Shown: positions 1 to 64,000 of the stretch, in pieces
Position numbering within the stretch: the stretch's first letter is position 1
Layout of the letters: every line of letters starts with the position of its first letter
From: an uncultured Verrucomicrobia subdivision 3 bacterium
GTDB taxonomy: Bacteria; Verrucomicrobiota; Verrucomicrobiia; Limisphaerales; UBA11358
Length of the DNA stretch: 64,000 nucleotides
Assembly: GCA_903875465.1 (NCBI GenBank)
Contig: CAIQWB010000102.1
Location: 12,167-76,166, forward strand
Reading direction: 5' to 3'
Notes under the pieces: generated by a model
The model's database searches: none
What the model saw: only the letters and a program-made list of their open reading frames with translations
Told to the model about the DNA's origin: nothing
Made by a program: the position numbers and the translations under genes

Positions 1-2
1 TG

Positions 3-1103
3 ACCACCCTGTCGCTGGCCTATGCACCTGAATTTGACATTTATCACGAGGCCCCGGCGGAAACGTTCAATGCCCAGCGCATCACCAATGCGATCACCGG
101 GGGTGCCGGGCACTTCACTTTCGGCCTGACCAATGCGTTGGTTTTTGTGGATGGCAGCAGCCAGGCGCCCACTTACCAATTGCCGGCCGGGGCGGCGGAG
201 GATTACAATGTATACGCCATCTCGGCGGCGCGGGAACGGCGGAAACAAATTCAGGACCGTTCGGGCGTGGTGTTGCAGTATGACTTGGACCCGTGCTTTC
301 TCCGGCCGACCGCCACCCTGCTTTATTATGATATGATGACGGACTGGCGGAATGGCGGTTCGGGCACCGGACCGGCCACCCCGGGTTATCTAAATTATGT
401 GGGGCGTGCCGATGTGAATGGCGGCCTGGATGCCGGTTACCGGCTGACCCCGGGTTTGGCCGTCACCCTGGGATACCGCCATGGCCACCAGTATCAGCAA
501 GCGTTACCGCATGCGATTAATACGCTCATGGTGAATGGTCAGCAGGAGCAAAGTTCCAGTGATTATGACCGAATTCTGCTCGGGGTGGAGGGCAACCCGT
601 GGAAAAGGCTGGCGGTGCGGGTGGTGGCGGGGCCGGATTTCCGGGATTACAATGCCGCTGCGCCGGTGGCTAATGACCAGGTGGTGAAGTTTTACGCGGA
701 TGGCTCGTTGAGTTTCGCGATGACCGCCAAACAGAGCATTGCGATCAATGGGAAGCACTGGGAGTGGGTCTCCAGTGTGGGGCGGTTGCCCTGCGCGGAA
801 AATAGCTATGGGCTGGGCTACCATTGGAATGCCACCCGGCAACTGGGCTTCGACTTGGGAGCCCGCTATGGGAACCAGGATTACAACAGCGGTTCCGTTC
901 CCTTGAGCAGCGGTAAATGCTTGCGGAATGATGCCATGGAAACCCTGTCCGCCGGGGTGGGTTATGCGTATAACGCCCATGTGAGTGCGAGCCTGACCTA
1001 CGCCTATAACATGGGGCGCAATCTGGAGGATAACGTCGCCACGGGGGTTTATCGTAAATTTGACCAGCAATTGGTTTCGCTGGGGGTGAAATTCAAGTTC
1101 TGA
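3..1103 (+). CDS. Outer-membrane beta-barrel protein, 5' end truncated by the window edge
   Basis: Frame stays open from nt 3 (TTLSLAYAPEFDIYHE...). Alternating beta-strand pattern rich in Y/G/N. C-terminus ...LVSLGVKFKF ends in the aromatic residue typical of OMPs. Confidence 0.6.
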   Translation, partial: TTLSLAYAPEFDIYHEAPAETFNAQRITNAITGGAGHFTFGLTNALVFVDGSSQAPTYQLPAGAAEDYNVYAISAARERRKQIQDRSGVVLQYDLDPCFLRPTATLLYYDMMTDWRNGGSGTGPATPGYLNYVGRADVNGGLDAGYRLTPGLAVTLGYRHGHQYQQALPHAINTLMVNGQQEQSSSDYDRILLGVEGNPWKRLAVRVVAGPDFRDYNAAAPVANDQVVKFYADGSLSFAMTAKQSIAINGKHWEWVSSVGRLPCAENSYGLGYHWNATRQLGFDLGARYGNQDYNSGSVPLSSGKCLRNDAMETLSAGVGYAYNAHVSASLTYAYNMGRNLEDNVATGVYRKFDQQLVSLGVKFKF

Positions 1104-1280
1104 CGGGGGGGACACAAGGCGCGAGGCGCGGGGCATGGGGCAAGTGCGTAAGAATCAGCTGCCAGGCATCACGCAACGATTAGCGCGAGGGGGTGGTTGG
1201 TGCGGCGCGGGTGGGGGGGAACGGTTTGCCCGATTCCCCACCGCCACCCCGGACCGCCACCAACCCCTGGGCGATGTTAG

Positions 1281-2762
1281 TTATGCTTTCAATTTTCTTT
1301 CCAATATGTCCCCGGCGAGGGCGGGGTTGGCTTTGCCCTTGGAGAGTTTCATGACGTAGCCTTTGAGGGCGTTGAGGGCGGCGGCTTTGCCAGCGCGATA
1401 GTCGGCGACGGGGCCGGGGCTGGCGGCGATGGCTTCGTCGCAGAGTTTTTCGATGGCCCCGGTGTCGCTAACCTGGGCGAGGCCTTTTTCCTGCACGATG
1501 GCGGCGGGGGCCTGGCCGGTGGCGTACATTTCAGCAAAGACTTGTTGCGCGGCGGCGCTGCTGATGGTTTTGGCTTCCACGAGGGCGACGAGTTCCAGCA
1601 GGGCGGCCGGCGGGAATTTAAGGTCCGCCAGGGTAGTCAGTTGCAGGTCGGCGGGTTCGATGCCCAGTTCGGCTTGCTCGGTTTTTTCGCGCTCGTTGGT
1701 TTCGGTGAGCTTGGCGCGGAGGTTGTTGATTACCCAGTTGGCCAGCGCTTTGGGATTGGCTGATTGTTTGGCCAGGGGTTCAAAGTAGTTGCCGAGGGCG
1801 ACGTCGTTTTTAAAGGTTTCGGCATCGGCGGCGGGCAGGGCGTATTCGCGGATGAAGCGCTGTTTGCGGGCCAGGGGCAGCTCAACGACGAGTTTCCGCA
1901 CGTCGGCGAGCCATTCCTCGGTGGGGGCCAGGGGCATCATGTCGGGCTCGGGGAAATAGCGGTAATCGTGCGCGTGTTCCTTGGTGCGCATTTCCTCGGT
2001 GATGCCGGTGGTGTCGTCCCAGCGGCGGGTGGACTGGATGAGCTTGCCGCCTTTTTTTACGACTTCGATCTGGCGGGGGATTTCATATTCCAAGGCGCGG
2101 CGCACCCCGGAGAAGCTGTTCATGTTTTTGATCTCGATCTTGGCCCCCAGCCCGGTGGAGCCCACGGGGCGGACGGAGACATTGACGTCGCAGCGGACCA
2201 TGCCTTTTTCCATGTCGCAATCGCTCACGCCGCCGTAGAGCAGGATGTCCTTGAGGGCATTCAGATATTCATAGGCCATGTCGGCGCTGGTGATGTCGGG
2301 CTCGGACACAATTTCCATGAGCGGCACACCGGCGCGGTTGAAATCCACGCCGCTGTTGCGGTCGAAGTGGAAGCTTTTGCCGACGTCTTCCTCGAGGTGT
2401 GCGCGAGTGATGCGGACGCGGGACAGGCCGCCCTGGAATTCAAATTCCACGAAGCCATTGGCGGTGGAGGGTTTGTCGTACTGGGTGAGCTGGTAGTTTT
2501 TTGGCGCGTCCGGATAGAAATAGTTCTTCCGGTCGAACTTGGCGAACCGGGGGATTTCGCAATTCAGGAGGTAGCCGGTGAGGATGGTTTTGCGCAGGGC
2601 TTCCTCATTGGGCACGGGGAGGACTCCGGGCAGGCCGAGGCAAACGGGGCAGACCTGGGTGTTGGGCGCGGCGCCGTAGGCATTGGCGCAACCGCACCAC
2701 ATTTTCGATTTGGTATTGAGCTGGACGTGCGTTTCCAGGCCGATGACTGCTTCGTATTCCAT
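1281..2762 (-). CDS. gatB: Asp/Glu-tRNA(Asn/Gln) amidotransferase subunit B
   Basis: MEYEAVIGLETHVQLNTKSKMWCGC... is a canonical GatB N-terminus. Start placed at the internal ATG at 2762 (ORF track extends to 2918 through an R/P-rich non-homologous leader). Lies 11 nt downstream of gatA. Confidence 0.93.
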   Translation of the reverse strand: MEYEAVIGLETHVQLNTKSKMWCGCANAYGAAPNTQVCPVCLGLPGVLPVPNEEALRKTILTGYLLNCEIPRFAKFDRKNYFYPDAPKNYQLTQYDKPSTANGFVEFEFQGGLSRVRITRAHLEEDVGKSFHFDRNSGVDFNRAGVPLMEIVSEPDITSADMAYEYLNALKDILLYGGVSDCDMEKGMVRCDVNVSVRPVGSTGLGAKIEIKNMNSFSGVRRALEYEIPRQIEVVKKGGKLIQSTRRWDDTTGITEEMRTKEHAHDYRYFPEPDMMPLAPTEEWLADVRKLVVELPLARKQRFIREYALPAADAETFKNDVALGNYFEPLAKQSANPKALANWVINNLRAKLTETNEREKTEQAELGIEPADLQLTTLADLKFPPAALLELVALVEAKTISSAAAQQVFAEMYATGQAPAAIVQEKGLAQVSDTGAIEKLCDEAIAASPGPVADYRAGKAAALNALKGYVMKLSKGKANPALAGDILERKLKA

Positions 2763-2773
2763 GATAAAATAAG

Positions 2774-4258
2774 TTAGGCGAGGGTGCCGGGTTTTTCGCG
2801 ATGCCAGGGGGTGCTTTGCTCGTAGGCGTGGGCCAGTTTCAGCAGGGTGGCTTCGCCGAAGGGCTGGCCGAGCAGTTGCAAGCCGATGGGCAGCTTGGGG
2901 TTGGTGGTGAAGCCGCACGGCAGGCTGATGCCGCTGATGCCGGCGAGATTGCAGGAAATCGTGAAGATGTCGGACAAATACATTTGCAGGGGATCGCCTG
3001 ATTTTTCGCCGATCTTGAACGCAGCAGTCGGGGTGGTGGGGGTGATAATGGCGTCCACTTGCTTGAAGGCCGCCAGAAAGTCATTGCGGATGAGGGTACG
3101 GACTTTTTGGGCGCGCAAATAATAGGCGTCATAGTACCCACTGCTCAGCACATAGGTGCCGAGGATGATGCGGCGTTTGACTTCCGCGCCGAAGCCCGCG
3201 CCCCGGGTGCGGGTGTAGAGTTCCAAGGGATCCGCGCCGTCCACGCGCTGGCCGTAACGAATGCCGTCGAACCGGGCCAGGTTGGCCGAGGCTTCAGCGG
3301 TGGCCACGATATAATAGGTGGCGACCGCGTAATCGGTATGGGGCAGGGAAATATCCACGATTTCCGCGCCGAGGGCGAGGTACTGCTGGATGGCGGCATC
3401 CACCGAGGCCTTGACCTCCGGGTCCAATCCGCCGATCAGATATTCCTTGGGCACGCCCAGTTTGAGGCCGCGAATATTGCCATCCAGCGCGGCCACGTAG
3501 TCGGGTACGGGGACATCCACACTGGTGGAATCTTTGGGATCAAGCCCGCTGATGACGCCGAGCACGCGGGCGGAATCTTCGATATTTTTGGTGAACGGGC
3601 CGATTTGGTCCAAGGAGGAGGCAAAGGCGGTGAGCCCGTAGCGGGAAACCCGCCCGTAGGTGGGTTTCAAGCCTACGCAACCGCACAGGGCGGCGGGCTG
3701 GCGAATGGAACCGCCGGTATCGGTGCCGAGGGTGGCAATGGCTTCATCGGCGGCCACGGCGGCAGCGGAACCGCCGGAGGAACCGCCGGGAATGCGGGCG
3801 GGGTCCCAGGGATTGCGGGTAATGCCGAAGGCGGAGGTTTCGGTGCTGCTGCCCATGGCGAATTCGTCCATGTTCAACCGGCCAAAAATCACGGCCCCAG
3901 CGGCCCGCATTTTTTCAATGACGGTGGCATCGTAAGGGGAGACGAATTTGCCCAGAATTTTGGACCCGCAATTCAGCGGATGATCCTTCACGGCCAGCAC
4001 ATCCTTGATGGCGATGGGGATGCCGAGGAGGGGTTTTTGCGCGATCGTGACCCCGGCGGCCAGCTCACGGTCGGCAGCATCGGCCTGGGCGAGGGCATCG
4101 GCGGGATTATGGCTGATGAAGGCATGCACGGTGCCGTCCACGCGGGCGATCTGGTCCAGGCAGGCCTGGGTGATTTCGCGGGCGGAAATCTCCCGGCGGG
4201 CGAGCCGGCCGGTGAGTTCGGAGATGCTCAATTGATTGAGCGATAATGCGTTGGGCAT
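2774..4258 (-). CDS. gatA: Glu-tRNA(Gln) amidotransferase subunit A (amidase signature family)
   Basis: Amidase signature [13 protein letters not shown] and full-length GatA-like sequence, sitting between gatC and gatB. Confidence 0.95.
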
Positions 4259-4263
4259 GGGAA

Positions 4264-4551
4264 TTATTCGACGATCTTGGGTACGAGGAACAGTCCGTTG
4301 GCCTGGGCGGGGGCGTTGGCCAGGGCGGCTTCATGGGGAAGGGAAGGGCATACCACGTCCGGGCGCAGGACGTTGACCATGGGCACGGCGTGGGCCGTGG
4401 GTTCCACGCCGGTCACGTCGAGTTCCTTCAATTTTTCAATGTAGCCGAGAATGCCCGCCAGACGGGCGGACATAGTTGCTTCCTCATCGGGGGTGAGCCC
4501 GATGCGCGCGAGGTGCGCGACATATTTCACATCAATATCAGTGGCAGCCAT
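4264..4551 (-). CDS. gatC: Asp/Glu-tRNA amidotransferase subunit C
   Basis: 95 aa; [17 protein letters not shown]...L..IL.YIE.L is GatC-like. Lies 5 nt upstream of gatA. Confidence 0.9.
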
Positions 4552-4695
4552 GCCCCCAGATTAAAGTCCGCGGGGCTGAGTTCAAAGTGTAAAGTTGAGG
4601 AACCCATAAACCCACCGAAGGGGGGAAGCTCCAAATTCCAAGCGCCAAGATCCAATGAAGTTGCAAGCACTCAACTTCAATGGAGGGTCTACCGG

Positions 4696-5835
4696 TCATG
4701 GATTCGCCGGATGGTAGTCGTGCCAGAGCCATTCGAGGGCTTCGGGGAGGGTTTGTTGTTTGACGGCGTGGTCGGTATGGCCGGCGTTGCGGGCGAAGAG
4801 AAATTGGTAATGGTAGCCCTTGGCGGCCAGCACGCTGGCCATATTTTCGTTGGCGACGACCCAGTCGTGCATGTTGTCGCACATGACATTGGGGTTAAAA
4901 AGGTCACGGTCGCCGACTTCGAGCCAGAGGCGAAGGGGTTTGACGGGGCTTTCGAGGATTAAGTGTTGATGGAATTCCCAGGCTCCACCGGGGGTGGCGG
5001 GATTATAGGGCCATTGCTGATTCACAAAGGTGCCGGAATAGGTGAGCACCCGATGGTATAATTCGGGATGGTACCAGGCCATGATCAGGGCGCAGGAACC
5101 GCCGGAGCTGCCGCCCATGGTGGCCCGGGCCCCGGGGTCTTTAGTGAGGGTGACGTGGCATTGCTTTTCCACCAACGGCAGCACTTCAGCTTCGACGAAC
5201 TCGGCATATTTGCCGGACATGGTGTCGTATTCGAGGCCGCGCTCGCTGCCCTGGGCATCGCCACTGCCGTTGCCGATGGAGATGGCCACCATGGCGGGCA
5301 CCCGCTGCTGGGCGATGAGGTTGTCCAAGGCGGTGAACAAGGCGTGATCGGGGCCGTCGGCGCCAACGATAAAGGGGGCAGTGGTGCCAGGGACGTATTG
5401 GGCGGGCACATAAACGGCCACTTTGCGGGTGTAGGGGGCCGGGTGGCTGGTGGTGACGATCAGTTTGCCGGGTTCCCCAGGCAACGTGGTGCCGAAGGTG
5501 CCGGGATCGCGGGCGATACCGGGGTAATATTTGCTGTCGGCCGAACTCATGGTGAAGTGGTAAACCCTCCCCTCCGGCACATTGGTGGATGCGGTCATTT
5601 CCGGGGCGGGCGGGTGCGCGGGGCCCAGGATGAAATTGCCCTCAACAGTGACGGACGGAAGGGTGCCGTCGGGCAAATCGGTGGCCGTGACGTAACCGGG
5701 CGTGTGGGCGTCGCGCGCAGGCGGAGCCGGGCGCGGCGGGCGTGACGGGGCGACCATGGCCGGTTGGGCGATGACCGGGGTGGTTAACACGGTGCCGAGG
5801 AGCGCGGCGAGCAGGGCTGACTTGGCCAGATTCAT
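4696..5835 (-). CDS. Secreted esterase-family alpha/beta hydrolase (putative esterase / enterochelin-esterase-like)
   Basis: Signal peptide MNLAKSALLAALLGTVLTTPVIAQP when started at ATG 5835. Contains MGGSSGGSCALIMAWYHPELY and NAGHTDH, typical of the 'putative esterase' fold. Confidence 0.7.
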   Translation of the reverse strand: MNLAKSALLAALLGTVLTTPVIAQPAMVAPSRPPRPAPPARDAHTPGYVTATDLPDGTLPSVTVEGNFILGPAHPPAPEMTASTNVPEGRVYHFTMSSADSKYYPGIARDPGTFGTTLPGEPGKLIVTTSHPAPYTRKVAVYVPAQYVPGTTAPFIVGADGPDHALFTALDNLIAQQRVPAMVAISIGNGSGDAQGSERGLEYDTMSGKYAEFVEAEVLPLVEKQCHVTLTKDPGARATMGGSSGGSCALIMAWYHPELYHRVLTYSGTFVNQQWPYNPATPGGAWEFHQHLILESPVKPLRLWLEVGDRDLFNPNVMCDNMHDWVVANENMASVLAAKGYHYQFLFARNAGHTDHAVKQQTLPEALEWLWHDYHPANP

Positions 5836-5842
5836 AGTGCAA

Positions 5843-6787
5843 TTATTGCGAGATGACGCGGTAGAATGTGCCGACATTAACCGGGGTTTGGGGCGCGGAA
5901 AAGGATAATCCACCGGTTGTGTTGGTGGCCAGCGGGACAGCGATGGTGGCCCAATCCACGAGATTGCTGCTGCTTTGGACCAGGAAACTGGGGATATCCT
6001 GGGCGGAGAGGACGCTGCCGTCGCCGTCGCTGAAACTTACATGCACTTGATGGGGGGCCGAATCTAAAATGGAAGTTAATAGCTGGGGCACTAATACATG
6101 CAACTGGGCAGTGCGGGTGAACGTCCCCGCATCGGTAGTAATACTGACGAGGTAGGTTCCGGCAGCCCGGCGGTCCAGGGCTGGCAGATAAAGGAAGGAA
6201 TTGGTCTGGTCAGGCAGGCTGGTTGAGTTCTTGAACCATTGATAGCTGACCGAACCGAAGTCGGCGTCAAAGGTGTTGGTGGTTAAGAATAACGCGCTGG
6301 TGCCGGCTTGGGCAGTCAGGTTGGTGACCAAGGTGGCGAGGGTGCACAGGCGGGGAGGAGAGGCAACGGCGATGGGACCGCCCGGACCGGTGGTAATGGT
6401 GCCTCCACCAAGCGTGGCTCCGTCGGTGATCATTATCGTGCCACCGCCGGATGATGATGATATGGGGCCGGATCCCAAAATGATTTGCTGGCCGGCCGAG
6501 AGGCTGATGGTCCAATTGGCACCGGAATGGAGGACGGTGCCGGACTGAACGACAATGTTGCTGCCGGCTTGGGCCGACAGGTGGCCATTGATTCCGGCGG
6601 GGAGTTCGGGCAAGTACAAGTCACCGCCGGAGAAAATAATATTGCCCGTGGCTTGCAGTTCGATGTTGGTTTGCCCGGCGTAGGCCGAGAACGAATTGAT
6701 GACGAGGTCATCGGCCATAACTTGGGCGGGGATGAGCACGAGCAGGGTTAAAAATAAGATGGCCGCCAAAGAACGTCGCCGATTCAT
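5843..6787 (-). CDS. Secreted protein: beta-helix-like N-terminal part, Ig-like domain, C-terminal beta-sandwich ending FYRVISQ
   Basis: Signal peptide MNRRRSLAAILFLTLLVLIPAQVMA. Ig-like signature YQWFKN...AGTYLV. C-terminal motif shared with the two giant proteins in this window. Confidence 0.7.
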   Translation of the reverse strand: MNRRRSLAAILFLTLLVLIPAQVMADDLVINSFSAYAGQTNIELQATGNIIFSGGDLYLPELPAGINGHLSAQAGSNIVVQSGTVLHSGANWTISLSAGQQIILGSGPISSSSGGGTIMITDGATLGGGTITTGPGGPIAVASPPRLCTLATLVTNLTAQAGTSALFLTTNTFDADFGSVSYQWFKNSTSLPDQTNSFLYLPALDRRAAGTYLVSITTDAGTFTRTAQLHVLVPQLLTSILDSAPHQVHVSFSDGDGSVLSAQDIPSFLVQSSSNLVDWATIAVPLATNTTGGLSFSAPQTPVNVGTFYRVISQ

Positions 6788-6976
6788 AGGAAACTATTAA
6801 ATGGTTTTTGCCACTAATGTAAAGCGGCGGACGGTTACGTTATTAGTGCGAGGGAGTGAGCACTTGGGGAAGTTTTATCGGGAACGGCAGGCAAATTTAG
6901 AATCCAAACGTTATAGTAACAGCGGTTTACGTAAAAACCGTTGTGACGGTGGGGGGATTGCGTTTAGAGTGGGGCA

Positions 6977-7837
6977 GTGCAAAAGGGTCTGGCCAAAATA
7001 TTTAAGCATGCGAATGTGGATTTTCTCCGCAGCATTCCCCAGCCAAAGTCGTTTACCGACATTTTGGGCAGGAAGTTATTTCTTTTTTTGCTCAGCCTGC
7101 AGGGGATTGGCGCCTTTGCCTTGATCACACTGGGGGTCATGTTGCGCAAGCGGCGGGTGGCGGTAAAGGTGATGCACCCCCGCATCCGGGAGGAAATCCG
7201 GCGGTCCGGGGTGGCGTTGCTGCCCATGTTTTTTCTGATGGCCATGGGCCTGGGATTTTTGGTGGTGGGCCAGACAGTGGCGGCGCTGGCGAAAGTGGGG
7301 GCGATCAATTATTTGGGTTCCACCATGGTGATCGTGGTGGTGCGGGAATTGGGACCACTGCTGACGGCGATGCTCCTGCTGGCGCGGGTGGGGACTGCCC
7401 ACGTGATTGAACTGGGCACGGCGCGGGCGCTGGGCGAGGTGGAAGTACTGGAGACGCTGGGGATTGATCCGGTGCATTACTTGATCGTGCCGCGGGTGAT
7501 CGGAATGATGGCGGGCATGTTTTCGCTGGCGGTTTACCTGATCATTGGGTCCTTGCTGGCGGGCTATTTATGCGCCTTTATCCAGGATGTGCCGCTGACG
7601 CCGGGGGATTATTTCAAGGAGCTGGCCAGCGCGCTCACCGGACTGGATTTTGTGATGCTGGGCCTGAAGACAGTGATTTTTGGCTTCTGCATTGCCATGG
7701 TGGCTTGTTACCACGGGCTGGCCCAACCGTTGCGACTGGAGGACGTGTCCCGGGTGGCGATTCGGGCGGTAACGCAGGGGGTGGTGGTGTGTGTGCTGGT
7801 TGACCTGGCTTTCATTGTAATTTACACCCTAGCATGA
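6977..7837 (+). CDS. MlaE/YrbE-like ABC transporter permease
   Basis: Multi-TM protein with the MlaE-like stretch REL.PLLTAMLLLARVGTA...ELGTAR..GEVEVLETLGIDP. ATGA overlap with the downstream ATPase gene. Confidence 0.8.
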   Translation: MQKGLAKIFKHANVDFLRSIPQPKSFTDILGRKLFLFLLSLQGIGAFALITLGVMLRKRRVAVKVMHPRIREEIRRSGVALLPMFFLMAMGLGFLVVGQTVAALAKVGAINYLGSTMVIVVVRELGPLLTAMLLLARVGTAHVIELGTARALGEVEVLETLGIDPVHYLIVPRVIGMMAGMFSLAVYLIIGSLLAGYLCAFIQDVPLTPGDYFKELASALTGLDFVMLGLKTVIFGFCIAMVACYHGLAQPLRLEDVSRVAIRAVTQGVVVCVLVDLAFIVIYTLA

Positions 7838-8625
7838 GCACTCCAAACCCAACCCCAACCCTGGACATACTGATGCAGGACGTGCAAGTGGGGTCTTTCC
7901 GGGACATGCACGTGCCGGTGCTGACCGGTGTCAACTGGACGGTCACGCCGGGTGATTTTTGGGTGGTGGCGGGGCTGCCTGGGTCGGGCAAAACGGATTT
8001 GCTGAGGCTGGCGGCTGGGCTGATGCCGCCGCTGGCGGGTAGTTACCGATTGTTTGGTCGCGAAACGCGGGACTATGGGGAGGCGGAAATAGCGGAGCGG
8101 TTGAAGGTGGTTCTGGTGCCGGAGCACGGGCAGATGTTCAGCCAGTTGACCATCGCCGAGAACATTGCCCTGCCGTTGCGGTATCAGCGCAATTTGGACG
8201 CGGAGGAGGCGGTGCGGGAAATCCTCGGTTTGCTGGAATTACTGGATTTGCTGCCATTTGCCGACGCCTCGCCGGCCAGTTTGAGCCGGGACTGGCTCAA
8301 ACGCGCCGCCCTCGCCCGCGCGTTGGTGCTGCGGCCGCGCTTGCTCTTGTGCGACCATCCGCTCAGCGGTCTGGGAACCCGGCACCGCCAGTGGTGGCTG
8401 CGGTTTCTGAACCAGCTGGGACAGGGACATAACTATTTTGACAGGTTGCCGATGACGCTGGTGGTGACGGCGGCGGATTTGGCACCTTGGCAGAACCACG
8501 GCAGCCAGTTTGCACTGCTCCGCGGCGGACAGTTTTTACCGCTGGGAACCTGGGCCGGGGTCATCCAGTCCACCGACCCGACCGTGGGTGAATTACTCGC
8601 ATCCGCGCCAGCGGCAACCTCTTAA
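7834..8625 (+). CDS. MlaF-like ABC ATPase subunit with degenerate catalytic motifs
   Basis: Walker A GLPGSGKT is intact. Signature is LSRDW (not LSGGQ), Walker B is LLLCDHP (D-H, not D-E), and the H-switch position reads VVTAADL. KRAALARAL matches MlaF RRAALARAI. Confidence 0.75.
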   Translation: MSTPNPTPTLDILMQDVQVGSFRDMHVPVLTGVNWTVTPGDFWVVAGLPGSGKTDLLRLAAGLMPPLAGSYRLFGRETRDYGEAEIAERLKVVLVPEHGQMFSQLTIAENIALPLRYQRNLDAEEAVREILGLLELLDLLPFADASPASLSRDWLKRAALARALVLRPRLLLCDHPLSGLGTRHRQWWLRFLNQLGQGHNYFDRLPMTLVVTAADLAPWQNHGSQFALLRGGQFLPLGTWAGVIQSTDPTVGELLASAPAATS

Positions 8626-8639
8626 CCAAAAGAAATGAT

Positions 8640-9935
8640 ATGGCTTTGCAAGATTTAACACCGCAATTACGCACCCAACTGAACCGCACGGAACGGGCGG
8701 TGGGCTGGTTTGTGTTCGTGGCCGTCGCCCTGCTGCTGTTGGGGTTTGGCTGTTATATCTACGAGACCGCTCAGGAACGTGGCTGGTTTGTGATCAAGGC
8801 CAAATTTCACACCTACGTGATCAGCTCCGCCGGGCTGACAGTGGGTGACCCCGTATTCATGATGGGTTTTCGGGTCGGCAACATCACCCAGGTAAAACCC
8901 AAGCCGCCGGGCAACGCGCACAATGTGGAGCTGGAATTTGAGGTGCGCGATGATTATTTCCGGTACATCTGGCAGCGCGGCTCGGTGGTGCTGGTCAATT
9001 CCGCCGGCTTCATCGGCGCCCGGCAACTGGAGGTCACACGCGGCACCAATGGCTATGAAATATGTGTCACCCAGCCGGTGTTTGATAAAACCATCCCGGA
9101 GATCGAAACCGACGTCGCCGAGGAGCCCGGCCACTGGCAGCTCGCCCAGGATGTGTTTGATGCCAGTTCCAATATTGTTTATAAAGCATTTACTGTCCTG
9201 GATGCCACCAATGTGCCATTGATGTCCGGGTTGTACACATTGGTGGGTGGGACCAATCTGGTGCGCGTGGCCGATTTGCCGCCACCCGACAACACACTGT
9301 GCGTTTACAACAACACCATCAACCGCAACCGGATTGTGGCCTCCTGGCACGACCGCCAGCACAAATACATCAATTTCACCCCCGAAAAAGATTCCGCCTG
9401 GTTGCAATCGGTGGAACCAGTTGGGGTGGGCGACCGGCTGGCCCAAGTGGTGACGCAGGTGCAGCAGGCGCTGCCCGGTTTCTTCGCGCTGACCAATCAA
9501 CTGGCCCGCATTCTGGACAATACCGCCAACCTGACGTCCAACCTGAATGCCACCGTGGTGGAGGTGCGCCCGGCCATGACCAATATTGTCCAGTTGACGG
9601 CACTAATGCACCAGCCCGGCGGGGTGGGCACGATGGCGCTGGGGACCAATGGCCCGGCGCAGCTTGCCGAGGCATTGGAAAAGGTTAATCTGCTGCTCGC
9701 CAGCTCAAACACCAACCTGGACGCGCTGGTGGAGGGTCTCTTGCCGACGCTGGAGCATGTTTCGGATATTACCAGCAATCTCAGCGTGCAAGTTCATAAC
9801 AGCCCCACCATGCTGCCCGGCATGGCTAAGACGATCACGGACACGGACGACATGATTCAGGGGCTTAAGCGCCACTGGCTGCTCCGTTCGGCGTTTAAGA
9901 AAAAGCCCGGGGAAACCAACAGCGTGGCGCATTGA
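8640..9935 (+). CDS. MlaD/MCE-domain protein with long C-terminal helical extension
   Basis: N-terminal TM followed by an MCE-like core (GLTVGDPVFMMGFRVGNITQV). Third gene of the EFD arrangement. Confidence 0.75.
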   Translation: MALQDLTPQLRTQLNRTERAVGWFVFVAVALLLLGFGCYIYETAQERGWFVIKAKFHTYVISSAGLTVGDPVFMMGFRVGNITQVKPKPPGNAHNVELEFEVRDDYFRYIWQRGSVVLVNSAGFIGARQLEVTRGTNGYEICVTQPVFDKTIPEIETDVAEEPGHWQLAQDVFDASSNIVYKAFTVLDATNVPLMSGLYTLVGGTNLVRVADLPPPDNTLCVYNNTINRNRIVASWHDRQHKYINFTPEKDSAWLQSVEPVGVGDRLAQVVTQVQQALPGFFALTNQLARILDNTANLTSNLNATVVEVRPAMTNIVQLTALMHQPGGVGTMALGTNGPAQLAEALEKVNLLLASSNTNLDALVEGLLPTLEHVSDITSNLSVQVHNSPTMLPGMAKTITDTDDMIQGLKRHWLLRSAFKKKPGETNSVAH

Positions 9936-9941
9936 AAGCCA

Positions 9942-10895
9942 CTAAATTTTGCCCGAGGTGATCCAGGCGGCAAAGCGCTCGATGCCGCTTTCGATCTTCA
10001 CTTGGGGATCGTAGCCGAGCATTTTGCGGGCCTTGTCGATATTGGCGTAAGTGAGATGCACATCGCCAGGTTGCAGCGGCTGGCGGTCGATAATGGCTTT
10101 TTTGCCCAAGGCCGCTTCGAGCAGCTCGATCATGCGGCTCAGGGTCACCACTTGGGATTCACCGAGGTTGAACACTTCAAACCCCAGTTCCCGCTGGGTG
10201 CAGGCCAGAATGCCGTCCACGGTGTCGGTGACAAAGGTATAATCACGCGCAGCGCTGCCATCGCCAAAGACGGGGATGGGTTTGCCGGCGAGAATGAGTT
10301 TGGCGAATTTATAAATGGCCAGATCGGGTCGCTGGCGGGGGCCGTAAACGGTGAAAAAGCGGAGCATGGCAATATCCATGCCATACAGATGATGCCAGAC
10401 ATGGCCCAAGGATTCGCAGGCCAGTTTGCTGGCCGCGTAAGGAGACACGGGCGTGCTCACCACATCCGCCTCGGAAAACGGCGAGCGGGAGTTCAATCCA
10501 TACACTGAGGAGGAGGAAGCAATGGTGACTTTCTTAACACCGTGGGTGCGGGCGGCTTCAAGGACATTGACAGTGCCTTCCACGTTCACCCGCTGGTAAA
10601 GCGCAGGATCGATCAGGCTGGGACGCACCCCGGCCCGGGCAGCGAGATGGATGACCTGGTCAAAGCGAACGCTGGAGAACAGGTCGTCCAAGGCGGCGCG
10701 ATCCGTGATGTCGCCGTGGCAGAACTCAAAGGGCTTCGCCAGGGCCTGCAGATCACGGAGATTGTTGCGCTTAAATTGCGGGTCGTAAAAATTATTCAGG
10801 TCGTCAAACGCCCAAACCGAATGACCTTGCTGCAACAGGCGCTCGCTAAGATGTGAGCCGATGAAACCGGCACCACCGGTGATCAAAAAATTCAT
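9942..10895 (-). CDS. NAD-dependent nucleotide-sugar epimerase/dehydratase (UDP-glucuronate 4-epimerase-like)
   Basis: MNFLITGGAGFIGSHL Rossmann motif and YAASKLACE (YxxxK) catalytic motif. Confidence 0.88.
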   Translation of the reverse strand: MNFLITGGAGFIGSHLSERLLQQGHSVWAFDDLNNFYDPQFKRNNLRDLQALAKPFEFCHGDITDRAALDDLFSSVRFDQVIHLAARAGVRPSLIDPALYQRVNVEGTVNVLEAARTHGVKKVTIASSSSVYGLNSRSPFSEADVVSTPVSPYAASKLACESLGHVWHHLYGMDIAMLRFFTVYGPRQRPDLAIYKFAKLILAGKPIPVFGDGSAARDYTFVTDTVDGILACTQRELGFEVFNLGESQVVTLSRMIELLEAALGKKAIIDRQPLQPGDVHLTYANIDKARKMLGYDPQVKIESGIERFAAWITSGKI

Positions 10896-10944
10896 GGGGT
10901 CATGGTAGCGATGAGGGAGCGAATTGTCCAGCCGGGGATGCGGT

Positions 10945-11979
10945 TCACATGCCGTTCAGGACATCCACCATGGCCCGCAACCGGCCATAACCCCGGCGAT
11001 TAAAATGGAAGGCGATGCGCGCCAGTTCCAAGTGGTCGCCATCCTCGATTTCCTCCGCGCTGGGCGGCACTACTGCAATCCGGCCTTCGGTCACCAATTC
11101 GGCGAAATCATCATTCAAGGCGGCAATGGCGGATTCGGAGGGTGCGTTTTTGAGGCGGATGACGAGTTGGTCCTGGACGAAGCGGGTGGAATGGTAATTA
11201 CGATGAAAGCGAGTGATGATGCGCACGGCTTCATCGGTGCTGTCCGTGATTTGGTATAAATTCAAGTCCTCGGGCGAGATGAGTTTGTCGCGCAGCAAAT
11301 GTTCGCGCACGTGCTTGTCCCAGGTTTTCCAAAACGTGCCGCCGGGGCGGTCAATTAGCACCAAAGGCATCAACTGGCATTTGCCGGTTTGCATGAGGGT
11401 GATGGTTTCGTATCCCTCATCCATGGTGCCGAACCCGCCGGGAAACAGCGCAATGGCGTCGGAATGCCGGACGAACGTGATTTTGCGGGTGAAAAAGTAT
11501 TTGAAAGTGACCAGCTTGGGGTCTTCGGCGATGATGGGGTTGGCGTTCTGTTCCCAAGGCAGGCGGATATTCGCGCCGAAGCTGTGCTCCAGGCCGGCAC
11601 CCTCGTGGCCGGCCTGCATGATGCCTGGCCCGGCCCCGGTGATGACCATGTAACCCGCCGCCACAATCTTGCGGCCAAATTCCACGGCCTGCTGGTATTC
11701 CAGCTTGTCCGGCTTGGTGCGGGCGGAACCGAAAATGGTGACCTTGCGTTTTTCGTGGTAGGGGGCAAACAGGCGGAAGGCGTAGCGCAATTCGCGGAGG
11801 GCGGTTTGAATCACCTTCACGTCGCCCTTGTCCTGAACGTCGGCCATCAGCTTCAGGGCGTTCTCAATGATGTCAGCGACCTCATTTTCGTTGTAGCCGC
11901 CCCCTTTGAACTGGATTAACTCGCGGATTTTGGCGTCCAGCACTGGATCACTGGAGATTTTTGGCTTCGGTGTTTTCAT
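10945..11979 (-). CDS. LOG-family (TIGR00730-type) nucleotide phosphoribohydrolase, long form
   Basis: GAGPGIMQAGHEGA and PGGFGTMDE motifs. Confidence 0.8.
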   Translation of the reverse strand: MKTPKPKISSDPVLDAKIRELIQFKGGGYNENEVADIIENALKLMADVQDKGDVKVIQTALRELRYAFRLFAPYHEKRKVTIFGSARTKPDKLEYQQAVEFGRKIVAAGYMVITGAGPGIMQAGHEGAGLEHSFGANIRLPWEQNANPIIAEDPKLVTFKYFFTRKITFVRHSDAIALFPGGFGTMDEGYETITLMQTGKCQLMPLVLIDRPGGTFWKTWDKHVREHLLRDKLISPEDLNLYQITDSTDEAVRIITRFHRNYHSTRFVQDQLVIRLKNAPSESAIAALNDDFAELVTEGRIAVVPPSAEEIEDGDHLELARIAFHFNRRGYGRLRAMVDVLNGM

Positions 11980-12089
11980 GGATTACCATTTAACCTTTCA
12001 CCCAGCATAGCGGGCATGGGTATTTATGCAACCGTCATGCGGAGGTTTGGCAAGTCACATTTTCAGCCAGCCATATTCTCACGCTTGCG

Positions 12090-14072
12090 TTATTGCTTCC
12101 CTTTCACCAGGGCCTCCACCACGGAGGAATCCGCCAGCGTGGTGATGTCCCCAATCTGGTCGGTTTGGTTCTCGGCGATTTTACGGAGGATGCGGCGCAT
12201 GATTTTGCCGGAGCGGGTTTTGGGGAGGCCGGGGGCGAATTGGATTTTGTCGGGCACGGCGATGGCGCCGATTTCCTTGCGCACGTGCAGCGCCAGTTCT
12301 TTCTTCAGTTCATCACTCTCGGCAATGCCGTCCTTGAGGGTCACAAAGGCGTACAGAGCCTGGCCTTTGATGTCGTGGGGCATCGGGGCGACCGCCGCTT
12401 CGGCGACTTTGGGGTGGCTGACCAGGGCGCTTTCCACTTCCGCGGTGCCGATGCGGTGGCCGGACACGTTGACGACGTCGTCCACGCGGCCCAGCAACCA
12501 GTGGTCGCGGTCCGCGTCCACGCGGCAACCGTCGCCGGTGAAGTACATGTTTTTGTAGGTGGCAAAGTAGGTGTTGACGAAACGGTCATGATCGCCCCAG
12601 GTGGTGCGCATGATGCCGGGCCAGGGCTTTTTGATGCAGAGTTTGCCGCCCTCGTTGGGATTGCACTCGGTGCCGTCATCGCGCAGGACGACCGGCTCCA
12701 CACCGAAGAAGGGGCGGCCGGCACTGCCGGGTTTCAGGGTGTGCGCCCCCGGGAGGTGGGTGAGGAGATGGCCGCCGGTTTCGGTTTGCCACCAGGTATC
12801 CACAATCGGACAGTGGGAATGGCCGATGACGCGGTAATACCACATCCAGGCCTCGGGGTTGATGGGCTCGCCCACCGTGCCCAGCACCCGCAGGGAACTT
12901 AAATCGTATTTCGCCGGCCATTCGTCGCCCAGCCGGATGAGGGCGCGGATGGCGGTGGGCGCGGTGTAAAAGGAGTTGACCTTGAATTTCTCCACGATTT
13001 TCCAGAAGCGGCCGGCGTCGGGATAGGTTGGCACGCCTTCAAACATCAACGTGGTGCCGCCGTTGCAGAGCGGGCCATAAACCACATAGCTGTGCCCGGT
13101 GACCCAGCCGATGTCGGCGGTGCAGAAGTACACGTCGTTTTCGTGAATATCAAAGACGTATTTCTGGGTGAGGGCGGTCCAGAGCAGGTAACCTGCGGTG
13201 CTGTGGACGACCCCCTTGGGTTTGCCAGTGGAGCCCGAGGTGTAGAGGATGAAGAGGTAATCCTCGGCGTTCATAACGGTGGGGGGGCACATGGGCGAGG
13301 CCACGCACATCAGCTCGTGGTACCATGCGTCCCGGCCGGCCACGACGTTGCAGGGCTCCTGGTTGCGCTTCACCACCACGACTTTTTCGATGCTGGGGGT
13401 GTGTTTGAGCGCCTCATCCGCCAGGGTTTTGAGCGGCAGGCTCTTGCCCGCCCGGAGGGAGACATTCGCGGTAATGAGCAATTTGCAGGCGGAATCGTTG
13501 ATGCGGCCAGCCAGGGAATCCGAGCTGAACCCCCCAAACACCACGGAATGGATGGCCCCGATGCGCGCGCAACCCAGCATGGCCACAGCCGCCTCGGGGA
13601 TCATGGGCATGTAAATGGCCACGCGATCGCCTTTCTGGATGCCCAGGGATTTGAGGACATTGGCAAACTGGCACACTTCGGCGTGCAATTCGGCGTAAGT
13701 TATTCTTTTAACTTCCTCCTCCGGCTCGCCCTGCCAGATAATGGCCACCTGATCCCGGCGCGGGGTAGTCAGGTGCCGGTCCAGACAATTGACGGTGAGA
13801 TTGAGCTGGCCGTCGGCGAACCATTCGGTCTGGATTTTACGGGCGTCGGTATCCCAGTCATAGGCGCGCGCTTGCGTGGGCGGCTTGAACCAGGTCAATG
13901 ATTGCGCCTGTTCCAGCCAGAAGGACTCGGGTTCGTTGATGGAGCGGGCGTAGAGGGCATCGTAGGTGGCTGCATCCAGGAGTGCGTGCTGGATCACCTC
14001 CGGCGACGGGGGGAAGGTGCGGGTTTCCTGGAGCAAAGAATCGGTGGAAATCGTCGGATTGGGCGTGGTCAT
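12090..14072 (-). CDS. acs: Acetyl-CoA synthetase
   Basis: 660 aa. [15 protein letters not shown]-binding motif, TWWQTETGG, and C-terminal [18 protein letters not shown]. Confidence 0.97.
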
Positions 14073-14170
14073 GGCATTAGATTTCTTTCATTTGGGCAAA
14101 ACTAAATGCGCTTGTCAATCGCGCGGAGGTTGACAAAGGCGTTTTTCTGCGCAAGTTTTCCTCCCGTCAA

Positions 14171-16972
14171 ATGGGTAAAGCATTAATTATCGCGGAAAAG
14201 CCGTCGGTCGCCAGCGACATCGCGAAGGCCATCGGCAAGTTTGAGAAACATGATGATCACTTCGAGAATGACCAGTATGTCATCACCTCGGCGGTGGGCC
14301 ATCTGCTGGAACTGTGCATACCGGAGCAGTTTGAGGTGAAGCGGGGCAAGTGGACCTTCGCCAACCTGCCGGTGATTCCGCCGCATTTTGATTTGCGCCC
14401 CATTGAGAAAAGCGAGCCGCGGCTCAAGTCGGTGATGAAGCTCATCAAGCGCAAAGACATCACCTCGCTGGTCAATGCGTGCGACGCCGGGCGCGAAGGG
14501 GAGCTGATTTTTCGTTATATAATCCAGTACGCCAAGTCCGAAAAGCCGATCCAACGGCTCTGGCTCCAGTCGATGACCGCCGCCGCGATTCGGGATGGCT
14601 TTGCCCAGTTGCGCACGGACGCCTCGATGATTCCCCTGGCGGATGCGGCCGTCTGCCGCAGCGAGTCCGACTGGCTGGTGGGCATTAACGGCACGCGGGC
14701 GATGACCGCCTTCAATTCCAAGACTGGCGGATTTCACCTGACCACCGTTGGCCGGGTGCAAACGCCCACGCTGGCCATTTTAGTGGAACGTGAGGAAAAA
14801 ATTAAAAAATTCGTCTCCCGTGATTATTGGGAGGTGCATGGCACTTTTGCCGCCCAGGCCGGGGAATATCCGGGGCGGTGGTTTGATGAAAAATTTGTCC
14901 GGTCGGAGACGGATGAACATCTCCGGGCGGAACGGTTATGGGATCGGGCGCAGGCGCAAGCGCTGCATAACAAATGCCTGGGCAAGCCCGGGATGGTGAC
15001 GGAAGAAAGCAAGCCGACGACCTCGATGTCGCCCTTGCTTTATGATTTGACGAGTTTGCAGCGGGAGGCCAACGGGCGGTTTGGCTTTTCGGCCAAGAAC
15101 ACGCTGGGGCTGGCGCAGGCGTTGTACGAAAAGCACAAGGTGCTGACTTATCCCAGAACGGACTCCCGGGCCTTGCCGGAGGACTACATTGAGACGGTCA
15201 AAAAGACGCTGGGCATGTTGTCGGACACGCATTACAGCGGGTTTGCCGAGCAGATTTTGAAGGCCGGCTGGGTGCGGCCCAACAAGCGCATCTTTAACAA
15301 TGCGAAAATTTCGGACCATTTCGCGATCATTCCCACGCTGGTGTCGCCCAAGCATCTGAGCGAGCCGGAGCAGAAACTATACGATCTGGTCACGAAGCGT
15401 TTCCTGGCGATTTTCTATCCACCGGCGGAATTTTTGGTCACCACCCGCATTACGCGGGTGGAGGGTGAACCTTTCAAGAGCGAGGGCAAGGTCATGGTCA
15501 ACGCCGGGTGGCTGGCGGTTTACGGCAAGGAGGCGGAGTCGGATGACACGCCCAGCCTGGTGCCGGTGAAGCCCAACGAGGTGGTGAAGACGGCGAAAAT
15601 CGAAGTGGCAGCCAGCCAGACCAAGCCGCCGGCGCGGTATTCGGAAGCCACCTTGCTCTCGGCCATGGAAGGGGCCGGGAAATTAATCGAGGACGAGGAA
15701 TTGCGCGAGGCCATGAGCGAAAAAGGGCTCGGCACCCCCGCGACCCGGGCGCAGATCATTGAAGGCCTGATCTGGGAAAAATACGTGCACCGGAACGGGC
15801 GGGAGTTGCAGCCCACAGCGAAGGCTTTTTCGCTGATCACACTGTTGCGCGGACTGGATATTCCCGCCTTATGTTCGCCGGAGTTGACGGGCGATTGGGA
15901 ATTTAAATTGAACCAGATGTCCCGGGGCAAGTTGCGCCGGATGGACTTCATGCAGGAGATTGCCGAAGCCACCCGGGACATGGTGGCCAAGGCCAAGCGC
16001 TATGAGAGTGACACCATCCCCGGGGACTTTGGGACACTGACCGTTCCGTGCCCCAAGTGCGGTGGGGAGATTCACGAGAATTACAAAAAATTCCAGTGCC
16101 AGAAATGTGACTTTTCATTGTGGAAAATTGTGGCCGGCCGGCAATTGGAGATTCCGGAAATCGAGGAATTGCTGACCAAGGGCTCAGTGGGGCCCTTGCA
16201 GGGATTCCGCAGTGCCAAGGGGTTTCCGTTTGCGGCCGTCATCAAGATGGGCGCGGAGTTCAAGCCGGAATTTGATTTCGGCAACGACCAGAACAAGGAA
16301 GGCGAGGCCACCGCGGCGGTGGATTTTACCGGCAAGGAACCGCTCGGCAAATGTCCCAAGTGCGGGGCGCAGGTGTTCGACGCGGGCATGAATTACTTGT
16401 GCGAAAAAGCCACCGGTCTGGACAAAACCTGCATGTTCCGCTCGGGTAAAATCATTTTGCAGCAGACTATTGAGCCGGCGCAGATCACCAAGTTGCTGGC
16501 CACGGGCAAGACCGATTTGCTGCGTAATTTCGTCTCCAAGAAGACCAACCGCAAGTTCGAGGCATTCCTGATCTTGAAGGATGGCGAAACCAAATTTGAG
16601 TTTGCCCCCCGGGAGAAGAAAGGGAAGGGAGCCGCGAAGAATGGCACCCCGGCCGAGCCACTACCCAAGGTGGATTTCACTGGCAAGGTGTCGCTGGGCA
16701 AATGCCCGAAATGCGGCAGTCCGGTGTTTGACACCGAACAGGGTTATATCTGCGAAAAATCGCAACTCGACGCCCGGGCATGCAAATTCAAAATCAACCG
16801 GGAGATTGCGCAACAGGCCATTGAACCCGGCCAGGTACAAAAGCTGCTCAAGGACCGAAAATCTGATTTGCTGGACAAGTTCATCTCGCGTGCGGGCAAG
16901 CCGTTCCCGGCGTACTTGATCATGGATGACAAGGGCAAAATCACCTTTGATTTTCCGCCTCGGGAGGAGTAG
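14171..16972 (+). CDS. topB: DNA topoisomerase III with three C-terminal zinc-ribbon/Topo_C repeats
   Basis: MGKALIIAEKPSVASDIAKAIG is a TopB-type N-terminus with a TOPRIM/type IA core. C-terminus repeats CPKCG...C..C three times. Confidence 0.88.
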   Translation: MGKALIIAEKPSVASDIAKAIGKFEKHDDHFENDQYVITSAVGHLLELCIPEQFEVKRGKWTFANLPVIPPHFDLRPIEKSEPRLKSVMKLIKRKDITSLVNACDAGREGELIFRYIIQYAKSEKPIQRLWLQSMTAAAIRDGFAQLRTDASMIPLADAAVCRSESDWLVGINGTRAMTAFNSKTGGFHLTTVGRVQTPTLAILVEREEKIKKFVSRDYWEVHGTFAAQAGEYPGRWFDEKFVRSETDEHLRAERLWDRAQAQALHNKCLGKPGMVTEESKPTTSMSPLLYDLTSLQREANGRFGFSAKNTLGLAQALYEKHKVLTYPRTDSRALPEDYIETVKKTLGMLSDTHYSGFAEQILKAGWVRPNKRIFNNAKISDHFAIIPTLVSPKHLSEPEQKLYDLVTKRFLAIFYPPAEFLVTTRITRVEGEPFKSEGKVMVNAGWLAVYGKEAESDDTPSLVPVKPNEVVKTAKIEVAASQTKPPARYSEATLLSAMEGAGKLIEDEELREAMSEKGLGTPATRAQIIEGLIWEKYVHRNGRELQPTAKAFSLITLLRGLDIPALCSPELTGDWEFKLNQMSRGKLRRMDFMQEIAEATRDMVAKAKRYESDTIPGDFGTLTVPCPKCGGEIHENYKKFQCQKCDFSLWKIVAGRQLEIPEIEELLTKGSVGPLQGFRSAKGFPFAAVIKMGAEFKPEFDFGNDQNKEGEATAAVDFTGKEPLGKCPKCGAQVFDAGMNYLCEKATGLDKTCMFRSGKIILQQTIEPAQITKLLATGKTDLLRNFVSKKTNRKFEAFLILKDGETKFEFAPREKKGKGAAKNGTPAEPLPKVDFTGKVSLGKCPKCGSPVFDTEQGYICEKSQLDARACKFKINREIAQQAIEPGQVQKLLKDRKSDLLDKFISRAGKPFPAYLIMDDKGKITFDFPPREE

Positions 16973-17758
16973 GTGGAACTCCATTTTAAACAATACGGTC
17001 AGGGCACGCCGCTCCTCATCCTGCATGGGTTGTTTGGCGGCTCGGATAACTGGCACGGCATCGCCACGCGGCTGGCGGACCAGTTTCATGTGGTCGTTCC
17101 GGATTTGCGCAACCATGGGCAGTCGCCCCACAGTGACGAGATAAATTATTCCGTCATGGCGGGCGATGTGGCCGAACTGCTCGCCGCCCAGGGTTGGGCC
17201 TCAGCGAACATTCTTGGGCACTCGATGGGCGGCAAGGTGGCCATGCAGTTGGCGGTGACCCGGCCGGACTTGGTGCAACAATTGATTGTGGCGGATATTT
17301 CGCCCCGCGGTTACACCCCGTTGCACAACGACATCATTGCCGCGCTGACCGCCCTGGATGTGGCCTCCTTTACGTCCCGGATGGAAATTGAGGAGGTTCT
17401 GGCCGGTCCGATTCCCTCCCTGAACTTGCGGCGGTTTCTCCTGAAAAATTTGGGCCGGGCTGCCGATGGCACGTTTGAATGGAAAATCAACCTGCCGGCC
17501 CTGGCCCGGCGCTATCCGCTGTTGCGGGCGGCGGTCACTGGACCGCACCGTTATGCGGGGCCAGTGATGTTTATTCGGGGAGCCAAGTCGGATTATATCC
17601 AGGCAGCCGGGGAGCCGGCGATTAAGGAATTATTTCCGCAGGCCAGCATTGCCACCATCGAAGGGACCGGTCACTGGGTGCAAGCGGAGGCCCCGGAAGA
17701 GTTTACCCGGCTGGTCCGGGAATTTCTCGGGGGCGGGGCACGCGACACTGGCGCTTAA
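16973..17758 (+). CDS. Alpha/beta hydrolase (YbfF-like esterase)
   Basis: GTG start immediately after the topB stop. HGLFG oxyanion region, GHSMGG nucleophile elbow, and C-terminal GHW. Confidence 0.82.
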   Translation: MELHFKQYGQGTPLLILHGLFGGSDNWHGIATRLADQFHVVVPDLRNHGQSPHSDEINYSVMAGDVAELLAAQGWASANILGHSMGGKVAMQLAVTRPDLVQQLIVADISPRGYTPLHNDIIAALTALDVASFTSRMEIEEVLAGPIPSLNLRRFLLKNLGRAADGTFEWKINLPALARRYPLLRAAVTGPHRYAGPVMFIRGAKSDYIQAAGEPAIKELFPQASIATIEGTGHWVQAEAPEEFTRLVREFLGGGARDTGA

Positions 17759-18285
17759 TAGACCACAATCGAGCGCGTGGGCACGCCCGGGATTTTGGAG
17801 CGACCGTCCAGGAATTTCAACTCGATCAGGAAGCGGACTTCCAAAATGTGGGCGCCGAGCTGGTTCATGAGCGCGATGGCGGCGGCGGACGTGCCCCCTG
17901 TGGCCAGCAGATCGTCTACCAACAGCACGCGAGCTCCGGGTTTGATGGCGTCCACGTGCATGGCCACCGTGTTGGTGCCGTATTCGAGATCGTAGCTCTG
18001 TTCGATGGTTTTGAACGGCAGTTTGCCCACTTTCCGCACGGGTACGAAGCCGGCCTTTAATTTGAGCGCGGCCGCGGCGGCGAAGATGAAGCCACGGGCA
18101 TCAATGCCCACAATCGCATCCACCGACCCAGGGGCGTAATTCTCGGTTAAAAGGTCAATGGCCCCCGCAAACAGTCGCGCATCCGCCAGCACAGGGGTGA
18201 TGTCCTTAAACTGAATGCCCGGCTTGGGAAAGTCGGGGACATTACGAATGGCCTGTTCAATTTCCAGGGCGGTGACGGTGGACAT
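17755..18285 (-). CDS. apt: Adenine phosphoribosyltransferase
   Basis: 176 aa. PKPGIQFKDITP and the VLLVDDLLATGGT PRPP-binding motif. Confidence 0.95.
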   Translation of the reverse strand: MSTVTALEIEQAIRNVPDFPKPGIQFKDITPVLADARLFAGAIDLLTENYAPGSVDAIVGIDARGFIFAAAAALKLKAGFVPVRKVGKLPFKTIEQSYDLEYGTNTVAMHVDAIKPGARVLLVDDLLATGGTSAAAIALMNQLGAHILEVRFLIELKFLDGRSKIPGVPTRSIVVY

Positions 18286-18337
18286 AGGAGTCAGTTAAAA
18301 GGAAATAGTTGGTTGATTAATGGTTTAAACCGGCAAC

Positions 18338-19405
18338 TCAAAGCTCTTTTTTATTGGCCTCGAGTTTCTCAATCATTTTGCGCAGCTTGCGCAGGGCGAG
18401 GTTTTGAATCTGGCGGACACGTTCGCGGGTGACGCCGAATTTGGCACCGACGTCTTCAAGGGTGCGTTCGGAGCTGCCATCCAGGCCGAAGCGGTAGCTC
18501 AGGATGGTGGCTTCGCGGGGGGCGAGATGCTTGACCATGTCCTGCAACATGTCGATGACGGTCTTGTCTTCCAGGTTGGTGTAAGGCGAATGGGCGTTTT
18601 CGTCCTCAACCACGTCGGCAAAGAGGTTGGAGTCGTCGTCGCCGATGGGTGCGTCTAGAGAGGTGGGACGCTGCGAGGCCTGGCGCATCTGCGTGACCCG
18701 CGCCACGGTAATGCCCAGTTCGCCGGCGAGTTCCTCGTCGGTGGGTTCGCGGCCGAATTCCTCGGTGAGCTTCATTGAGAGCCGGCGCATCTTGGAAATT
18801 TTATCAACCAGATGCACGGGCAGGCGGATGGTCTTGGACTGGTTGGCGAGGGCGCGTTTGATGGATTGTTTGATCCACCAGGAGCCGTAGGTGGACAGTT
18901 TCCCGCCCTTGGTGGGATCAAAGCGCTCGACGGCTTTCATCAGACCGATATTGCCTTCACTAATCAAATCGAGGAGGGGGAGGCCGATGCCTTCATAATC
19001 GCGGGCAATCTTGACCACGAGGCGGAGATTGGCCTTGATCATCAGTTCGCGGGCCTTTTTATCGCCCTTCTTGATCCGGGCGGCAAGTTCGATTTCCTCC
19101 TCGGGGGTCAATAATTTGACCTGGCCGATTTCGCGGAGGTACAGCTTGATGGCGGTATCGCCATCATAGCGGCTGGATTCGCGGCGGATGAAGGTGGTGG
19201 TATCGCCTTCGACCGGCTTTTCGGGCAAGGGCGTTTCGGGGTCGGGCGGAAAGCCGACAATGGGAACAGGCTTGGCAACGTCGGCTGGGGCAACCGGAAC
19301 AGCCGGCAGCGCGGGGGCGGCGTCCGCTTCAAATTCCACAGATTGGGAAAGTTTGACTGATCGCCGTTTAATGATTTGGGTATCGCTTTGTTTTTTCGCC
19401 GCCAT
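18338..19405 (-). CDS. rpoD: Primary RNA polymerase sigma-70 factor
   Basis: Regions 2-4 are intact (NLRLVVKIA, DLISEGNIGLMKAVERFD, TIRLPVH, TLEDVGAKFGVTRERVRQI). Start set at ATG 19405 (MAAKKQSD...) rather than 19468. Confidence 0.93.
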   Translation of the reverse strand: MAAKKQSDTQIIKRRSVKLSQSVEFEADAAPALPAVPVAPADVAKPVPIVGFPPDPETPLPEKPVEGDTTTFIRRESSRYDGDTAIKLYLREIGQVKLLTPEEEIELAARIKKGDKKARELMIKANLRLVVKIARDYEGIGLPLLDLISEGNIGLMKAVERFDPTKGGKLSTYGSWWIKQSIKRALANQSKTIRLPVHLVDKISKMRRLSMKLTEEFGREPTDEELAGELGITVARVTQMRQASQRPTSLDAPIGDDDSNLFADVVEDENAHSPYTNLEDKTVIDMLQDMVKHLAPREATILSYRFGLDGSSERTLEDVGAKFGVTRERVRQIQNLALRKLRKMIEKLEANKKEL

Positions 19406-19533
19406 AGCTACTGCCAGCATTAAGGGAGCGGCCCAGCGCGGCAAGCAAATTTGTACAATTATGGGCAAAATCGGGGTTGGTGGAAATTCCAGGTTTTTTT
19501 CGGGGATTTGAGGAACTGCGGGAAACTTGAAGA

Positions 19534-19581
19534 TGGTTGTTTGGTTAATCCGTTAATTGGTTATTTGGTTAAATGGTTAAA
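19534..19581. repeat. Six tandem 8-bp units: TGGTTGTT TGGTTAAT CCGTTAAT TGGTTATT TGGTTAAA TGGTTAAA
   Basis: Read directly from the sequence. Lies about 130-175 bp upstream of the rpoD start on the opposite strand. Confidence 0.8.
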
Positions 19582-20098
19582 ATATTGTCAATCAAAAGGT
19601 TGCGGAAAATTTATAGCCGTTTGAGGCCGGTTGGGCGGCGCGGACACCCGGTTTGGGGGCGGTTATGTCAAAGAGCAGCGCCGGCGATGGTGCGCGGCGG
19701 TCTGGCGGCCTCGTGGCCAGGCCAGGAGGGGTGCGACCCGAAAGTCTTTTCTACTCATAAATATAGCATAAAAATGCGGGCGGTCAATTGGGAATTTAAA
19801 GCGGGGAAAGTTTTAACCGTGGAGGGGCGCACTGGCGCGGCCACTTGATGGGGAGAAGGGAACGTATAAAGCAGCAGGAAAAACCAAGCGCCGGGGAACG
19901 GTTTAGCCAAATAATTTGAACCTTGGACAAACGGCGGGGGATTGATATATGAATGGATATCAACGCGAGGATTGGCGAAGCCTGGCTGGGTAAAGGCTCC
20001 GGGATCCAGCGGGAACCGGGGAAAGCCGGGAACAAAGTCAACGGGGGCGCGGTTACCGCCAAGCCAACCGAGGCGCAACACATTAAATCAACGCAAGC

Positions 20099-23000
20099 AT
20101 GCAGCCACATTATTTAAAAAATTGGCGGGCAACCAAAATGGCCGTTGCGGGTGCGGGCTGGCTATGGTGCCTGATACTGGCGGGGGGGTGGCCGGTTTCC
20201 GCCCTCGGAACGGCTTATTATGTGGCCCAGAACAGTGCGAATCCCGCGCCGCCGTACACGGATTGGAGCACGGCGGCCACGAATATTCAGGATGCCATCA
20301 ATGTGGCCACCAATGGCGACCAGATTTGGGTGACGAACGGGGTTTATGGCTATGGGGGGCTGGCCATGGCGGGGACGCTGAGCAACCGGGTGGCCCTGAA
20401 CAAGCCGCTGACGGTGCAGAGCGTCAATGGACCCTGGGTGACGATTATTCAAGGGCCGGGGACAACCAACGGTCCCACGGCCATGCGGTGCGCCTGGCTG
20501 ACCAACGGGGCGGCGCTGAAGGGATTTACATTGCAGGGGGGTGCAACGGCTTTGAGCGGTTCACCCAATACCCAGGGTGGCGGGGTCTGGTGTGCCTCCG
20601 CCAGTGCGATCGTGGCGAATTGCGTCATTGTTTCGAATACTTGCCTCAACACAGGGGGCGGGGCGTATCAAGGGACCTTGCAGAATTGCTGGATCTCCGG
20701 CAATAGCTCGGTGCAAGGCGCGGGTGGGGCGGCTTCGACCGTATTGAATAATTGCACGGTGGTTTATAACGGAGGGGTAGGCGTGACCACGGCTATTTGC
20801 ACCAATTGCATCATCTATTACAGCGGCAGTTCCGACCACCAGGTGGGGGGTGCTTTTGCTTATTGTTGCACCACCGTTTCACCGGGCGGGGTGGGTAATA
20901 TCACGACCGCGCCTCAGTTGTTTGCGGATGGGGTGCATCTGCAGACGGGTTCGCCCTGCATCGGCACGGGCACCAATGTAGCGACCGGCACGGATATTTT
21001 TGGCCATGCCTGGAACAATCCCCCGTCCATGGGTTGCACCGAATGGACCCCGGCACCGGTGGCAGCCCAACCCGTTTTGCAATTTTTAAGTTATGGCTTG
21101 GGGGCCAACCTGCATGCGGCGGCAATTGGCCAGGGGGCCTTGAGCTTTTTCTGGAGCTTTAATGGCGTGCCCATCGCGGACAACGGTCATTACACCAATT
21201 CCGCAACTGCAACGCTGCGCATCAATAATTTTGGGCCGGACGACGCCGGGGTTTACCAAGTGGTGGTGAGCAATGCGGTTGGGCTGGCCACCAGCCAGAC
21301 GACCCAGTTGGTGGTGCATGTGGTCAATGCGGCGGGCGGCAATCCGGTGGCACCGTACAGCACCTGGGCGACGGCCGCCACCAACATTCAGGATGCCATC
21401 AACGCGGCGGGCAATGGGGATCAAATTCTCGTCACCAACGGGATTTATGCGGCCGGGGGGCTGGCGATGGCGGGAACCTTGACCAATCGGGTGGCTTTGT
21501 ACGTGCCGGTCATGGTGGAGAGTGTCAATGGGCCGGGGGTGACGATCATTCAAGGGGCGGGGGCGACCAACGGGCCCAGTGCGGTGCGGTGTGCCTGGCT
21601 GACGAATGGGGCGGCGCTGATGGGGTTCACGTTGCAAGGCGGGGCGACGCAAACCACCGGCACCACCAGCGACCTGCAAAGTGGCGGCGGGGTTTGGTGT
21701 GCCTCGACCAAAGCCTGGGTGGCCAATTGCATTATCATTTCCAATACGGCCGCCTACTATGGGGGCGGGTTTTACCAAGGGTGGTTGCTAAACAGCCTGG
21801 TAACTCATAATACGGACACGCTCAACCAAGGCGGGGGGGCGGCTTATGCGAATTTGAACAATTGCACGGTCATCAGCAACACGGCTTACGGCATTTACCA
21901 AGTGAATGCCACCAATAGCATTGTTTATTTCAACACCCCCTCGGATCACTCGGGCGGAACCACGGCTTATGATTGCACGACCTTGCCGACGGGGGGTAAT
22001 AACAATCTAAGCGCCGCGCCACAGTTGTTCATGGATGCCACTCACCTGGCGGCCGGTTCGCCATGCATCGCCGCGGGCCTCAACCCGGGGTCGGGGACGG
22101 ATCTTTTTGGTCAGCCGTGGTCAAATCCGCCCGCCATCGGTTGTGCCGAGTGGCAACCCGCGCCAACGGTTGCCCAGCCCCAAATTAAACTTAATGGCAA
22201 TCTGGCGGGTTTTAACGTGGTACTGGCGAGCTTGAATGGTCAACCGCCCTTTTCCCTGACCTGGCTGGATAACGGCGTGCCCGTGCAGAACAATGGGCAT
22301 TTTAGCCTGGCCCAGACCACCAATTTGACGGTCACCGGGGTGACGCTGGCCGACGCTGGAGCTTATCAGGTGGTGGTTAGCAATGCGTTTGGGGTGGTGA
22401 CGAGTGCCGTGGCGCCTTTGGTGATTCATGCCGTGGATGCCGCGGGGACGTCGCCGAGCGCGCCGTATGCCACCTGGGACACGGCGGCGACCAGCATTCA
22501 GGACGCGATCAATGTGGCGGGGGCGGGGGACATTGTGCTGGTGACGAATGGGGTCTATGCGACGGGCGGTCTGGCGGTGGCGGGCAATTTGACGAACCGG
22601 GTGGCCCTGACACTGCCGGTGACGGTGGTCAGTGTGAATGGTTATGCCGCGACCATCATTCAAGGCGCCTGGGATCCGGTGACGACCAACGGCCCGGCAG
22701 CGGTGCGTTGCGCGTATGTGGCGGATGGGGCGCGGTTGACGGGTTTTACCTTGTGCAACGGGGCCACGCGAGCCACGGGCGACAGTGGCGCGGGGGGACC
22801 GCTGGAGAGCGGGGGCGGGGTGTTGTGTCATTCGACCAACGGCGTGGTGGCCAATTGTTACCTGACCAATAATTTCGCGGTCTACGGCGGCGGCGTGGCG
22901 AATGGCACCCTGAACAATTCCCTGGTGCTTTTAAATCAGGCGACGAGTTTGGGCGGGGGGGCGTATTATGCCACCTTGAACAACTGCACGGTGGTCAATA

Positions 23001-23851
23001 ATGTCGTGAAGACGCCCACGGCGGTGACCAGTGGCCATGGGGCAGGAACTTATTATGGCGTGGTGAATAACAGCATTGTGATGGGCAATGTTGACAAAAA
23101 CCTGGTTTTGGTCGGCAACCAATTGGTGGGAAACAACTTCGATCCGGCCTCGCCGGCTTATGCCAATTCTTGCACTTCACCGCTGCCCGCCTATAACGGA
23201 AATATCAATGTGACGCCGCTGTTTCTCGATGCCTTGCACCTGGCCACCAATTCACCCTGCCGGGCGGTGGGGAACGCCGGGTATGCCAGTGGCACCGATT
23301 TGGACGGCCAGCCTTGGGCTAATCCGCCGACCATGGGTTGCTCGGAGGTGGTGGTGTCCAACCTGGTCGGGCCTTTGACGGTGAGCATGTATGCCTATCA
23401 AACCAATGTGCTGGTCAACCGGGCGGCCTCCTATGGATTGACTTACACGGGGCACGCCACCACCACCAAATTTTCGTATGGGGATGGCCAGACCCTGGCC
23501 AATGTCGCGCTATCAGCAGGGCATGTCTATTCCACGGCCGGCACTTACACGGTCACTTACACAGTATACAATAATGATAATCCGGCGGGAGTCAGCATCA
23601 GCACGCAACTGACGGTGCTGCCGCTGCCGCCAGCGCAATTGGCGGGGGCGGTGGTGCTGACCAATGGGTTTCAATTTCAGTTTCCCGGGGTGGCGGGGTT
23701 GAATTATACGATTCAGTACTCGACGAACCTGGTCCCGCCGGTCACGTGGAAGACCTTGACGACGGTTCCTTTTAGCAGCAGTGGTTTGCAGATTATCACG
23801 GATCCGGCGGCGGCGACGGGGACGCGTTTTTACCGGGTGCTGGAGCAGTGA
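20099..23851 (+). CDS. Large secreted protein: three tandem modules of about 370 aa (right-handed beta-helix plus Ig-like domain) and a C-terminal domain ending FYRVLEQ
   Basis: Signal-like MAVAGAGWLWCLILAGGWPVSALG (alternative start at 20138). The anchor PYTDWSTAATNIQDAINVA...NRVAL...VTIIQG...VRCAWLTNGAAL.GFTLQGG recurs three times. Confidence 0.85.
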   Translation: MQPHYLKNWRATKMAVAGAGWLWCLILAGGWPVSALGTAYYVAQNSANPAPPYTDWSTAATNIQDAINVATNGDQIWVTNGVYGYGGLAMAGTLSNRVALNKPLTVQSVNGPWVTIIQGPGTTNGPTAMRCAWLTNGAALKGFTLQGGATALSGSPNTQGGGVWCASASAIVANCVIVSNTCLNTGGGAYQGTLQNCWISGNSSVQGAGGAASTVLNNCTVVYNGGVGVTTAICTNCIIYYSGSSDHQVGGAFAYCCTTVSPGGVGNITTAPQLFADGVHLQTGSPCIGTGTNVATGTDIFGHAWNNPPSMGCTEWTPAPVAAQPVLQFLSYGLGANLHAAAIGQGALSFFWSFNGVPIADNGHYTNSATATLRINNFGPDDAGVYQVVVSNAVGLATSQTTQLVVHVVNAAGGNPVAPYSTWATAATNIQDAINAAGNGDQILVTNGIYAAGGLAMAGTLTNRVALYVPVMVESVNGPGVTIIQGAGATNGPSAVRCAWLTNGAALMGFTLQGGATQTTGTTSDLQSGGGVWCASTKAWVANCIIISNTAAYYGGGFYQGWLLNSLVTHNTDTLNQGGGAAYANLNNCTVISNTAYGIYQVNATNSIVYFNTPSDHSGGTTAYDCTTLPTGGNNNLSAAPQLFMDATHLAAGSPCIAAGLNPGSGTDLFGQPWSNPPAIGCAEWQPAPTVAQPQIKLNGNLAGFNVVLASLNGQPPFSLTWLDNGVPVQNNGHFSLAQTTNLTVTGVTLADAGAYQVVVSNAFGVVTSAVAPLVIHAVDAAGTSPSAPYATWDTAATSIQDAINVAGAGDIVLVTNGVYATGGLAVAGNLTNRVALTLPVTVVSVNGYAATIIQGAWDPVTTNGPAAVRCAYVADGARLTGFTLCNGATRATGDSGAGGPLESGGGVLCHSTNGVVANCYLTNNFAVYGGGVANGTLNNSLVLLNQATSLGGGAYYATLNNCTVVNNVVKTPTAVTSGHGAGTYYGVVNNSIVMGNVDKNLVLVGNQLVGNNFDPASPAYANSCTSPLPAYNGNINVTPLFLDALHLATNSPCRAVGNAGYASGTDLDGQPWANPPTMGCSEVVVSNLVGPLTVSMYAYQTNVLVNRAASYGLTYTGHATTTKFSYGDGQTLANVALSAGHVYSTAGTYTVTYTVYNNDNPAGVSISTQLTVLPLPPAQLAGAVVLTNGFQFQFPGVAGLNYTIQYSTNLVPPVTWKTLTTVPFSSSGLQIITDPAAATGTRFYRVLEQ
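20210..23350 (+). repeat. Three intragenic tandem modules with a period of about 1100-1110 bp
   Basis: Anchors gccgtacacg... at 20251, caccgtacag... at 21351 and cgccgtatgc... at 22461, each followed by a conserved ...attcaggatgcc... stretch. Boundaries are approximate. Confidence 0.75.
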
Positions 23852-24114
23852 GGGGAACCTCAATACACCCATCACCAAGCACCAACATCCAGAGAAACTT
23901 CAAAAGCCAATAATCAAACTTCAGGGGGCCGGGGTGTTAGTGGAGGGTTGATGGTTGGTCCACCATTGGTCCCATTGGCCGGGCTGGTCCGCGGGGAAAT
24001 TCTGGCCGGTGAGGGCTTGGAGGGTTTGGGCAGCCCCGAGAGACGGAAGCACCTGGCGGGAGAGCCCGGTTTTCATATGTCCACTTATAGGAGCGCGGCG
24101 GGGAAAGGCCAGCT

Positions 24115-27100
24115 TTAATTGACCAGTTGCAGGCGGTAGTAGCGCTGGGGGGAACCGCCAAAGTTGTTGGTCAGGGTCAGGGCTCCGCCGGTGCCGGTAA
24201 CGGGATTGCCCAGCGGCGTCCAGGCGGGGGCGGTCAAATCATCCTTGTATTGGAGCTGGTAGATTTGTCCGGCCACACCGGGCCAGTTCAGGAAGAGGTT
24301 GGTGCCGCTGGTTTGGATCGTGAGGGGCACGGCTTGCGGCACGCTGGCCGAGAAACTGAAGTTATCCAAGCCCAACCCCTGGGCTTTGCCCGACGAATCC
24401 GGCATCTGCCACACCAGCCACAATGCCGCTCCCGGCGGCCAGTTGGTGATGGCTTGGTTTAGCACCGTGAGGTTGGTCTGGTTCAGTGTCGCGGTGCCAT
24501 CCACGGGCACACCGCCAACGGCGGTTCCCACCGTGGGGAGGTTCACGTTCAAAGCTGGCACAAATGCCGTCGCTCCCAGAGGGAAGGTGGCGGTCGCGGT
24601 GGGATCGACGAAATAATAGCATTGCAAGGTTTTGGGCACATTGGATTGCCGCCACACTTCGCCAGTGAATTGCACATTGATCCGGTTCAAACTCAGGCCG
24701 GTCCCATTGATGAACCGCACCCCAAAGGATGTCCCCCCCGTAGTGCTCGTGGCCAGCAAACCCAGCGCCCGGTTGTCGCTGCCGGGCAGGCCGAAACTGA
24801 TCTGACCGCCCGTGGTCTGGTCGCCATCCGTGGCCCCAAACCGGGACAGCAAAGCACTCCGGCCATACCAACCGGCGAGGCTGGCAAGGCCCAGGCCGCC
24901 ATTGCCGCCGCTGGCCAGGGCCGGATAGGCAAAGTCGTACGGATCAGCCAGGGAATACGTCACGCTGCCAATGGTCACCGGGTTCGCGGTATTCACTGAC
25001 GTCGCACCGGGATTCGGCAGTGAATCAAAGGTTTGGGTGTAAACCAAACCCGGCTGCGCGTAATAAACATAAGAGGGAGGCGGGGTGCTGCTGGCATTGT
25101 TGGAGGCTCCAGGCGTGGCGGCGAACAATTCCTCGCGCACAAAGCTTTGCCCGTCCGGCACGGAACCGTAGGCGTCATTGGGACCGATATTGTGGTAATT
25201 CACATAATCCAGCACTTCAATCCGTCCGTTGGTAGCGAGCCGGGTCAAGGCCAGGGAACCAGTGGCGCCTGGCAAGGCAAAGCTCGTGTGCAGTTCATTC
25301 GTCGTGGACAGGTTGGTGAGTCCATCCGCGAAGATGACTTTGAACTGACCGGCACCGATCACGGCGTTGCCGGGGAAAGCCCATTGCAAAAGGTTGGTGT
25401 AATTATTGGCCAGATACAGGCTGTTCAGCGAAAGGGTATTGGTGCCGGGATTGAACAATTCGAGCCAGGCGGTGTGCTGGCCGGCGTGGTTGGTGACGCC
25501 GGTCAGGTTATTAGGTTGAATTTCATTGATCCAGAGCGATGGGAACAGGGTGAGGGAGGTCGCCACGCTGTTCGACACATCAGGGGTCGCCGCCGCCAAG
25601 CTAGATGTTAGCGGCGCGGGGTTGACCGTGGCCACCGTCCCGGAGCCAGACAGGCGCAGCGTTAAGGGACCGCCATTCGTGCTCGGCAAGTACCAATAGC
25701 TGAGGGTGTAGGTGCCATTGGGTGTGGCTGCGGGGCTCATGATTTGCCAGATGGCACTGCTCTGCGTGGTGCCGGGACTGCTGGCAATCACGTGCAAACT
25801 CGCTTTACCTCCGTGCCTGACCGCCGTGCTCAACACGGAACCGGAAAGATTGGGTGAAACCGTCCAGGGACCGGGAAACCCGGATTCAAAATCCCCGTCG
25901 GACAAGAGGTTCGCGCCCACTCCCGCCACACTGCCGGCAACAAATTGCACGTCATCCACATACACGTCCCCGGCGGACTGCAAATAAATGTAAAACAAAG
26001 AGGACGACGCCGTGCCTGTCACCGTCACATAGGTCCACTGGGGCAGGCTGTTCGCACCGGGGAGCACGGTAGTCCAGTTACCCGCGCGCCAATTGTCCTG
26101 GAGCGGGTCGATGAGTTGCAATGAGGCTCCGGCTGCGGTGGCGGTGGCCGGCCAGGGAGCTGCGCTGTCGTATTGCACGGCGCTCACCATGAGATTACTG
26201 GTGCTGCTGCCACCAGGGCGCACCAGGGAAAGCAATTGCGGCGGTTGCAAGGTGCCGCTGAAGAGATCGAACACTGGATTGGTGGCCCCGTAAGCCGCGG
26301 CAAAGGCGGGGCCATTGGCTGCAAGAACCAGGAAATTTGTCGGGGCCAGGAGTGAGCCATTGGGGAAGGTGTAGTTTAACCCGCCAATTTGCCAGCCGGA
26401 CAGGTCGAATGTCGTGTTGGTTGAGTTGTTGTATAGTTCGACATATTGGGCGTTGCCGACCGATGGGGCGTACATGATTTCGTTGATCACCACCTGTCCC
26501 GCAGGCGAGGCATTGGTGCCGCTGTATACGACATTTACATTGCCAATATCACCCGCGATGGGCTGATTGTTTTTATCGATCCCAGCCACATTGATCTGGT
26601 TGGTGCCCACTTTGAGCGGCACCGTGGCCTGCCAGGCAGTCAGGGAGGTCCAGGTGAGGGGGTAGGCCGCGCCATTGATCCAAACAGCAGACACGTTTAC
26701 GGGAGCCACGCCGGTCACATATGCCACATTATTGCCAAGGATAACACCGGGATTCACCGAGAAACGGGAGGCATTGACAGCCGCCAGTTGGGCCGCAATG
26801 CTGGTTTGAGCCTGGGACAGCCAGGGCAGGATATTGGCCGCAGGATCCTCCACGCTCAGACCATTGGCCGTGAACGCATTAAATTTGGCCGTCACCAGGG
26901 GCCGGCTCGCGGCGGGGTTCAGTGGTCCATTGACCAGTTCCTGCAAGGCGCGCCAGTACATGCGTAAGAAGGTGGGATTGCTGTAGATGGCCGACATGTT
27001 GGGATCCTGGTAATTCAGCGCGAATAAGTTTTGTCCCGGCCCCCAAGAGCCGCTGTTCCCCAGGACAATGTTAAAATCCCACATGATCAGGGAATACTTG

Positions 27101-30100
27101 GTGCCCAAGGCACCGATGTAACCATAGAGGTTCTGCGCGTTTTGGGCCCCGAAGGAGTCCCAATTGCCCGCCGCATGATTGGCGGCGAATACGCGCATCC
27201 AGTTTTCCATGTCGGCGATATTTTCCAAGTTGGCCACATAGCCGGGGGAGGTGGAGGAGTTGGCGGCATCAATCAGCGAAAAGACATTGGTAAAGTCGCT
27301 GGCGGAGCCGGGGGTGCGGCGGATTTCAAAATTGTAGCGATAGCGGGCGGGCTTTTTTAATCCCCCCGTCGTCGTATAAGGCAGGAGATTGCACCAGGCA
27401 TTGTTGTTAAAGGCCATGGTGGCCCCCGCGGGGAAAGGGGCCATTTCAAACCATGGCTGCATTTTATACAAGTAGCCACCGGTGTCATTCGGCCAGTGTT
27501 CTTTGACGACGTCACTGCCGGGAACCTGGGTGTCTTCCATCAAAATGCCGCGCCGGCTGCCATTTACATATACCGCCACGTAGCGCTTGTTGAGCCACGG
27601 CACCCCCAGGGCCCGCAGGAAGGTGGTGGCCAATTGCTCGCGCTGGATGCTGGTGTCGTCCCCGGGACCATTGCCAGGCTGGTGGATTTTATTAAAATCG
27701 GTTGCGCCCAGGAACTTGTCATCATCATTAAATATCCACTTGTAATGGCACAGATTGCCCACGGGGGAGTCAAACTCCTGATGGTAAGGGCTGCCGGCAA
27801 ACCGTCCCTGCATGTTGTAAATCACGCGGTTGCCGTTCACAAAGGTACCGTCATGGGCTTCGTTGCTCAAGTCGGACAGGCTGGCCCAGCGCGTGATATT
27901 GGTTTGGGTGAGCCACAAATGATACGCCCCAAAGCTGCCGCCGGGATTGATATCCCCGAAGACTATCGCACACTCGCGCACGGGTTCATTATTTAAGGAG
28001 CGCACCGTTGGAAACCGGGTGACCGCTCCACGACTGTCCGTGGCGGCCAGGTAAAAAGCCACGACCTGGCCGGCCGCCTGCCCGGGAATCGTGGCACTAA
28101 AGGTCCCGTCATGGGCGATGGCGTCCCCCCTCGTGGCGTTGTCGTTCATGGCCAATGTCGTATAATTCGCGGCTGGATCCAGCCGGTAATAAAGCCAGAG
28201 ATTTTGAATCCCATCCGGGTCATTCACGGTGGCAGTCACCACCACTGGTTGCCCGGCGGCGGGCAGGGGTGGATTATGCGTCACATTATAAATTGCCGGA
28301 CCGGCGTTGGTGATATAGGTGCTGTTCGCCTGACCCGGGCTCCCCAGATTATTCGGCACAGGCAGGGTTCCCGTGGCTTCCAGCCAGTTGCCATTCAAAC
28401 GCAACAATGGTTCCTGCCAGCCGTGGAGCCAGCGCGCCGCAAAACTCAATGTCACTGTTTGCCCCGCCGTCAGGTTATTGGTTAGCAAGGCGACCTGGCA
28501 GGAATTATTCCCGGTCCAGAGCCGGTCACTGTTGCGGATGTGGAGGGCATAGGTGCTGAGATACCCCGGGCTCTCCAGACTGGAACGCACCATGCAACCT
28601 TGGAGCGACCAGTTGTTCAGGCCTTGTCCGCCGTCAAATGTGGCATTGGCCACGTAATTGGTTCCGTTATAAAGCACCTGGACGTTATCCACCAGGCATT
28701 CGCCCGAATCGAGCAGGCCGATCTGGGCATAATCAATGGCGGGATCATAATTGGCCCCATTATCCAGCATTCCGGTATACGTGAAGTTGGTCCACACTGA
28801 CTTGGCGGTGTCATCGCTATCGGCCCAGTTATTGGCGAGCCGGTGATTCGCATGCGGGTCAATTAATTCCAGACTGCTGCCGCCGCCACTGGCCCACTGG
28901 CCCCATCGCCCGCCGGTTTCATAGGTGACTTGATCCTCCGCCACCAGGATGGTGGTGTTGGTGAACCAGGTTTGGGGCATGCTTAGTTGCACCAGCTCAC
29001 CATTGTGTGACAGCTTGCCACTGTAGTTGCCCACGGTATTGCCACTGTTTAAATTGCTATATTTGGCATATAAATTGGTCGCGTTCCGGGCCACCACGAG
29101 GTAGCGATTCGGTGCCAGGCTCACACTGGGAAACGTAAAGGTTACTCCCGACGTGAATTGCCAGCCCTGCAGGTTGATCGTGTTCGTGCCCTGGTTGTAG
29201 AGTTCGATGTATTGATCGTCATCATTGCCGCTGATCGGATCATACATGAGTTCATTGATGACGATGCCGCCAATTAAAATAGGGCTATTGTTGGTCCCGG
29301 GCGTGTTGGTGGTGAAGGCGTAGAAATCATTCGCGCCGTCCGGCCAGCGGCCGTAGGAAATCCCGTCCGCTTGGGCCCCAAACTGCACGGCATCCAAAAC
29401 CCGGGTGCCGTCGGGCTTGAGGAAATACAGCGTTGCACCCGCGCCGTTGAGCGTGAACCCCAATTGGGCCTGCGTGAAGGCCACAAACCCCGCCGGGCCC
29501 ACCAGGGTGCCGGTGGGCATTACAAATTTGTTGGTCGTCGGATCATCTGTCAAAATGCAACCGGCCAGGTTCACGGGATTGGTGCTGTGATTGTAAAGCT
29601 CGATGAACTGGGGCACGGCCGGGTTTTCCGAGTGCGGCAGGATTTCGTTGATAACCACCGCGCGGAGCGGGCTGGGGGTGTAGGGATCCAGTTGACCCGG
29701 CGAGCCGCCCGTGCTGTCACTGAGGTCCCACGCGCGCGGGTCGCCCTCGCCGTAGGTGGGGTTGCCAAGCACCAAGGAATGGCCAGTGCCCCCGGTAGCC
29801 ACCGGCCAGGGATAAACATCCGTGTAAGGCACGGTAAGCAAAACATTCGTGCGCTCGTCCAGTAACTCCAGCGTTTCGGCGTGTTTGAGACTTCCAATGT
29901 AGGGCCCCATAACATTAGTGATGCCATACACGCTGCTAATGTCAGCCGGTGCGGCCGCCAGCACGAGGTAACTGCCGCCGGGAATCGTGGTTCCCGCAGG
30001 AATCCGGTAATTCATGTCCGCGCACGTGATTTGGTAATTGCCGATGTCCTGAAACCAGGGGTTGGAATTGTAAATTTCCAGAAACTCCAGATTTTTTCCA

Positions 30101-32526
30101 TCCGCCCGGGCCGCGGGCTTCCACATGATTTCTGAGAACGCGATCGGAGTCTTCCGGCTGGTTGGTCCCATGGCATCATGGGGATTAACCGGGGTGGCCA
30201 GCAGCGCGCCCACCGCCGTGGTGGAATAATTCACAAACTGGGCGGTGGTGGTCTGACTTGGATTGTGGCTGGCCGTGGCCAAGCCGAGATAGATTTGCGC
30301 GGGCAGGCTGATGGTCAGTGTTCCCAGCTGGGTCCAGTTAGTGCCGTCGTAACCACCGTAACCCGTAAAGACATTTCCCGTGCGATTGAGCCGCAGCCAG
30401 GTGCGCGGGTAATTGACTGGGAAATTGCCGGTGGTAACGGCCGTGCCGTTGGTGGTGGCGCGGCCGGCAAAGCAGGCCCCGTTCATACCAGGGGTGGCCA
30501 GGGCGGCGGCAAAAGGGCTGCCCACGGCCAGGCTGGCCCGGGCCATTAATCCCGCCTGCGCCCACAAGTCAGACAGGGCCAAGCCCGCCAGGCAGACGGA
30601 AACATCGAAATTACCGGTGCGCAACTGGTTTTGATAATTGAACTGGTCGCTGGCACCGCCAATGTTATTGCCAGAACTGGTGACCGTGAGGCCGTTGGTG
30701 GCATAAACCACGGTGGAAGTGAGGGCTGCGGCGCCAATGTCCTGGGAGACAAACGGCGCGGCGGTAAAAGCCGCCTGGGTGTTGGTGGCGATTAAGTTGG
30801 GGGTGCTGGACCGGTCGTGAATATTATTGATGACAAGCACATAATTGCTGCCATAAACGAACGGAGCGGTGGCCAGCGTAACGGTGGCTTTGTCGGTCAA
30901 AACTCCGCTGTAAATGGCCAGCCCGTTGGTGAAAGCGTAATTACCCGCATTGCCAGAAACGGCCGCCACGGGCTTGGAGTAGAGGATGACCACGTTGGAG
31001 ATTCCCACATTATAAATGCCCGTGACGGTGGGGGGCACGGTGTCGGCGAGCACGGTGAGGTTGACCGGGGCGCTGGTCAGCGAGCCGGCGGGATTGGTGA
31101 TTACACAGGTGAAGCTCTGACCATTGTTAAGCGCCAGGCTGGCATTCGTGAGGGTGTAAACTGGCAGCGTGGCCCCGGTCAGCCGGAGGCCGGTGTTGTA
31201 CCACTGATAGCTTGCCGGCCCCTGGTTGGTCACGAGCAGCGAGAAGGTGGCACTTTGATTTTCCACCACGGTAAGATTGGTGGTTTGGGCATAAATACCC
31301 GGCGTGGTATTCACCCCGGTGCAGGGAATAAGCTGGGTGCCCGCCGGGCTGACGGCGGCCATGGGTTGTTCATAAATTCCATTAGGCAGTTGCCAGCGCA
31401 CCGCGAGATTTTCCCCACCGCCACCCTGCTGCATCCGTGCCTCCAGATAGTAACGGCAGCCGCCTTGCAAATAGATGGCGGGGGATTGCTGGCTCGCGAA
31501 CCAGGACCAGCTTTCCGACGACGTATAGGAGTCGACCCCGGCAATGGACACCATGCCGGCCGGGGATTCATTCGTGCTCAGGTATAGTTGCGACACATCA
31601 TCGCTGGCGATCCAAAAGGTGTAGAGCCCATTGGTGGGCGGCACGACAAACGTGCGCACCCGCTGGCCAAAGTTATTCAAGGGCACATTGATCTCGGTCT
31701 CGAAATTATTGAAAACATGGGTATAGGCGGCGGCCGGCGTGGCTGGCCAGCTGGGGTTGTAGGTGGTGTTGGTAAGGACGGCCAGCGTGTTGCCCACGCT
31801 GGCATTGAGGTTGGTCCACAGTTCCCGGTAAACGCCAAAGGTGGACGCGGCGAGGCTCACATTCGTAAACGTGGAGGTGTTCAGCGCCGTATTGTTATGC
31901 GCCGTCACCGCCAGTCCGGCCAGGACCACCCCATTCAATTCGATAGTGGTCGTGCTCCCGACCTGGGTCCAATTAGTTCCATCCACGCTGTAATAACCGC
32001 TGTATTGATCACTGGACCTGACCAGCCGAAGCCACACCGGCGGGTTTATCCCGTACACTTGCGCATTGGCCGAAGTGCCGCCGGTGGTGGTGCGGGCCTG
32101 GAAGTTCACCCCTTGGCCAGCCGTGGCATTCATCATGACATTGGCCGACCCGGCGCTGGTGTCATTGCGGAACATCACGCCCGCCCTGGACCAGCCGGAG
32201 CCTGGATCGGTATTTTGCACCCCGGTGACCAAGGCGGTGATGGAGCCATCCGCCGGGAAGTTTTGGCTGGCGAAGTTGCACTGGTCGGCGATATCCCAAA
32301 TATCTGCGCCGCCGCCGGCAACAGTCCAACTCCCGTTGGTAGCGGTGGCCGAGCCGGCAAGGGCGGGTGAACCAATATCCGTGTCGCTCCAACCGGGCGG
32401 CAATCCTGCTTGGGCCGATGACAGGGGGGCCAGCAGCAGAAGGAGCGCAAGCTGGGGAAGCGGGATAAATCGACGGGCAGCAAGGTGCTTGATCACAAGC
32501 GTGCAGCGCAGCAGCAATGGGTTCAT
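24115..32526 (-). CDS. Giant (about 2800 aa) secreted multidomain protein: two lectin/DUF1349-like domains, a PA14-like domain, an Ig-like domain, five lamin-tail (LTD) domains, a CotH kinase-like domain, and a C-terminal domain ending YYRLQLVN
   Basis: Signal peptide at ATG 32526 (MNPLLLRC...LLLLAPLSSAQA). Five LTD signatures (V)INEI.Y....(Y/F)(I/V)ELYN. CotH-like stretch FNKIHQPGNG...LGVPWLNKRYVAVYVNG...YLYKMQPW. PA14-like stretch GLYTFWIASDDVSQLYL. Confidence 0.88.
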   Translation of the reverse strand: MNPLLLRCTLVIKHLAARRFIPLPQLALLLLLAPLSSAQAGLPPGWSDTDIGSPALAGSATATNGSWTVAGGGADIWDIADQCNFASQNFPADGSITALVTGVQNTDPGSGWSRAGVMFRNDTSAGSANVMMNATAGQGVNFQARTTTGGTSANAQVYGINPPVWLRLVRSSDQYSGYYSVDGTNWTQVGSTTTIELNGVVLAGLAVTAHNNTALNTSTFTNVSLAASTFGVYRELWTNLNASVGNTLAVLTNTTYNPSWPATPAAAYTHVFNNFETEINVPLNNFGQRVRTFVVPPTNGLYTFWIASDDVSQLYLSTNESPAGMVSIAGVDSYTSSESWSWFASQQSPAIYLQGGCRYYLEARMQQGGGGENLAVRWQLPNGIYEQPMAAVSPAGTQLIPCTGVNTTPGIYAQTTNLTVVENQSATFSLLVTNQGPASYQWYNTGLRLTGATLPVYTLTNASLALNNGQSFTCVITNPAGSLTSAPVNLTVLADTVPPTVTGIYNVGISNVVILYSKPVAAVSGNAGNYAFTNGLAIYSGVLTDKATVTLATAPFVYGSNYVLVINNIHDRSSTPNLIATNTQAAFTAAPFVSQDIGAAALTSTVVYATNGLTVTSSGNNIGGASDQFNYQNQLRTGNFDVSVCLAGLALSDLWAQAGLMARASLAVGSPFAAALATPGMNGACFAGRATTNGTAVTTGNFPVNYPRTWLRLNRTGNVFTGYGGYDGTNWTQLGTLTISLPAQIYLGLATASHNPSQTTTAQFVNYSTTAVGALLATPVNPHDAMGPTSRKTPIAFSEIMWKPAARADGKNLEFLEIYNSNPWFQDIGNYQITCADMNYRIPAGTTIPGGSYLVLAAAPADISSVYGITNVMGPYIGSLKHAETLELLDERTNVLLTVPYTDVYPWPVATGGTGHSLVLGNPTYGEGDPRAWDLSDSTGGSPGQLDPYTPSPLRAVVINEILPHSENPAVPQFIELYNHSTNPVNLAGCILTDDPTTNKFVMPTGTLVGPAGFVAFTQAQLGFTLNGAGATLYFLKPDGTRVLDAVQFGAQADGISYGRWPDGANDFYAFTTNTPGTNNSPILIGGIVINELMYDPISGNDDDQYIELYNQGTNTINLQGWQFTSGVTFTFPSVSLAPNRYLVVARNATNLYAKYSNLNSGNTVGNYSGKLSHNGELVQLSMPQTWFTNTTILVAEDQVTYETGGRWGQWASGGGSSLELIDPHANHRLANNWADSDDTAKSVWTNFTYTGMLDNGANYDPAIDYAQIGLLDSGECLVDNVQVLYNGTNYVANATFDGGQGLNNWSLQGCMVRSSLESPGYLSTYALHIRNSDRLWTGNNSCQVALLTNNLTAGQTVTLSFAARWLHGWQEPLLRLNGNWLEATGTLPVPNNLGSPGQANSTYITNAGPAIYNVTHNPPLPAAGQPVVVTATVNDPDGIQNLWLYYRLDPAANYTTLAMNDNATRGDAIAHDGTFSATIPGQAAGQVVAFYLAATDSRGAVTRFPTVRSLNNEPVRECAIVFGDINPGGSFGAYHLWLTQTNITRWASLSDLSNEAHDGTFVNGNRVIYNMQGRFAGSPYHQEFDSPVGNLCHYKWIFNDDDKFLGATDFNKIHQPGNGPGDDTSIQREQLATTFLRALGVPWLNKRYVAVYVNGSRRGILMEDTQVPGSDVVKEHWPNDTGGYLYKMQPWFEMAPFPAGATMAFNNNAWCNLLPYTTTGGLKKPARYRYNFEIRRTPGSASDFTNVFSLIDAANSSTSPGYVANLENIADMENWMRVFAANHAAGNWDSFGAQNAQNLYGYIGALGTKYSLIMWDFNIVLGNSGSWGPGQNLFALNYQDPNMSAIYSNPTFLRMYWRALQELVNGPLNPAASRPLVTAKFNAFTANGLSVEDPAANILPWLSQAQTSIAAQLAAVNASRFSVNPGVILGNNVAYVTGVAPVNVSAVWINGAAYPLTWTSLTAWQATVPLKVGTNQINVAGIDKNNQPIAGDIGNVNVVYSGTNASPAGQVVINEIMYAPSVGNAQYVELYNNSTNTTFDLSGWQIGGLNYTFPNGSLLAPTNFLVLAANGPAFAAAYGATNPVFDLFSGTLQPPQLLSLVRPGGSSTSNLMVSAVQYDSAAPWPATATAAGASLQLIDPLQDNWRAGNWTTVLPGANSLPQWTYVTVTGTASSSLFYIYLQSAGDVYVDDVQFVAGSVAGVGANLLSDGDFESGFPGPWTVSPNLSGSVLSTAVRHGGKASLHVIASSPGTTQSSAIWQIMSPAATPNGTYTLSYWYLPSTNGGPLTLRLSGSGTVATVNPAPLTSSLAAATPDVSNSVATSLTLFPSLWINEIQPNNLTGVTNHAGQHTAWLELFNPGTNTLSLNSLYLANNYTNLLQWAFPGNAVIGAGQFKVIFADGLTNLSTTNELHTSFALPGATGSLALTRLATNGRIEVLDYVNYHNIGPNDAYGSVPDGQSFVREELFAATPGASNNASSTPPPSYVYYAQPGLVYTQTFDSLPNPGATSVNTANPVTIGSVTYSLADPYDFAYPALASGGNGGLGLASLAGWYGRSALLSRFGATDGDQTTGGQISFGLPGSDNRALGLLATSTTGGTSFGVRFINGTGLSLNRINVQFTGEVWRQSNVPKTLQCYYFVDPTATATFPLGATAFVPALNVNLPTVGTAVGGVPVDGTATLNQTNLTVLNQAITNWPPGAALWLVWQMPDSSGKAQGLGLDNFSFSASVPQAVPLTIQTSGTNLFLNWPGVAGQIYQLQYKDDLTAPAWTPLGNPVTGTGGALTLTNNFGGSPQRYYRLQLVN

Positions 32527-32843
32527 TAGAAGCGATCCTAAAGCAGCACGGCTGTTTTGTAAACTTTCCAAGTCATTGATGGAATAAACACAAGGCAAAA
32601 TGGAGATCATCAAATTATGGATTGAAACCCCGGTTGAATGCTGAGCAAACCCGAGCAACGACGGTGTGAAATAAAACAGCAGGGGCCAAGGGCCGGGACT
32701 TTCATTCCCGGTGACTGACTGGCTAAAACCCCGGGTAAAACCGGATGGAACATCGCAAAAAATGCGCGGGCATTGACAATCCGCGCGCGGAATTCTTCGT
32801 TGACGCACCCTGATTCCTGAGTACTATGAGGGCATTGACTTAA

Positions 32844-33941
<1,098 letters not shown>

Positions 33942-33960
33942 GTTTTAGTTTTGCGTCAAA

Positions 33961-33988
33961 GGCGATCCGGCAACGGATCGCCTTTTTT
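33961..33988 (+). terminator. Rho-independent terminator after gap, also 3 nt beyond the convergent msrA stop
   Basis: Perfect 9-bp stem ggcgatccg / cggatcgcc, loop gcaa, followed by T6. Confidence 0.85.
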
Positions 33989-33990
33989 CG

Positions 33991-34545
33991 TTATTCCGGG
34001 GTCTGCGGGGCCGGGGAAATCAGGTGCTGTTTCTCCAGCTTGCGCAGTTTGGGCGTGATCATTACCTGGCAATAGGGGGCATGGGCATTGGCCTCGTAAT
34101 ATTCCTGGTGGTATTCCTCCGCCGGATAAAATGTCGTTGCCGGGACGATCTCGGTGACGATGGGTTGGGGGAAACTGGCGGCGGCCCTGGCTTTGGATTG
34201 TTCGGCCAGTAATTGTTGCTCCGGGGTATGAACCAGAATGATGGAGCGATACTGCGTGCCGGCGTCCGCTCCCTGGCGGTTCAGGGTGGTCGGGTCATGG
34301 GCCTGCCAGAAGACTTCCAGCAATTGGGCATAGGATACTTGGGACGGATCAAAGGTCACCCGGGCGACCTCGGCGTGGCCAGTGGTGCCCGAGCAAATCT
34401 CGTGGTAAGTGGGATTTTGCGTATGCCCGGCCGTGTAACCGCTGACCACCGAGCGCACTCCGGGCAGCCGCCGAAAGACGGCCTCAATGCACCAAAAACA
34501 GCCGCCGCCAAAATCAGCGGTTTCGATGGATAGAGGAGTATTCAT
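33991..34545 (-). CDS. msrA: Peptide methionine (S)-sulfoxide reductase
   Basis: The GGGCFWC active-site motif with a full-length MsrA-like sequence. Confidence 0.95.
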   Translation of the reverse strand: MNTPLSIETADFGGGCFWCIEAVFRRLPGVRSVVSGYTAGHTQNPTYHEICSGTTGHAEVARVTFDPSQVSYAQLLEVFWQAHDPTTLNRQGADAGTQYRSIILVHTPEQQLLAEQSKARAAASFPQPIVTEIVPATTFYPAEEYHQEYYEANAHAPYCQVMITPKLRKLEKQHLISPAPQTPE

Positions 34546-34557
34546 GGGGTGGACTAT

Positions 34558-34845
34558 TTAATCGGTCTCCGGCACATCCAGTTGCTGGCCCGGGGGCAAG
34601 CCGGCATATTTTTCCAAGTGCTCGGGCCGCAGCGGTTCGGAAATTTTTTGTTCTTCGTTAAACCATTTGCCCAGGTCGATCAACCGGCAGCGGCGGGAGC
34701 AAAATGGACCGTAGTCGCCAGCGAACCAGTCGCCGGTGGTTTTGCACACGGGGCACTTGATCGCCGTGGGGACTTTATTTGGTTTCGCGGGCAAGTTGTT
34801 TGAGGTCGTCGAGCACGGCTTGGGAGTCGGCAAATGGGACGCCAT
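34558..34845 (-). CDS. yacG: DNA gyrase inhibitor YacG (zinc finger); true start probably downstream of 34845
   Basis: CPVCKTTGDW...GPFCSRRCRLIDLGKWFNEE matches the YacG zinc-ribbon. The long ORF overlaps the upstream gene by 70 nt; an in-frame TTG at 34794 is a possible start. Confidence 0.8.
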   Translation of the reverse strand: MASHLPTPKPCSTTSNNLPAKPNKVPTAIKCPVCKTTGDWFAGDYGPFCSRRCRLIDLGKWFNEEQKISEPLRPEHLEKYAGLPPGQQLDVPETD

Positions 34846-35341
34846 TGCTGGCCAGGATTTGTTCGAGGCTTTCGGAGATCATGCCCAATTGGGCCGGGGT
34901 GAGGTGCGACCCATTGGCTGCGGCGTGCAAGTATTGGGCGAATTTTTGAAAATGGCTCTTTAAGGCGGGCTTGCCATGGACCGCGGTGGCGAGATCCCCG
35001 ATCAGTTTGGCCACGGTTTCGGCGGAGGCTTTGGTGCCACCGGCGGCGGCGGCCAAGTGATTGGTCAGGGCCGCCGGGGGGGTGGAGTTGGTGGACAGAT
35101 AATTTAAATCTGCCCGCAGACTGGCAATGTTTTGCAAGGTGGCCGCCAGGGCAGGGTCCATCGGCTGCGCCGGCTGGGGGCGGGCCATGCCAGCCTGGGC
35201 CTGGGCATCCGGGTCCGCATTGGCGGCGGCTTCGGTTTTATTGACGGCCTTATGGGCCAGATTAATCGCCGCATTGTAATTTTGCGCCGACGAGGCCAGT
35301 GCCAGACTTATCACCCCGCTCAAAGCAACCCAGGTTTTCAT
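34775..35341 (-). CDS. Secreted alanine-rich helical hypothetical protein
   Basis: Signal peptide MKTWVALSGVISLALASSAQ. No motif I recognise. Confidence 0.55.
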   Translation of the reverse strand: MKTWVALSGVISLALASSAQNYNAAINLAHKAVNKTEAAANADPDAQAQAGMARPQPAQPMDPALAATLQNIASLRADLNYLSTNSTPPAALTNHLAAAAGGTKASAETVAKLIGDLATAVHGKPALKSHFQKFAQYLHAAANGSHLTPAQLGMISESLEQILASNGVPFADSQAVLDDLKQLARETK

Positions 35342-35349
35342 AACGCCAT

Positions 35350-37815
35350 TTAGTTTTTACTGACGGTGGCTCCTTGGGACAGCAAGGAAATGTAATCCTG
35401 CAAAATCCTGCCCGTTTCCAGCAACAGCGGATCCAAGTCAGGCAGGTTTTTGACTTTTATGGTCTGGGTCGTCAGGCTGCCGTGGTTGGTGCTGTCCCGG
35501 GGAATCGCATTGGTAATCAAGGCGGAGTAGAAGGTGTTGGTCGGGTTGATTTTGACCAAATTGTTGGTGCCAAAGAAGGACAGGAAAGAAGGCGCGAAGT
35601 CATAGCGAACGATCGCCTGCCGGGAGGTGTTGGTGGTGCTGACTTCATTGGTTTCGGTGAGGCCAGGGAAATACACTGGGGAGGGCAGACCGGGTTTATC
35701 GGCATCCGCCAGACTGATGGCGTAAACTTTCATCGCGGCCGGGGGGCGGTGATTGCGCTCATCATCGCGCACTTTTTGCCGGGCTTCGTTGGACTGGCGC
35801 TCCTTGATGGCCTCATGTTCATTCAACGTGATGCTTTTATCCGCCTGCATTTTTTTGAACTGGTCAATGTCCTGCTGGAGGTAGATGAAATCCTGGTTGG
35901 TGGCAATGCGGGCAGCGGAGAGTTTGCCCAATTCAGGGACGTAGGCCTGCACCATATTGAACTTGGTGTAATTGGCGCTGGCGATGGTGTCCCAAGGCAG
36001 CGGATGCTCCAGGGTGGCTTCACTTTCGATGTCGGTCCGGTGATCGAGGGGGTCAGGCAAGACGATGTCGGACATCACGCCCTTGAACTGGGTGGAGGCA
36101 CCATTGACCCGGTAGAACTTGCGGATGGTGACTTTGACTTCGCCGGGATCGTTAGTGGCGGTCGGGGTGGCGGGCCAGACGAAGGGGCGCAATTGGTTCA
36201 GGCTCTGCACGGTGCCTTTGCCGAAGCTGGAGGAGTCGCCAACAATCAGCGCCCGGTCATAGTCCTGCAGGGCGGCGGCGGCAATTTCCGAGGCCGAGGC
36301 GCTGTAACGATTGATCATGACCACGAGCGGGCCACTATAGGCAATATTGGTATCGGTGTCGGCATCCACGTTGATGGGGCCTTCGGGGGCACGGGCCTGC
36401 ACCACGGGACCATCTTTGATAAACAGGCCGGTCAACTTCACGGCTTCCTCCAGCGAACCGCCGGGGTTGTTGCGCAAATCCAAGATAATGCCATCGACTT
36501 TCTCTGCCTTGAGTTTGTTGACTAATTTCGCCACATCCACGGAGGTGTACTTGGGCAGTGAGCGGCCGTAACTGTCCCCAACCGGGGCATAGAAGGACGG
36601 CAAATCAATCACGCCAAGGCGGTTGGTGCCGCCTTTGCCATCGGGAGTGATCAGGAGTTTGGCCTTGGCGGCCTGGTCCTCAAGCTTGATCTCATCCCGC
36701 ACGAGGGAGATGACGCGCCGCGCCGCCCGGTCTTCGAACGGGCTGATGGTCAGGCGCACCTCGGTGGCTTTGGGGCCACGGATGAGCTGGACCACCTTGC
36801 CAAGCTCCATGTCCACCACATTTACTGGTGGGCCATCCGCCTGGGCCACAGCCAGAATCCGGTCTTTTTCCTTAATTTTTTTGCTTTTATCGGCCGGGCC
36901 GCCCACCACCAGCTTGCTGATGGAGCAATAGCCATCGTCTTCCATGAGTTGCGCGCCAATCCCGAAGAGCGACAGGTTCATGGTGATGGAAAACTCCTGG
37001 GCGTGTTCCGGGTTGAAATAATCGGAATGGGGATCATAGGCATGGGTGAGGCCATTCAAGTAGGCCTGCAAAATATCCGTGCTGTCCCAGTTGGTGAAAA
37101 TGTGCAGGTTCGCCTGGTAGTGCTTGATCAGGTTGGTTGAAATTTCCAAGTAATCTTTCTTGGTCAATTCGGTCAGCACGCTGCTGTTGGTTGGCGAAAT
37201 TTCCCGGCTTAATTTGTCCTGCAAATACTCAAATTTGAGGCGCTGATCCCACAATTGTTCGGCTTCGGCGAGATCTTTGGGATAGGGCGCATGGCGGCGG
37301 TCGATGGCAATGCGGTCGTGGGTGTTAAATTTGAAGTGGCCGGCCTGCACTTTGTCAAGGACGTAGGCATCATGTTCCTGGAGGCGTTCCAGAAAGCGCT
37401 TGTAGATGACAAAAGCGGGGGTCAAATCCGCCGCGCCCTGGCCACCCGTGGTAAATTTGTCCAAGTTGGTACGGTACACGGACAGTTCAGCGAGATCGGA
37501 TTGCAGGAAATCCTCGTGCCGGGGATCCAAGGAATCTAGGTAGCCGTCAAAAAATTTCTGGGAGATGTCGGCGTCGAGGGGGCGCTGGGTGTAGTGGAAT
37601 TGTTCCAGCAACCGGGCGGTGACGTAGGCGATGCGCGGATCATTGGGGCCCGGGGAGAGGTTGCGGGTGGACGTGCCCACCGGTACCGTAATGCTGACGG
37701 GTGGCCCGGCTTTTTGGCCGGTGGCACAGCTCACGATAACGAAAAAGCCCAGCAACACCACCGGGGTGGCCAGAAAAAAGGTCTTGGTTTTCAGGTAACG
37801 CATGATAATTGGCAC
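35350..37815 (-). CDS. Tail-specific / C-terminal processing protease (S41 family, Prc-like)
   Basis: PDZ-like segment GIGAQL...GGPA and S41 catalytic region NRYSASASEIAAAALQDY...GKGTVQ. Alternative start at 37803. Confidence 0.88.
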   Translation of the reverse strand: MPIIMRYLKTKTFFLATPVVLLGFFVIVSCATGQKAGPPVSITVPVGTSTRNLSPGPNDPRIAYVTARLLEQFHYTQRPLDADISQKFFDGYLDSLDPRHEDFLQSDLAELSVYRTNLDKFTTGGQGAADLTPAFVIYKRFLERLQEHDAYVLDKVQAGHFKFNTHDRIAIDRRHAPYPKDLAEAEQLWDQRLKFEYLQDKLSREISPTNSSVLTELTKKDYLEISTNLIKHYQANLHIFTNWDSTDILQAYLNGLTHAYDPHSDYFNPEHAQEFSITMNLSLFGIGAQLMEDDGYCSISKLVVGGPADKSKKIKEKDRILAVAQADGPPVNVVDMELGKVVQLIRGPKATEVRLTISPFEDRAARRVISLVRDEIKLEDQAAKAKLLITPDGKGGTNRLGVIDLPSFYAPVGDSYGRSLPKYTSVDVAKLVNKLKAEKVDGIILDLRNNPGGSLEEAVKLTGLFIKDGPVVQARAPEGPINVDADTDTNIAYSGPLVVMINRYSASASEIAAAALQDYDRALIVGDSSSFGKGTVQSLNQLRPFVWPATPTATNDPGEVKVTIRKFYRVNGASTQFKGVMSDIVLPDPLDHRTDIESEATLEHPLPWDTIASANYTKFNMVQAYVPELGKLSAARIATNQDFIYLQQDIDQFKKMQADKSITLNEHEAIKERQSNEARQKVRDDERNHRPPAAMKVYAISLADADKPGLPSPVYFPGLTETNEVSTTNTSRQAIVRYDFAPSFLSFFGTNNLVKINPTNTFYSALITNAIPRDSTNHGSLTTQTIKVKNLPDLDPLLLETGRILQDYISLLSQGATVSKN

Positions 37816-37903
37816 AACTTCGACCCATTATAGAACGATTTGTTCAGTAAAGGAAACAATTTACGGTTTTCGGCCAGAAATGCAGTGGTAATTTGCCAGC
37901 AAA

Positions 37904-37923
37904 GGCACGATTTAGTGCGATTG
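37904..37923. repeat. Two 10-bp units (GGCACGATTT AGTGCGATTG) related to the array at 38150
   Basis: Read directly. About 90-110 bp upstream of the protease start codon. Confidence 0.6.
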
Positions 37924-38149
37924 ACCTGGATTTACCCGGGAATCAACCCCTCCGTCGGGCCGGAACCAACCGGACGCACGGCGAGGTGGGTTCAGCTTGG
38001 CTGGAACCGGTACGTGGGGGGAGGCATGCTCAGGGGCCACCCGCCGCTCCCGGCGCATTTTTTACTTTGATTCTTGGGAATATCCGGGGTTAACGCGGCT
38101 TGCCGGCCAGTTGCCTGGTACTTTGGCGGTTTAGCGGGAGGCCTTGAAA

Positions 38150-38179
38150 GGCACGATTTGGCACGATTGGGCACGATTG
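38150..38179. repeat. Three tandem 10-bp units: GGCACGATTT GGCACGATTG GGCACGATTG, followed by a G run
   Basis: Read directly. Lies in an ORF-poor stretch. Confidence 0.8.
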
Positions 38180-38579
38180 GGGGGGGATTATTGTGCCTGG
38201 CGGGCGCCCATCCTCCGTTGTGCGGGGCAGGGGGTGTCCCAATCCAATCATTTTTGGAGCGATGTCAAAGAGCGAGGCCGAAGGTGCCAGAGCAACCTGG
38301 GCGATGGGCGCATCCACACTCGGGTATCCGCAGTGGCGCGAGAATGTGACCCGATACCCGGACCGGCGCGGATGGGGGGGGCGGCAATTGCATCCACGTC
38401 ACCACTACTCGGATGATGTTAAATTGGGTGGCGCAGGATGTCAAGTGGTTGATTGCGCTGCGGGACCAAGACCGTGAGGCTGGTGGGATGGTTTTGTTAC
38501 GTTTAACGGGTGGGTCCAGCAACGGGTTATAACGCCGTTTCGGTGATTTCACACCCTTGATCATTTGGCGGAAATGGCA

Positions 38580-38927
38580 TCACATTCGAAGATCAGGCCT
38601 AAAAATATCGAATATGGCACTTATGGCCTGAAAGGCGAGGATAACCACGGCAAAAACGCCCAGCCAAAAGGTGAGAAATTTAAGAACGTCAGACCCGGTT
38701 TCTTGACGATGCAAATACAGGGCGCAAACCACCCAAATCAGCGGCAGGGCAAATCCAAAACCGCCATGCTCGTACCACCAGACTTGGGAAGGCGGTATAG
38801 CTAGTGGCGGCTGGGACAGGGAACTCCATTTATGGTAAATGCCGCCCACCAGAATGCTGGTGATCACCACGCCAACTTGCATGAGGGCAACCCGGACGAT
38901 GTTTTGGATGGTCCACATGGTTATCAA
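38580..38927 (-). CDS. Small hypothetical membrane protein (about 3 TM) in a low-GC islet
   Basis: Hydrophobic segments VALMQVGVVITSILVGGI, FALPLIWVVCALYL and FWLGVFAVVILAFQAISAIF. Composition is non-native for this window. Confidence 0.4.
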   Translation of the reverse strand: MITMWTIQNIVRVALMQVGVVITSILVGGIYHKWSSLSQPPLAIPPSQVWWYEHGGFGFALPLIWVVCALYLHRQETGSDVLKFLTFWLGVFAVVILAFQAISAIFDIFRPDLRM

Positions 38928-39034
38928 CCCCGCCTAATCTCCAAGGTTGCCGCGCGCGGTGTGAACCGCGCCAGAGAAACTGAACGGGCCAAAGACGCTT
39001 TTTCCGTCAACTTGTTTAAATGACTGGTTCATCT

Positions 39035-39346
39035 TCAAGAGTCTGGTCTCTGGTGTCCGCACTTCAATTCAATACCAGCCATGTGGACAGAAATTGAACT
39101 CATATTTCGTGACGGAAATACAGTCAAACCCTCGTCAGTAATACAAAACTCAAAATTTGCATCAAAAGTGACAACATCGGCTCGCAACTCGAGCGAATCT
39201 CGGGGCTTTAACCAATAATCCATCGCCTCTGGTTCTATGAAAACCAACTGTTTCTTTTGAGTACGATTCTCGATGGTTGTGCTTCGTGTCATCAATGGGT
39301 GAAGTCGCCCTAGGTGATAATCAGGCACGGATGGGTGGTTAATCAC
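39035..39346 (-). CDS. Small hypothetical soluble protein in a low-GC islet
   Basis: 103-aa ORF with ordinary amino-acid composition, unlike the surrounding GC-shadow ORFs. No motif recognised. Confidence 0.4.
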   Translation of the reverse strand: MINHPSVPDYHLGRLHPLMTRSTTIENRTQKKQLVFIEPEAMDYWLKPRDSLELRADVVTFDANFEFCITDEGLTVFPSRNMSSISVHMAGIELKCGHQRPDS

Positions 39347-39787
39347 GGTTCATGAACTCTGATATATTCGTTTATCTCCGGCCGGTCCAGGGTAATTTGG
39401 CTGAAATGAGGGTGAGTTTATAGTGCGGGAAAATGAACCTCCCAAACGGTAGGGTGGGGGTTTTATCCCCAATCCCACGCTGCGCCGGTGCGACCAACTG
39501 TGGGCGGTCATCCGTTTCAGATGGTGGGGCGGCTGGGGATTTTGGGGCGCGACAGACGGTTACCTATGGCCGATACCCAAGCCACGCAGGGAATTATTGG
39601 ATGCGGATGGCCCAAAGCAAATGGCCTGGGCTGGCATGGGGCGGGCCGTTGGCGCTGGCCGGGCGAAGTTCGTCCCGGCCATACAGGGCGGTGGTCCTTT
39701 GGCGGCAGGGTTCCCGGGGTGTCATTCCTGGCGATAACCTGATTTTCCGTCTCGAAAAACCGGGCTGGACTGACTAATTTAGGCCGC

Positions 39788-40672
39788 ATGGCTGGCACGC
39801 TGAATCACGAGTTGCTGAATTCCCTGGATTTGCAGGTGCTCTCCGTGCAGCGCACGGAGGCGGGGCGCTGGTGGAATTACCGACATGTGATCAGTCCATT
39901 TTCCCGGTTGTGGCTGATTCTGGAGGGAGAGGCGGTGGTGCGGCATCATGGTCGGGAGTTTTCCTTGCAGCCGGGGCAGTTGCATCTGGTGCCGGCGTTT
40001 GCAGTGCATGATTGTGCCTGTGCGCAGGGCTTTAACCATTATCATCTGCATTTTGCGGCGCGGCTGCCCACGGGGATTGACTTGTTTTCCTTGCTGGACT
40101 GCGAGTATCAGGTGGTGGCGCCGGTTGCGGGGCTGAATTTGTTCCAGCGGTTGGAGGCGATTTATCCGGAACGCAAGCTGCCGTGCTTTGATCCAGGACG
40201 GGCGGAATACAAGCGGTTCCCGGTGTTGAATACACAGGAAGAGCCCACGGCCGGGGTGCTGGCGGGTTTTGAGGCGCGGGGGGTGCTGACCTTGCTGGTG
40301 GCGGAATTTTTGAAATCGGCCCGGCATCATGAGGGTCTGCACGCGCGGGTGAGCCGGCAGTTTTTGGCCGTGCAGGAGTACATTCAGGTGCATATGCGCC
40401 AAACCATCCGGCTGGCAGACCTGGCCCGGGTGGTCAAGTTGCATCCGACCTATTTTTCGGATCAATTCCAGCGGGTGGTGGGGGTGCGGCCACTCGATTA
40501 TTTGGTTCGGCGGCGCGTCGAACGAGCCCAATACCTGCTGCTCACCACGCAGGATTCGGTGAAGGCGATTGCGGATGCGGTGGGCATTGCGGATCCCGCA
40601 TATTTCAGCCGGGTGTTTACGCGGTTGTGCGGGGCGAGTCCCACGGCCTACCGGTCGGCGCATTCGGCCTAG
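39788..40672 (+). CDS. AraC-family transcriptional regulator (cupin N-domain plus HTH)
   Basis: C-terminal IADAVGIADPAYFSRVFTRLCGASPTAYR is an AraC HTH signature. Confidence 0.88.
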   Translation: MAGTLNHELLNSLDLQVLSVQRTEAGRWWNYRHVISPFSRLWLILEGEAVVRHHGREFSLQPGQLHLVPAFAVHDCACAQGFNHYHLHFAARLPTGIDLFSLLDCEYQVVAPVAGLNLFQRLEAIYPERKLPCFDPGRAEYKRFPVLNTQEEPTAGVLAGFEARGVLTLLVAEFLKSARHHEGLHARVSRQFLAVQEYIQVHMRQTIRLADLARVVKLHPTYFSDQFQRVVGVRPLDYLVRRRVERAQYLLLTTQDSVKAIADAVGIADPAYFSRVFTRLCGASPTAYRSAHSA

Positions 40673-40810
40673 GGGCGATGCGAGAAGGGGGGGACTGGCG
40701 GCGGGAACCTGTGATAAGTCCAAGCTTTTCCTGTTCGCGTCCATGCGAATTGGCTTACGGTTTGCCGTGCCTTTGTCATTATGGGAATACAATAACCAAT
40801 TATTTAATTC

Positions 40811-42598
40811 ATGCAAACCTTATCGCTCTTTAACGGCACGCTGCCGAAAGTTGGCATTCGTCCCACGATTGATGGCCGGCTCGGCGGCGTGCGCGAATCG
40901 CTGGAAACCCAAACCATGGATCTGGCCAAGTCGGCGGCGGCGTTTATTTCGGCGTCGTTACGGTATCCCAACGGCCAGCCGGTGGAGTGTGTGATTGCCG
41001 ACACGTGCATCGGCGGGGTGGCCGAGGCGGCGGCGTGTGCGGAGAAGTTTGCCCGCGAAGGGGTAGGGGTCGCGCTGACAGTCACGCCGTGCTGGTGCTA
41101 TGGGTCCGAGACCATGGACATGAATCCGGCGGTGCCGAAGGCCGTCTGGGGTTTCAATGGCACGGAACGGCCCGGGGCGGTGTACCTGGCGGCGGTATTG
41201 GCGGGGCACACCCAGAAGGGGCTGCCGGCGTTTAGCATTTACGGGCGCGAGGTGCAGGATGGGGGCGACAAGAGCATTCCGGCGGATGTGCAGGGCAAGT
41301 TGTTGCAATTTGTCCGGGCGGGTCTGGCCACGGCGCTGATGCGGGGCAAATCGTATTTGGGCATGGGCGGCGTTTCGATGGGCATTGCCGGGTCGATTGT
41401 GGACCAGCCGTTCTTTGAGGATTATCTGGGCATGCGGGTGGAAACCATTGACATGACGGAGTTTCTGCGGCGCATGGACAAGGGGATTTTTGATCCGGTG
41501 GAATATGCCAAGGCCCTGGCCTGGGTGAAAAAGAACTGTCCCGAGGGCAAGGATTACAATTCGCCCACCACCAAACGGGCGCGCACCCAACTGGACAGCG
41601 AATGGGAAAAATCGGTGAAAATGGCGCTGATCGCCCGCGATTTAATGGTGGGCAATCCCCGGCTGGCGGAACTGGGTTTTGGCGAGGAGGCGCAAGGGCA
41701 CAACGCCATTGTTTCCGGTTTCCAGGGTCAGCGGCAATGGACGGATTACCAGCCGAACGGGGATTTTCTGGAAGCAATCCTCAACACCTCGTTCGACTGG
41801 AACGGCATCCGGGCACCGTACATTGTGGCCACGGAAAATGATTGTTTGAATGGCGCTTCCATGTTGCTGGGGTATTTGCTCACGAACACAGCCCAGATTT
41901 TTGCCGATGTGCGGACTTACTGGAGTCCCGAAGCGGTCCAGCGGGTGGCGAAGCACAAGCTGACCGGAGTGGCGGCGAATGGGCTTTTGCATTTGATCAA
42001 TTCTGGTCCGGCGACCCTGGATGGCACGGGCCAGCAATCCCACAAGGGCAAACCCGTGATGAAGCCCTTCTGGGAAATCAGCGAGGCGGAGGTTAAGAAA
42101 TGCCTCGGGGCGACCACCTGGCATCCGTCCATCACCGAATATTTCCCTGGCGGTGGCTGGTCCACGCGGTTCCTGACCAAGGGCGGCATGCCGGTGACCA
42201 TGTGCCGGCTCAATCTGGTCAAGGGCTTGGGACCGGCCCTGCAAATCGCCGAAGGGTATACGGTCGATTTGCCGGCCAAGGTGCATGATGCGCTGGATCA
42301 ACGGACGAATCCCACCTGGCCCACCACGTGGTTTGCGCCCATTTTGACGGGGACCGGGGCGTTCCGGGACGTTTACAGCGTGATGAACAACTGGGGAGCC
42401 AATCACGGATCCATCAGCCACGGACATATCGGGGCGGACCTGATTACCTTGGCGGCGATGCTGCGGATTCCGGTGTACATGCACAACGTGGGGGCGGAAC
42501 GGGTGTTCCGGCCCAGTGCCTGGGCGGCTTTTGGCACGGCGGATTTGGAAGGGGCGGATTACCGCGCCTGTGCAAATTTCGGGCCCTTGTATGCCTAA
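40811..42598 (+). CDS. fucI: L-fucose isomerase
   Basis: [22 protein letters not shown]...[14 protein letters not shown] closely parallels E. coli FucI. 595 aa. Confidence 0.95.
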
Positions 42599-42605
42599 CC
42601 GACTG

Positions 42606-42640
42606 ACAACGCCCGGCCGGGTGACCGGGCGTTGTTTTTG
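42606..42640 (+). terminator. Rho-independent terminator after fucI
   Basis: Stem acaacgcccgg / ccgggcgttgt (11 bp), 8-nt loop, then a T run. Confidence 0.8.
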
Positions 42641-42786
42641 GCTGCGGGCTGGGATTCATGCTTAGATTCGCACCCGGCAGCGAACGGCACAATTCAGTCT
42701 GTAATCAGTGGGCACCTGGCTAAAATAATGGCAGGGCAAGCCGGGGAGTTTTTAGCACAGCCTTGGGTTGGCCATGGCTGGTACAA

Positions 42787-42970
42787 ATCAGGTTTAACCC
42801 GAACTCCGAAATTAAGACGCCCGGTCTGCATCCATCTATTGGGCATAAACGGTTTGGAAAAATCTTACCAGACCGCTGCGGGTATGCGGTGATTTTTCCA
42901 AAGCGTTTCTGCTCCAATATCTTGACGCATCCCGGGCGTTTTAATTTCGGAGTTCGGGTTTAAGCCTGAT
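42787..42970. repeat. 184-bp rod-like nested inverted repeat (MITE-like element or long structured RNA)
   Basis: Outer arms 42787-42824 vs 42931-42970 align over about 38 bp with one mismatch, one indel and one transition. A perfect inner 12-bp pair is tttggaaaaatc (42853-42864) / gatttttccaaa (42891-42902). An innermost pair is accgc/gcggt. Confidence 0.75.
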
Positions 42971-43652
42971 TGGAACTGATCGGCAAATTCTCACAAATGT
43001 GACCGGGCGCGATTGCGGCCAGCCAGGTGGTCAAAAATTGAACTAATTCGGCTTTGTGAGCGCATTCTTGCCGGGGGAGGTTGGGCCGACAAAACGCAAA
43101 GCCGGGGCCGTAGGCCTGGCCATTCAGGACACACGCATTGGTTTGGCATTCCCGCATTTGGCGTTCGGCTTTCGCCAGCGCCTCCGCCGGGGTGCCAGCC
43201 AATTCATATTTCCAGCCGACGAGGAGGCTTTGGGGGAAAAGGGCCCGCATTTTAGTGATCACCTTGGTCGCGGGTTCGAGGTGGATAGTCAGCGCCCCGG
43301 AACGGCTGGCAATTTTGGGCGAATCACAGGCGCGACCTTGCACATCGGTCACGCGACTGACTTTATAATCACATAGTGCGGCGACGTGAAAAGCCGCTCC
43401 GATATTCTCTGTGGCGCTGGCCTGCTCGAGCAAATGCAGCAGGTCGTCATTTGTGTCAAACAAGGTCAAACGACATGGTTCGGCGGGGCCGGGATGGGTG
43501 GCACCGCTGCCTTTGAGGCAAATCACTTCAAAACCCGCACGGGCCAGTTGGTTGCTTAAAGCAACCCCAAGCTCGCCTGTGGAGAAATTGGTCAGCCGCC
43601 GCACTTGATCGATCGGTTCAAAACTGGGTCCGCAGGTGACAATGACTTTCAT
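42960..43652 (-). CDS. Stand-alone CoaB-like protein (phosphopantothenate-cysteine ligase family)
   Basis: MKVIVTCGPSFEPID.VRRLTNFSTGELG resembles the CoaB ITN.SSG..G motif; also has the PKIAS segment. Its last 11 nt, including the stop codon, lie inside the inverted-repeat element. Confidence 0.62.
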   Translation of the reverse strand: MKVIVTCGPSFEPIDQVRRLTNFSTGELGVALSNQLARAGFEVICLKGSGATHPGPAEPCRLTLFDTNDDLLHLLEQASATENIGAAFHVAALCDYKVSRVTDVQGRACDSPKIASRSGALTIHLEPATKVITKMRALFPQSLLVGWKYELAGTPAEALAKAERQMRECQTNACVLNGQAYGPGFAFCRPNLPRQECAHKAELVQFLTTWLAAIAPGHICENLPISSNQA

Positions 43653-43749
43653 AAATGTTTAAAGCCAGCCACGAGTTTGATCTGGCAAAGATTTACTGGT
43701 AGCGAGCCGGGCCGCCCCGTGAACGGTTGGGAATGGTTAACACGGCTTT

Positions 43750-44520
43750 TCATGCGCCCAAAAATTTCTGCCGTGCCGAGGCGGACAAGGCATGCAAATC
43801 GAGGATGGTCAGAAAATCGATCGTCTTAAAATCTTGGTCCAAGGCGGGCGGACCGCAAATTTTTGCCCCCAGACTCAAGTAGGCCCGGAGCAGTTTGGGG
43901 ATTTTAACGGGTTCCGGCGTGAGTTCGTGCAGGGGACACTCACAGGCTGGCAAAGGGCTGACACGCCATGGTGGCGGAGCCAGATGATGGCGGCATAAAT
44001 CGGCATAGGCGGACGCGCCCACCGCCGGTGCTTGCGAGGTGAGTGAGCTGCAACCAAACAGGTAGCGGGCGCCGTGCTGCCGGGCATATTCCGCAATGCC
44101 TTTCCAGAGCAGGCCGAGCACCACCAGGTTGCGATGTTGGGGATGCACACAGGCACGGCCCAATTCAATCAATTCGGCCCGCAACGGTTCGAAGAGCTCC
44201 AAGGCAAATTCCTGTGCACAGTAATAGCCCAGGTGCGCGGCGGCATTCGGGCCGGTTTGCAGGCGGTAGGTACCCACGATGCTGGCAGTGGGCAGATGTT
44301 CAACGACGAGATGCTGGCAAACGGCGTCAAACGGATCTTCATCCCGGCCGGTCGCGTAGGATTGGGCCAGCCCTTCATTGAGTTCCACATTAAAGACCTG
44401 AAACCGCAATCTTTGGGCAGCCCCAACATCCCCGGCATTTTGGGCCAGCCGGATGGCATATTGGGCCGGGGAACTGACCGAGACGCGAAGGATGGCACGA
44501 TCGGTTTTCATGGCGGTCAA
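43750..44520 (-). CDS. OlsB-like GNAT N-acyltransferase (ornithine-lipid / 'hemolysin-like' acyltransferase family)
   Basis: AQRLRFQVFNVELNEGL...YRLQ... pattern typical of the Acetyltransf_5/OlsB family, as I recall it. Confidence 0.6.
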   Translation of the reverse strand: MTAMKTDRAILRVSVSSPAQYAIRLAQNAGDVGAAQRLRFQVFNVELNEGLAQSYATGRDEDPFDAVCQHLVVEHLPTASIVGTYRLQTGPNAAAHLGYYCAQEFALELFEPLRAELIELGRACVHPQHRNLVVLGLLWKGIAEYARQHGARYLFGCSSLTSQAPAVGASAYADLCRHHLAPPPWRVSPLPACECPLHELTPEPVKIPKLLRAYLSLGAKICGPPALDQDFKTIDFLTILDLHALSASARQKFLGA

Positions 44521-44609
44521 ATTATCAACTCCATAATTGGATTTAGCGATGGCAAAGTCATTTTAGCAGGCAATCTCGTCGCCGGATGCAGGCAAATCTG
44601 GTAGCGGCA

Positions 44610-44915
44610 TCATTTCTGGTTCGAGCGGAGTTGCTGCCGGATGCGCGCGCGGGCTGCCTCGGAAAGCTGCGGGGGCAAGGTTGCCACCAATTTATCCGGA
44701 TGTGCCTGGGCGGCATGGCGAAGAAAGATGATGTGCTGCCCATAGCGGCGGCACCATTGGCAAAGCAGAATGTGACAGCGCAGCCCCAACCACCGGCGAA
44801 ACGATAATTTGTGCTCCAAGGCCGCGGATTGCAGGCGGACGGCCGTTTTGCAATTCGGCGATAGCTCCAGCAGGCCCCGCAGCAGGGATTTTGCGATCTT
44901 CATCAACCAATTCAT
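44610..44915 (-). CDS. Small soluble zinc anti-sigma-like protein (zf-HC2, HxxxCxxC), paralog B
   Basis: 101 aa. SPNC...RCHILLCQWCRRY (H-x3-C-x2-C plus an upstream Cys). Alignable with the adjacent 102-aa paralog. Confidence 0.62.
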   Translation of the reverse strand: MNWLMKIAKSLLRGLLELSPNCKTAVRLQSAALEHKLSFRRWLGLRCHILLCQWCRRYGQHIIFLRHAAQAHPDKLVATLPPQLSEAARARIRQQLRSNQK

Positions 44916-44995
44916 GGTTTTTATTCACCCAACAACTCAAATACTTGCGCCACATTTTGGTCATGGCGAGCAGCAGCAAGTTTTCCGCGTTATGG

Positions 44996-45025
44996 TTGGT
45001 CGGAAAGTCGAAAGAATCCTTACAA
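44996..45025 (-). promoter_or_regulatory. ECF-type promoter candidate (copy B): TTGTAAGGA-N14-CGACCAA
   Basis: Minus-strand reading: AATAAATTGTAAGGA ttctttcgactttc CGACCAA. It overlaps the stop codon of anti-sigma paralog A and points at paralog B. Confidence 0.55.
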
Positions 45026-45328
45026 TTTATTACCCGCCACCATTTTCAGGTTTTTCAGGATGCGCTTTCGGGCGTCAATCGAAAGGCTGGGCAGCGTTTT
45101 AACCTGCTGGTCGACCTGGCGTCCGGCTTGCTGGAGAAACCTTAATTGTCCGGCATAGCGTTCACACCATACGCAGATGAGAAAATGCAAGCGCATGCGC
45201 AAGCGCGTGGACAGGGTCAGAGGTTGATCCAGCGACCGGGAGCTCAGGCGGGACATTTCGGCACAATTGGGGGTGTGGTTCCAGATCCACACAATTGCCT
45301 GCATTTTCAGTTTGGTGAAAGGATTCAT
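45020..45328 (-). CDS. Small soluble zinc anti-sigma-like protein (zf-HC2, HxxxCxxC), paralog A
   Basis: Start at ATG 45328 gives an ATGA overlap with the sigma-gene stop (translational coupling). Contains TPNC...LHFLICVWCERY. Confidence 0.65.
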   Translation of the reverse strand: MNPFTKLKMQAIVWIWNHTPNCAEMSRLSSRSLDQPLTLSTRLRMRLHFLICVWCERYAGQLRFLQQAGRQVDQQVKTLPSLSIDARKRILKNLKMVAGNKL

Positions 45329-46086
45329 TCGGCGATTCCCGGTTTGCCAAACCAATTGGTCTCCAGGCAACGACGCAGCGCCATGCGCGCCCGGTGGAGC
45401 ATTACCCAGAGATTGCTTTCCGAGATGTTTAGCAACGAGCAAATGTCCTTGCTGGCCACGCCGTCCACCTCGCGGAGGTTGAAAACGGCGGCAACATTCT
45501 TGGGGAGATTATTTGAGCAATCCTGGAAGGTTTTCCAAAACATTTCACTGTCCAGACTCGCCCCGGGACTGGCCCAATCCTGGGGGCCAAGCTCGTGAAT
45601 CCAGCCATCCTTGAAGAGGCCATCGGGAACGAACCGCTCGCCTTCCTCGTCCGAGTAGAATTCCAAGTCGGTGAACGGTGTTTCGCGGCTGGACTGGCGG
45701 TAATAGTCGTAAATCTTGTTTTTCAAAATCCCCACCAACCAGCTTTTCTCGGCGGCACGGCCGGCAAAACTCCTGCCCCCCTTGAGCGCGGCCAGGAAGG
45801 TTTCCTGCACCGCATCTTCCGCCCGGGCTTGGTCGCGCAAGCGGAGCAGCGCATATTTGAACAGGTAATCGCCATGCAAATCCACCCACTGTTCCGGATC
45901 GGAAAGCTGGCCGGTCGGCGGCGGATTTTCCGCCGGGAGCGGTGGTTGCGGTTGGTTTGGACGGTCAGTCGGCACGGGCTTAGTATCCGCCTTCAGCCAA
46001 AAAAATGCAATTCCCGAGCTGCGGCCGGGAAACCCGCGGGCGAAATAGTTTGTAAGGATTCGTTTTGGTCCACGACTCACCCCCAT
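45325..46086 (-). CDS. ECF-type RNA polymerase sigma factor; N-terminus uncertain
   Basis: Region 2 (DAVQETFLAALKG..., WLVGILKNKIYDYYR) and region 4 (ICSLLNISESNLWVMLHRARMALRRCLE). The first ~70 codons are Pro-rich and overlap promoter copy C, so an in-frame GTG at 45975 is a plausible real start. Confidence 0.85.
   Translation of the reverse strand: MGVSRGPKRILTNYFARGFPGRSSGIAFFWLKADTKPVPTDRPNQPQPPLPAENPPPTGQLSDPEQWVDLHGDYLFKYALLRLRDQARAEDAVQETFLAALKGGRSFAGRAAEKSWLVGILKNKIYDYYRQSSRETPFTDLEFYSDEEGERFVPDGLFKDGWIHELGPQDWASPGASLDSEMFWKTFQDCSNNLPKNVAAVFNLREVDGVASKDICSLLNISESNLWVMLHRARMALRRCLETNWFGKPGIAE
46050..46079 (+). promoter_or_regulatory. ECF-type promoter candidate (copy C): TTGTAAGGA-N14-CGACTCA
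   Basis: AATAGTTTGTAAGGA ttcgttttggtcca CGACTCA. Points toward the FMN-reductase genes. An ATG lies 6 nt after the CGACTC hexamer. Confidence 0.5.
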
Positions 46087-46308
46087 GCAAGCAAAGTGCC
46101 AAACGCAATTTCCCCCGTCCGGGCCAGCCGATGATCAGGGTGGTGCGGCGGCAAAAAGTTCCGTGGCAGAAGGCGCTTTCAAGGCTGCCAGCCACCCGCA
46201 GATCCTTGAATTTTCCCGGCTGGCCCGACTTCCGGCGGCCACGCCTGGCTGGCGATTTTCATCCTTCAACCCTTAACCCTCACCGCCAAATTATTAAATA
46301 AAACTATT

Positions 46309-46899
46309 ATGATCGTCATTATCAGTGGAACCAATCGAAACGGCAGCAACACCCGCAAAGTGGCTGCCCATGTGGAAAAAGCTTATGGCACGCTCGGTGT
46401 GCCCGCCCAAATCATCGATCTCGCCCAATTGCCGCCGGAGATATATTTACCGTCTGCCTATGATAAAACCCCGGCCGCTTTCCAGCCTTTCATCGATAAG
46501 ATTCTCGCGGCCGATGGATTGGTGGTCGTCACGCCCGAATATAACGGAGGTATTCCCGGCGCCCTGAAGTATTTTATCGACATGCTGCCGTTTCCGGACA
46601 GTTTTGACCAGCGGCCGGTTTGTTTTGTGGGCCTGGCGGCGGGGCTCTGGGGGGCCATGCGGCCGACCGAGCAGTTGCAGCAGATTTTTGCCTACCGCCA
46701 CGGACTGGTCTTTCCGGAGCGCGTTTTTCTGCCCGGGGTCAACAACCTGCTGGACTCTACGGGCCGGTTGCAGCCGGTCATCGAAAGAAATCTGCTGCAG
46801 CAGGCCACGAAATTCGCTCGATTTGTGGAAAAGCTCCGGGAGAAAAAATTTGCCCGGGCAACGGAAGCGCCGGCAAGCGTGAGTTTGCCCACGGCCTAA
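46309..46899 (+). CDS. NAD(P)H-dependent FMN reductase family oxidoreductase (paralog 1)
   Basis: MIVIISGTNRNGSNTRKVA...VVVTPEYNGGIPGALKYFID is an FMN_red fold signature. Confidence 0.82.
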   Translation: MIVIISGTNRNGSNTRKVAAHVEKAYGTLGVPAQIIDLAQLPPEIYLPSAYDKTPAAFQPFIDKILAADGLVVVTPEYNGGIPGALKYFIDMLPFPDSFDQRPVCFVGLAAGLWGAMRPTEQLQQIFAYRHGLVFPERVFLPGVNNLLDSTGRLQPVIERNLLQQATKFARFVEKLREKKFARATEAPASVSLPTA

Positions 46900-46903
46900 A
46901 TCC

Positions 46904-47455
46904 TTGGCACCCATGATTCTGATTATTAGTGGCACCAACCGGCCCGGCAGCAATACCCGCAAGGTGGTAGCCCAGTTGGAAGCCATTTATTCCGCTCTGA
47001 GTGTGCCGGTCCAGGTGCTGGATCTGGCGCAATTGCCCCCGAGCATTATTCTGCCTTCCGTTTATGCGCAGAAGCCCATCGAATTCCAATCATTCAGCGA
47101 CGCGGTGCGCGCGGCGGAGGGACTGGTGGTGGTGACGCCGGAATACAACGGGAGCTTTCCCGGCATATTAAAGTACTTTATGGACCTGCTGCCGTTTCCG
47201 GAAAGTTTTGAGCACCGCCCGGTTTGTTTTGTGGGGCTGGCCGCCGGCATGTGGGGTGCCCTGCGCGCGGTGGAGCAACTGCAGGCCATCTTTGGCTATC
47301 GCAACGCCCATATCTTTCCGGAGCGGGTGTTTATTCCGGGCGTTGCCAAAATGGTGGATGCGGCAGGGCGATTCGCGAATACGGACATGGAACAGCGCTT
47401 GGAAAAACAGGCGGCCGGGTTTGTGGATTTTGTAAAAAAACTCAAGGCTAAATAA
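46904..47455 (+). CDS. NAD(P)H-dependent FMN reductase family oxidoreductase (paralog 2)
   Basis: MILIISGTNRPGSNTRKVV...VVVTPEYNGSFPGILKYFMD. Tandem paralog of the previous gene. Confidence 0.82.
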   Translation: MAPMILIISGTNRPGSNTRKVVAQLEAIYSALSVPVQVLDLAQLPPSIILPSVYAQKPIEFQSFSDAVRAAEGLVVVTPEYNGSFPGILKYFMDLLPFPESFEHRPVCFVGLAAGMWGALRAVEQLQAIFGYRNAHIFPERVFIPGVAKMVDAAGRFANTDMEQRLEKQAAGFVDFVKKLKAK

Positions 47456-47456
47456 A

Positions 47457-47486
47457 TTGTAAGGAATCCTTCACCTCCTCGACCAA
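47457..47486 (+). promoter_or_regulatory. ECF-type promoter candidate (copy A): TTGTAAGGA-N14-CGACCAA
   Basis: AATAAATTGTAAGGA atccttcacctcct CGACCAA. ATG 47495 lies 9 nt after the CGACCA hexamer. Confidence 0.55.
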
Positions 47487-48064
47487 TGCTGGATATGAAC
47501 ATTAAATCAACCAACCGTTTCATCGTCCGCGTGGCTTTATTTTTGGCGATCGCCACCGCCGCCTTTCATTTGCCGGCGGCCGAGCCGCCAAAGGTGGGTG
47601 CCCCCACGCCGGACTTCACGCTTAACACCATGGATGCGAAGTCTGTAACGTTGAGTGCGGAGTACGCCAAACTGCCCGTGGTATTGATCGTTTTGCGCGG
47701 GTGGCCGGGGTACCAGTGTCCATTTTGCACCAGGCAAGTGCACGCGTTTGTGGAACGGGCCAAGGATTTTGCGGGCAAGGCTCGTGTCCTCATGGTTTAT
47801 CCCGGCCCGTCAGAAAATCTGCAAAGCCACGCCGGGGAATTCCTGAAGGGTAAAGGGTGGTCGGAAGATTTCACCTTCGTCACCGACCCCGATTTTACTT
47901 TCACTAAAAGCTTCGGCTTGCGGTGGCAGGCTCCCGGCGAGACGGCTTATCCGTCCACTTTTGTGATTGATACCAAGGGGATTGTGCAGTTCGAAAAAAT
48001 CACCAAAGGCCATGGTGGTCGCACGACTCCGGAAGAAATCCTGGCGGCTCTGGCCAAGCTCTAA
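47486..48064 (+). CDS. Secreted thioredoxin-fold redoxin / peroxiredoxin-like protein (CPFC)
   Basis: WPGYQCPFCTRQ CxxC motif. Signal peptide MNIKSTNRFIVRVALFLAIATAAF if started at ATG 47495, which fits promoter copy A better than 47486. Confidence 0.78.
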   Translation: MLDMNIKSTNRFIVRVALFLAIATAAFHLPAAEPPKVGAPTPDFTLNTMDAKSVTLSAEYAKLPVVLIVLRGWPGYQCPFCTRQVHAFVERAKDFAGKARVLMVYPGPSENLQSHAGEFLKGKGWSEDFTFVTDPDFTFTKSFGLRWQAPGETAYPSTFVIDTKGIVQFEKITKGHGGRTTPEEILAALAKL

Positions 48065-48315
48065 TGGCCACGGTCTTGCTATTGCTCGGCGGATATCTCC
48101 TCTTGGGGATGTTGTTTGCCGTTCCCTTTGCTTTCATAGGGGCGCAAAGAATTGACCCCCACGCGGCGGGGGCAGGCTGGGGTTTTCGCCTCCTCCTCAT
48201 TCCGGGTGCGGTGGCATTTTGGCCCTGGCTGTTGCATCGGTGGCGCACGGGCGTGCATGAGCCTCCGGTTGAGCGTACGGCTCACCGTGAGGCTGCGCGG
48301 AAAGGCCGGCCATGA
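48064..48315 (+). CDS. Small two-TM hypothetical membrane protein
   Basis: TAATG overlap with the upstream gene and ATGA overlap with the downstream gene. Hydrophobic helices LLLLGGYLLLGMLFAVPFAFI and FRLLLIPGAVAFWPWLL. Confidence 0.55.
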   Translation: MATVLLLLGGYLLLGMLFAVPFAFIGAQRIDPHAAGAGWGFRLLLIPGAVAFWPWLLHRWRTGVHEPPVERTAHREAARKGRP

Positions 48316-48803
48316 TCCAACCATTGCGCCAGCTCCATCGTCGCGCGACTCTGATACTGGGCATTTTTGTGCCCGCGGCGTTTGCCACCGGCCTCATTTT
48401 GCGCACGCCCGCGCCCACTATGCCCGGGTTTTCTCCGGGACTTGGCCTGGCACCTCAAGCCATGACGAGCACGGGTTGGTGCCGCACGAATCTGTTTCCG
48501 AAAGGTGCGATAACCGTGCGACTGTTCCGGGAGAACCCGCCACTTTCGCGGGCGGTCGTCAGTTTTTCAGCGGATCCTGATTTTCGGCAACCCGATTTGC
48601 TGGTTTATTGGCTGCCGGGAAGCCCCATGGTGGCGGACGCACTGCCGGATAGTGCCACTTTATTGGGCGAGTTTGCGGCGCCGGCATTGCCCCTCCCAAC
48701 TGAAGCCTCCGCCCGCCCGGGGGTGTTTGTCCTATACAGTCTGGCGGATAACAAGATAGTGAATATCTCCCGGCCGGCCCTTATCGGCGAGCTCAACCCC
48801 TGA
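48312..48803 (+). CDS. Hypothetical membrane-anchored protein
   Basis: N-terminal TM ATLILGIFVPAAFATGLIL. Translationally coupled within the operon. Confidence 0.55.
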   Translation: MIQPLRQLHRRATLILGIFVPAAFATGLILRTPAPTMPGFSPGLGLAPQAMTSTGWCRTNLFPKGAITVRLFRENPPLSRAVVSFSADPDFRQPDLLVYWLPGSPMVADALPDSATLLGEFAAPALPLPTEASARPGVFVLYSLADNKIVNISRPALIGELNP

Positions 48804-48817
48804 CCATTATTTAATTC

Positions 48818-49855
48818 ATGTCCCTCCAATACCAGGCGGTCCAATGGAACCGGCAAAAGCGCCTGTACGATGCCGTGCTGGTGGGTGGGGTGGCGTTATA
48901 CCTCTTGGGTTTTGGCGCGGTGACGGAATTCCTATTCCCCAACATCACCGAGGAAATTTTGCTGATGCGGGCGTTTGGCTCGGCCGCCTTTATTTTGCTT
49001 CACATTATTCTGTGCATCGGTCCGCTGGGTCGCCTAAACGCGGGCTTTTTGCCCCTGCTGTACAATCGGCGTCATGCGGGGGTGACGTTATTTCTGCTGG
49101 CATTGATCCATGCGGTGATGGTGGTTACGACATACCATGCCGGCGGGGACACGAATCCGATTGCCAGTATCTGGGTGTCCAGTCCGTTGACTCATTCAGT
49201 GGCGGGGGTGCCTTTCCAGGCGTTCGGCTTTTTGGCATTGGTGATTTTGTTTTTGATGGCGGCAACCAGCCATGATTTCTGGCTGGCCAATTTGAGCGCG
49301 CCGGTTTGGAAATCGCTGCACATGCTGGTTTATGCCGCCTATGCGCTGCTGGTCTTGCATGTCACCTTTGGGGTGCTGCAAGCGGAAACCAGCCTGGTTT
49401 ATGCAGTGACGATGGCGGCTGGCCTGGTCACGGTGCTGGGGTTGCACGGCTTGGCCGCGAGCAAGGAAGCGCGGTTGGATCGAAAAATAAACGCCCCGGA
49501 TACTGACGGTTGGGTGGAGGCCGGTGCAGTGGCGGATATTCCCGATAACCGCGCGCGCATTGTGTGTGTGGCTGGCGAGCGGGTGGCTATTTTTAAGTAT
49601 GCGGGGAAAATCTCCGCCGTTTCAAATGTTTGTCAGCACCAGAATGGGCCGCTGGGGGAGGGTAAAATAGTGGCGGGCTGTATCACCTGTCCCTGGCATG
49701 GCTATCAGTATTTGCCGGAGACGGGGGCTTCGCCGCCACCCTTTGTGGAGCGCGTTCCCACCTTTCAAGTGCGCTTGAAAAACGGCCGGGTATGGGTAAA
49801 TCCCCAGCCAAATCCTGCCGGGACCAGGGCGGAACCGGCGGTGATTGAGCTATGA
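48818..49855 (+). CDS. Fusion of a ferric-reductase-like (YedZ/MsrQ-type, His-rich) transmembrane domain with a C-terminal Rieske [2Fe-2S] domain
   Basis: Six TM segments with conserved His (LLHIILC, LIHAV, SHDFW, LHMLVY, LHVTFG). Rieske motifs CQHQNGPL ... CPWHGYQY. Confidence 0.78.
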   Translation: MSLQYQAVQWNRQKRLYDAVLVGGVALYLLGFGAVTEFLFPNITEEILLMRAFGSAAFILLHIILCIGPLGRLNAGFLPLLYNRRHAGVTLFLLALIHAVMVVTTYHAGGDTNPIASIWVSSPLTHSVAGVPFQAFGFLALVILFLMAATSHDFWLANLSAPVWKSLHMLVYAAYALLVLHVTFGVLQAETSLVYAVTMAAGLVTVLGLHGLAASKEARLDRKINAPDTDGWVEAGAVADIPDNRARIVCVAGERVAIFKYAGKISAVSNVCQHQNGPLGEGKIVAGCITCPWHGYQYLPETGASPPPFVERVPTFQVRLKNGRVWVNPQPNPAGTRAEPAVIEL

Positions 49856-50619
49856 GTGATGATTTTTACATTGGCTGGGAAGCCCGGCCAGGAGCGGGCC
49901 CGGCCCGGCGGTTGCGGACCCTCGTGGTGCTGTTGCTGGTGGTGGGGCTTGGGCTGGCCGTGGCACTGGCCACCCAGCAACACACCATTGGGACCAGTGT
50001 GTTTGAATGGGGCAACCTGAAGCCATTTAGCGGGCGCTTGGAACTCCAACCCTATCCGCATCTCTTGGTGCCTCGACCGGGTGCCACCAACTCCCAGCCG
50101 GGGTTTTCCACTTATTATCTCGTCGCCCCCTTCAAACATGGACTTGACCGGGAGAAGTTTGGCGCCCTGGAAGGACAGATGGTGACCTTGCAAGGCACCT
50201 TGATTTATCGTGGCGATCAAACCATGGTTGAGGCCGTGCCGGATTCCATCCACGCGGTGGCGAGTCCAGCTTCCCTGCCGACGGGCGCGGCGACGGTGCG
50301 TCTGGGGCGGCAAACCCTCGTGGGTGAGATTGTGGACAGCAAATGTTATTTTGGGGTGATGAATCCCGGCCAACTGCTGCCGCACCGGGCCTGCGCGATC
50401 AATTGCATCAGCGGAGGTATTCCGCCGGTCTTGCTGGTGCGCCCAAAAAATGGTCCGGCCATTTATTTGTTGCTGGTGTCCGCCTTGGGAAAACCCGTGA
50501 ACCAGCAGGTGCTGGACTTCGTGGCCGAACCGGTGGAAATTACTGGTGAGGTTGAATGGCAGGACGGCCTGCTCATTTTGCGGGCTGATCCGCAGACTTA
50601 CCGGCGGGTGGGGCGATGA
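49852..50619 (+). CDS. Hypothetical membrane-anchored protein with a C-x15-C-x3-C motif
   Basis: ATGA-coupled to the Rieske gene. TM LRTLVVLLLVVGLGLAVALA, and Cys motif SKCYFGVMNPGQLLPHRACAINCISGGIPP. Confidence 0.65.
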   Translation: MSDDFYIGWEARPGAGPARRLRTLVVLLLVVGLGLAVALATQQHTIGTSVFEWGNLKPFSGRLELQPYPHLLVPRPGATNSQPGFSTYYLVAPFKHGLDREKFGALEGQMVTLQGTLIYRGDQTMVEAVPDSIHAVASPASLPTGAATVRLGRQTLVGEIVDSKCYFGVMNPGQLLPHRACAINCISGGIPPVLLVRPKNGPAIYLLLVSALGKPVNQQVLDFVAEPVEITGEVEWQDGLLILRADPQTYRRVGR

Positions 50620-50659
50620 GGAGATTTTTGCCCGGGAGAACTATATCACCAATCAACCC

Positions 50660-51583
50660 GTGAACCGACAGCCCTTGAACTTTTTGCGTGGTTACCGATC
50701 CTCCCCATTTTCCGGGTGGGTGGCGGGCGCCGTAGCGTTGGGCCTGCTCATCGCGCTGCCCGCGTTTGCCGGCATGTTCGCTCAATTTGACAATCCTGAA
50801 CGGCTCGGGGCGATGGTGCATGTCACCACGACCAATGGCTTCACCCTTCGCTGGGCGGAAAAACGTTCCGCTACCAACACCGGGCTGGACTTGGTCTTTA
50901 TCCACGGATCACCGGGCGGGGCCGGGGTTTGGGCGTCGCAATTTAAGGCCCCTTATCCGGGTGCTAGCCTCTATGCTTACGACCGCCCAGGCTTTGGTCT
51001 TTCCCTGCCGGTGGGGAACCAGCCGCATTTGCGAGGGCAGGTGGACGCTTTGATGGTGTTGCTGGCCCGTGCCACCACCAACCGAGTTTTACTGGTGGGG
51101 CATAGTTATGGTTCCCCCATTGCCCTGCTGGCCGCCTTGGAGCATCCGGACCAAATCGGGGGCGTGTTGCTGATCGGGGGGGATGTGGATCCGGCGCAGG
51201 AAAACCCGTGGTTCGTGCAATATTTTTTTGGCTGGCGCGCCACCTCCTGGCTGTTGCCACGCGCGTTGCGCCAATGCAACCGTGAGATGCTCTCCGCGCG
51301 CGCGGACCTGGTCCAAATGCAAACCCAATTTGCCCGGCTGGCCGTGCCGGTGGTGATGTTGCATGGCGACCATGATCCGCTGGTGCCCGTGGAAAATGTG
51401 GCCTGGTTCGAACAACAGCTCGCCGCTCTGGGCAAAGCGAACCTCTTCGCCAAAATCATCCTGCCCGGGGTGAATCATTTTATCCCGTGGGAACATCCTG
51501 GTGAAGTCGAGCGGGGCATCCGTCTACTCATCAATATGGCTGCTGGTCCAGGTGGAGCCTCCGATACCCAGATCCGGCCTTAA
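50660..51583 (+). CDS. Secreted alpha/beta hydrolase
   Basis: GTG start at 50660 gives a signal-like N-terminus (NRQPLNFLRGY...GLLIALPAFAG) and removes the overlap with the upstream gene. HGSPGG and GHSYGS nucleophile elbow. Confidence 0.75.
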   Translation: MNRQPLNFLRGYRSSPFSGWVAGAVALGLLIALPAFAGMFAQFDNPERLGAMVHVTTTNGFTLRWAEKRSATNTGLDLVFIHGSPGGAGVWASQFKAPYPGASLYAYDRPGFGLSLPVGNQPHLRGQVDALMVLLARATTNRVLLVGHSYGSPIALLAALEHPDQIGGVLLIGGDVDPAQENPWFVQYFFGWRATSWLLPRALRQCNREMLSARADLVQMQTQFARLAVPVVMLHGDHDPLVPVENVAWFEQQLAALGKANLFAKIILPGVNHFIPWEHPGEVERGIRLLINMAAGPGGASDTQIRP

Positions 51584-51606
51584 AAATTTTTAATTTTCGA
51601 ATTCGA

Positions 51607-51636
51607 TTGTAAGTTTTGCCGCGCGTGGCCGACGAA
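51607..51636 (+). promoter_or_regulatory. ECF-type promoter candidate (copy E, weaker): TTGTAAGTT-N14-CGACGAA
   Basis: ttcgaTTGTAAGTT ttgccgcgcgtggc CGACGAA, 35 nt upstream of the DUF2934 ATG. Confidence 0.45.
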
Positions 51637-51670
51637 TCATTGTAATCCACTAATAATACAATTGCCAAAA

Positions 51671-51871
51671 ATGAAAAAAACCAGGAAAAAAAATCCGCCC
51701 GCTGAAATCAAGCTTCCACCGCCGGTAGTGTTTGACTATGAACTGGAAATCAATCGCCGGGCCTATGAATTATGGGAAGCGGCGGGCGGCGGGCATGGTG
51801 ACGACCTGCGTCACTGGCTGGTCGCTGAGCGTGAATTTCAGGCGCGCCGCCAGTCCGACAAGGCGCAGTAA
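51671..51871 (+). CDS. DUF2934-type small protein
   Basis: INRRAYELWEAAGGGHGDDLRHWLVAEREF matches the DUF2934 pattern (R.AYELWE..G...G.D...W..AE). Confidence 0.7.
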   Translation: MKKTRKKNPPAEIKLPPPVVFDYELEINRRAYELWEAAGGGHGDDLRHWLVAEREFQARRQSDKAQ

Positions 51872-51895
51872 GCCAGTCGTCACTTGCGGCTAATC

Positions 51896-51927
51896 CAACG
51901 CCGGGCGCCGTCCGGCGTTGTTTGTTT
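51896..51927 (+). terminator. Rho-independent terminator
   Basis: Stem caacgccgg / ccggcgttg, loop gcgccgt, then tttgttt. Confidence 0.75.
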
Positions 51928-52128
51928 CCAGCAGAGGTTTTCAACCGCAAACCATTTCCCTGCGGCATAACCACCCAATTACCTCGGACGACGACGACCG
52001 GTTTCCACCCGAAGGGGCAGATTTCCCGCTTGCGTTTGGGCAACCACCAGCAAATCCCCATGGGAAACCGGAATGGAGACCTTTCTGCGGGCCAAACCAA
52101 CCCAATAAGTCAAAAATATTGAAATAAG

Positions 52129-52158
52129 GTGTAAGGAATGATGTTTAATTAAGACCAA
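52129..52158 (+). promoter_or_regulatory. ECF-type promoter candidate (copy D): GTGTAAGGA-N14-AGACCAA
   Basis: AATAAGGTGTAAGGA atgatgtttaatta AGACCAA. ATG 52166 lies 8 nt after the AGACCA hexamer. Confidence 0.5.
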
Positions 52159-52165
52159 CCATTGT

Positions 52166-52618
52166 ATGAAAAAACTATCATTGATTCTGCTTGTGCTGGG
52201 CCTGGCGCTGCCAGTTTTTGCCCAAACCAAAACCCTCCTCAACCTGGACCGTGACGGTCTGGCCATCCAAGGCTATGACCCGGTGGCCTTTTTTACCGAC
52301 CAAAAGCCGGTCAAAGGCGACGCGAAATATGTGTTCAAGCATGAAGGGGCCGTCTACTTTTTTGCATCCAAAGAGCACCGGGACCTTTTCAAGACGAACC
52401 CGGCCAAGTATGAACCGGTGTTTGGCGGGTATTGTGCTTATGGCGTTTCGCGCAACAAGCTGGTGGAAATTGACGTGGATGCCTTCCAAATTGTGGATGA
52501 CAAATTGCTGCTGCAATACAGCAAATCCATCCGTGAGGATTTCAATAAAGATGCCAAAGCCAATCTGGCCAAAGCGGATGCCAACTGGCCGGCGCTGGTT
52601 GCCAAGAAAGGCAAATAA
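52166..52618 (+). CDS. Secreted YHS-domain protein (GGYCAYG type)
   Basis: Signal peptide MKKLSLILLVLGLALPVFA. GYDPVAFF...YFFASKEHRDLF..NP.KY.P.FGGYCAYG. Confidence 0.72.
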   Translation: MKKLSLILLVLGLALPVFAQTKTLLNLDRDGLAIQGYDPVAFFTDQKPVKGDAKYVFKHEGAVYFFASKEHRDLFKTNPAKYEPVFGGYCAYGVSRNKLVEIDVDAFQIVDDKLLLQYSKSIREDFNKDAKANLAKADANWPALVAKKGK

Positions 52619-52657
52619 CCTGAGCCAAACGCGAACGCTCACAAACCAATTTATTTT

Positions 52658-53062
52658 ATGGAAAACTTTTCCAAGACCCAGATGATCGTCAGCTGGATAT
52701 GCCGGCTCACGGCGGCGGTGATTTTATTGCAAACCTTGTTTTTTAAATTTACCGGGGCGCCGGAGTCCATCTACATTTTCACCAAGGTTGGCATGGAGCC
52801 TTGGGGGCGGTACGGCTCAGGAGTGGTGGAGTTGGTGGCGGCCATGTTGTTGATGGTGCGCTGTAAAGCCTGGCTGGGGGCTTTGCTCGCGCTGGGCACG
52901 ATGTGCGGGGCGATTTTTTTTCACCTGACGATTCTCGGTATCAGTGTCCAAAACGATGGCGGATTGCTGTTTGCCCTGGCGATCGTGACTTCGGTATGCT
53001 GTGGCATCACGCTCTATCTGCACCGGCGGCAGATTCCGTACGTTTCACGATTAATCAACTAA
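52658..53062 (+). CDS. DoxX-family membrane protein
   Basis: 134 aa, four TM. The R.TAAVILLQTLFFKFTG start is typical of DoxX. Confidence 0.65.
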   Translation: MENFSKTQMIVSWICRLTAAVILLQTLFFKFTGAPESIYIFTKVGMEPWGRYGSGVVELVAAMLLMVRCKAWLGALLALGTMCGAIFFHLTILGISVQNDGGLLFALAIVTSVCCGITLYLHRRQIPYVSRLIN

Positions 53063-53069
53063 CAAAGCA

Positions 53070-53618
53070 ATGAATCCAAATGATGCTGGCGAAAGCCGGG
53101 AATTAATCAATGCAGTCATGGAAACGCTGCGCCAGGGCGAATTTCTGCTGCAGGAAATGGATAATGCTGCTTATACCTGCAAGCTGGCGGTGGCCTTTGA
53201 CGCTTCCATCGGCGGGCATATCCGGCATTGCCTGGATCATTTTCGCACCCTCCTGCAGGCGGCCCCGGCGGGTGATTTAAATTATGATCAACGCCAGCGC
53301 GGCACCGCGGTGGAAACAGATCGACTGGCGGCGCTCCAGGAAACGCGGGATTTAATCGCAAGTTATGCCAAGCTCGATCCACTCTGCACGGCGCGGTCCT
53401 TGCTGGTGACCTGCAAAACCAGCTATTCAGCCGGTGGCTCGCAAGTTTCCCCCTCCACGGTGGGCCGTGAGATCATGTATGCCGTCGCGCACGCGGTCCA
53501 TCACTACGCGTTGATCGGGGTCATGGGTGGCGTCATGGGCTTGCGGTTGCCCGCGGGCTTCGGCATCGCCCCATCCACCCTCAAACACCAGGCCGAAGCG
53601 GCGCGAATCGCCGCCTGA
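53070..53618 (+). CDS. DinB-superfamily (DinB_2-like) metal-dependent protein
   Basis: Spaced His residues in helices (GGHIRHCLDHF ... AVAHAVHHYALIG), as in the DinB four-helix-bundle His triad. Confidence 0.55.
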   Translation: MNPNDAGESRELINAVMETLRQGEFLLQEMDNAAYTCKLAVAFDASIGGHIRHCLDHFRTLLQAAPAGDLNYDQRQRGTAVETDRLAALQETRDLIASYAKLDPLCTARSLLVTCKTSYSAGGSQVSPSTVGREIMYAVAHAVHHYALIGVMGGVMGLRLPAGFGIAPSTLKHQAEAARIAA

Positions 53619-53623
53619 CGGTC

Positions 53624-55276
53624 ATGACCGGAGCCCTGCCATTGGCCCCCGAAACCCTTGCAGGATGGCTGCCGTTTTGGCAGGCCGCCGGATTTTTTTG
53701 TGCGACCTTTGTGCTGGAGGATGCGGCGGCAGTCGGTGCCGGTTTGCTGCTGGCCAGTGGCTCCATTGCCTGGCCTGCCGCTTTTTCCGCCTGTTTTCTG
53801 GGCATTTGGCTGGGGGATGTGGGGCTTTACGCGCTCGCCCGCTTTGCGGGGCGAACGTGGTTTGAAAATTCGCGGTTGAAAAAGTATTCCGGCAAAGTTG
53901 CCCGCAGTGAGAATTGGTTTCGCGAGCGCGGGACGATGATATTAATCGTTAGCCGGGCGGTGCCCGGGGCAAGGCTGCCCACCTATCTGGCCGCAGGTTT
54001 TTTGCGGGTGCCCGCCGTTGCTTTTTTGTTGATCACTGCGGCTGCCGCGCTGGTATGGACGCTGGCCGTGTTATTCCTGACGCAAATGTTCGGCACGCGT
54101 CTGTTGCATTGGTTCAGCCATTACAAATCGGTCAGCTTTTGGGTGTTGGGCAGCGCCGTTGGATTGCTGGTTGGTTTGCGAATATTGCGCCGGGTGCTGT
54201 CCGATTTGGACCGCCGCCGGTTGGGCACCCGCTTTGTCCGCTGGACGCGCTGGGAATTTTGGCCCATGTGGCTGTTCTATCCTCCCGTGGCTCTTTATTA
54301 CCTCTGGCTCGCCCTCAAATATCGTGGGGCCATGCTGCCGACCGCAGCCAATCCCGGAATCTTCTCAGGGGGCATGGTGGGGGAATCCAAAATGAAAACT
54401 TTGCAAGATCTCATGCACTCAAGCGGCGAGTTCACGGCGGAAGCGGAGCTGCTCGCCGGCGATTCCCCCAAAGGCCGGCTGATTTCATTGCGTGCGATTT
54501 GTGAGCGCCGAAATATTTCCTATCCTTTCATCCTCAAACCGGATCTGGGACAACGCGGTGCCGGCATCAAACTGATTCGGAATGAAGCCCAGGCCGTGGC
54601 GTATTTGCAGGAAACCCAAGCGCAGTTAATGGTGCAGCGGTTTGCCGCCGGCCCGCACGAAGTGGGGATTTTTTATTATCGTTTCCCCGGGGAAACTCAC
54701 GGCCGTATTTTTGCCATCACCGAAAAAGTTTTTCCCTTCGTCACCGGCGATGGCAAAGCCACGGTGGCGGAACTTATCTGGCGGGATGACCGTGCCCGCT
54801 TTATGGCGGAAACCTATTTGCAACGCGCGGGTTCACGGCAACACCATGTGCTGGCCGCGGGGGAAACGCAACCGCTCGGCCTGGCGGGCAACCACGCCCA
54901 AGGCTGTATCTTTCGTGACGGTATGAGACTGAACACGCCCGCACTGGAACAGCGCATTGATGAAATCTCCAAAAAGGTGAGCGGCTTCTACATTGGTCGT
55001 TATGACATCCGGTTTGGGAGTGAGGCAGACTTGCGCCAGGGCACCCATTTTCAAATTATCGAATTAAATGGCGCGGCGGCTGAAGCCACCAGCATTTACG
55101 ATGCGCGCAACACTTTGTGGTCCGCGTATCGCACCTTGTTTCGGCAGTGGGATTTGGTGTTTGCCATTGGGGCGGCCAACCGGCGGCGCGGCTGTGCGCC
55201 CATGACCATGCGGGATGGCTGGCGCGCCTGGCGCCATTATGCCGCGCTCGCCGCCACGTATCCGGCCGCCGACTAG
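53624..55276 (+). CDS. Fusion of a DedA/VTT-type membrane domain with a C-terminal ATP-grasp ligase domain
   Basis: N-terminus FVLEDAAAVGAGLL...WLGDVGLYALARFAGR (DedA-like) plus several TM. C-terminus YPFILKPDLGQRGAGIKLI...MVQRF...EVGIFYYR...IELNGAAAE (ATP-grasp-like). Confidence 0.62.
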   Translation: MTGALPLAPETLAGWLPFWQAAGFFCATFVLEDAAAVGAGLLLASGSIAWPAAFSACFLGIWLGDVGLYALARFAGRTWFENSRLKKYSGKVARSENWFRERGTMILIVSRAVPGARLPTYLAAGFLRVPAVAFLLITAAAALVWTLAVLFLTQMFGTRLLHWFSHYKSVSFWVLGSAVGLLVGLRILRRVLSDLDRRRLGTRFVRWTRWEFWPMWLFYPPVALYYLWLALKYRGAMLPTAANPGIFSGGMVGESKMKTLQDLMHSSGEFTAEAELLAGDSPKGRLISLRAICERRNISYPFILKPDLGQRGAGIKLIRNEAQAVAYLQETQAQLMVQRFAAGPHEVGIFYYRFPGETHGRIFAITEKVFPFVTGDGKATVAELIWRDDRARFMAETYLQRAGSRQHHVLAAGETQPLGLAGNHAQGCIFRDGMRLNTPALEQRIDEISKKVSGFYIGRYDIRFGSEADLRQGTHFQIIELNGAAAEATSIYDARNTLWSAYRTLFRQWDLVFAIGAANRRRGCAPMTMRDGWRAWRHYAALAATYPAAD

Positions 55277-55290
55277 ACCACAACCAGACC

Positions 55291-56022
55291 ATGTGCACCG
55301 TTACTTTTTCCCCGCGGCGGCGCGGCTACGCGCTGGCCATGAATCGCGATGAAAAACTTTCCCGTGCAACTGGTTTGCCACCCATTCGGCATTTCATTCA
55401 AGGGCGAAATGTGCTCGCGCCCTCCGAGCCGGGCGGCGGAACGTGGATCTCGGTGAATGACTCGGGAGCCGCTTTTGCCTTGATCAATTGGTACGCCATC
55501 GCCGCCCAGGTGGAAATTGGCCCAGTCAGCCGGGGGAAGGTGGTTTTTGCCGTGAGTGCAGTCGCCACCGGTGAAGCGGCAGCCAGTGCTTTGGCACAAA
55601 TGCCGCTCCACTCGGTGAATCCCTTTCGTCTTATCGGTGCTTTTCCGGCGGCCCAAGAAATCCGGGAGTGGCGCTGGGATTTAAAAAAGTTGGTGCAGGC
55701 GGCGCATCCGTGGCGCTTGCAGCAATGGATTTCATCCGGTTTCGATGAACCCACGGCCCAACTGATGCGGGGCCAAGTTTTTCAAGCCGCGAGCGCACAA
55801 AAATCTGTTGGCTCACTGGCGTGGTTGCGCCGCCTGCACCGCTCCCACACCCCGATTGCCGGGCCATTTTCGACCTGTATGCACCGCGTGGATGCCGCCA
55901 CGGTAAGCTATTCCGAAGTGCGCGTGAGCAGCGATGCTGCCAAGATGAATTATTTCGCCGGTGCGCCCTGTCAATGTGCGGGTGGTGTGCCTGATAAAGC
56001 CATGGTAATGTTGTCAAAATAA
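55291..56022 (+). CDS. NRDE-family (TANGO2-like) protein with N-terminal Cys (Ntn-hydrolase-like)
   Basis: MCTVTFSPRRRGYALAMNRDEK carries Cys2 and a literal NRDE motif. Start at ATG 55291, not the long ORF start at 55117. Confidence 0.8.
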   Translation: MCTVTFSPRRRGYALAMNRDEKLSRATGLPPIRHFIQGRNVLAPSEPGGGTWISVNDSGAAFALINWYAIAAQVEIGPVSRGKVVFAVSAVATGEAAASALAQMPLHSVNPFRLIGAFPAAQEIREWRWDLKKLVQAAHPWRLQQWISSGFDEPTAQLMRGQVFQAASAQKSVGSLAWLRRLHRSHTPIAGPFSTCMHRVDAATVSYSEVRVSSDAAKMNYFAGAPCQCAGGVPDKAMVMLSK

Positions 56023-56359
56023 AGACGTCCATCAGTGCGCCGCAGAAAATTGCCCTGGCCCCGCCCCGCATGAAAACGGCACGCCAATCCAGTCGACTAC
56101 ATTTGGGGCCGCCTTGAGAGCCAGGAAATCGCCAACTGGATCGCGACCCAGGCTTGGAAACAGGGCCTGGAAGCCGCCGCCGCCCTGCGGCGGATGCGCT
56201 GTCGCAAGCGCATCATTGCCGCCGCTTAAACCAAATTGAATTGGGGTCTTGATGTCCCCCGATCATGCTGGTCCAACCGGTTGGGCACATTCTCAATTAA
56301 ACCGATATAATCCCTGCCGTTTTGATTTTGAATGCCTACACTTGGAAATTTGGAGGCAT

Positions 56360-56385
56360 AAAAAAGCCCGGTCTTGCGACCGGGC
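56360..56385 (-). terminator. Rho-independent terminator downstream of tRNA-fMet
   Basis: Minus-strand reading: gcccggtc gcaa gaccgggc followed by T6. Confidence 0.8.
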
Positions 56386-56393
56386 GTTGAAAT

Positions 56394-56470
<77 letters not shown>

Positions 56471-56754
56471 ATCAAGGAACACAAACTAACCTGCCCCATG
56501 CCAAAGCGCAAGAAGTTTCGACAGAAGTTTCGGCAGATATTCAAAGGTACCCGGTAATGACCCATAAATCCGCTGGCTGCTGCCCTCCATAAAATCCAAA
56601 GCCTGGCAAAGCGCGGATGCTGTTCATCACTATTGCCGCCTGCCCCGTGCGCCTCGCAATTTGAGTTCTCCTCTGCGGCGCAGGTAATTCGCAAGGCTGG
56701 GCTTGAACTGGCATTTTTCTCCACTAGACTCCGCTAGATTGACTTGCGAATTCT

Positions 56755-58767
56755 GTGCCCGGCCTGAACGATAAAATAACACCCGCACTCGTCTCCCTTG
56801 GGGGGGCGATGGTGGTGGTGTTTATCGGTTTCTTTTTGTTATTTACCTCCTGGGGGGATGCTTGGGTAACTGCCAGTTACGACAACCTGTTCCGTTTTGG
56901 CACACCGGCCGTGACAAATCAGGTGACTCTCATCCGGATGGATCAAGCCGCCTTCACAAAATATGGCCAAACGCGCGGGCAGCCCTGGGACCGGTCCTGG
57001 CATGCCCGGCTATTGAACCGTTTGGCGGATGATGATTGCCCGCTGGTGGTGTTTGATTCCTTTTTTCAAAACCAGCAGGATCCGCAAACCGATAACCAAC
57101 TGGCTGTGGCGATGCGCCGTTTGCGCCACATTGTCCTCTTGGCGAACCAATCGCAATTGGAACAGTCCAAATTTGTGGCCGATTCACCGGAGCTTCCCAC
57201 GGAGCCGTTTTTAAGTGCCGCACATGGGAATTGGGGGGTGGGGTGGGTGGATGCGAATGCCGATCTGGATGGGGTGGAGCGTCGGCACTGGCCATTTCCA
57301 TCCCCTGGGCCATATGCGAGTCTGCCGTTGAAGGCGGCGGAACTGGCCGGCGCGCACTTAAGGAACGAACCGCAGGAGCGCTGGGTGCGCTACTATGGTC
57401 AACATGGCTCTTGGGAAACGATGAGCTATGGGGAGGCCTTTTCTGTGCCGGCAAACTATTTCCGCAACCGGGTCGTGTTTATCGGCACGGATCCTGAAAA
57501 TAAACTGCCGGCCCGGGGCACTGGCTTAAATACTGACAAATTTGACACGCCTTACACGGGATGGACCGGGGAATCTTCCGGTGGCGTCGAAATCCAGATG
57601 GCCGAGTTTTTAAATCTCTGGAATAATCAATCACTGATTCAACCGCCGGTCGGGGTGGAAATCCTGATTTTTACATTGGCTGGCGCTGGCTTGGGCGGGG
57701 GGCTTTGCCGTTTGCGGCCGCGTAATGCGTCCTTGGTGGCAGCGGGCCTTTTTCTGGTAATTTCGGGAGCCGCCATCACCCTCAGTTATTACACGAATTA
57801 CTGGTTTCCCTGGTTAATTGTGGCGGGCGGGCAAATTCCTGGCGGACTGGGCTGGGCGCTGATCACTCGCCCACGCCGGAAAACCGCCTTGGCCCGGCTG
57901 CCCGCTGGAGCCTCGGTCCCGGAGACTCCCGGCTATGATTTGGTCCACCCACCCATTGGCGAAGGTTCCTATGGCAAAGTATGGCTGGCCCTGAACTCCG
58001 CCGGCAAGTGGGTGGCTTTGAAGGTGATTTATCAGGCCAAATTTCAGGACGACCCCATACCCTACGATCGCGAATTCAGTGGCGTGCAACAATACCGTGC
58101 CATTGCCCATCAGCATCCCGGTTTGCTCCAGGTGGAATTTGTCAGTGAAAAAGCCCCGGATTACTTTTACTACGTCATGGAACTGGCCGACTCCCTGGCG
58201 GCAGGTTGGGAAGCGAACCCAGCGAATTACAAACCTTGTGATTTGGTCACCGTGCGGGCCAGTTTAAAGGGGCGTCGGTTGCCCGTTCGGGATTGTGTCA
58301 AACTGGGCATTACCTTGTGCCAGGCAATGGAATTCCTTCATCAAAAAGGATTTATCCACCGGGATATCAAACCGCAAAACATTGTTTTTGTGAACGGGGT
58401 GCCAAAATTCGCCGATTTGGGCCTGGTTACCGGCATTCGCCCCCTGGATCAGGGGGGAACCTTGGTGGGAACCATGGGTTATATGCCGCCCCTGCCGGAG
58501 CGGCCAGGCACCGTGGCGGCGGATATTTATGCCTTGGGCATGGTGCTTTATGTGGCCAGCACCGGTGGCCTGCCATCGCACTTTCCCGAGGTGGACACGA
58601 CCATGGTGAAGGCCGAAAAACCACCCGATTTTTTCCCGCTAAACCACGTCTTTCTGAAAGCCTGCCAGCCAGTCGCTGCTGATCGCTTTGCCACCGCCGC
58701 CCAGATGGGGGAGGCCCTCGCCAAGGCGTTGGCAACCATGGAGCATTTCGGTCAAATGCCCCAATAA
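56755..58767 (+). CDS. CHASE2-domain sensor fused to a Ser/Thr protein kinase
   Basis: N-terminal TM, a periplasmic region of about 300 aa, three clustered TMs (the CHASE2 layout), then kinase motifs GEGSYGKVW, ALKVI, HRDIKPQNIV, DLG and GTMGYMPP. GTG start. Confidence 0.82.
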   Translation: MPGLNDKITPALVSLGGAMVVVFIGFFLLFTSWGDAWVTASYDNLFRFGTPAVTNQVTLIRMDQAAFTKYGQTRGQPWDRSWHARLLNRLADDDCPLVVFDSFFQNQQDPQTDNQLAVAMRRLRHIVLLANQSQLEQSKFVADSPELPTEPFLSAAHGNWGVGWVDANADLDGVERRHWPFPSPGPYASLPLKAAELAGAHLRNEPQERWVRYYGQHGSWETMSYGEAFSVPANYFRNRVVFIGTDPENKLPARGTGLNTDKFDTPYTGWTGESSGGVEIQMAEFLNLWNNQSLIQPPVGVEILIFTLAGAGLGGGLCRLRPRNASLVAAGLFLVISGAAITLSYYTNYWFPWLIVAGGQIPGGLGWALITRPRRKTALARLPAGASVPETPGYDLVHPPIGEGSYGKVWLALNSAGKWVALKVIYQAKFQDDPIPYDREFSGVQQYRAIAHQHPGLLQVEFVSEKAPDYFYYVMELADSLAAGWEANPANYKPCDLVTVRASLKGRRLPVRDCVKLGITLCQAMEFLHQKGFIHRDIKPQNIVFVNGVPKFADLGLVTGIRPLDQGGTLVGTMGYMPPLPERPGTVAADIYALGMVLYVASTGGLPSHFPEVDTTMVKAEKPPDFFPLNHVFLKACQPVAADRFATAAQMGEALAKALATMEHFGQMPQ

Positions 58768-58829
58768 TTGGGTGTTTTTGCACAAGCGTCCCCTCCTGTT
58801 CCGTTATTTAACCAAAAATATTTAATTTT

Positions 58830-58855
58830 TGAAAGAACCCCAAATTTGCCACGTA
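58830..58855 (+). promoter_or_regulatory. ECF-type promoter candidate: TGAAAG-N16-CGTA
   Basis: tttttGAAAGaaccccaaatttgccaCGTAtaag, 120 nt upstream of the small secreted protein gene. The 15-mer tttttgaaagaaccc recurs at 63986-64000. Confidence 0.45.
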
Positions 58856-58973
58856 TAAGAGTAGAGTTGCGCCAAACTGCAAGTCCGCCGACCGACTCAA
58901 AATTCTTGGTGAGTCCGGTTCGTTTTTTGGCAATGAGCGTAACTGAGATTTTTAAATTGAAGTATTATAAGCT

Positions 58974-59408
58974 ATGAAATTAATGACTAAATTGAATTGT
59001 ACCCGCCTTGGTCTGGCCCTGGCCATTACCGGGCTTGGGGTTGGTGCGGCCGTGGCCTCGGTGCCGGTCTTTGAAACCCTCTCCCTGACGGTTATCTCGG
59101 GCGGGCAGGGATCCGCTTGTCCCGGACGCTTTTACTCCTACACCAGCATGACCAACAGCGCTGGCAGCATTTGGATTACCCCTCCGGCCGGCACGACCAA
59201 CGGCATTTTGACGGATATCTCGGGGTATCCCGCGCCTTACGCCTCCGTAGCCACCGTCATGCGCAAGAGCGATATGATGACGTGGTGTGCCGGTAACTAT
59301 GTGGATTTTCCGGTGACCAGCGGGGAGAAATTTCAATTAAAGGTGTTTGTTGTCGCCGGCCAGCCGACCAATGGCCTGCCTGCGACATTGCAGATTCAGT
59401 GGCAATAA
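58974..59408 (+). CDS. Small secreted hypothetical protein
   Basis: Signal-like LGLALAITGLGVGAAVASVP followed by beta-rich sequence. No motif recognised. Confidence 0.5.
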   Translation: MKLMTKLNCTRLGLALAITGLGVGAAVASVPVFETLSLTVISGGQGSACPGRFYSYTSMTNSAGSIWITPPAGTTNGILTDISGYPAPYASVATVMRKSDMMTWCAGNYVDFPVTSGEKFQLKVFVVAGQPTNGLPATLQIQWQ

Positions 59409-59415
59409 GCTGTAT

Positions 59416-62400
59416 TTAGAAGCTGATGAGCAGCCGTGCCAGAAAGGTGCGGCTTCTCGCCATTTCATTGTACAGGTTTAAAGGTTCCAGTCGGTAATTT
59501 TGATCCGTGAGGTTGAGCACGCCCACGGAAAATTCCATTTTGCGATGGCAGAACCGGTAGCCGGCATAAGCGTTTAACTGCCAGAAATCATCCCCCGGCT
59601 CGGCCAGGGCAAATCCGGCATTGCTTTGGTGATACCATGCGCTTTCCAGAATGGTAAACACCCCGGATGGGTGGTTCCAATTGGCATTTAATTTGACCGT
59701 TTGTAGTACGCTTTCCAGGGTTTGATGCTGGCGAAAAGGGGCCTTGTCATAGCCCGGGGGAATTTGCGGGTAGCTTGCATTCAGCCTGGCTTGGGAGATG
59801 CTATATTTGGCCCCCAACACCCATTGTTCGCCCAATAATTGATCGACGCGCACGGCGGCCGTGCGTTCATGATAATCCAGCTTTTGTTGAAAGCCCAAGG
59901 GGTAAGTGGCGTAATCCAGCGGGGAGTCATACAAGGAAACAAAAGCCCCTTGCACATCAGAAAGTTTGGAATACAAATCTGCTGCTGATAATATCAGATA
60001 GGTTCCAGTGGGGAATTTTTCCTCCCAGGAAACATTAATCGCGTCAATGCAGGATCCGCTGGTATCCCCGGCCACCGAGGCGGGGATCAACCCTTGAAAC
60101 GCCTGGTTGAAACCCGCCACTTCCGTTGGTTCCAGCTGCGTATTTTGGGCGCCCGCAAATCCGGACAGCGAACGGGTATATCCCACCCGCATGGCCGTGC
60201 CGGCGGTTGGCGTCCAGACAAGTCCTGCTTTGGGGGAAATCTGGGCTTTGGTGCGGTCCGCTTGCACAAACGGCGCCGTGGTTGGATCCGCCGGTAGATG
60301 CAGTAAATCGTAACTGAATCCGGCGGTAAATGACAGGGGATCCACGATTTGCCAAGTGTGATATCCGTAGAGGGAGACATGATGATAGTCCAGGGTGAAA
60401 TCTTGATTCGTCACCAATGGCGCCGCAGGGAAATAGAAGGTGGCTAAACCGCTGTCATTCAGTTCCAGATTTTGATAGCGAACGCTGCCCCAATCGTAGC
60501 GGGAGCCCAAAATGGTGGTATGACTTTCCTGCTCCCACAGTTGTTGGAATTCAATGGAATATTTCTCGGTTTGAATTCTGGCGTTTAAGTTATTGCCCGG
60601 AAAAAAGACGTTGTTTGTGGTGTAAGCATCGCCCCGAATCTGGCCGATATATTGTCCGGCATTACTGGCATCAGCCAGACTGTCGGAAACCTGGCGGGAG
60701 GCCAAGAAAAGCGTCTGCACGCCCGGGCTCCAGTCATGGTGGTAACCCAGAAATAAATTGGGTTCCTGGGTTTCAGTGGTGCGATTGGCGGGGGATGCCG
60801 CTGATGGATGGTAATACTGGTTTACATCGCCGGAATCCACTTTGGCCAGTTGAATACTTCCGAACAGACTGTCATGCGGGGTCAGCTGCCCCTTGAGATT
60901 AATGTCAAACTCGCGCTGCTCAAAATCCTGATTCGCACGCTGCCCCGGGTCAAACTGGTAGGAAGTGCCGAAATCGAAAGCAAATTTGTCCGATGTATAA
61001 AATTCATCGGCATTCTCGGTCCACGCCCCCCGGCTCAGGTAGGTGGTGTCCGACACCGCCCCAAAACGGCTGTGGTCAAATAATTGAGCGTGTGGTTGTT
61101 CCGCCAGGGTGGCGGAAAGCCAGCCCGCCCCGGTGGGGGCCAGCAGGTTGGCGATCCAAAATTCGTCACCCGCCGGGGCGTCATAGCGCAGGTTGCTCCA
61201 CTCGGGCGCCCGCAACTGTTCATAACTGCCTGCCAGAAACAAATGGGCTGAATAATTGCCGTAATCCGAACTCACTGCCCGCCCGGCCTCATTAAGGCTG
61301 GTGTCATACATCCCGGCATCCTGGTAAATGCTGGCGAGATTGGCACTGCGCAGGGCACTGTCCTGGTCCAGCAACAATTGGGAGCGATAAACACTGCGGT
61401 TGTTGTTCAAGGCTTGGGATTTTTCCAAGTCCCGGATGGCCTGGTTAATCTGATTATTTTGCTGGTTGAGCAGCGCGGAATACAACCAGGGCGTGGGGTC
61501 GTTCGGGTCCAGGCGCCGGGCCTGGGCCAGTTCTTTGGCCGCGCGGGCATCATCACCAGTGGCCGTGTAAGCCTTGCCTAAATAGCTGCGCAACTCCGAC
61601 CGCTGGGGTTCCAGCGCTGCTGCCACCAACAGATCCTCCTTGCCCCCAGCGGGGTCGCCCAGGCGAATCCGGGCGAGACCGCGTCCCAGCCACGCATTGC
61701 CCAGCGCGGCATCCGCGCCAATGGCCCGGTCAAACCAGCTCCGTGCCGCCTCTGGTTGGTTTTGCTCGGCCAACACAAAACCCTTCAAAGCGAGGGCCTG
61801 GGCATTGGCGGGGGCCAGGGCCAGACTCCGATTCAACGCGTCCAGGGCGGCCGCATTTTGCCCAAAACTGAATTCCAACTCCGCCACCCGTTCCCAGCCA
61901 AAGCCAAATTGGGGTGCGTTTTTAACGGCGGTTTGCGCCAGTTTCAGGGCTTGGGCCAGGGAAATCTTGCGGTTTGCCTGGGCTTGTTCCCAATACGAAC
62001 TGGCCAGGTATTCGGAATTGAGCCCCGGTCCGTCCAGTCGGGCCAAAGGCTGGCCCTTGACGGCGGCGATCAACTGGCGCACGGCCCCCGCCAGGCGGTT
62101 GATACGTTCGGAATCCCCGGGGAGTGCTTCCAGTGCCGTTACGGCACCGGCCACTTCGCCGACCGACAGCAGCAACGCCGCCCGGTAGACCCGCACCGCA
62201 TCGGTGCGGGGCGCATTGGTCGGAAACTGCGCCAGGGCAGTTTGCAAATCCCCGGCGCGATAAGCCATCAGGGATTCCCCAAGCAAATGCGTTTCTTCCG
62301 GCGTCAGGGGCAGTTCATCCGGGTCAATCACCGCCGGATAATAAAAGCACCATTGCAACAAATTATTGGCCACAAACCCCGCCGTGCGCACCGGTGCCTG

Positions 62401-62958
62401 ACCCAAATCCACCCCCGCCTCCTGGGCGTTCGTCAAAAGCAAGGTGGCCTGATCATTACCCAGGCGCACCTGACCATCAATGACCGACACCGTAGTGCGG
62501 TCATGATCATCCACCGCCATCACAAATTCAGTTCCCACCACGCCGGCCATCGCGCCGCGCGTAATTATCCGGATGCGTCCGGGTTGGTCCCGATGAAAAA
62601 AGGATGTGATGCCCCGAAGCAATTGCAAACCGGCATCCTCATCGGCCGTGCGGGGGGGCAAGATCTCCAACTCGGTCGAGGCACCAAAGGTGAGAATGGT
62701 TTGATCCGACCAGCGCACCACCACCCGGCTGTTGGTCTCGGTGTGAATTCGATCCCGCGGGTTTATTATTTGCCGGACCTTCGCGGGTATCCACGCCGTG
62801 CCATTCGCCGGCAGCACCGCCACCGACCCCTGAACCACCACAATTTGAATGGCCGGGGCGGGGACAGCGGCTGGCTGCGCCCGCAAAATCGCCCCGCTCT
62901 CCGCGACTTTGACCCAGATCGCCACTGCCAGCGCAAATTTAATCCAGCTTGTGTTCAA
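59416..62958 (-). CDS. Secreted FecR-domain / TPR-repeat / C-terminal outer-membrane beta-barrel fusion protein
   Basis: Signal peptide. FecR-like segment (RIHTETNSRVVVRWSDQTILTFGASTELEIL). Multiple TPRs at about aa 330-540. A C-terminal region of about 600 aa with alternating beta pattern ends ...VGVLNLTDQNYRLEP...FLARLLISF (terminal F). Confidence 0.75.
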   Translation of the reverse strand: MNTSWIKFALAVAIWVKVAESGAILRAQPAAVPAPAIQIVVVQGSVAVLPANGTAWIPAKVRQIINPRDRIHTETNSRVVVRWSDQTILTFGASTELEILPPRTADEDAGLQLLRGITSFFHRDQPGRIRIITRGAMAGVVGTEFVMAVDDHDRTTVSVIDGQVRLGNDQATLLLTNAQEAGVDLGQAPVRTAGFVANNLLQWCFYYPAVIDPDELPLTPEETHLLGESLMAYRAGDLQTALAQFPTNAPRTDAVRVYRAALLLSVGEVAGAVTALEALPGDSERINRLAGAVRQLIAAVKGQPLARLDGPGLNSEYLASSYWEQAQANRKISLAQALKLAQTAVKNAPQFGFGWERVAELEFSFGQNAAALDALNRSLALAPANAQALALKGFVLAEQNQPEAARSWFDRAIGADAALGNAWLGRGLARIRLGDPAGGKEDLLVAAALEPQRSELRSYLGKAYTATGDDARAAKELAQARRLDPNDPTPWLYSALLNQQNNQINQAIRDLEKSQALNNNRSVYRSQLLLDQDSALRSANLASIYQDAGMYDTSLNEAGRAVSSDYGNYSAHLFLAGSYEQLRAPEWSNLRYDAPAGDEFWIANLLAPTGAGWLSATLAEQPHAQLFDHSRFGAVSDTTYLSRGAWTENADEFYTSDKFAFDFGTSYQFDPGQRANQDFEQREFDINLKGQLTPHDSLFGSIQLAKVDSGDVNQYYHPSAASPANRTTETQEPNLFLGYHHDWSPGVQTLFLASRQVSDSLADASNAGQYIGQIRGDAYTTNNVFFPGNNLNARIQTEKYSIEFQQLWEQESHTTILGSRYDWGSVRYQNLELNDSGLATFYFPAAPLVTNQDFTLDYHHVSLYGYHTWQIVDPLSFTAGFSYDLLHLPADPTTAPFVQADRTKAQISPKAGLVWTPTAGTAMRVGYTRSLSGFAGAQNTQLEPTEVAGFNQAFQGLIPASVAGDTSGSCIDAINVSWEEKFPTGTYLILSAADLYSKLSDVQGAFVSLYDSPLDYATYPLGFQQKLDYHERTAAVRVDQLLGEQWVLGAKYSISQARLNASYPQIPPGYDKAPFRQHQTLESVLQTVKLNANWNHPSGVFTILESAWYHQSNAGFALAEPGDDFWQLNAYAGYRFCHRKMEFSVGVLNLTDQNYRLEPLNLYNEMARSRTFLARLLISF

Positions 62959-63145
62959 GTGTTGTTACCCAACCGCCGGGCGGGTTCGCCCCTTAGTTTG
63001 TCTCATGCATGATTAAACAAAATCTGCCGGTCGTCACGCCATTTTACCATGGCCTGGCCGGGTTTGTTGAACTCGCCCGAATTAGTTGCTGAAATACTTG
63101 AAATTGTCATTGCCAAAGGAAGCGCAAAACCTCATTACTTTTCCC

Positions 63146-63775
63146 ATGGGTGACCTGAGGGATGAATTAATTCCCACGCGAGCCTCCCTGATTCAACGCC
63201 TGAAGAACTGGGAGGATCAGGCAAGCTGGCAGGAATTTTTTGAAACTTACTGGCATCTCATTTATGGTGTGGCGGTAAAACGTGGTCTTTCCAAATCGGA
63301 GGCGCAGGATGTGGTCCAGGAAACCATGATCTCCGTCGCCAGGCACATGCCTGCCTTCAAGTACGATGCCTCCCGCGGTTCCTTCAAGACCTGGCTGCTC
63401 AACATGACCCGCTGGCGCATTGCTGATCAAGTCCGCAAGCGCATGCCGATGGAGCCGCCGCCGCAGTCAGGGGATGGATCTTCGCCCGAGGATTTTGACA
63501 GCGGTGGGCCTGCTAATGGCATTCCCCCCGATTTGGAACTGATCTGGGATACGGAATGGGAGCGAAATCTCCTGGAAGTGGCCATCGGCAAAGCCCGCCG
63601 TCGGCTGGATCCCCAACAATATCAACTCTTCGATTTTTACGTCAACAAAGCCTGGGAGCCGGACCGCGTGGCCAAAACTTTTGGGGTTTCGGTAAACCAA
63701 GTATATCTGGCCAAACACCGGGTGACCGAGCTCATCATTCATGAAGTGGAACGGTTGAAAAATGAGCTGATCTGA
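63146..63775 (+). CDS. ECF sigma factor (Planctomycete/Verrucomicrobial type) with no adjacent anti-sigma gene
   Basis: LIQRLKNWEDQASWQEFFETYWHLIYGVAVKRGLS..AQDVVQETM (region 2) and VSVNQVYLAKHRVTELI (region 4). The ORF track start at 63086 is also possible. Confidence 0.85.
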   Translation: MGDLRDELIPTRASLIQRLKNWEDQASWQEFFETYWHLIYGVAVKRGLSKSEAQDVVQETMISVARHMPAFKYDASRGSFKTWLLNMTRWRIADQVRKRMPMEPPPQSGDGSSPEDFDSGGPANGIPPDLELIWDTEWERNLLEVAIGKARRRLDPQQYQLFDFYVNKAWEPDRVAKTFGVSVNQVYLAKHRVTELIIHEVERLKNELI

Positions 63776-63985
63776 CGTGTTTATGCCCCTTACTGCCCAT
63801 TTCGGGCCGCCGGCGGTACCCGCGCGGATCTAGAACCCTTTGGCGAATCGTTAGTTCCATTCGCCTCCTCTTGCCTGGCCAAATACGCGTAATTTGGCTC
63901 CTGATACCAGACTTCCCCCCCACCTCCCCAATTGGCTGGGATGATTTCCTATCCGCCTGCTCCGCGAATGAAAGAAATTTAATCA

Positions 63986-64000
63986 TTTTTGAAAGAACCC
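63986..64000 (+). promoter_or_regulatory. Second, window-truncated copy of the tttttgaaagaaccc motif
   Basis: Identical 15-mer preceded by atttaat, as at 58819. The -10 part lies beyond the window. Confidence 0.35.

Follow-up and report, generated by a model that had tools for sequence, protein, structure and literature searches.

Five genes lie side by side on the plus strand of a 64,000-nt stretch of DNA from an uncultured Verrucomicrobia subdivision 3 bacterium (the whole stretch that was analysed, here called the window). They encode a secreted YHS-domain protein of 150 aa (52166..52618), a DoxX-family four-helix membrane protein of 134 aa (52658..53062), a DinB-like protein of 182 aa (53070..53618), a DedA/VTT-ATP-grasp fusion protein of 550 aa (53624-55276) and an NRDE/TANGO2-family protein of 243 aa (55291..56022). 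The five genes are confirmed as one real operon; ORF analysis gave intergenic gaps of 39, 7, 5 and 14 nt, in agreement with the original prediction.

Just 5' of the YHS gene we located an ECF-type bipartite promoter copy (AAATAAGGTGTAAGGAAT-N12-AGACCAA; 52122..52158, + strand), the -10-like element of which ends about 10 nt before the start codon. This 'motif copy D', claimed earlier, is real; the window contains four copies of TGTAAGGAWT-N12-CGACCAA in the same register, the other three being at 45015(-), 46050(+) and 47457(+). The promoter core of the operon is GTAAGG-N15-CGAC. Across related loci totalling 1.05 Mb, a relaxed pattern (GTAAGG-N14-16-CGAC) occurred 132 times versus 6.75 times in shuffles (about 20-fold), and in these loci the motif was found mostly just 5' of YHS, DoxX, DinB, GNAT and CoaB-like genes. 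The operon and other regulon genes share a promoter motif, as had been proposed.

The operon is presumably regulated by an ECF sigma factor of the TIGR02943 family (45325..46086, - strand; 189 bits versus a cut-off of 162); an ECF sigma gene lies within 8 kb of the conserved core described below in 22 of 44 related loci. The start of the next gene, which encodes a soluble ZAS-type anti-sigma factor (45020..45328, -; HFLICVWC, matching HxxxCxxC), overlaps the sigma stop codon (ATGA). This order of an ECF sigma gene and an HxxxCxxC anti-sigma gene is SigR/RsrA-like and bears out the SigR/SigH-type control that was originally suggested. A second ZAS paralogue (CHILLCQWC; NF052368, 2.9e-12) is encoded at 44610..44915 (-). 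Since an ECF sigma factor is paired with an HxxxCxxC anti-sigma factor, the regulon points to thiol-oxidative stress: the zinc/cysteine protein would restrain the sigma factor, and the inducing signal is probably thiol-oxidative or electrophile stress. There is a precedent in the ZAS-ECF regulons of RpoE2/SigE, which respond to HOCl/H2O2 and contain an operon for DoxX and a partner protein of the periplasm (PMC7907618).

Three further transcription units in the window stand behind copies of the motif. The copy at 44999..45031 (-) drives the ZAS paralogue, an OlsB-like N-acyltransferase and a CoaB-like gene. The acyltransferase (43750..44520, -; Acetyltransf_5, PF13444, 1e-27) is of the aminolipid or N-acyl amino acid synthase type and matched NF052554 OlsB over its full length (1.9e-43; 149 bits, below the cut-off of 350). 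This GNAT thus resembles a lipid N-acyltransferase and is not MshD-like. The stand-alone CoaB-like ligase (42960..43652, -; DFP C-terminal domain, PF04127, 2e-23) had been placed in the same pathway as the operon; it does belong to the same regulon in the window, but it is core-linked in only 4 of 44 loci and reaches 74 bits versus the CoaB cut-off of 265. It is a loose accessory regulon member. On the plus strand, a promoter copy at 46043-46079 precedes a tandem pair of FMN-reductase paralogues (46309-46899 and 46904-47455). Another, at 47450-47486, precedes a redox/hydrolase operon (47450..51583 including the promoter copy) that encodes a Redoxin (47486-48064), two small membrane proteins (48064-48315 and 48312-48803), a ferric-reductase-type heme membrane domain fused to Rieske (48818-49855), a membrane-anchored Cys-rich protein (49852-50619) and a membrane-anchored alpha/beta hydrolase (50546-51583). 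This module also adjoins the core in Acidobacteriota and Planctomycetota.

The invariant core of the operon is DinB, (DedA-)ATP-grasp and NRDE, in this order. The DinB gene lies directly 5' of the ATP-grasp gene in 72 of 73 related loci and the NRDE gene directly 3' of it in 65 of 71, which places the gene order far beyond chance; the co-occurrence that the original prediction had put up as a check is thus wide. YHS (54% of loci) and DoxX (71%; 5' of the core in 52 of 73) are accessory members. The ligase family comprises 3225 cluster representatives at E<=1e-3. Among the best 150 of these, 29 were Rosetta-stone fusions of an alpha/beta hydrolase, DedA and ATP-grasp, and the hydrolase encoded in the window resembles the hydrolase domain of such fusions (1e-8 to 1e-10). 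In some Planctomycetota (P0160, P0190 and P0430), NRDE, alpha/beta hydrolase, DedA and ATP-grasp form a single protein with the NRDE part at the N-terminus; P0160 starts with MCTV.

Both accessory proteins fit the cell envelope. The YHS protein (NF041384, 7e-43; 145 bits versus a cut-off of 70) has signal-like hydrophobic residues 1-19 at its N-terminus and carries the GGYCAYG cysteine. This position is Cys in 41 of 41 related loci and never TGA; the NCBIfam name of NF041384, 'YHS domain-containing (seleno)protein', marks a Cys/Sec family, in agreement with the original prediction. The DoxX protein (PF07681, 32.6 bits versus 23.6) contains four hydrophobic segments. Together they may make up a redox pair of the envelope such as other ZAS-ECF regulons contain.

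The ligase is membrane-held in all architectures seen. Its DedA/VTT domain (about aa 1-209, 53624..54250; PF09335, 58.7 bits versus 33.9) has four clear hydrophobic helices, and K/R-rich loops put its C-terminus in the cytoplasm according to a topology estimate. DedA is fused to ATP-grasp in 71 of 76 loci. An aromatic interfacial segment of invariant columns follows (RWEFWPxWLFYPPV..YYLWLALKY, aa 210-233, 54251..54322), preceded by a strongly basic stretch and with a hydrophobicity below the transmembrane threshold. ATP-grasp proteins without DedA start 20-50 aa before this segment and keep it as an N-terminal anchor (WEFWPxW...YYLWLALKY). The C-terminal part (54323..55276) is an ATP-grasp carboxylate-amine ligase domain of the cyanophycin-synthetase-G, GshF or RimK type, with the invariant catalytic motifs ILKPDLGQRGAG (K-loop), AGNHAQGC and ELNG (Mg site). 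Foldseek searches with a structure model of medium quality (pLDDT 70) matched 7txv (5.5e-8), 7ta5 and 3ln7, among them G domains of CphA1/CphA2 and GshF, and a profile search against the PDB aligned CphA1 from the K-loop to ExN (8.5e-6). The glutathione-synthetase-type ligase of the original prediction holds, in that its nearest structural relatives are the glutathione-synthetase domain of GshF and the G domain of cyanophycin synthetase; in the comparison it had set with cell-wall ligases, these came out ahead of Ddl, the matches of which were 2-3 orders of magnitude weaker.

The DinB-like protein is a putative metal-binding four-helix bundle with a weak match to DinB_2 (E=0.008; 17 bits versus a cut-off of 24.8). 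Its homologues carry PF12867/PF05163, and residues H50, H53, H57, H141, H144, H145 and C115 are invariant; the structure model (pLDDT 50) was unusable. The NRDE protein (PF05742, 39.3 bits versus 22.6) is a putative Cys-Ntn amidohydrolase that starts with MCTV, internal to a longer ORF (55117-56022). The Met-Cys start and the NRDE motif were present in 70 of 70 neighbouring NRDE proteins, so that the conservation of Cys2, on which the earlier claim depended, was observed throughout.

Aminolipid synthases recur beside the core. An aminolipid N-acyltransferase gene lies within 8 kb of it in 25 of 91 loci, and OlsB-like genes were found near it in 21 related loci. OlsB-like GNATs stand behind the ECF motif in six Verrucomicrobial loci besides the window and, in 6 of 7 Acidobacteriota-labelled loci, adjoin the core in divergent orientation. 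OlsF-like bifunctional synthases (400-408 bits) adjoin the core in L081, L083 and L089, and in L086 an OlsI-like/OlsH-like pair (OlsH-like, 376 bits) is located directly 5' of it on the same strand. Thus, three non-homologous synthases (OlsB-like, OlsF-like and OlsH/OlsI-like) adjoin the core across Verrucomicrobiota, Acidobacteriota and Planctomycetota. All Ols-like matches fall below the NCBIfam equivalog cut-offs, so that they assign neither the amino acid nor the lipid class.

We tentatively propose that the operon encodes a stress-induced system at the membrane face that both forms and hydrolytically cleaves amide bonds on lipids of the N-acyl-amino-acid (ornithine-lipid) type. Because the core stands beside amino-acid-lipid synthesis genes in three phyla, membrane lipid remodelling is more likely than a new soluble thiol; the rare linkage of the CoaB-like gene, the OlsB-like GNAT and the membrane-held ligase argue in the same direction. 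The substrates would be amino-acid-containing acyl lipids, supplied by the regulon's own OlsB-like enzyme; both they and the direction of each reaction are inferred. Held at the inner membrane face by DedA and the aromatic helix, the ligase would turn the head group's free alpha-carboxylate into an acyl phosphate and couple it to an amine or an amino acid. On a peptide C-terminus, cyanophycin synthetase G and GshF perform the same chemistry. The ATP-dependent transfer of taurine onto the carboxyl group of ornithine lipid, an orphan activity, is a reaction of the same type (PMC12971839). The TANGO2-like hydrolase and the membrane alpha/beta hydrolase would serve turnover or repair by cleaving amide and ester bonds, and DinB might contribute a thiol- or metal-dependent step. 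DedA proteins belong to a family of lipid and lipid-carrier translocators, and here DedA may move the lipid across the bilayer; to our knowledge they are not proven aminolipid flippases. Other points also weigh against a lipid substrate, besides the sub-threshold Ols-like scores: synthase adjacency extends to about a quarter of loci only, and a similar number of Planctomycete contexts show the heme/Rieske redox module in its place; the nearest ATP-grasp relatives act on soluble peptides; DinB-fold enzymes are known best for small-thiol chemistry, of which the proposal makes no use; and the NRDE protein of the window matches the TANGO2 model PF05742 in its N-terminal half only, and human TANGO2 at no better than E=0.3. 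We found no description of such a membrane-face system in the literature searched.

The original prediction had the operon make a soluble non-glutathione low-molecular-weight thiol or a modified peptide cofactor, with ATP-grasp as GshB-like ligase, NRDE as EgtC-like trimming amidase, DinB as a thiol S-transferase using the product, the CoaB-like protein as cysteine ligase, and DedA exporting the product to the periplasm for YHS/DoxX. Its framework stood: a single operon in a ZAS-ECF regulon, a ligase closest to GshF and cyanophycin synthetase, and an invariant Cys2. The DinB-type His cluster with its invariant Cys is also consistent with it, as are the CoaB-like gene in the window regulon, its presence at a few more loci, in some cases with the same promoter in front, and the lack of a gshA/gshB-type match among the window ORFs scanned. 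Thiol production itself found no support. Cysteine-specific enzymes, glycosyltransferases and methyltransferase/sulfoxide-synthases are all missing from the core, the GNAT belongs to a lipid-forming type, the CoaB-like gene is seldom linked, and the ligase, membrane-embedded throughout, is fused to a membrane-anchored hydrolase in Planctomycetota and neighboured by three unrelated synthase types; we now consider this pathway unlikely. Just as doubtful is mercapturate-like detoxification, in which DinB would couple electrophiles (quinones, aldehydes, oxidised lipids) to a thiol of the cell, the TANGO2-like amidase, in the manner of Mca/Bca or gamma-glutamyl transpeptidase, would cut the conjugate, an acyltransferase would cap it, DedA export it and ATP-grasp regenerate the thiol carrier. 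Mycothiol and bacillithiol detoxification combines an S-transferase, an amidase, an N-acyltransferase and an exporter, and the tight DinB-ligase-amidase linkage, the ZAS sensor and a regulon resembling those of quinone/diamide stress (two FMN reductases, DoxX, Redoxin, a DinB-fold protein) would suit it. However, it leaves the OlsF/OlsH/OlsI adjacency and the fused hydrolase unexplained, the DinB membership is weak, and we know of no detoxification pathway with an ATP-grasp enzyme fused to an exporter.

Modification of an envelope polymer or carrier lipid seems quite improbable. DedA would then handle undecaprenyl phosphate or lipid II. ATP-grasp would act like D-Asp ligase or Ddl-type enzymes and attach an amino acid to a precursor of peptidoglycan or of a glycan, and the Ntn hydrolase would trim the resulting product. 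The DedA part is partly similar to the undecaprenyl-phosphate transporter UptA (1e-10), but scores 42 against a cut-off of 250; Ddl enzymes are among the Foldseek matches, but rank below CphA/GshF; murein or glycan genes are not conserved near the core in related loci, and the aminolipid synthases would have no explanation. We give even less credence to heme handling, in which the TANGO2 homologue would traffic heme for the heme-b/Rieske membrane protein of the regulon, and the remaining genes would be nothing more than co-regulated stress genes. Shewanella HtpA is reported as a heme-trafficking TANGO2 homologue (PMC10470608), and the ferric-reductase-type heme protein recurs near the core. 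Yet a heme function of TANGO2 is contested (PMC12782551), and its crystallographers describe the heme binding as non-specific (PMC13044924). Moreover, the strict Met-Cys N-terminus and the fusion to hydrolase, DedA and ligase domains suggest catalysis within a pathway, and ATP-grasp and DinB would be left without a role.

Human TANGO2 has been proposed to be a Cys-Ntn hydrolase; its crystal structure shows a Cys-Ntn fold nearest to the N-acyl-amide lipid hydrolases NAAA, acid ceramidase, bile-salt hydrolase and penicillin V acylase (PMC13044924). The membrane aminolipid chemistry that we favour would couple a TANGO2-type N-terminal-cysteine amidohydrolase to a DinB-like metalloprotein and a membrane-held amide ligase. 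The operon is relevant to the question of what TANGO2, a human disease protein, does.

All five open reading frames of the operon (52166-56022) were recovered on the plus strand as originally predicted, co-directional and with gaps of 39, 7, 5 and 14 nt. The YHS gene (52166-52618, +) matched the NCBIfam model 'YHS domain-containing (seleno)protein' with 145 bits (cut-off 70), and the DoxX gene (52658-53062, +) matched DoxX (32.6 versus 23.6). The third gene (53070-53618, +) encodes a DinB-like protein whose weak match to the DinB/DinB_2 models stays below threshold (17 versus 24.8 bits). The ligase gene (53624-55276, +) comprises a VTT/DedA domain (residues 40-153, 58.7 versus 33.9) and a C-terminal region with faint similarity to ATP-grasp enzymes of the cyanophycin-synthetase / RimK type. 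The NRDE gene (55291-56022, +) matched TANGO2/NRDE (39.3 versus 22.6 bits), and its MCTV start falls within a longer ORF that begins with GTG (55117-56022). Hydropathy analysis pointed to a signal-like N-terminus of the YHS protein, four hydrophobic segments in DoxX and four clear membrane helices in the DedA part of the ligase, followed by a very basic stretch that would place the ATP-grasp domain in the cytoplasm. Searches with the YHS protein returned no solved relative except spurious repeats, and its GGYCAYG position is a cysteine in 41 of 41 related loci, never a TGA codon for selenocysteine. The operon region is closed by a gene for tRNA-Met (56394-56470, -), the only Rfam match in the window, which has a terminator hairpin to itself; a gene for a CHASE2-sensor Ser/Thr kinase (56755-58767, +) follows. 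Elsewhere, the window carries msrA (33991-34545, -) and an Mla lipid-transport operon (6977-9935).

Our analysis was based on the 64-kb window of the source genome and on a collection scan with the ligase as query. Among 90%-clustered sequences, 2,321 ligase homologues were found at E<=1e-5; the best 120 measure about 510-600 amino acids, most of them 550, and the few with a source name belong to Verrucomicrobiota. A profile of the ATP-grasp domain detected 3,225 representatives at 50% clustering (1,373 at E<=1e-30). Using one genome per species, we found more than 480 loci and kept 80, mostly labelled Verrucomicrobiota, with seven Acidobacteriota and a few under other phylum labels, and scored the window proteins against all ORFs of these loci. 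Carriers of the core include the Limisphaerales chromosomes OZ260084.1, OZ245740.1 and OZ251460.1 and the cultured Chthoniobacter flavus; Pedosphaera parvula or a Phycisphaera/Singulisphaera strain may carry it too. The DinB-like gene is located directly upstream of the ligase gene in 72 of 73 loci, the NRDE gene directly downstream in 65 of 71, and DedA is fused to the ligase in 71 of 76. DoxX was found upstream in 52 of 73 loci (71%) and YHS in 37 of 68 (54%), both often with a promoter copy of their own. Within 8 kb, we detected an ECF sigma factor in 22, an OlsB-like GNAT in 11 and a CoaB-like gene in 4 of 44 loci. Selection thus acts on the triad DinB -> (DedA-)ATP-grasp -> NRDE as a unit. 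The expected co-occurrence of all five genes holds tightly for these three; YHS and DoxX often accompany them as accessory genes, and we rejected the view of one indivisible five-gene unit. We also considered whether the CoaB-like gene (42960-43652) belongs to the pathway proper. Located at a distance of 8.5 kb, it is peripheral; given its rarity near the core, it was dismissed as a core component.

Structure comparison placed the ligase among the relatives of GshF and CphA. An AlphaFold model from 50 sequences (pLDDT 70) has a predicted ATP-grasp fold, and Foldseek ranked the G domains of CphA1/CphA2 best (7txv, 5.5e-8, probability 1.0; 7ta5, 1e-7), followed by the ATP-grasp domain of GshF (3ln7, 3ln6), with D-Ala-D-Ala ligases only at 1e-5 to 1e-4. 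The sequence profile aligned with residues 255-452 of CphA1 from the K-loop to the E-x-N motif (8.5e-6). ILKPDLGQRGAG, AGNHAQGC and ELNG are invariant in the ligase family, as are K305, N423-C428 and E480-N482 across 50 sequences. No Pfam ATP-grasp family matched the window ligase at E<=0.01, and the NCBIfam cyanophycin synthetase model reached 28.7 bits against a threshold of 850; the ligase therefore represents a distinct, uncurated subfamily. Relatives of the CphA/GshF type attach an amine to an N-acylated residue at its alpha-carboxylate, via an acyl phosphate. The ligase shares their K-loop, N-x-x-x-G and E-x-N motifs, and the same chemistry, acyl-phosphate activation followed by amine attack, would be expected of it. 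However, identity to the CphA G domain and GshF is 17-20%, and the conventional N-terminal substrate domain is replaced by the DedA membrane domain and an invariant aromatic segment, a putative interfacial helix (RWEFWPxWLFYPPV..YYLWLALKY), which is retained in ligase forms without DedA. In the loop encoded at 54893-54916 (residues 424-431), AGNHAQGC carries an invariant cysteine where the RimK/CphA-type N-x-x-x-G-G has its second glycine; it is conceivable that this active-site loop is redox-sensitive, given its place in a thiol-stress regulon.

The Pfam match of the NRDE protein (PF05742) is confined to its N-terminal half (residues 1-117 versus model positions 1-124 of 257 only), and comparison with the human TANGO2 sequence gave E=0.3. 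It shares the Met-Cys N-terminus and the NRDE motif with human TANGO2 and bacterial HtpA of the same family. A Met(Val)-Cys-[Thr/Ser] start with NRDE 16-17 residues on was present in all 70 neighbouring genes with an available 5' end, so that Cys2, suspected as a nucleophile in the original prediction, is indeed conserved. The crystal structure of human TANGO2 (2026) was read as a Cys-Ntn hydrolase, closest to the penicillin acylases (isopenicillin N N-acyltransferase and penicillin V acylase), to bile-salt hydrolase, to acid ceramidase and to NAAA, and its authors point out that Ntn enzymes all hydrolyse amide bonds (PMC13044924). Other proposals for TANGO2 are acyl-CoA binding (PMC11867700) and a role in heme biology (PMC10470608), which is disputed (PMC12782551). 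Judged by its sequence, the NRDE protein probably follows the Cys-Ntn mechanism of lipid-amide hydrolases such as NAAA, acid ceramidase, bile-salt hydrolase and penicillin V acylase once its methionine is removed. Its gene is locked, by operon or fusion, with the ligase, DedA and an alpha/beta hydrolase, a context we did not find described for TANGO2/HtpA. Our literature search found no link of TANGO2/NRDE with ATP-grasp, DedA, DinB or ornithine lipids.

Fusion proteins tie these activities together. Of the 150 top-ranking ligase-family representatives, 84 have the DedA-ATP-grasp architecture and 26 consist of ATP-grasp with a short hydrophobic/aromatic N-terminus only; by length, 29 of the 150 measure about 780-1000 and three more than 1000 amino acids. 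Ten of the longer proteins were scanned: seven (855-1030 amino acids) are alpha/beta-hydrolase-DedA-ATP-grasp fusions and two, P0160 and P0190, carry TANGO2 in front of the hydrolase, as does a third protein from the homologue search (P0430). P0160 starts with MCTVTL...NRDE, which means that the catalytic cysteine is kept N-terminal in the fusion. The membrane-anchored alpha/beta hydrolase of the window (50546-51583), a member of the same regulon, is similar to the fused hydrolase domains (1e-8 to 1e-10). These fusions make a merely regulatory association of ligase and NRDE protein very unlikely.

The promoter copy ahead of the YHS gene (motif copy D) is real: it reads AAATAAGGTGTAAGGAAT-N12-AGACCAA (52122-52158), and three more copies with identical spacing lie at 45015(-), 46050(+) and 47457(+). 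The short motif core by itself was not significant within the window, and a sigma-70 promoter scan of the region stayed at chance level. The bipartite pattern GTAAGG-N14-16-CGAC occurred 132 times in 1.05 Mb of related loci, versus 6.75 times in shuffles and 12 times for the reversed pattern. There, copies lie just upstream of YHS (33), DoxX (26), DinB (15), sigma (7), GNAT (6) and CoaB-like (3) genes. An ECF sigma factor with regions 2 and 4 is encoded at 45325-46086 (-; TIGR02943, 189 bits versus 162). Its stop codon overlaps the start of a gene for a 102-aa soluble protein with HFLICVWC, the HxxxCxxC signature of a zinc anti-sigma factor (ZAS). Besides the operon, plus-strand promoter copies precede genes for two FMN reductases, a Redoxin, a fusion of a ferric-reductase-type heme membrane domain with a Rieske domain and the membrane-anchored alpha/beta hydrolase, and the minus-strand copy precedes those for an Acetyltransf_5 GNAT and the CoaB-like protein. 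That is, sigma factor, adjacent anti-sigma factor and shared bipartite promoter bear out the SigR-like regulon of the original prediction: by its sequence features it is of the SigR/RsrA-like thiol-oxidative stress type, and its inducers would be thiol oxidants.

The ZAS-ECF regulons of Haemophilus RpoE2 and Neisseria SigE respond to HOCl/H2O2, and among their members is a DoxX operon that has a periplasmic partner (PMC7907618). SigR-RsrA (Streptomyces), SigE-MseR (Neisseria) and RpoE2-HrsE (Haemophilus) share with the window an ECF sigma factor with a small soluble HxxxCxxC anti-sigma factor just downstream, and a bipartite promoter common to redox-repair genes. In contrast to these three systems, the window has a different promoter consensus (GTAAGG-N15-CGAC), a second ZAS paralogue within the regulon and additional cargo unreported there, namely the DinB/DedA-ATP-grasp/TANGO2 core and the OlsB-like gene. 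The second ZAS paralogue (CHILLCQWC; 44610-44915, -) is under the minus-strand promoter copy, where it precedes the OlsB-like and CoaB-like genes, and could provide built-in negative feedback or serve as a second sensor. The -10-like promoter element lies only about 2-12 nt from annotated start codons (52152-52166, 47480-47495), and in related loci the motif is often also found 4-35 nt from the ORF; regulon transcripts may thus be leaderless or nearly so. The tandem FMN-reductase paralogues (46309-47455) share 70% DNA identity over 300 nt. The ECF promoter copy that serves them stands about 250 nt ahead, which makes their leader unusually long next to those of the other copies. Adjoining the stop codon of the CoaB-like gene, we observed a near-perfect hairpin of about 185 nt (42784-42970), whose 50-nt outer arms are 84% complementary and enclose an inverted repeat of 22 nt (RNA minimum free energy -109.6 kcal/mol, z-score -16.9). 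It had no Rfam match and is possibly a MITE-like element or an oversized terminator.

A redox module is the second recurrent partner of the core. It comprises small membrane proteins, a ferric-reductase/Rieske protein, an anchored Cys-rich protein of about 255 amino acids, Redoxin/AhpC-TSA and sometimes DoxX, and it was found beside the core in Acidobacteriota and, among the ten contexts viewed for the hydrolase-fused (Planctomycetota) clade, in four. In the window, a four-gene membrane module conserved with the core across phyla (48064-50619) encodes 83-aa and 163-aa anchored proteins, the ferric-reductase heme-Rieske fusion and a 255-aa anchored Cys-rich protein; three of its members lack a family annotation. 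It is a putative MsrQ-like electron-input device with a periplasmic partner. As a frequent neighbour, the redox module fits a response to envelope oxidation.

Synthases of N-acyl-amino-acid lipids also adjoin the core. Along its entire length, the window GNAT matched OlsB, the ornithine N-acyltransferase (1.9e-43, 149 bits, under the equivalog cut-off of 350). An OlsB-like gene divergently adjoins DoxX-DinB-ligase-NRDE in six of the seven Acidobacteriota-labelled loci and lies behind the ECF motif in six other verrucomicrobial loci. We viewed ten contexts of the hydrolase-fused clade (those of its members that are named are Planctomycetota), with DinB in 9-10 and TANGO2 in nine of them. In three (L081, L083 and L089), an adjacent protein of 601-608 amino acids combines Acyltransf_2/PlsC/Acetyltransf_5, and the two scanned (L081 and L083) matched the bifunctional ornithine-lipid synthase OlsF with 400-408 bits. 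In L083, a gene (7436-8209) of TMEM164 (PF14808), a eukaryotic lipid acyltransferase family, adjoins the OlsF-like gene and the gene for the TANGO2-hydrolase-DedA-ligase fusion. In another context of this clade (L086), an OlsI-like/OlsH-like pair (OlsH-like, 376 bits, 2e-112) immediately precedes the core in the same orientation and is separated from the DinB and TANGO2 genes by gaps of 53 and 12 nt; OlsH/OlsI form a GH3-type pathway that was reported in 2025 (PMC12493201). In total, an aminolipid N-acyltransferase is encoded within 8 kb in 25 of 91 loci; all Ols-like matches are under equivalog cut-offs. Three non-homologous enzyme types for one reaction thus recur next to the core in three phyla, which would be hard to account for if the core did not handle their product.

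All three types of ornithine-lipid synthase (OlsBA, OlsF, OlsH/OlsI) are thus genomically coupled to the core, whose proteins have no homology to known Ols enzymes (OlsBA, OlsF, OlsH/OlsI, OlsC/D/E/G). MprF, an aminoacyl-phosphatidylglycerol synthase-flippase, resembles the core in fusing a head-group enzyme to a lipid translocator, in its partner hydrolase for turnover (the periplasmic alpha/beta hydrolase, as in the PA0920/PA0919 pair) and in serving stress adaptation of the membrane surface. However, the folds are unrelated: MprF uses aminoacyl-tRNA transfer to form an ester bond and a flippase domain of its own, whereas the core has an ATP-grasp enzyme for an ATP-dependent amide bond, DedA and extra DinB and Cys-Ntn components. 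Also comparable is the taurine-ornithine lipid ligase of Gluconacetobacter cerinus, a biochemically known, ATP-dependent amide ligase acting on the head-group carboxylate. The gene for this taurine transfer is unknown according to a 2026 review, which also lists ornithine lipids with dipeptide and tripeptide head groups (PMC12971839). Neither this review nor the OlsH paper (PMC12493201) mentions DinB, TANGO2, DedA or ATP-grasp neighbours.

We tentatively favour the reading that the core is a stress-induced amide ligase/hydrolase system at the membrane face for N-acyl-amino-acid lipids, a substrate class suggested by the neighbouring synthases. The sequences and models show the operon structure, the promoter and type of regulator, the synteny, the fusions, the conserved motifs and the fold relations; each of the substrates is inferred. 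The ligase would extend or re-form the lipid head group at its carboxylate, DedA would translocate the lipid, and the TANGO2-like Cys-Ntn enzyme together with the alpha/beta hydrolase would deacylate or trim it. The DinB-like protein would contribute some metal- or thiol-dependent step. Six histidines (H50/H53/H57/H141/H144/H145) and one cysteine are invariant in this protein, and four long helices are predicted, from a model too poor for a fold search (pLDDT 50.6, 48-sequence alignment). A sequence search of the PDB found nothing even at E<=10. Some homologues with 65-75% identity carry precomputed PF12867 or PF05163 matches, and the planctomycete neighbours have mostly weak DinB_2/DinB matches and are unmarked in two loci.

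The DinB superfamily contains thiol-dependent metalloenzymes (BstA/YfiT, MST, the N-domain of EgtB). The original prediction of a pathway for a non-glutathione thiol or modified peptide is, in our view, unlikely: no dedicated cysteine-ligating or sulfur-inserting enzyme of the GshA/GshB, BshABC, MshABCD or EgtA-E pathways is encoded in the operon, and among the window ORFs and the related loci scanned we saw no glycosyltransferase, MshD-type GNAT or FGE-sulfatase domain. A mercapturate-like module that processes conjugates is likewise unlikely, given the coupling to lipid synthases; the recurrent redox neighbours keep both thiol and electrophile models alive. Modification of a carrier lipid or of peptidoglycan we consider highly improbable. 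The UptA equivalog stayed below threshold on the DedA part (42 versus 250), and with D-Ala-D-Ala ligases ranked behind CphA/GshF, a generic 'cell-wall ligase' reading was placed low. Heme handling, for which the debated role of TANGO2 could be cited, has the faintest chance of those named here, and some other function takes what probability remains. A specific form of the aminolipid reading, that the core is an as yet unrecognised pathway, induced by stress, which builds and recycles a peptide- or thiol-extended lipid such as N-acyl-ornithyl-X, possibly with cysteine supplied by the CoaB-like protein as a membrane-anchored thiol for DinB, is rather improbable.

All parts of the core belong to known superfamilies, and both the regulon type and lipid head-group modification systems are of known kinds; we found no description of the triad or its TANGO2 fusions in the literature, and there is a minority chance that the triad is a new pathway. 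If the extended-aminolipid reading is true, it would reveal which class of genes encodes the orphan ATP-dependent ligase for ornithine-lipid head groups, provide a client lipid for a DedA protein and make N-acyl-amino-acid/aminolipid amides the native substrate class of the TANGO2 family, a testable hypothesis for human TANGO2 deficiency. This deficiency is a severe disease. For the protein itself, a part in heme trafficking is disputed, binding of acyl-CoA has been reported and the Cys-Ntn hydrolase fold has just been seen. A bacterial family that keeps the catalytic Met-Cys start beside an amide ligase, a lipid-translocator domain, an alpha/beta hydrolase and N-acyl-amino-acid lipid synthases suggests a concrete substrate class for TANGO2. 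In addition, our analysis offers a candidate gene family for the ATP-dependent extension of head groups in ornithine-type lipids, an activity known since the 1970s without a gene, and a possible client for the enigmatic DedA family. For the poorly studied phylum Verrucomicrobiota, it defines an ECF/ZAS oxidative-stress regulon together with the promoter.

Follow-up and report, generated by a model that had tools for sequence, protein, structure and literature searches.

Phosphorylation as a means of controlling ECF sigma factors has been shown for EcfP/PknT of Vibrio parahaemolyticus and for EcfK/PknS of Xanthomonas citri (PMC8999054, PMC13147305). These are the two kinase-regulated ECF sigma factors that have been studied so far, and both belong to ECF43. 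EcfP needs the phosphate at the sigma-2.2 region to supply charge (PMC8999054). Other kinase-linked groups are ECF59-62, ECF217 (cited examples from Planctomycetes), ECF283 and ECF267 (Proteobacteria) (PMC7826278), and a review states that the groups besides ECF43 may work differently (PMC8999054). The neighbourhood of ECF267, a group of 28 exclusively proteobacterial members, is described as holding a conserved protein kinase as well as a FecR-like, TPR-bearing protein that was interpreted as a possible anti-sigma (PMC7826278). In published gene clusters, CHASE2 proteins are accompanied by partners that have a FecR domain, TPRs or an outer-membrane barrel (PMC9239204, PMC5192318, PMC13001267); no ligand for CHASE2 domains is reported in this literature, and in the CHASE2 system of S. 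meliloti an outer-membrane barrel protein is required for signal perception. Kinase-linked ECF sigma factors and CHASE2-FecR clusters are hence each already in print.

The five-gene set and its conservation

Here we describe a conserved set of five genes from a lake-water Verrucomicrobium, which probably forms a trans-envelope module that carries an envelope signal to transcription via phosphorylation. The set comprises the genes for a FecR-TPR-barrel protein, a CHASE2 Ser/Thr kinase and an ECF sigma factor, together with two small genes behind a promoter of the sigma family. A preliminary description had proposed a module of four genes, all of which are indeed found where it had placed them; as to its extent, five genes are the better reading. 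The features of the window, by which we mean the whole stretch of 64,000 nucleotides that was analysed, are the following.

56755..58767, plus strand: membrane Ser/Thr kinase, 670 aa (Pfam CHASE2 and Pkinase, hydropathy, conserved catalytic residues)
58760..58772, plus strand: short hairpin with a T-run at the kinase stop codon (consensus scan only)
58822..58859, plus strand: ECF-type promoter of the sigma family (38.4 bits; recurs in orthologous loci)
58974..59408, plus strand: small secreted protein, 144 aa (homologues, AF2 model, same position in orthologous loci)
59416..62958, minus strand: exported FecR-TPR-barrel protein, 1180 aa (Pfam, homologues, AF2 model, Foldseek)
63041..63070, minus strand: sigma-70-like promoter candidate of the FecR-TPR-barrel gene, TCAACA, 18 nt, TAAAAT with TG (consensus scan only)
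63146..63775, plus strand: ECF sigma factor, 209 aa (Pfam and NCBIfam, alignments, kinase linkage)
63982..64000, plus strand: second copy of the family promoter, of which the first half only lies at the window end (exact 15-mer in common with 58826-58840)

The preliminary description had asked for the conservation of its neighbourhood, and we find the whole neighbourhood kept in at least eight independent contigs with differing flanking genes. The FecR-TPR-barrel and CHASE2-kinase genes occur together, between unrelated flanks, in L005, L006, L013, L014, L085, L165 and L168-L170, and kinase orthologues were found in L006, L013, L014, L018, L059, L085, L165 and L168-L170. In the clade of the window the kinase sensor is CHASE2 and is always accompanied by the secreted FecR-TPR-barrel protein and the small secreted beta-sandwich protein. 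The FecR gene is divergent from the sigma gene in all orthologous loci. This orientation had been described for the window before, with the CHASE2 kinase 4.4 kb off, and both statements agree with our data (4.38 kb from kinase stop to sigma start). The CHASE2 kinase adjoins the sigma factor in three layouts: on the far side of the FecR gene, immediately divergent from sigma (L018), or in a single overlapping operon from which the FecR gene is absent (L059). At the kinase stop codon, the hairpin may act as a weak terminator towards the next gene.

The sigma factor and the linked kinase

The sigma factor, with the ATG at 63146 as start in public gene calls and in most homologues, matches Sigma70_r2 (Pfam) and TIGR02937 sigma70-ECF (NCBIfam) and has 6022 homologues. 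The generic TIGR02937 is the one NCBIfam model above cutoff, a point of difference from FecI; TIGR02989, the Rhodopirellula/Verrucomicrobium family, stays far below its cutoff (score 31.7, cutoff 124.55). As had been noted before, the sigma gene has no adjacent anti-sigma gene: at this locus none stands beside it, either in the window or in the DNA read past the window end. There, an 81-aa soluble ORF (no membrane segment, no family match) is followed by a convergent PspC-PadR pair. The genes downstream of sigma vary among the orthologous loci, which carry unrelated genes in place of the 81-aa ORF.

The kinase matches Pfam CHASE2 at residues 24-310 (E 8.5e-28), with the periplasmic domain at ~34-298 between membrane segments, and Pkinase at residues 400-611 (E 3.7e-25) within a C-terminal Hanks kinase domain of ~395-660. 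By hydropathy, a single membrane segment lies at the N-terminus and two or more follow CHASE2. Like the ECF43 members EcfP and EcfK, the sigma factor is thus encoded without an anti-sigma gene beside the gene of a membrane Hanks-type Ser/Thr kinase, and this adjoining kinase gene is conserved.

Indeed, the sigma family, which is large and belongs to the Verrucomicrobiota, is tied to one subfamily of Hanks kinases. Among 80 loci found through the sigma factor, 61 have a Hanks kinase within 10 kb, and in 42 of the 80 the kinase follows sigma directly on the same strand, so that the linkage which the preliminary description wished to see examined in related genomes is family-wide. Partner kinases in these loci were taken as those with at least 33% identity to the kinase domain of the window, within 10 kb. 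In the reverse search, sigma was directly upstream of the kinases with at least 38% identity in all six loci that include upstream DNA, and control loci with generic kinases (24-33% identical) gave sigma in none of 69. Pairwise distances of sigma and kinase domain correlate with r = 0.70, a value reached by 0 of 2000 permutations. Because the sensor domains of the partner kinases differ (WD40 in 21 of 53), the constant pairing is that of the kinase domain with sigma.

These data bear on the view that the CHASE2 kinase forms a sensory pair with the FecR-TPR-barrel protein but acts on another substrate, sigma being a neighbouring regulator that is governed by how abundant it is or by an unlinked anti-sigma. 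Hanks kinases are often multi-substrate enzymes, and in L030 and L050 the family promoter lies ahead of the sigma gene itself, showing that sigma autoregulation exists in some loci. However, the adjacency persists whatever the kinase sensor domain, it is specific to one kinase subfamily, sigma and kinase co-diverge, and the L059 operon joins the two without a FecR gene. We therefore regard this view as quite improbable.

How the kinase would act on sigma is a separate matter. The sigma-2.2 motif reads E52-A53-Q54-D55-VVQE, and the positions of E52 and D55 are acidic in 78 of 78 aligned sequences, while position 54 is Q or E and never Ser or Thr. An ECF43-type sigma-2.2, non-acidic and with a conserved acceptor Thr, is thereby ruled out: ECF43 has QTTA or STTA in place of DxxD and is phosphorylated there, whereas E-A-Q-D is kept here, just as the kinase-linked groups other than ECF43 retain a DAED-like motif (PMC8999054). 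EcfP/PknT, which the preliminary description had invoked, stands as a precedent for phosphorylation but not for the same mechanism, which is not simply transferable because our sigma factor keeps the acidic motif that EcfP is without. Candidate phospho-acceptors are S/T49 (82%), T11, S14, T60, S79, T88 and S112/S113 of the linker. Since the acidic residues are kept, unlike in the charge-needing EcfP, the sigma factor may bind core polymerase in unphosphorylated form, and therefore negative control fits as well as activation. The kinase could then control sigma negatively or by binding, in the manner of an anti-sigma, until the CHASE2/FecR input changes, and phosphorylation would be inhibitory or secondary. 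In keeping with this, the ExxDxxQE motif for core binding is retained, so that sigma is not necessarily inactive by itself, and the +1 slot that is usual for an anti-sigma is taken by the kinase gene in 42 of the 80 loci; the review's remark on groups besides ECF43 points the same way. Against it, the catalytic residues K423, H535-R536-D537, N542 and D554 show little or no variation among the 53 partner kinases, from which we conclude that catalysis is under selection, and EcfP and EcfK, both cases that have been studied, are activated by phosphorylation. On balance we hold negative control to be unlikely.

The FecR-TPR-barrel protein

The 1180-aa protein begins with a signal peptide and ends with Phe. 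Pfam matches are FecR at 69-165, TPRs at ~360-520, within a TPR solenoid of ~220-562, and TonB_dep_Rec_b-barrel at 696-939 (PF00593, 30.5 bits, cutoff 27), within a C-terminal barrel region of ~631-1180. The AF2 model has a barrel at 631-1179 with pLDDT mostly 70-90, and Foldseek returned TonB-dependent transporters for all of the top 50 matches (best E 1.2e-14), so that a 22-strand outer-membrane beta-barrel of the TonB-dependent transporter kind is predicted. A Plug domain (PF07715) is absent by Pfam at E up to 0.01; residues 514-630, modelled with low confidence, could hide a divergent plug. Matching in length and architecture, 2748 homologues exist, and homologues of this ~1180-aa Verrucomicrobiota protein are at present annotated as PilF/TPR proteins or TonB-dependent receptors.

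A FecR-type anti-sigma was considered and rejected for this protein, given its signal-peptide-like N-terminus, a FecR domain that starts from residue 69 and no match to an anti-sigma family. Pfam, hydropathy and AF2 gave no internal membrane helix and no cytoplasmic domain, and the orthologues likewise carry signal peptides. We take it to be a putative outer-membrane sensor that works together with CHASE2. The preliminary description had mentioned a frequent co-occurrence of CHASE2 and FecR, for which published work gives support (PMC5192318, PMC9239204), and the locus follows it in co-encoding an exported FecR-domain protein and a membrane protein whose CHASE2 domain is periplasmic.

The comparison with described systems places the locus between several of them. 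By description, it shares with ECF267 the three-part neighbourhood of sigma, FecR/TPR protein and kinase, but in its FecR protein a signal peptide and an outer-membrane barrel are present and an anti-sigma domain is absent. With the published CHASE2 clusters it shares an inner-membrane CHASE2 protein co-encoded with an exported FecR-domain, TPR or barrel partner; here, however, the three are fused in one 1180-aa protein, and the output is a Hanks kinase with an ECF sigma rather than a cyclase or histidine kinase. FecA-FecR-FecI likewise combines a TonB-receptor-like outer-membrane barrel, a periplasmic FecR domain and an ECF sigma output. There the FecR domain sits in an inner-membrane anti-sigma, whereas here it is fused to the barrel in a protein that has neither an anti-sigma domain nor a membrane helix, and the inner membrane would be crossed via the CHASE2 kinase. 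From ECF43 the locus differs additionally by the CHASE2 sensor with its outer-membrane partner and by the phylum, Verrucomicrobiota.

The barrel could also mean that the protein serves chiefly in TonB-dependent nutrient transport and belongs to the sigma regulon, CHASE2 sensing something else directly. The Foldseek similarity (E about 1e-14) and the name TonB-dependent receptor given by NCBI to some homologues speak for this, as does the family promoter ahead of the FecR gene itself in L012 and L014, because of which the FecR gene could be output as well as input. Yet Pfam finds no Plug domain, the N-terminal 600 residues ahead of the barrel consist of FecR and TPR, both of them protein-interaction modules, CHASE2 and FecR are also linked in unrelated phyla, where the output domains are different, and in the window the family promoter is absent before this gene (no family-type ECF motif of at least 2 bits in the FecR-sigma intergenic region). 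We consider a transporter role of this kind very improbable.

Promoters, and the proposed outputs and signal path

From the orthologous loci we derived the family promoter TTTGAAAGAWY-N13-CGTAW and its scoring matrix. An ECF-like promoter at ~58830 had been described before, and the matrix confirms it by comparison with other loci, at 58822-58859 (-35 TGAAAGAAC at 58830-58838, -10 CGTAT at 58852-58856), ~118 nt 5' of the ATG that starts the secreted-protein gene. It scores 38.4 bits, against 12.9 bits for the runner-up on both strands of the window, in which the complete promoter thus occurs once. It is found in the equivalent position in L165, L005, L006, L009 and L013; no strong motif stands at the secreted-protein gene in L168-L170. 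The second copy is complete in L001 (3957-3994), scores 41 bits as a full site in L001-L004 and precedes the 81-aa ORF beyond the window. L165, L168, L169, L170, L008, L010 and L018 likewise have a family promoter immediately 3' of the sigma gene. In loci outside the matrix-building set, the motif occurs next to sigma genes more often than expected (P = 1.5e-13).

The 144-aa protein has a signal-peptide-like N-terminus and two conserved Cys, and matches neither Pfam nor NCBIfam. It has 13 close homologues and 109 representative clusters at 50% identity, with homologues at the same position in L165, L168, L169, L170 and L009. AF2 predicts an all-beta fold, a beta-sandwich (pLDDT 74.6), for which the PDB holds no confident match. 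The protein is a conserved module member and a putative sigma target.

The best explanation, to which we give a probability of roughly 0.55, is a five-gene trans-envelope module with CHASE2/FecR input, in which kinase control of sigma replaces an anti-sigma. This reading supports the preliminary description, which had suggested a relay by phosphorylation in place of anti-sigma proteolysis. The 1180-aa protein, its barrel in the outer membrane and its FecR and TPR parts towards the periplasm, would detect a cue at or in the outer membrane. Judging from the gene linkage, its periplasmic part would touch the CHASE2 domain of the inner-membrane kinase, whose cytoplasmic Hanks domain would act directly on sigma and so stand in for the anti-sigma factor. 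We infer that this action is most likely phosphorylation of sigma by the kinase. The active sigma factor would read the TTTGAAAGAWY-N13-CGTAW promoters established by comparison, and its outputs would be the secreted beta-sandwich protein and the 81-aa soluble protein, whose genes flank the module. The sensor, kinase and sigma genes, which are without the family motif, might be expressed constitutively. One may speculate further, and only tentatively, that CHASE2 is generally a docking site for FecR partners and not a ligand binder, that the 1180-aa protein is a signal-only plugless receptor in a FecA/FecR-like relay rewired to a Hanks kinase, and that sigma is switched by phosphorylation in a way unlike the charge-restoring mode of ECF43.

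In summary, the locus is a compact module of which all parts are identified: a sensor pair, a dedicated kinase, a sigma factor with an acidic motif, and a sharply defined promoter suited to reporters. It could reveal how CHASE2 domains receive their signals, and could tell whether an ECF sigma factor that is not charge-deficient can be under the control of phosphorylation. Additionally, it assigns a likely role to the large family of ~1180-aa proteins of the Verrucomicrobiota.

Genes of the module and the absence of an adjacent anti-sigma gene

The four genes of the module were found exactly where the preliminary description had placed them, with a tRNA gene as the left boundary:

56394-56470, minus strand: tRNA-Met gene, left boundary of the module
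56755-58767, plus strand: CHASE2 kinase, 670 aa; CHASE2 at residues 24-310 (E 8.5e-28), protein kinase domain at 400-611 (E 3.7e-25)
58974-59408, plus strand: small secreted-protein gene, 144 aa; signal-peptide-like N-terminus
59416-62958, minus strand: FecR-TPR-barrel protein, 1180 aa; FecR domain at 69-165, TPRs, TonB_dep_Rec_b-barrel at 696-939; C-terminal residue Phe
63146-63775, plus strand: ECF sigma factor, 209 aa; Sigma70_r2; TIGR02937 at 59 bits (cutoff 42.9)

Each module gene occurs only once in the 64-kb window, and to the left of the tRNA-Met gene follow unrelated genes for YHS, DoxX, VTT and TANGO2-like proteins. The source is a Verrucomicrobiota member of lake water, and the matching DNA runs come from lake and pond metagenomes. 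Elsewhere in the window we noted a tRNA-Arg (gcg) at 4326-4421 (plus strand, ARAGORN), which at 96 nt is longer than bacterial tRNAs usually are, and a very long, 2897-aa ORF at 24115-32808 (minus strand).

The hydropathy profile of the kinase contains one hydrophobic segment before CHASE2 and at least two after it; because these segments flank CHASE2, the sensor domain is placed in the periplasm and the kinase domain in the cytoplasm. The 144-aa protein belongs to no known family in Pfam or NCBIfam, and its fold has only a weak jelly-roll/beta-sandwich likeness (TM-score 0.3-0.4). Of the candidates scored, 2748 belong to the FecR-TPR-barrel family at E up to 1e-10; almost all of the 120 homologues listed measure about 1130-1230 aa and carry the same domain set, and the source annotations call them PilF/TPR proteins or TonB-dependent receptors. 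An AlphaFold2 model of the 1180-aa protein (30 sequences, mean pLDDT 68) begins with a helix, the signal peptide, followed by a low-confidence beta region that corresponds to the FecR domain, a confident TPR solenoid at 220-562 and a barrel at 631-1179 with pLDDT mostly 70-90. When the model was compared with the PDB by Foldseek, the top 50 matches were all TonB-dependent transporters (from E 1.2e-14). Pfam detected no Plug domain in the protein, and a sequence search of the FecR region against solved structures gave no match.

Could one of the neighbours be the missing anti-sigma? The FecR protein is ruled out, since it has a signal peptide, as do its orthologues, and neither a cytoplasmic anti-sigma domain nor a membrane helix, so that it cannot be an anti-sigma of the FecR type. 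The DNA past the window end was read from several public contigs that encode the same sigma protein. There, the sigma gene is followed by an 81-aa ORF and then by a convergent pair encoding a PspC-domain membrane protein (404 aa) and a PadR regulator (114 aa), located at 4484-6044 (minus strand) of L001, one of the contigs that continue past the window end. The pair probably does not belong to the module, because L165, a related locus, lacks it at the same place. The 81-aa ORF has no membrane segment and no family match, and it is kept only in close relatives (54% identity to the counterpart in L165, different genes in its place at other loci), which rules it out as well. On neither flank of the sigma gene, including the DNA just beyond the window, did we find a recognisable anti-sigma gene, in line with the claim that none lies next to it.

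Conservation of the gene set and pairing of sigma and kinase

Wherever the contigs are long enough, the orthologous loci of the window's clade contain the sigma gene and, divergent from it, the FecR-TPR-barrel gene; a small gene runs convergently to the latter, the CHASE2 kinase gene is present, and a further small gene usually follows sigma. The gene set was found in L005, L006, L013, L014, L165 and L168-L170, and partial sets stand at the contig ends of L009, L015 and L085. The flanking genes differ at every orthologous locus (urease genes, two-component systems, GlnD, DUF1501), showing that selection rather than general synteny keeps the set together; the expectation that the neighbourhood would be conserved is thus borne out. 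The arrangement is not rigid. The window and L165 have the kinase gene in the opposite orientation to the other loci, in L018 it is directly divergent from sigma, and in L059 it overlaps sigma in one operon and no FecR gene was detected in the locus. The 144-aa protein is, judged by its homologues, a conserved member of the set: proteins with 40-63% identity occupy the equivalent position in L165 and L168-L170, as does a 27%-identical one in L009, and a secreted Ig-domain protein replaces it in L005, L006 and L013. In L013 the FecR-TPR-barrel gene (6322-9884, minus strand) of this MAG is broken over several reading frames, by either pseudogene formation or assembly frameshift errors.

A search with the sigma factor gave 6022 homologues at E up to 1e-5; identity to the window protein is 61-94% among the 120 listed. 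We searched 80 loci from species-representative genomes, all located via sigma, with the window proteins. In 61 of these loci a kinase domain sharing at least 33% identity with that of the window lies within 10 kb, and in 42 of the 80 the kinase follows sigma directly at its 3' side on the same strand. Many of the 19 loci without a kinase end at a contig edge, and L009 and L015 hold a CHASE2 fragment at this edge. For the reverse search, public metagenomes were scanned with a CHASE2-kinase alignment. The scan mostly returned generic kinases, one search pattern being the universal HRDIKPxN, and 69 such loci became the negative control. Eleven loci had close kinases (38-59% identical), and sigma was directly upstream in all six that include the upstream DNA. 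Among the 69 loci with generic kinases (24-33% identical) there was no sigma of the window's family, and the sole sigma match there was 25% identical. The linkage of sigma and kinase proposed in the preliminary description hence holds in relatives and is specific for this kinase subfamily. Additionally, the pairwise distances of sigma and kinase domain correlate over 60 pairs with r = 0.70, a value reached by 0 of 2000 permutations and to which shared ancestry contributes; the data show that sigma-kinase pairs are inherited as units. The sensor domains of the partner kinases vary, with WD40 propellers in 21/53 and CHASE2 in the window's clade, and the constant element of the pairing is the kinase domain with sigma.

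A separate observation concerns the metagenome contig L121 (473-1060 and 3146-4699, plus strand), which encodes a FecR-TPR protein 38-44% identical to that of the window and, about 2 kb away, a kinase (32% identical) that belongs to another, generic subfamily. FecR/TPR-kinase pairing may therefore recur outside the family of the window sigma.

A promoter type associated with the sigma family

The exact 15-mer TTTTTGAAAGAACCC occurs twice in the window, at 58826-58840 and at its very end (63986-64000), where the second copy runs past the window into CGTAT at equal spacing, upstream of the 81-aa ORF. From 12 sites (window, L001, orthologous loci) we derived the consensus TTTGAAAGAWY-N13-CGTAW. 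The site at 58822-58859 scores 38.4 bits against 12.9 bits for the next best on either window strand. In 68 loci outside the matrix building, 19 of 25 sites of at least 18 bits lie no more than 600 nt from the sigma gene, a zone that makes up 11.6% of the sequence (P = 1.5e-13), and 0.71 Mb of control loci contained just 2 sites. This enrichment beside sigma and the rarity in the controls establish the motif as a promoter type associated with the sigma family, so that the ECF-like promoter claimed before the small secreted gene is confirmed.

The small secreted gene is preceded by the family promoter in the window, L165, L005, L006, L009 and L013. The most conserved position of the motif is before the gene just after sigma (window/L001, L165, L168-L170, L008, L010, L018), and this gene itself varies. 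The motif also stands before the FecR gene (L012, L014) and before sigma itself (L030, L050). In one paralogue clade it lies, divergent from sigma, before a very large gene whose product measures about 1965 aa in L026 (about 3750-9650, minus strand) and L043, with similar genes in L028, L035 and L040 too. The L026 copy has a CSEQ thioester-like motif, and by its sequence we take the product to be putatively alpha-2-macroglobulin-like. None of the window's sigma, FecR and kinase genes is preceded by the motif: the FecR-sigma gap contains no site of 2 bits or more, and the best score upstream of the kinase is 9.5 bits. There is a weak indication in the sequence that a sigma-70-like site precedes the FecR gene.

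Several further genes were observed near family promoters. Behind the sigma-downstream promoter, L018 (3761-4093, plus strand) and L170 (11204-11569, plus strand) encode a 110-121 aa protein starting with MISNERPSP, which in L018 matches the PurA (Pur-alpha) ssDNA/RNA-binding family (Pfam E 5.7e-12). In L169 a second, ordinary ECF sigma (202 aa, r2 + r4_2; 11959-12567, plus strand) lies 1.3 kb downstream of the module sigma. A strong family promoter (35.4 bits; 11306-11343, plus strand) precedes this second sigma by about 600 nt, a hint of a sigma cascade. In L168 (1-3357, minus strand) the kinase gene is followed by two family promoters (31.3 and 26.6 bits). They point at a 60-aa ORF and at an operon whose genes encode a CHASE3-PAS histidine kinase, a response regulator and a hybrid kinase, and L006 similarly has a copy ahead of a PAS hybrid histidine kinase.

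Proposed signal relay and known systems

The sequence data support the earlier interpretation of a relay by phosphorylation. The outer-membrane protein would sense a cue and contact CHASE2 through its periplasmic FecR/TPR part, the kinase would phosphorylate sigma, and the phosphorylated sigma would then read the two flanking promoters; we infer both the FecR-CHASE2 contact and the sigma phosphorylation. For the latter, ECF43 offers a direct precedent: EcfP is phosphorylated by PknT in sigma-2.2, and EcfK by PknS at T51 as well as in the linker, whose T106 is critical (PMC8999054, PMC13147305). However, ECF43 lacks the acidic DxxD and gains the charge through phosphorylation, while the sigma-2.2 motif here reads E52-A-Q-D55-VVQE, with both positions acidic in 78/78 relatives. 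Because E52 and D55 are kept acidic, the mechanism described for ECF43 cannot hold here in that form. Possible phosphate acceptors are S/T49 immediately ahead of the motif (82% conserved), T11, S14, T60, S79, T88 and the Ser/Thr- and acid-rich linker. Negative control of sigma by the kinase is a serious rival to activation, since the sigma may bind core polymerase unaided.

ECF groups that are linked to kinases and lack anti-sigmas are already established (ECF43, 59-62, 217, 283); for ECF267, with 28 proteobacterial members, both a FecR-like protein containing TPRs and a protein kinase are described in the neighbourhood, and its regulation is called unclear (PMC7826278). The co-occurrence of CHASE2 and FecR, mentioned in the preliminary description, is indeed published: CHASE2 clusters with FecR-domain and TPR proteins in Campylobacterota (PMC9239204), and a LysM-FecR protein goes with a CHASE2 histidine kinase in Burkholderia (PMC5192318). 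In S. meliloti, CHASE2 cyclases require the outer-membrane barrel protein NsrA (PMC13001267). The module joins two known themes, kinase-linked ECF sigmas and CHASE2-FecR clusters. What it adds is a FecR-TPR-barrel fusion, a secreted partner protein that is conserved, and a defined promoter.
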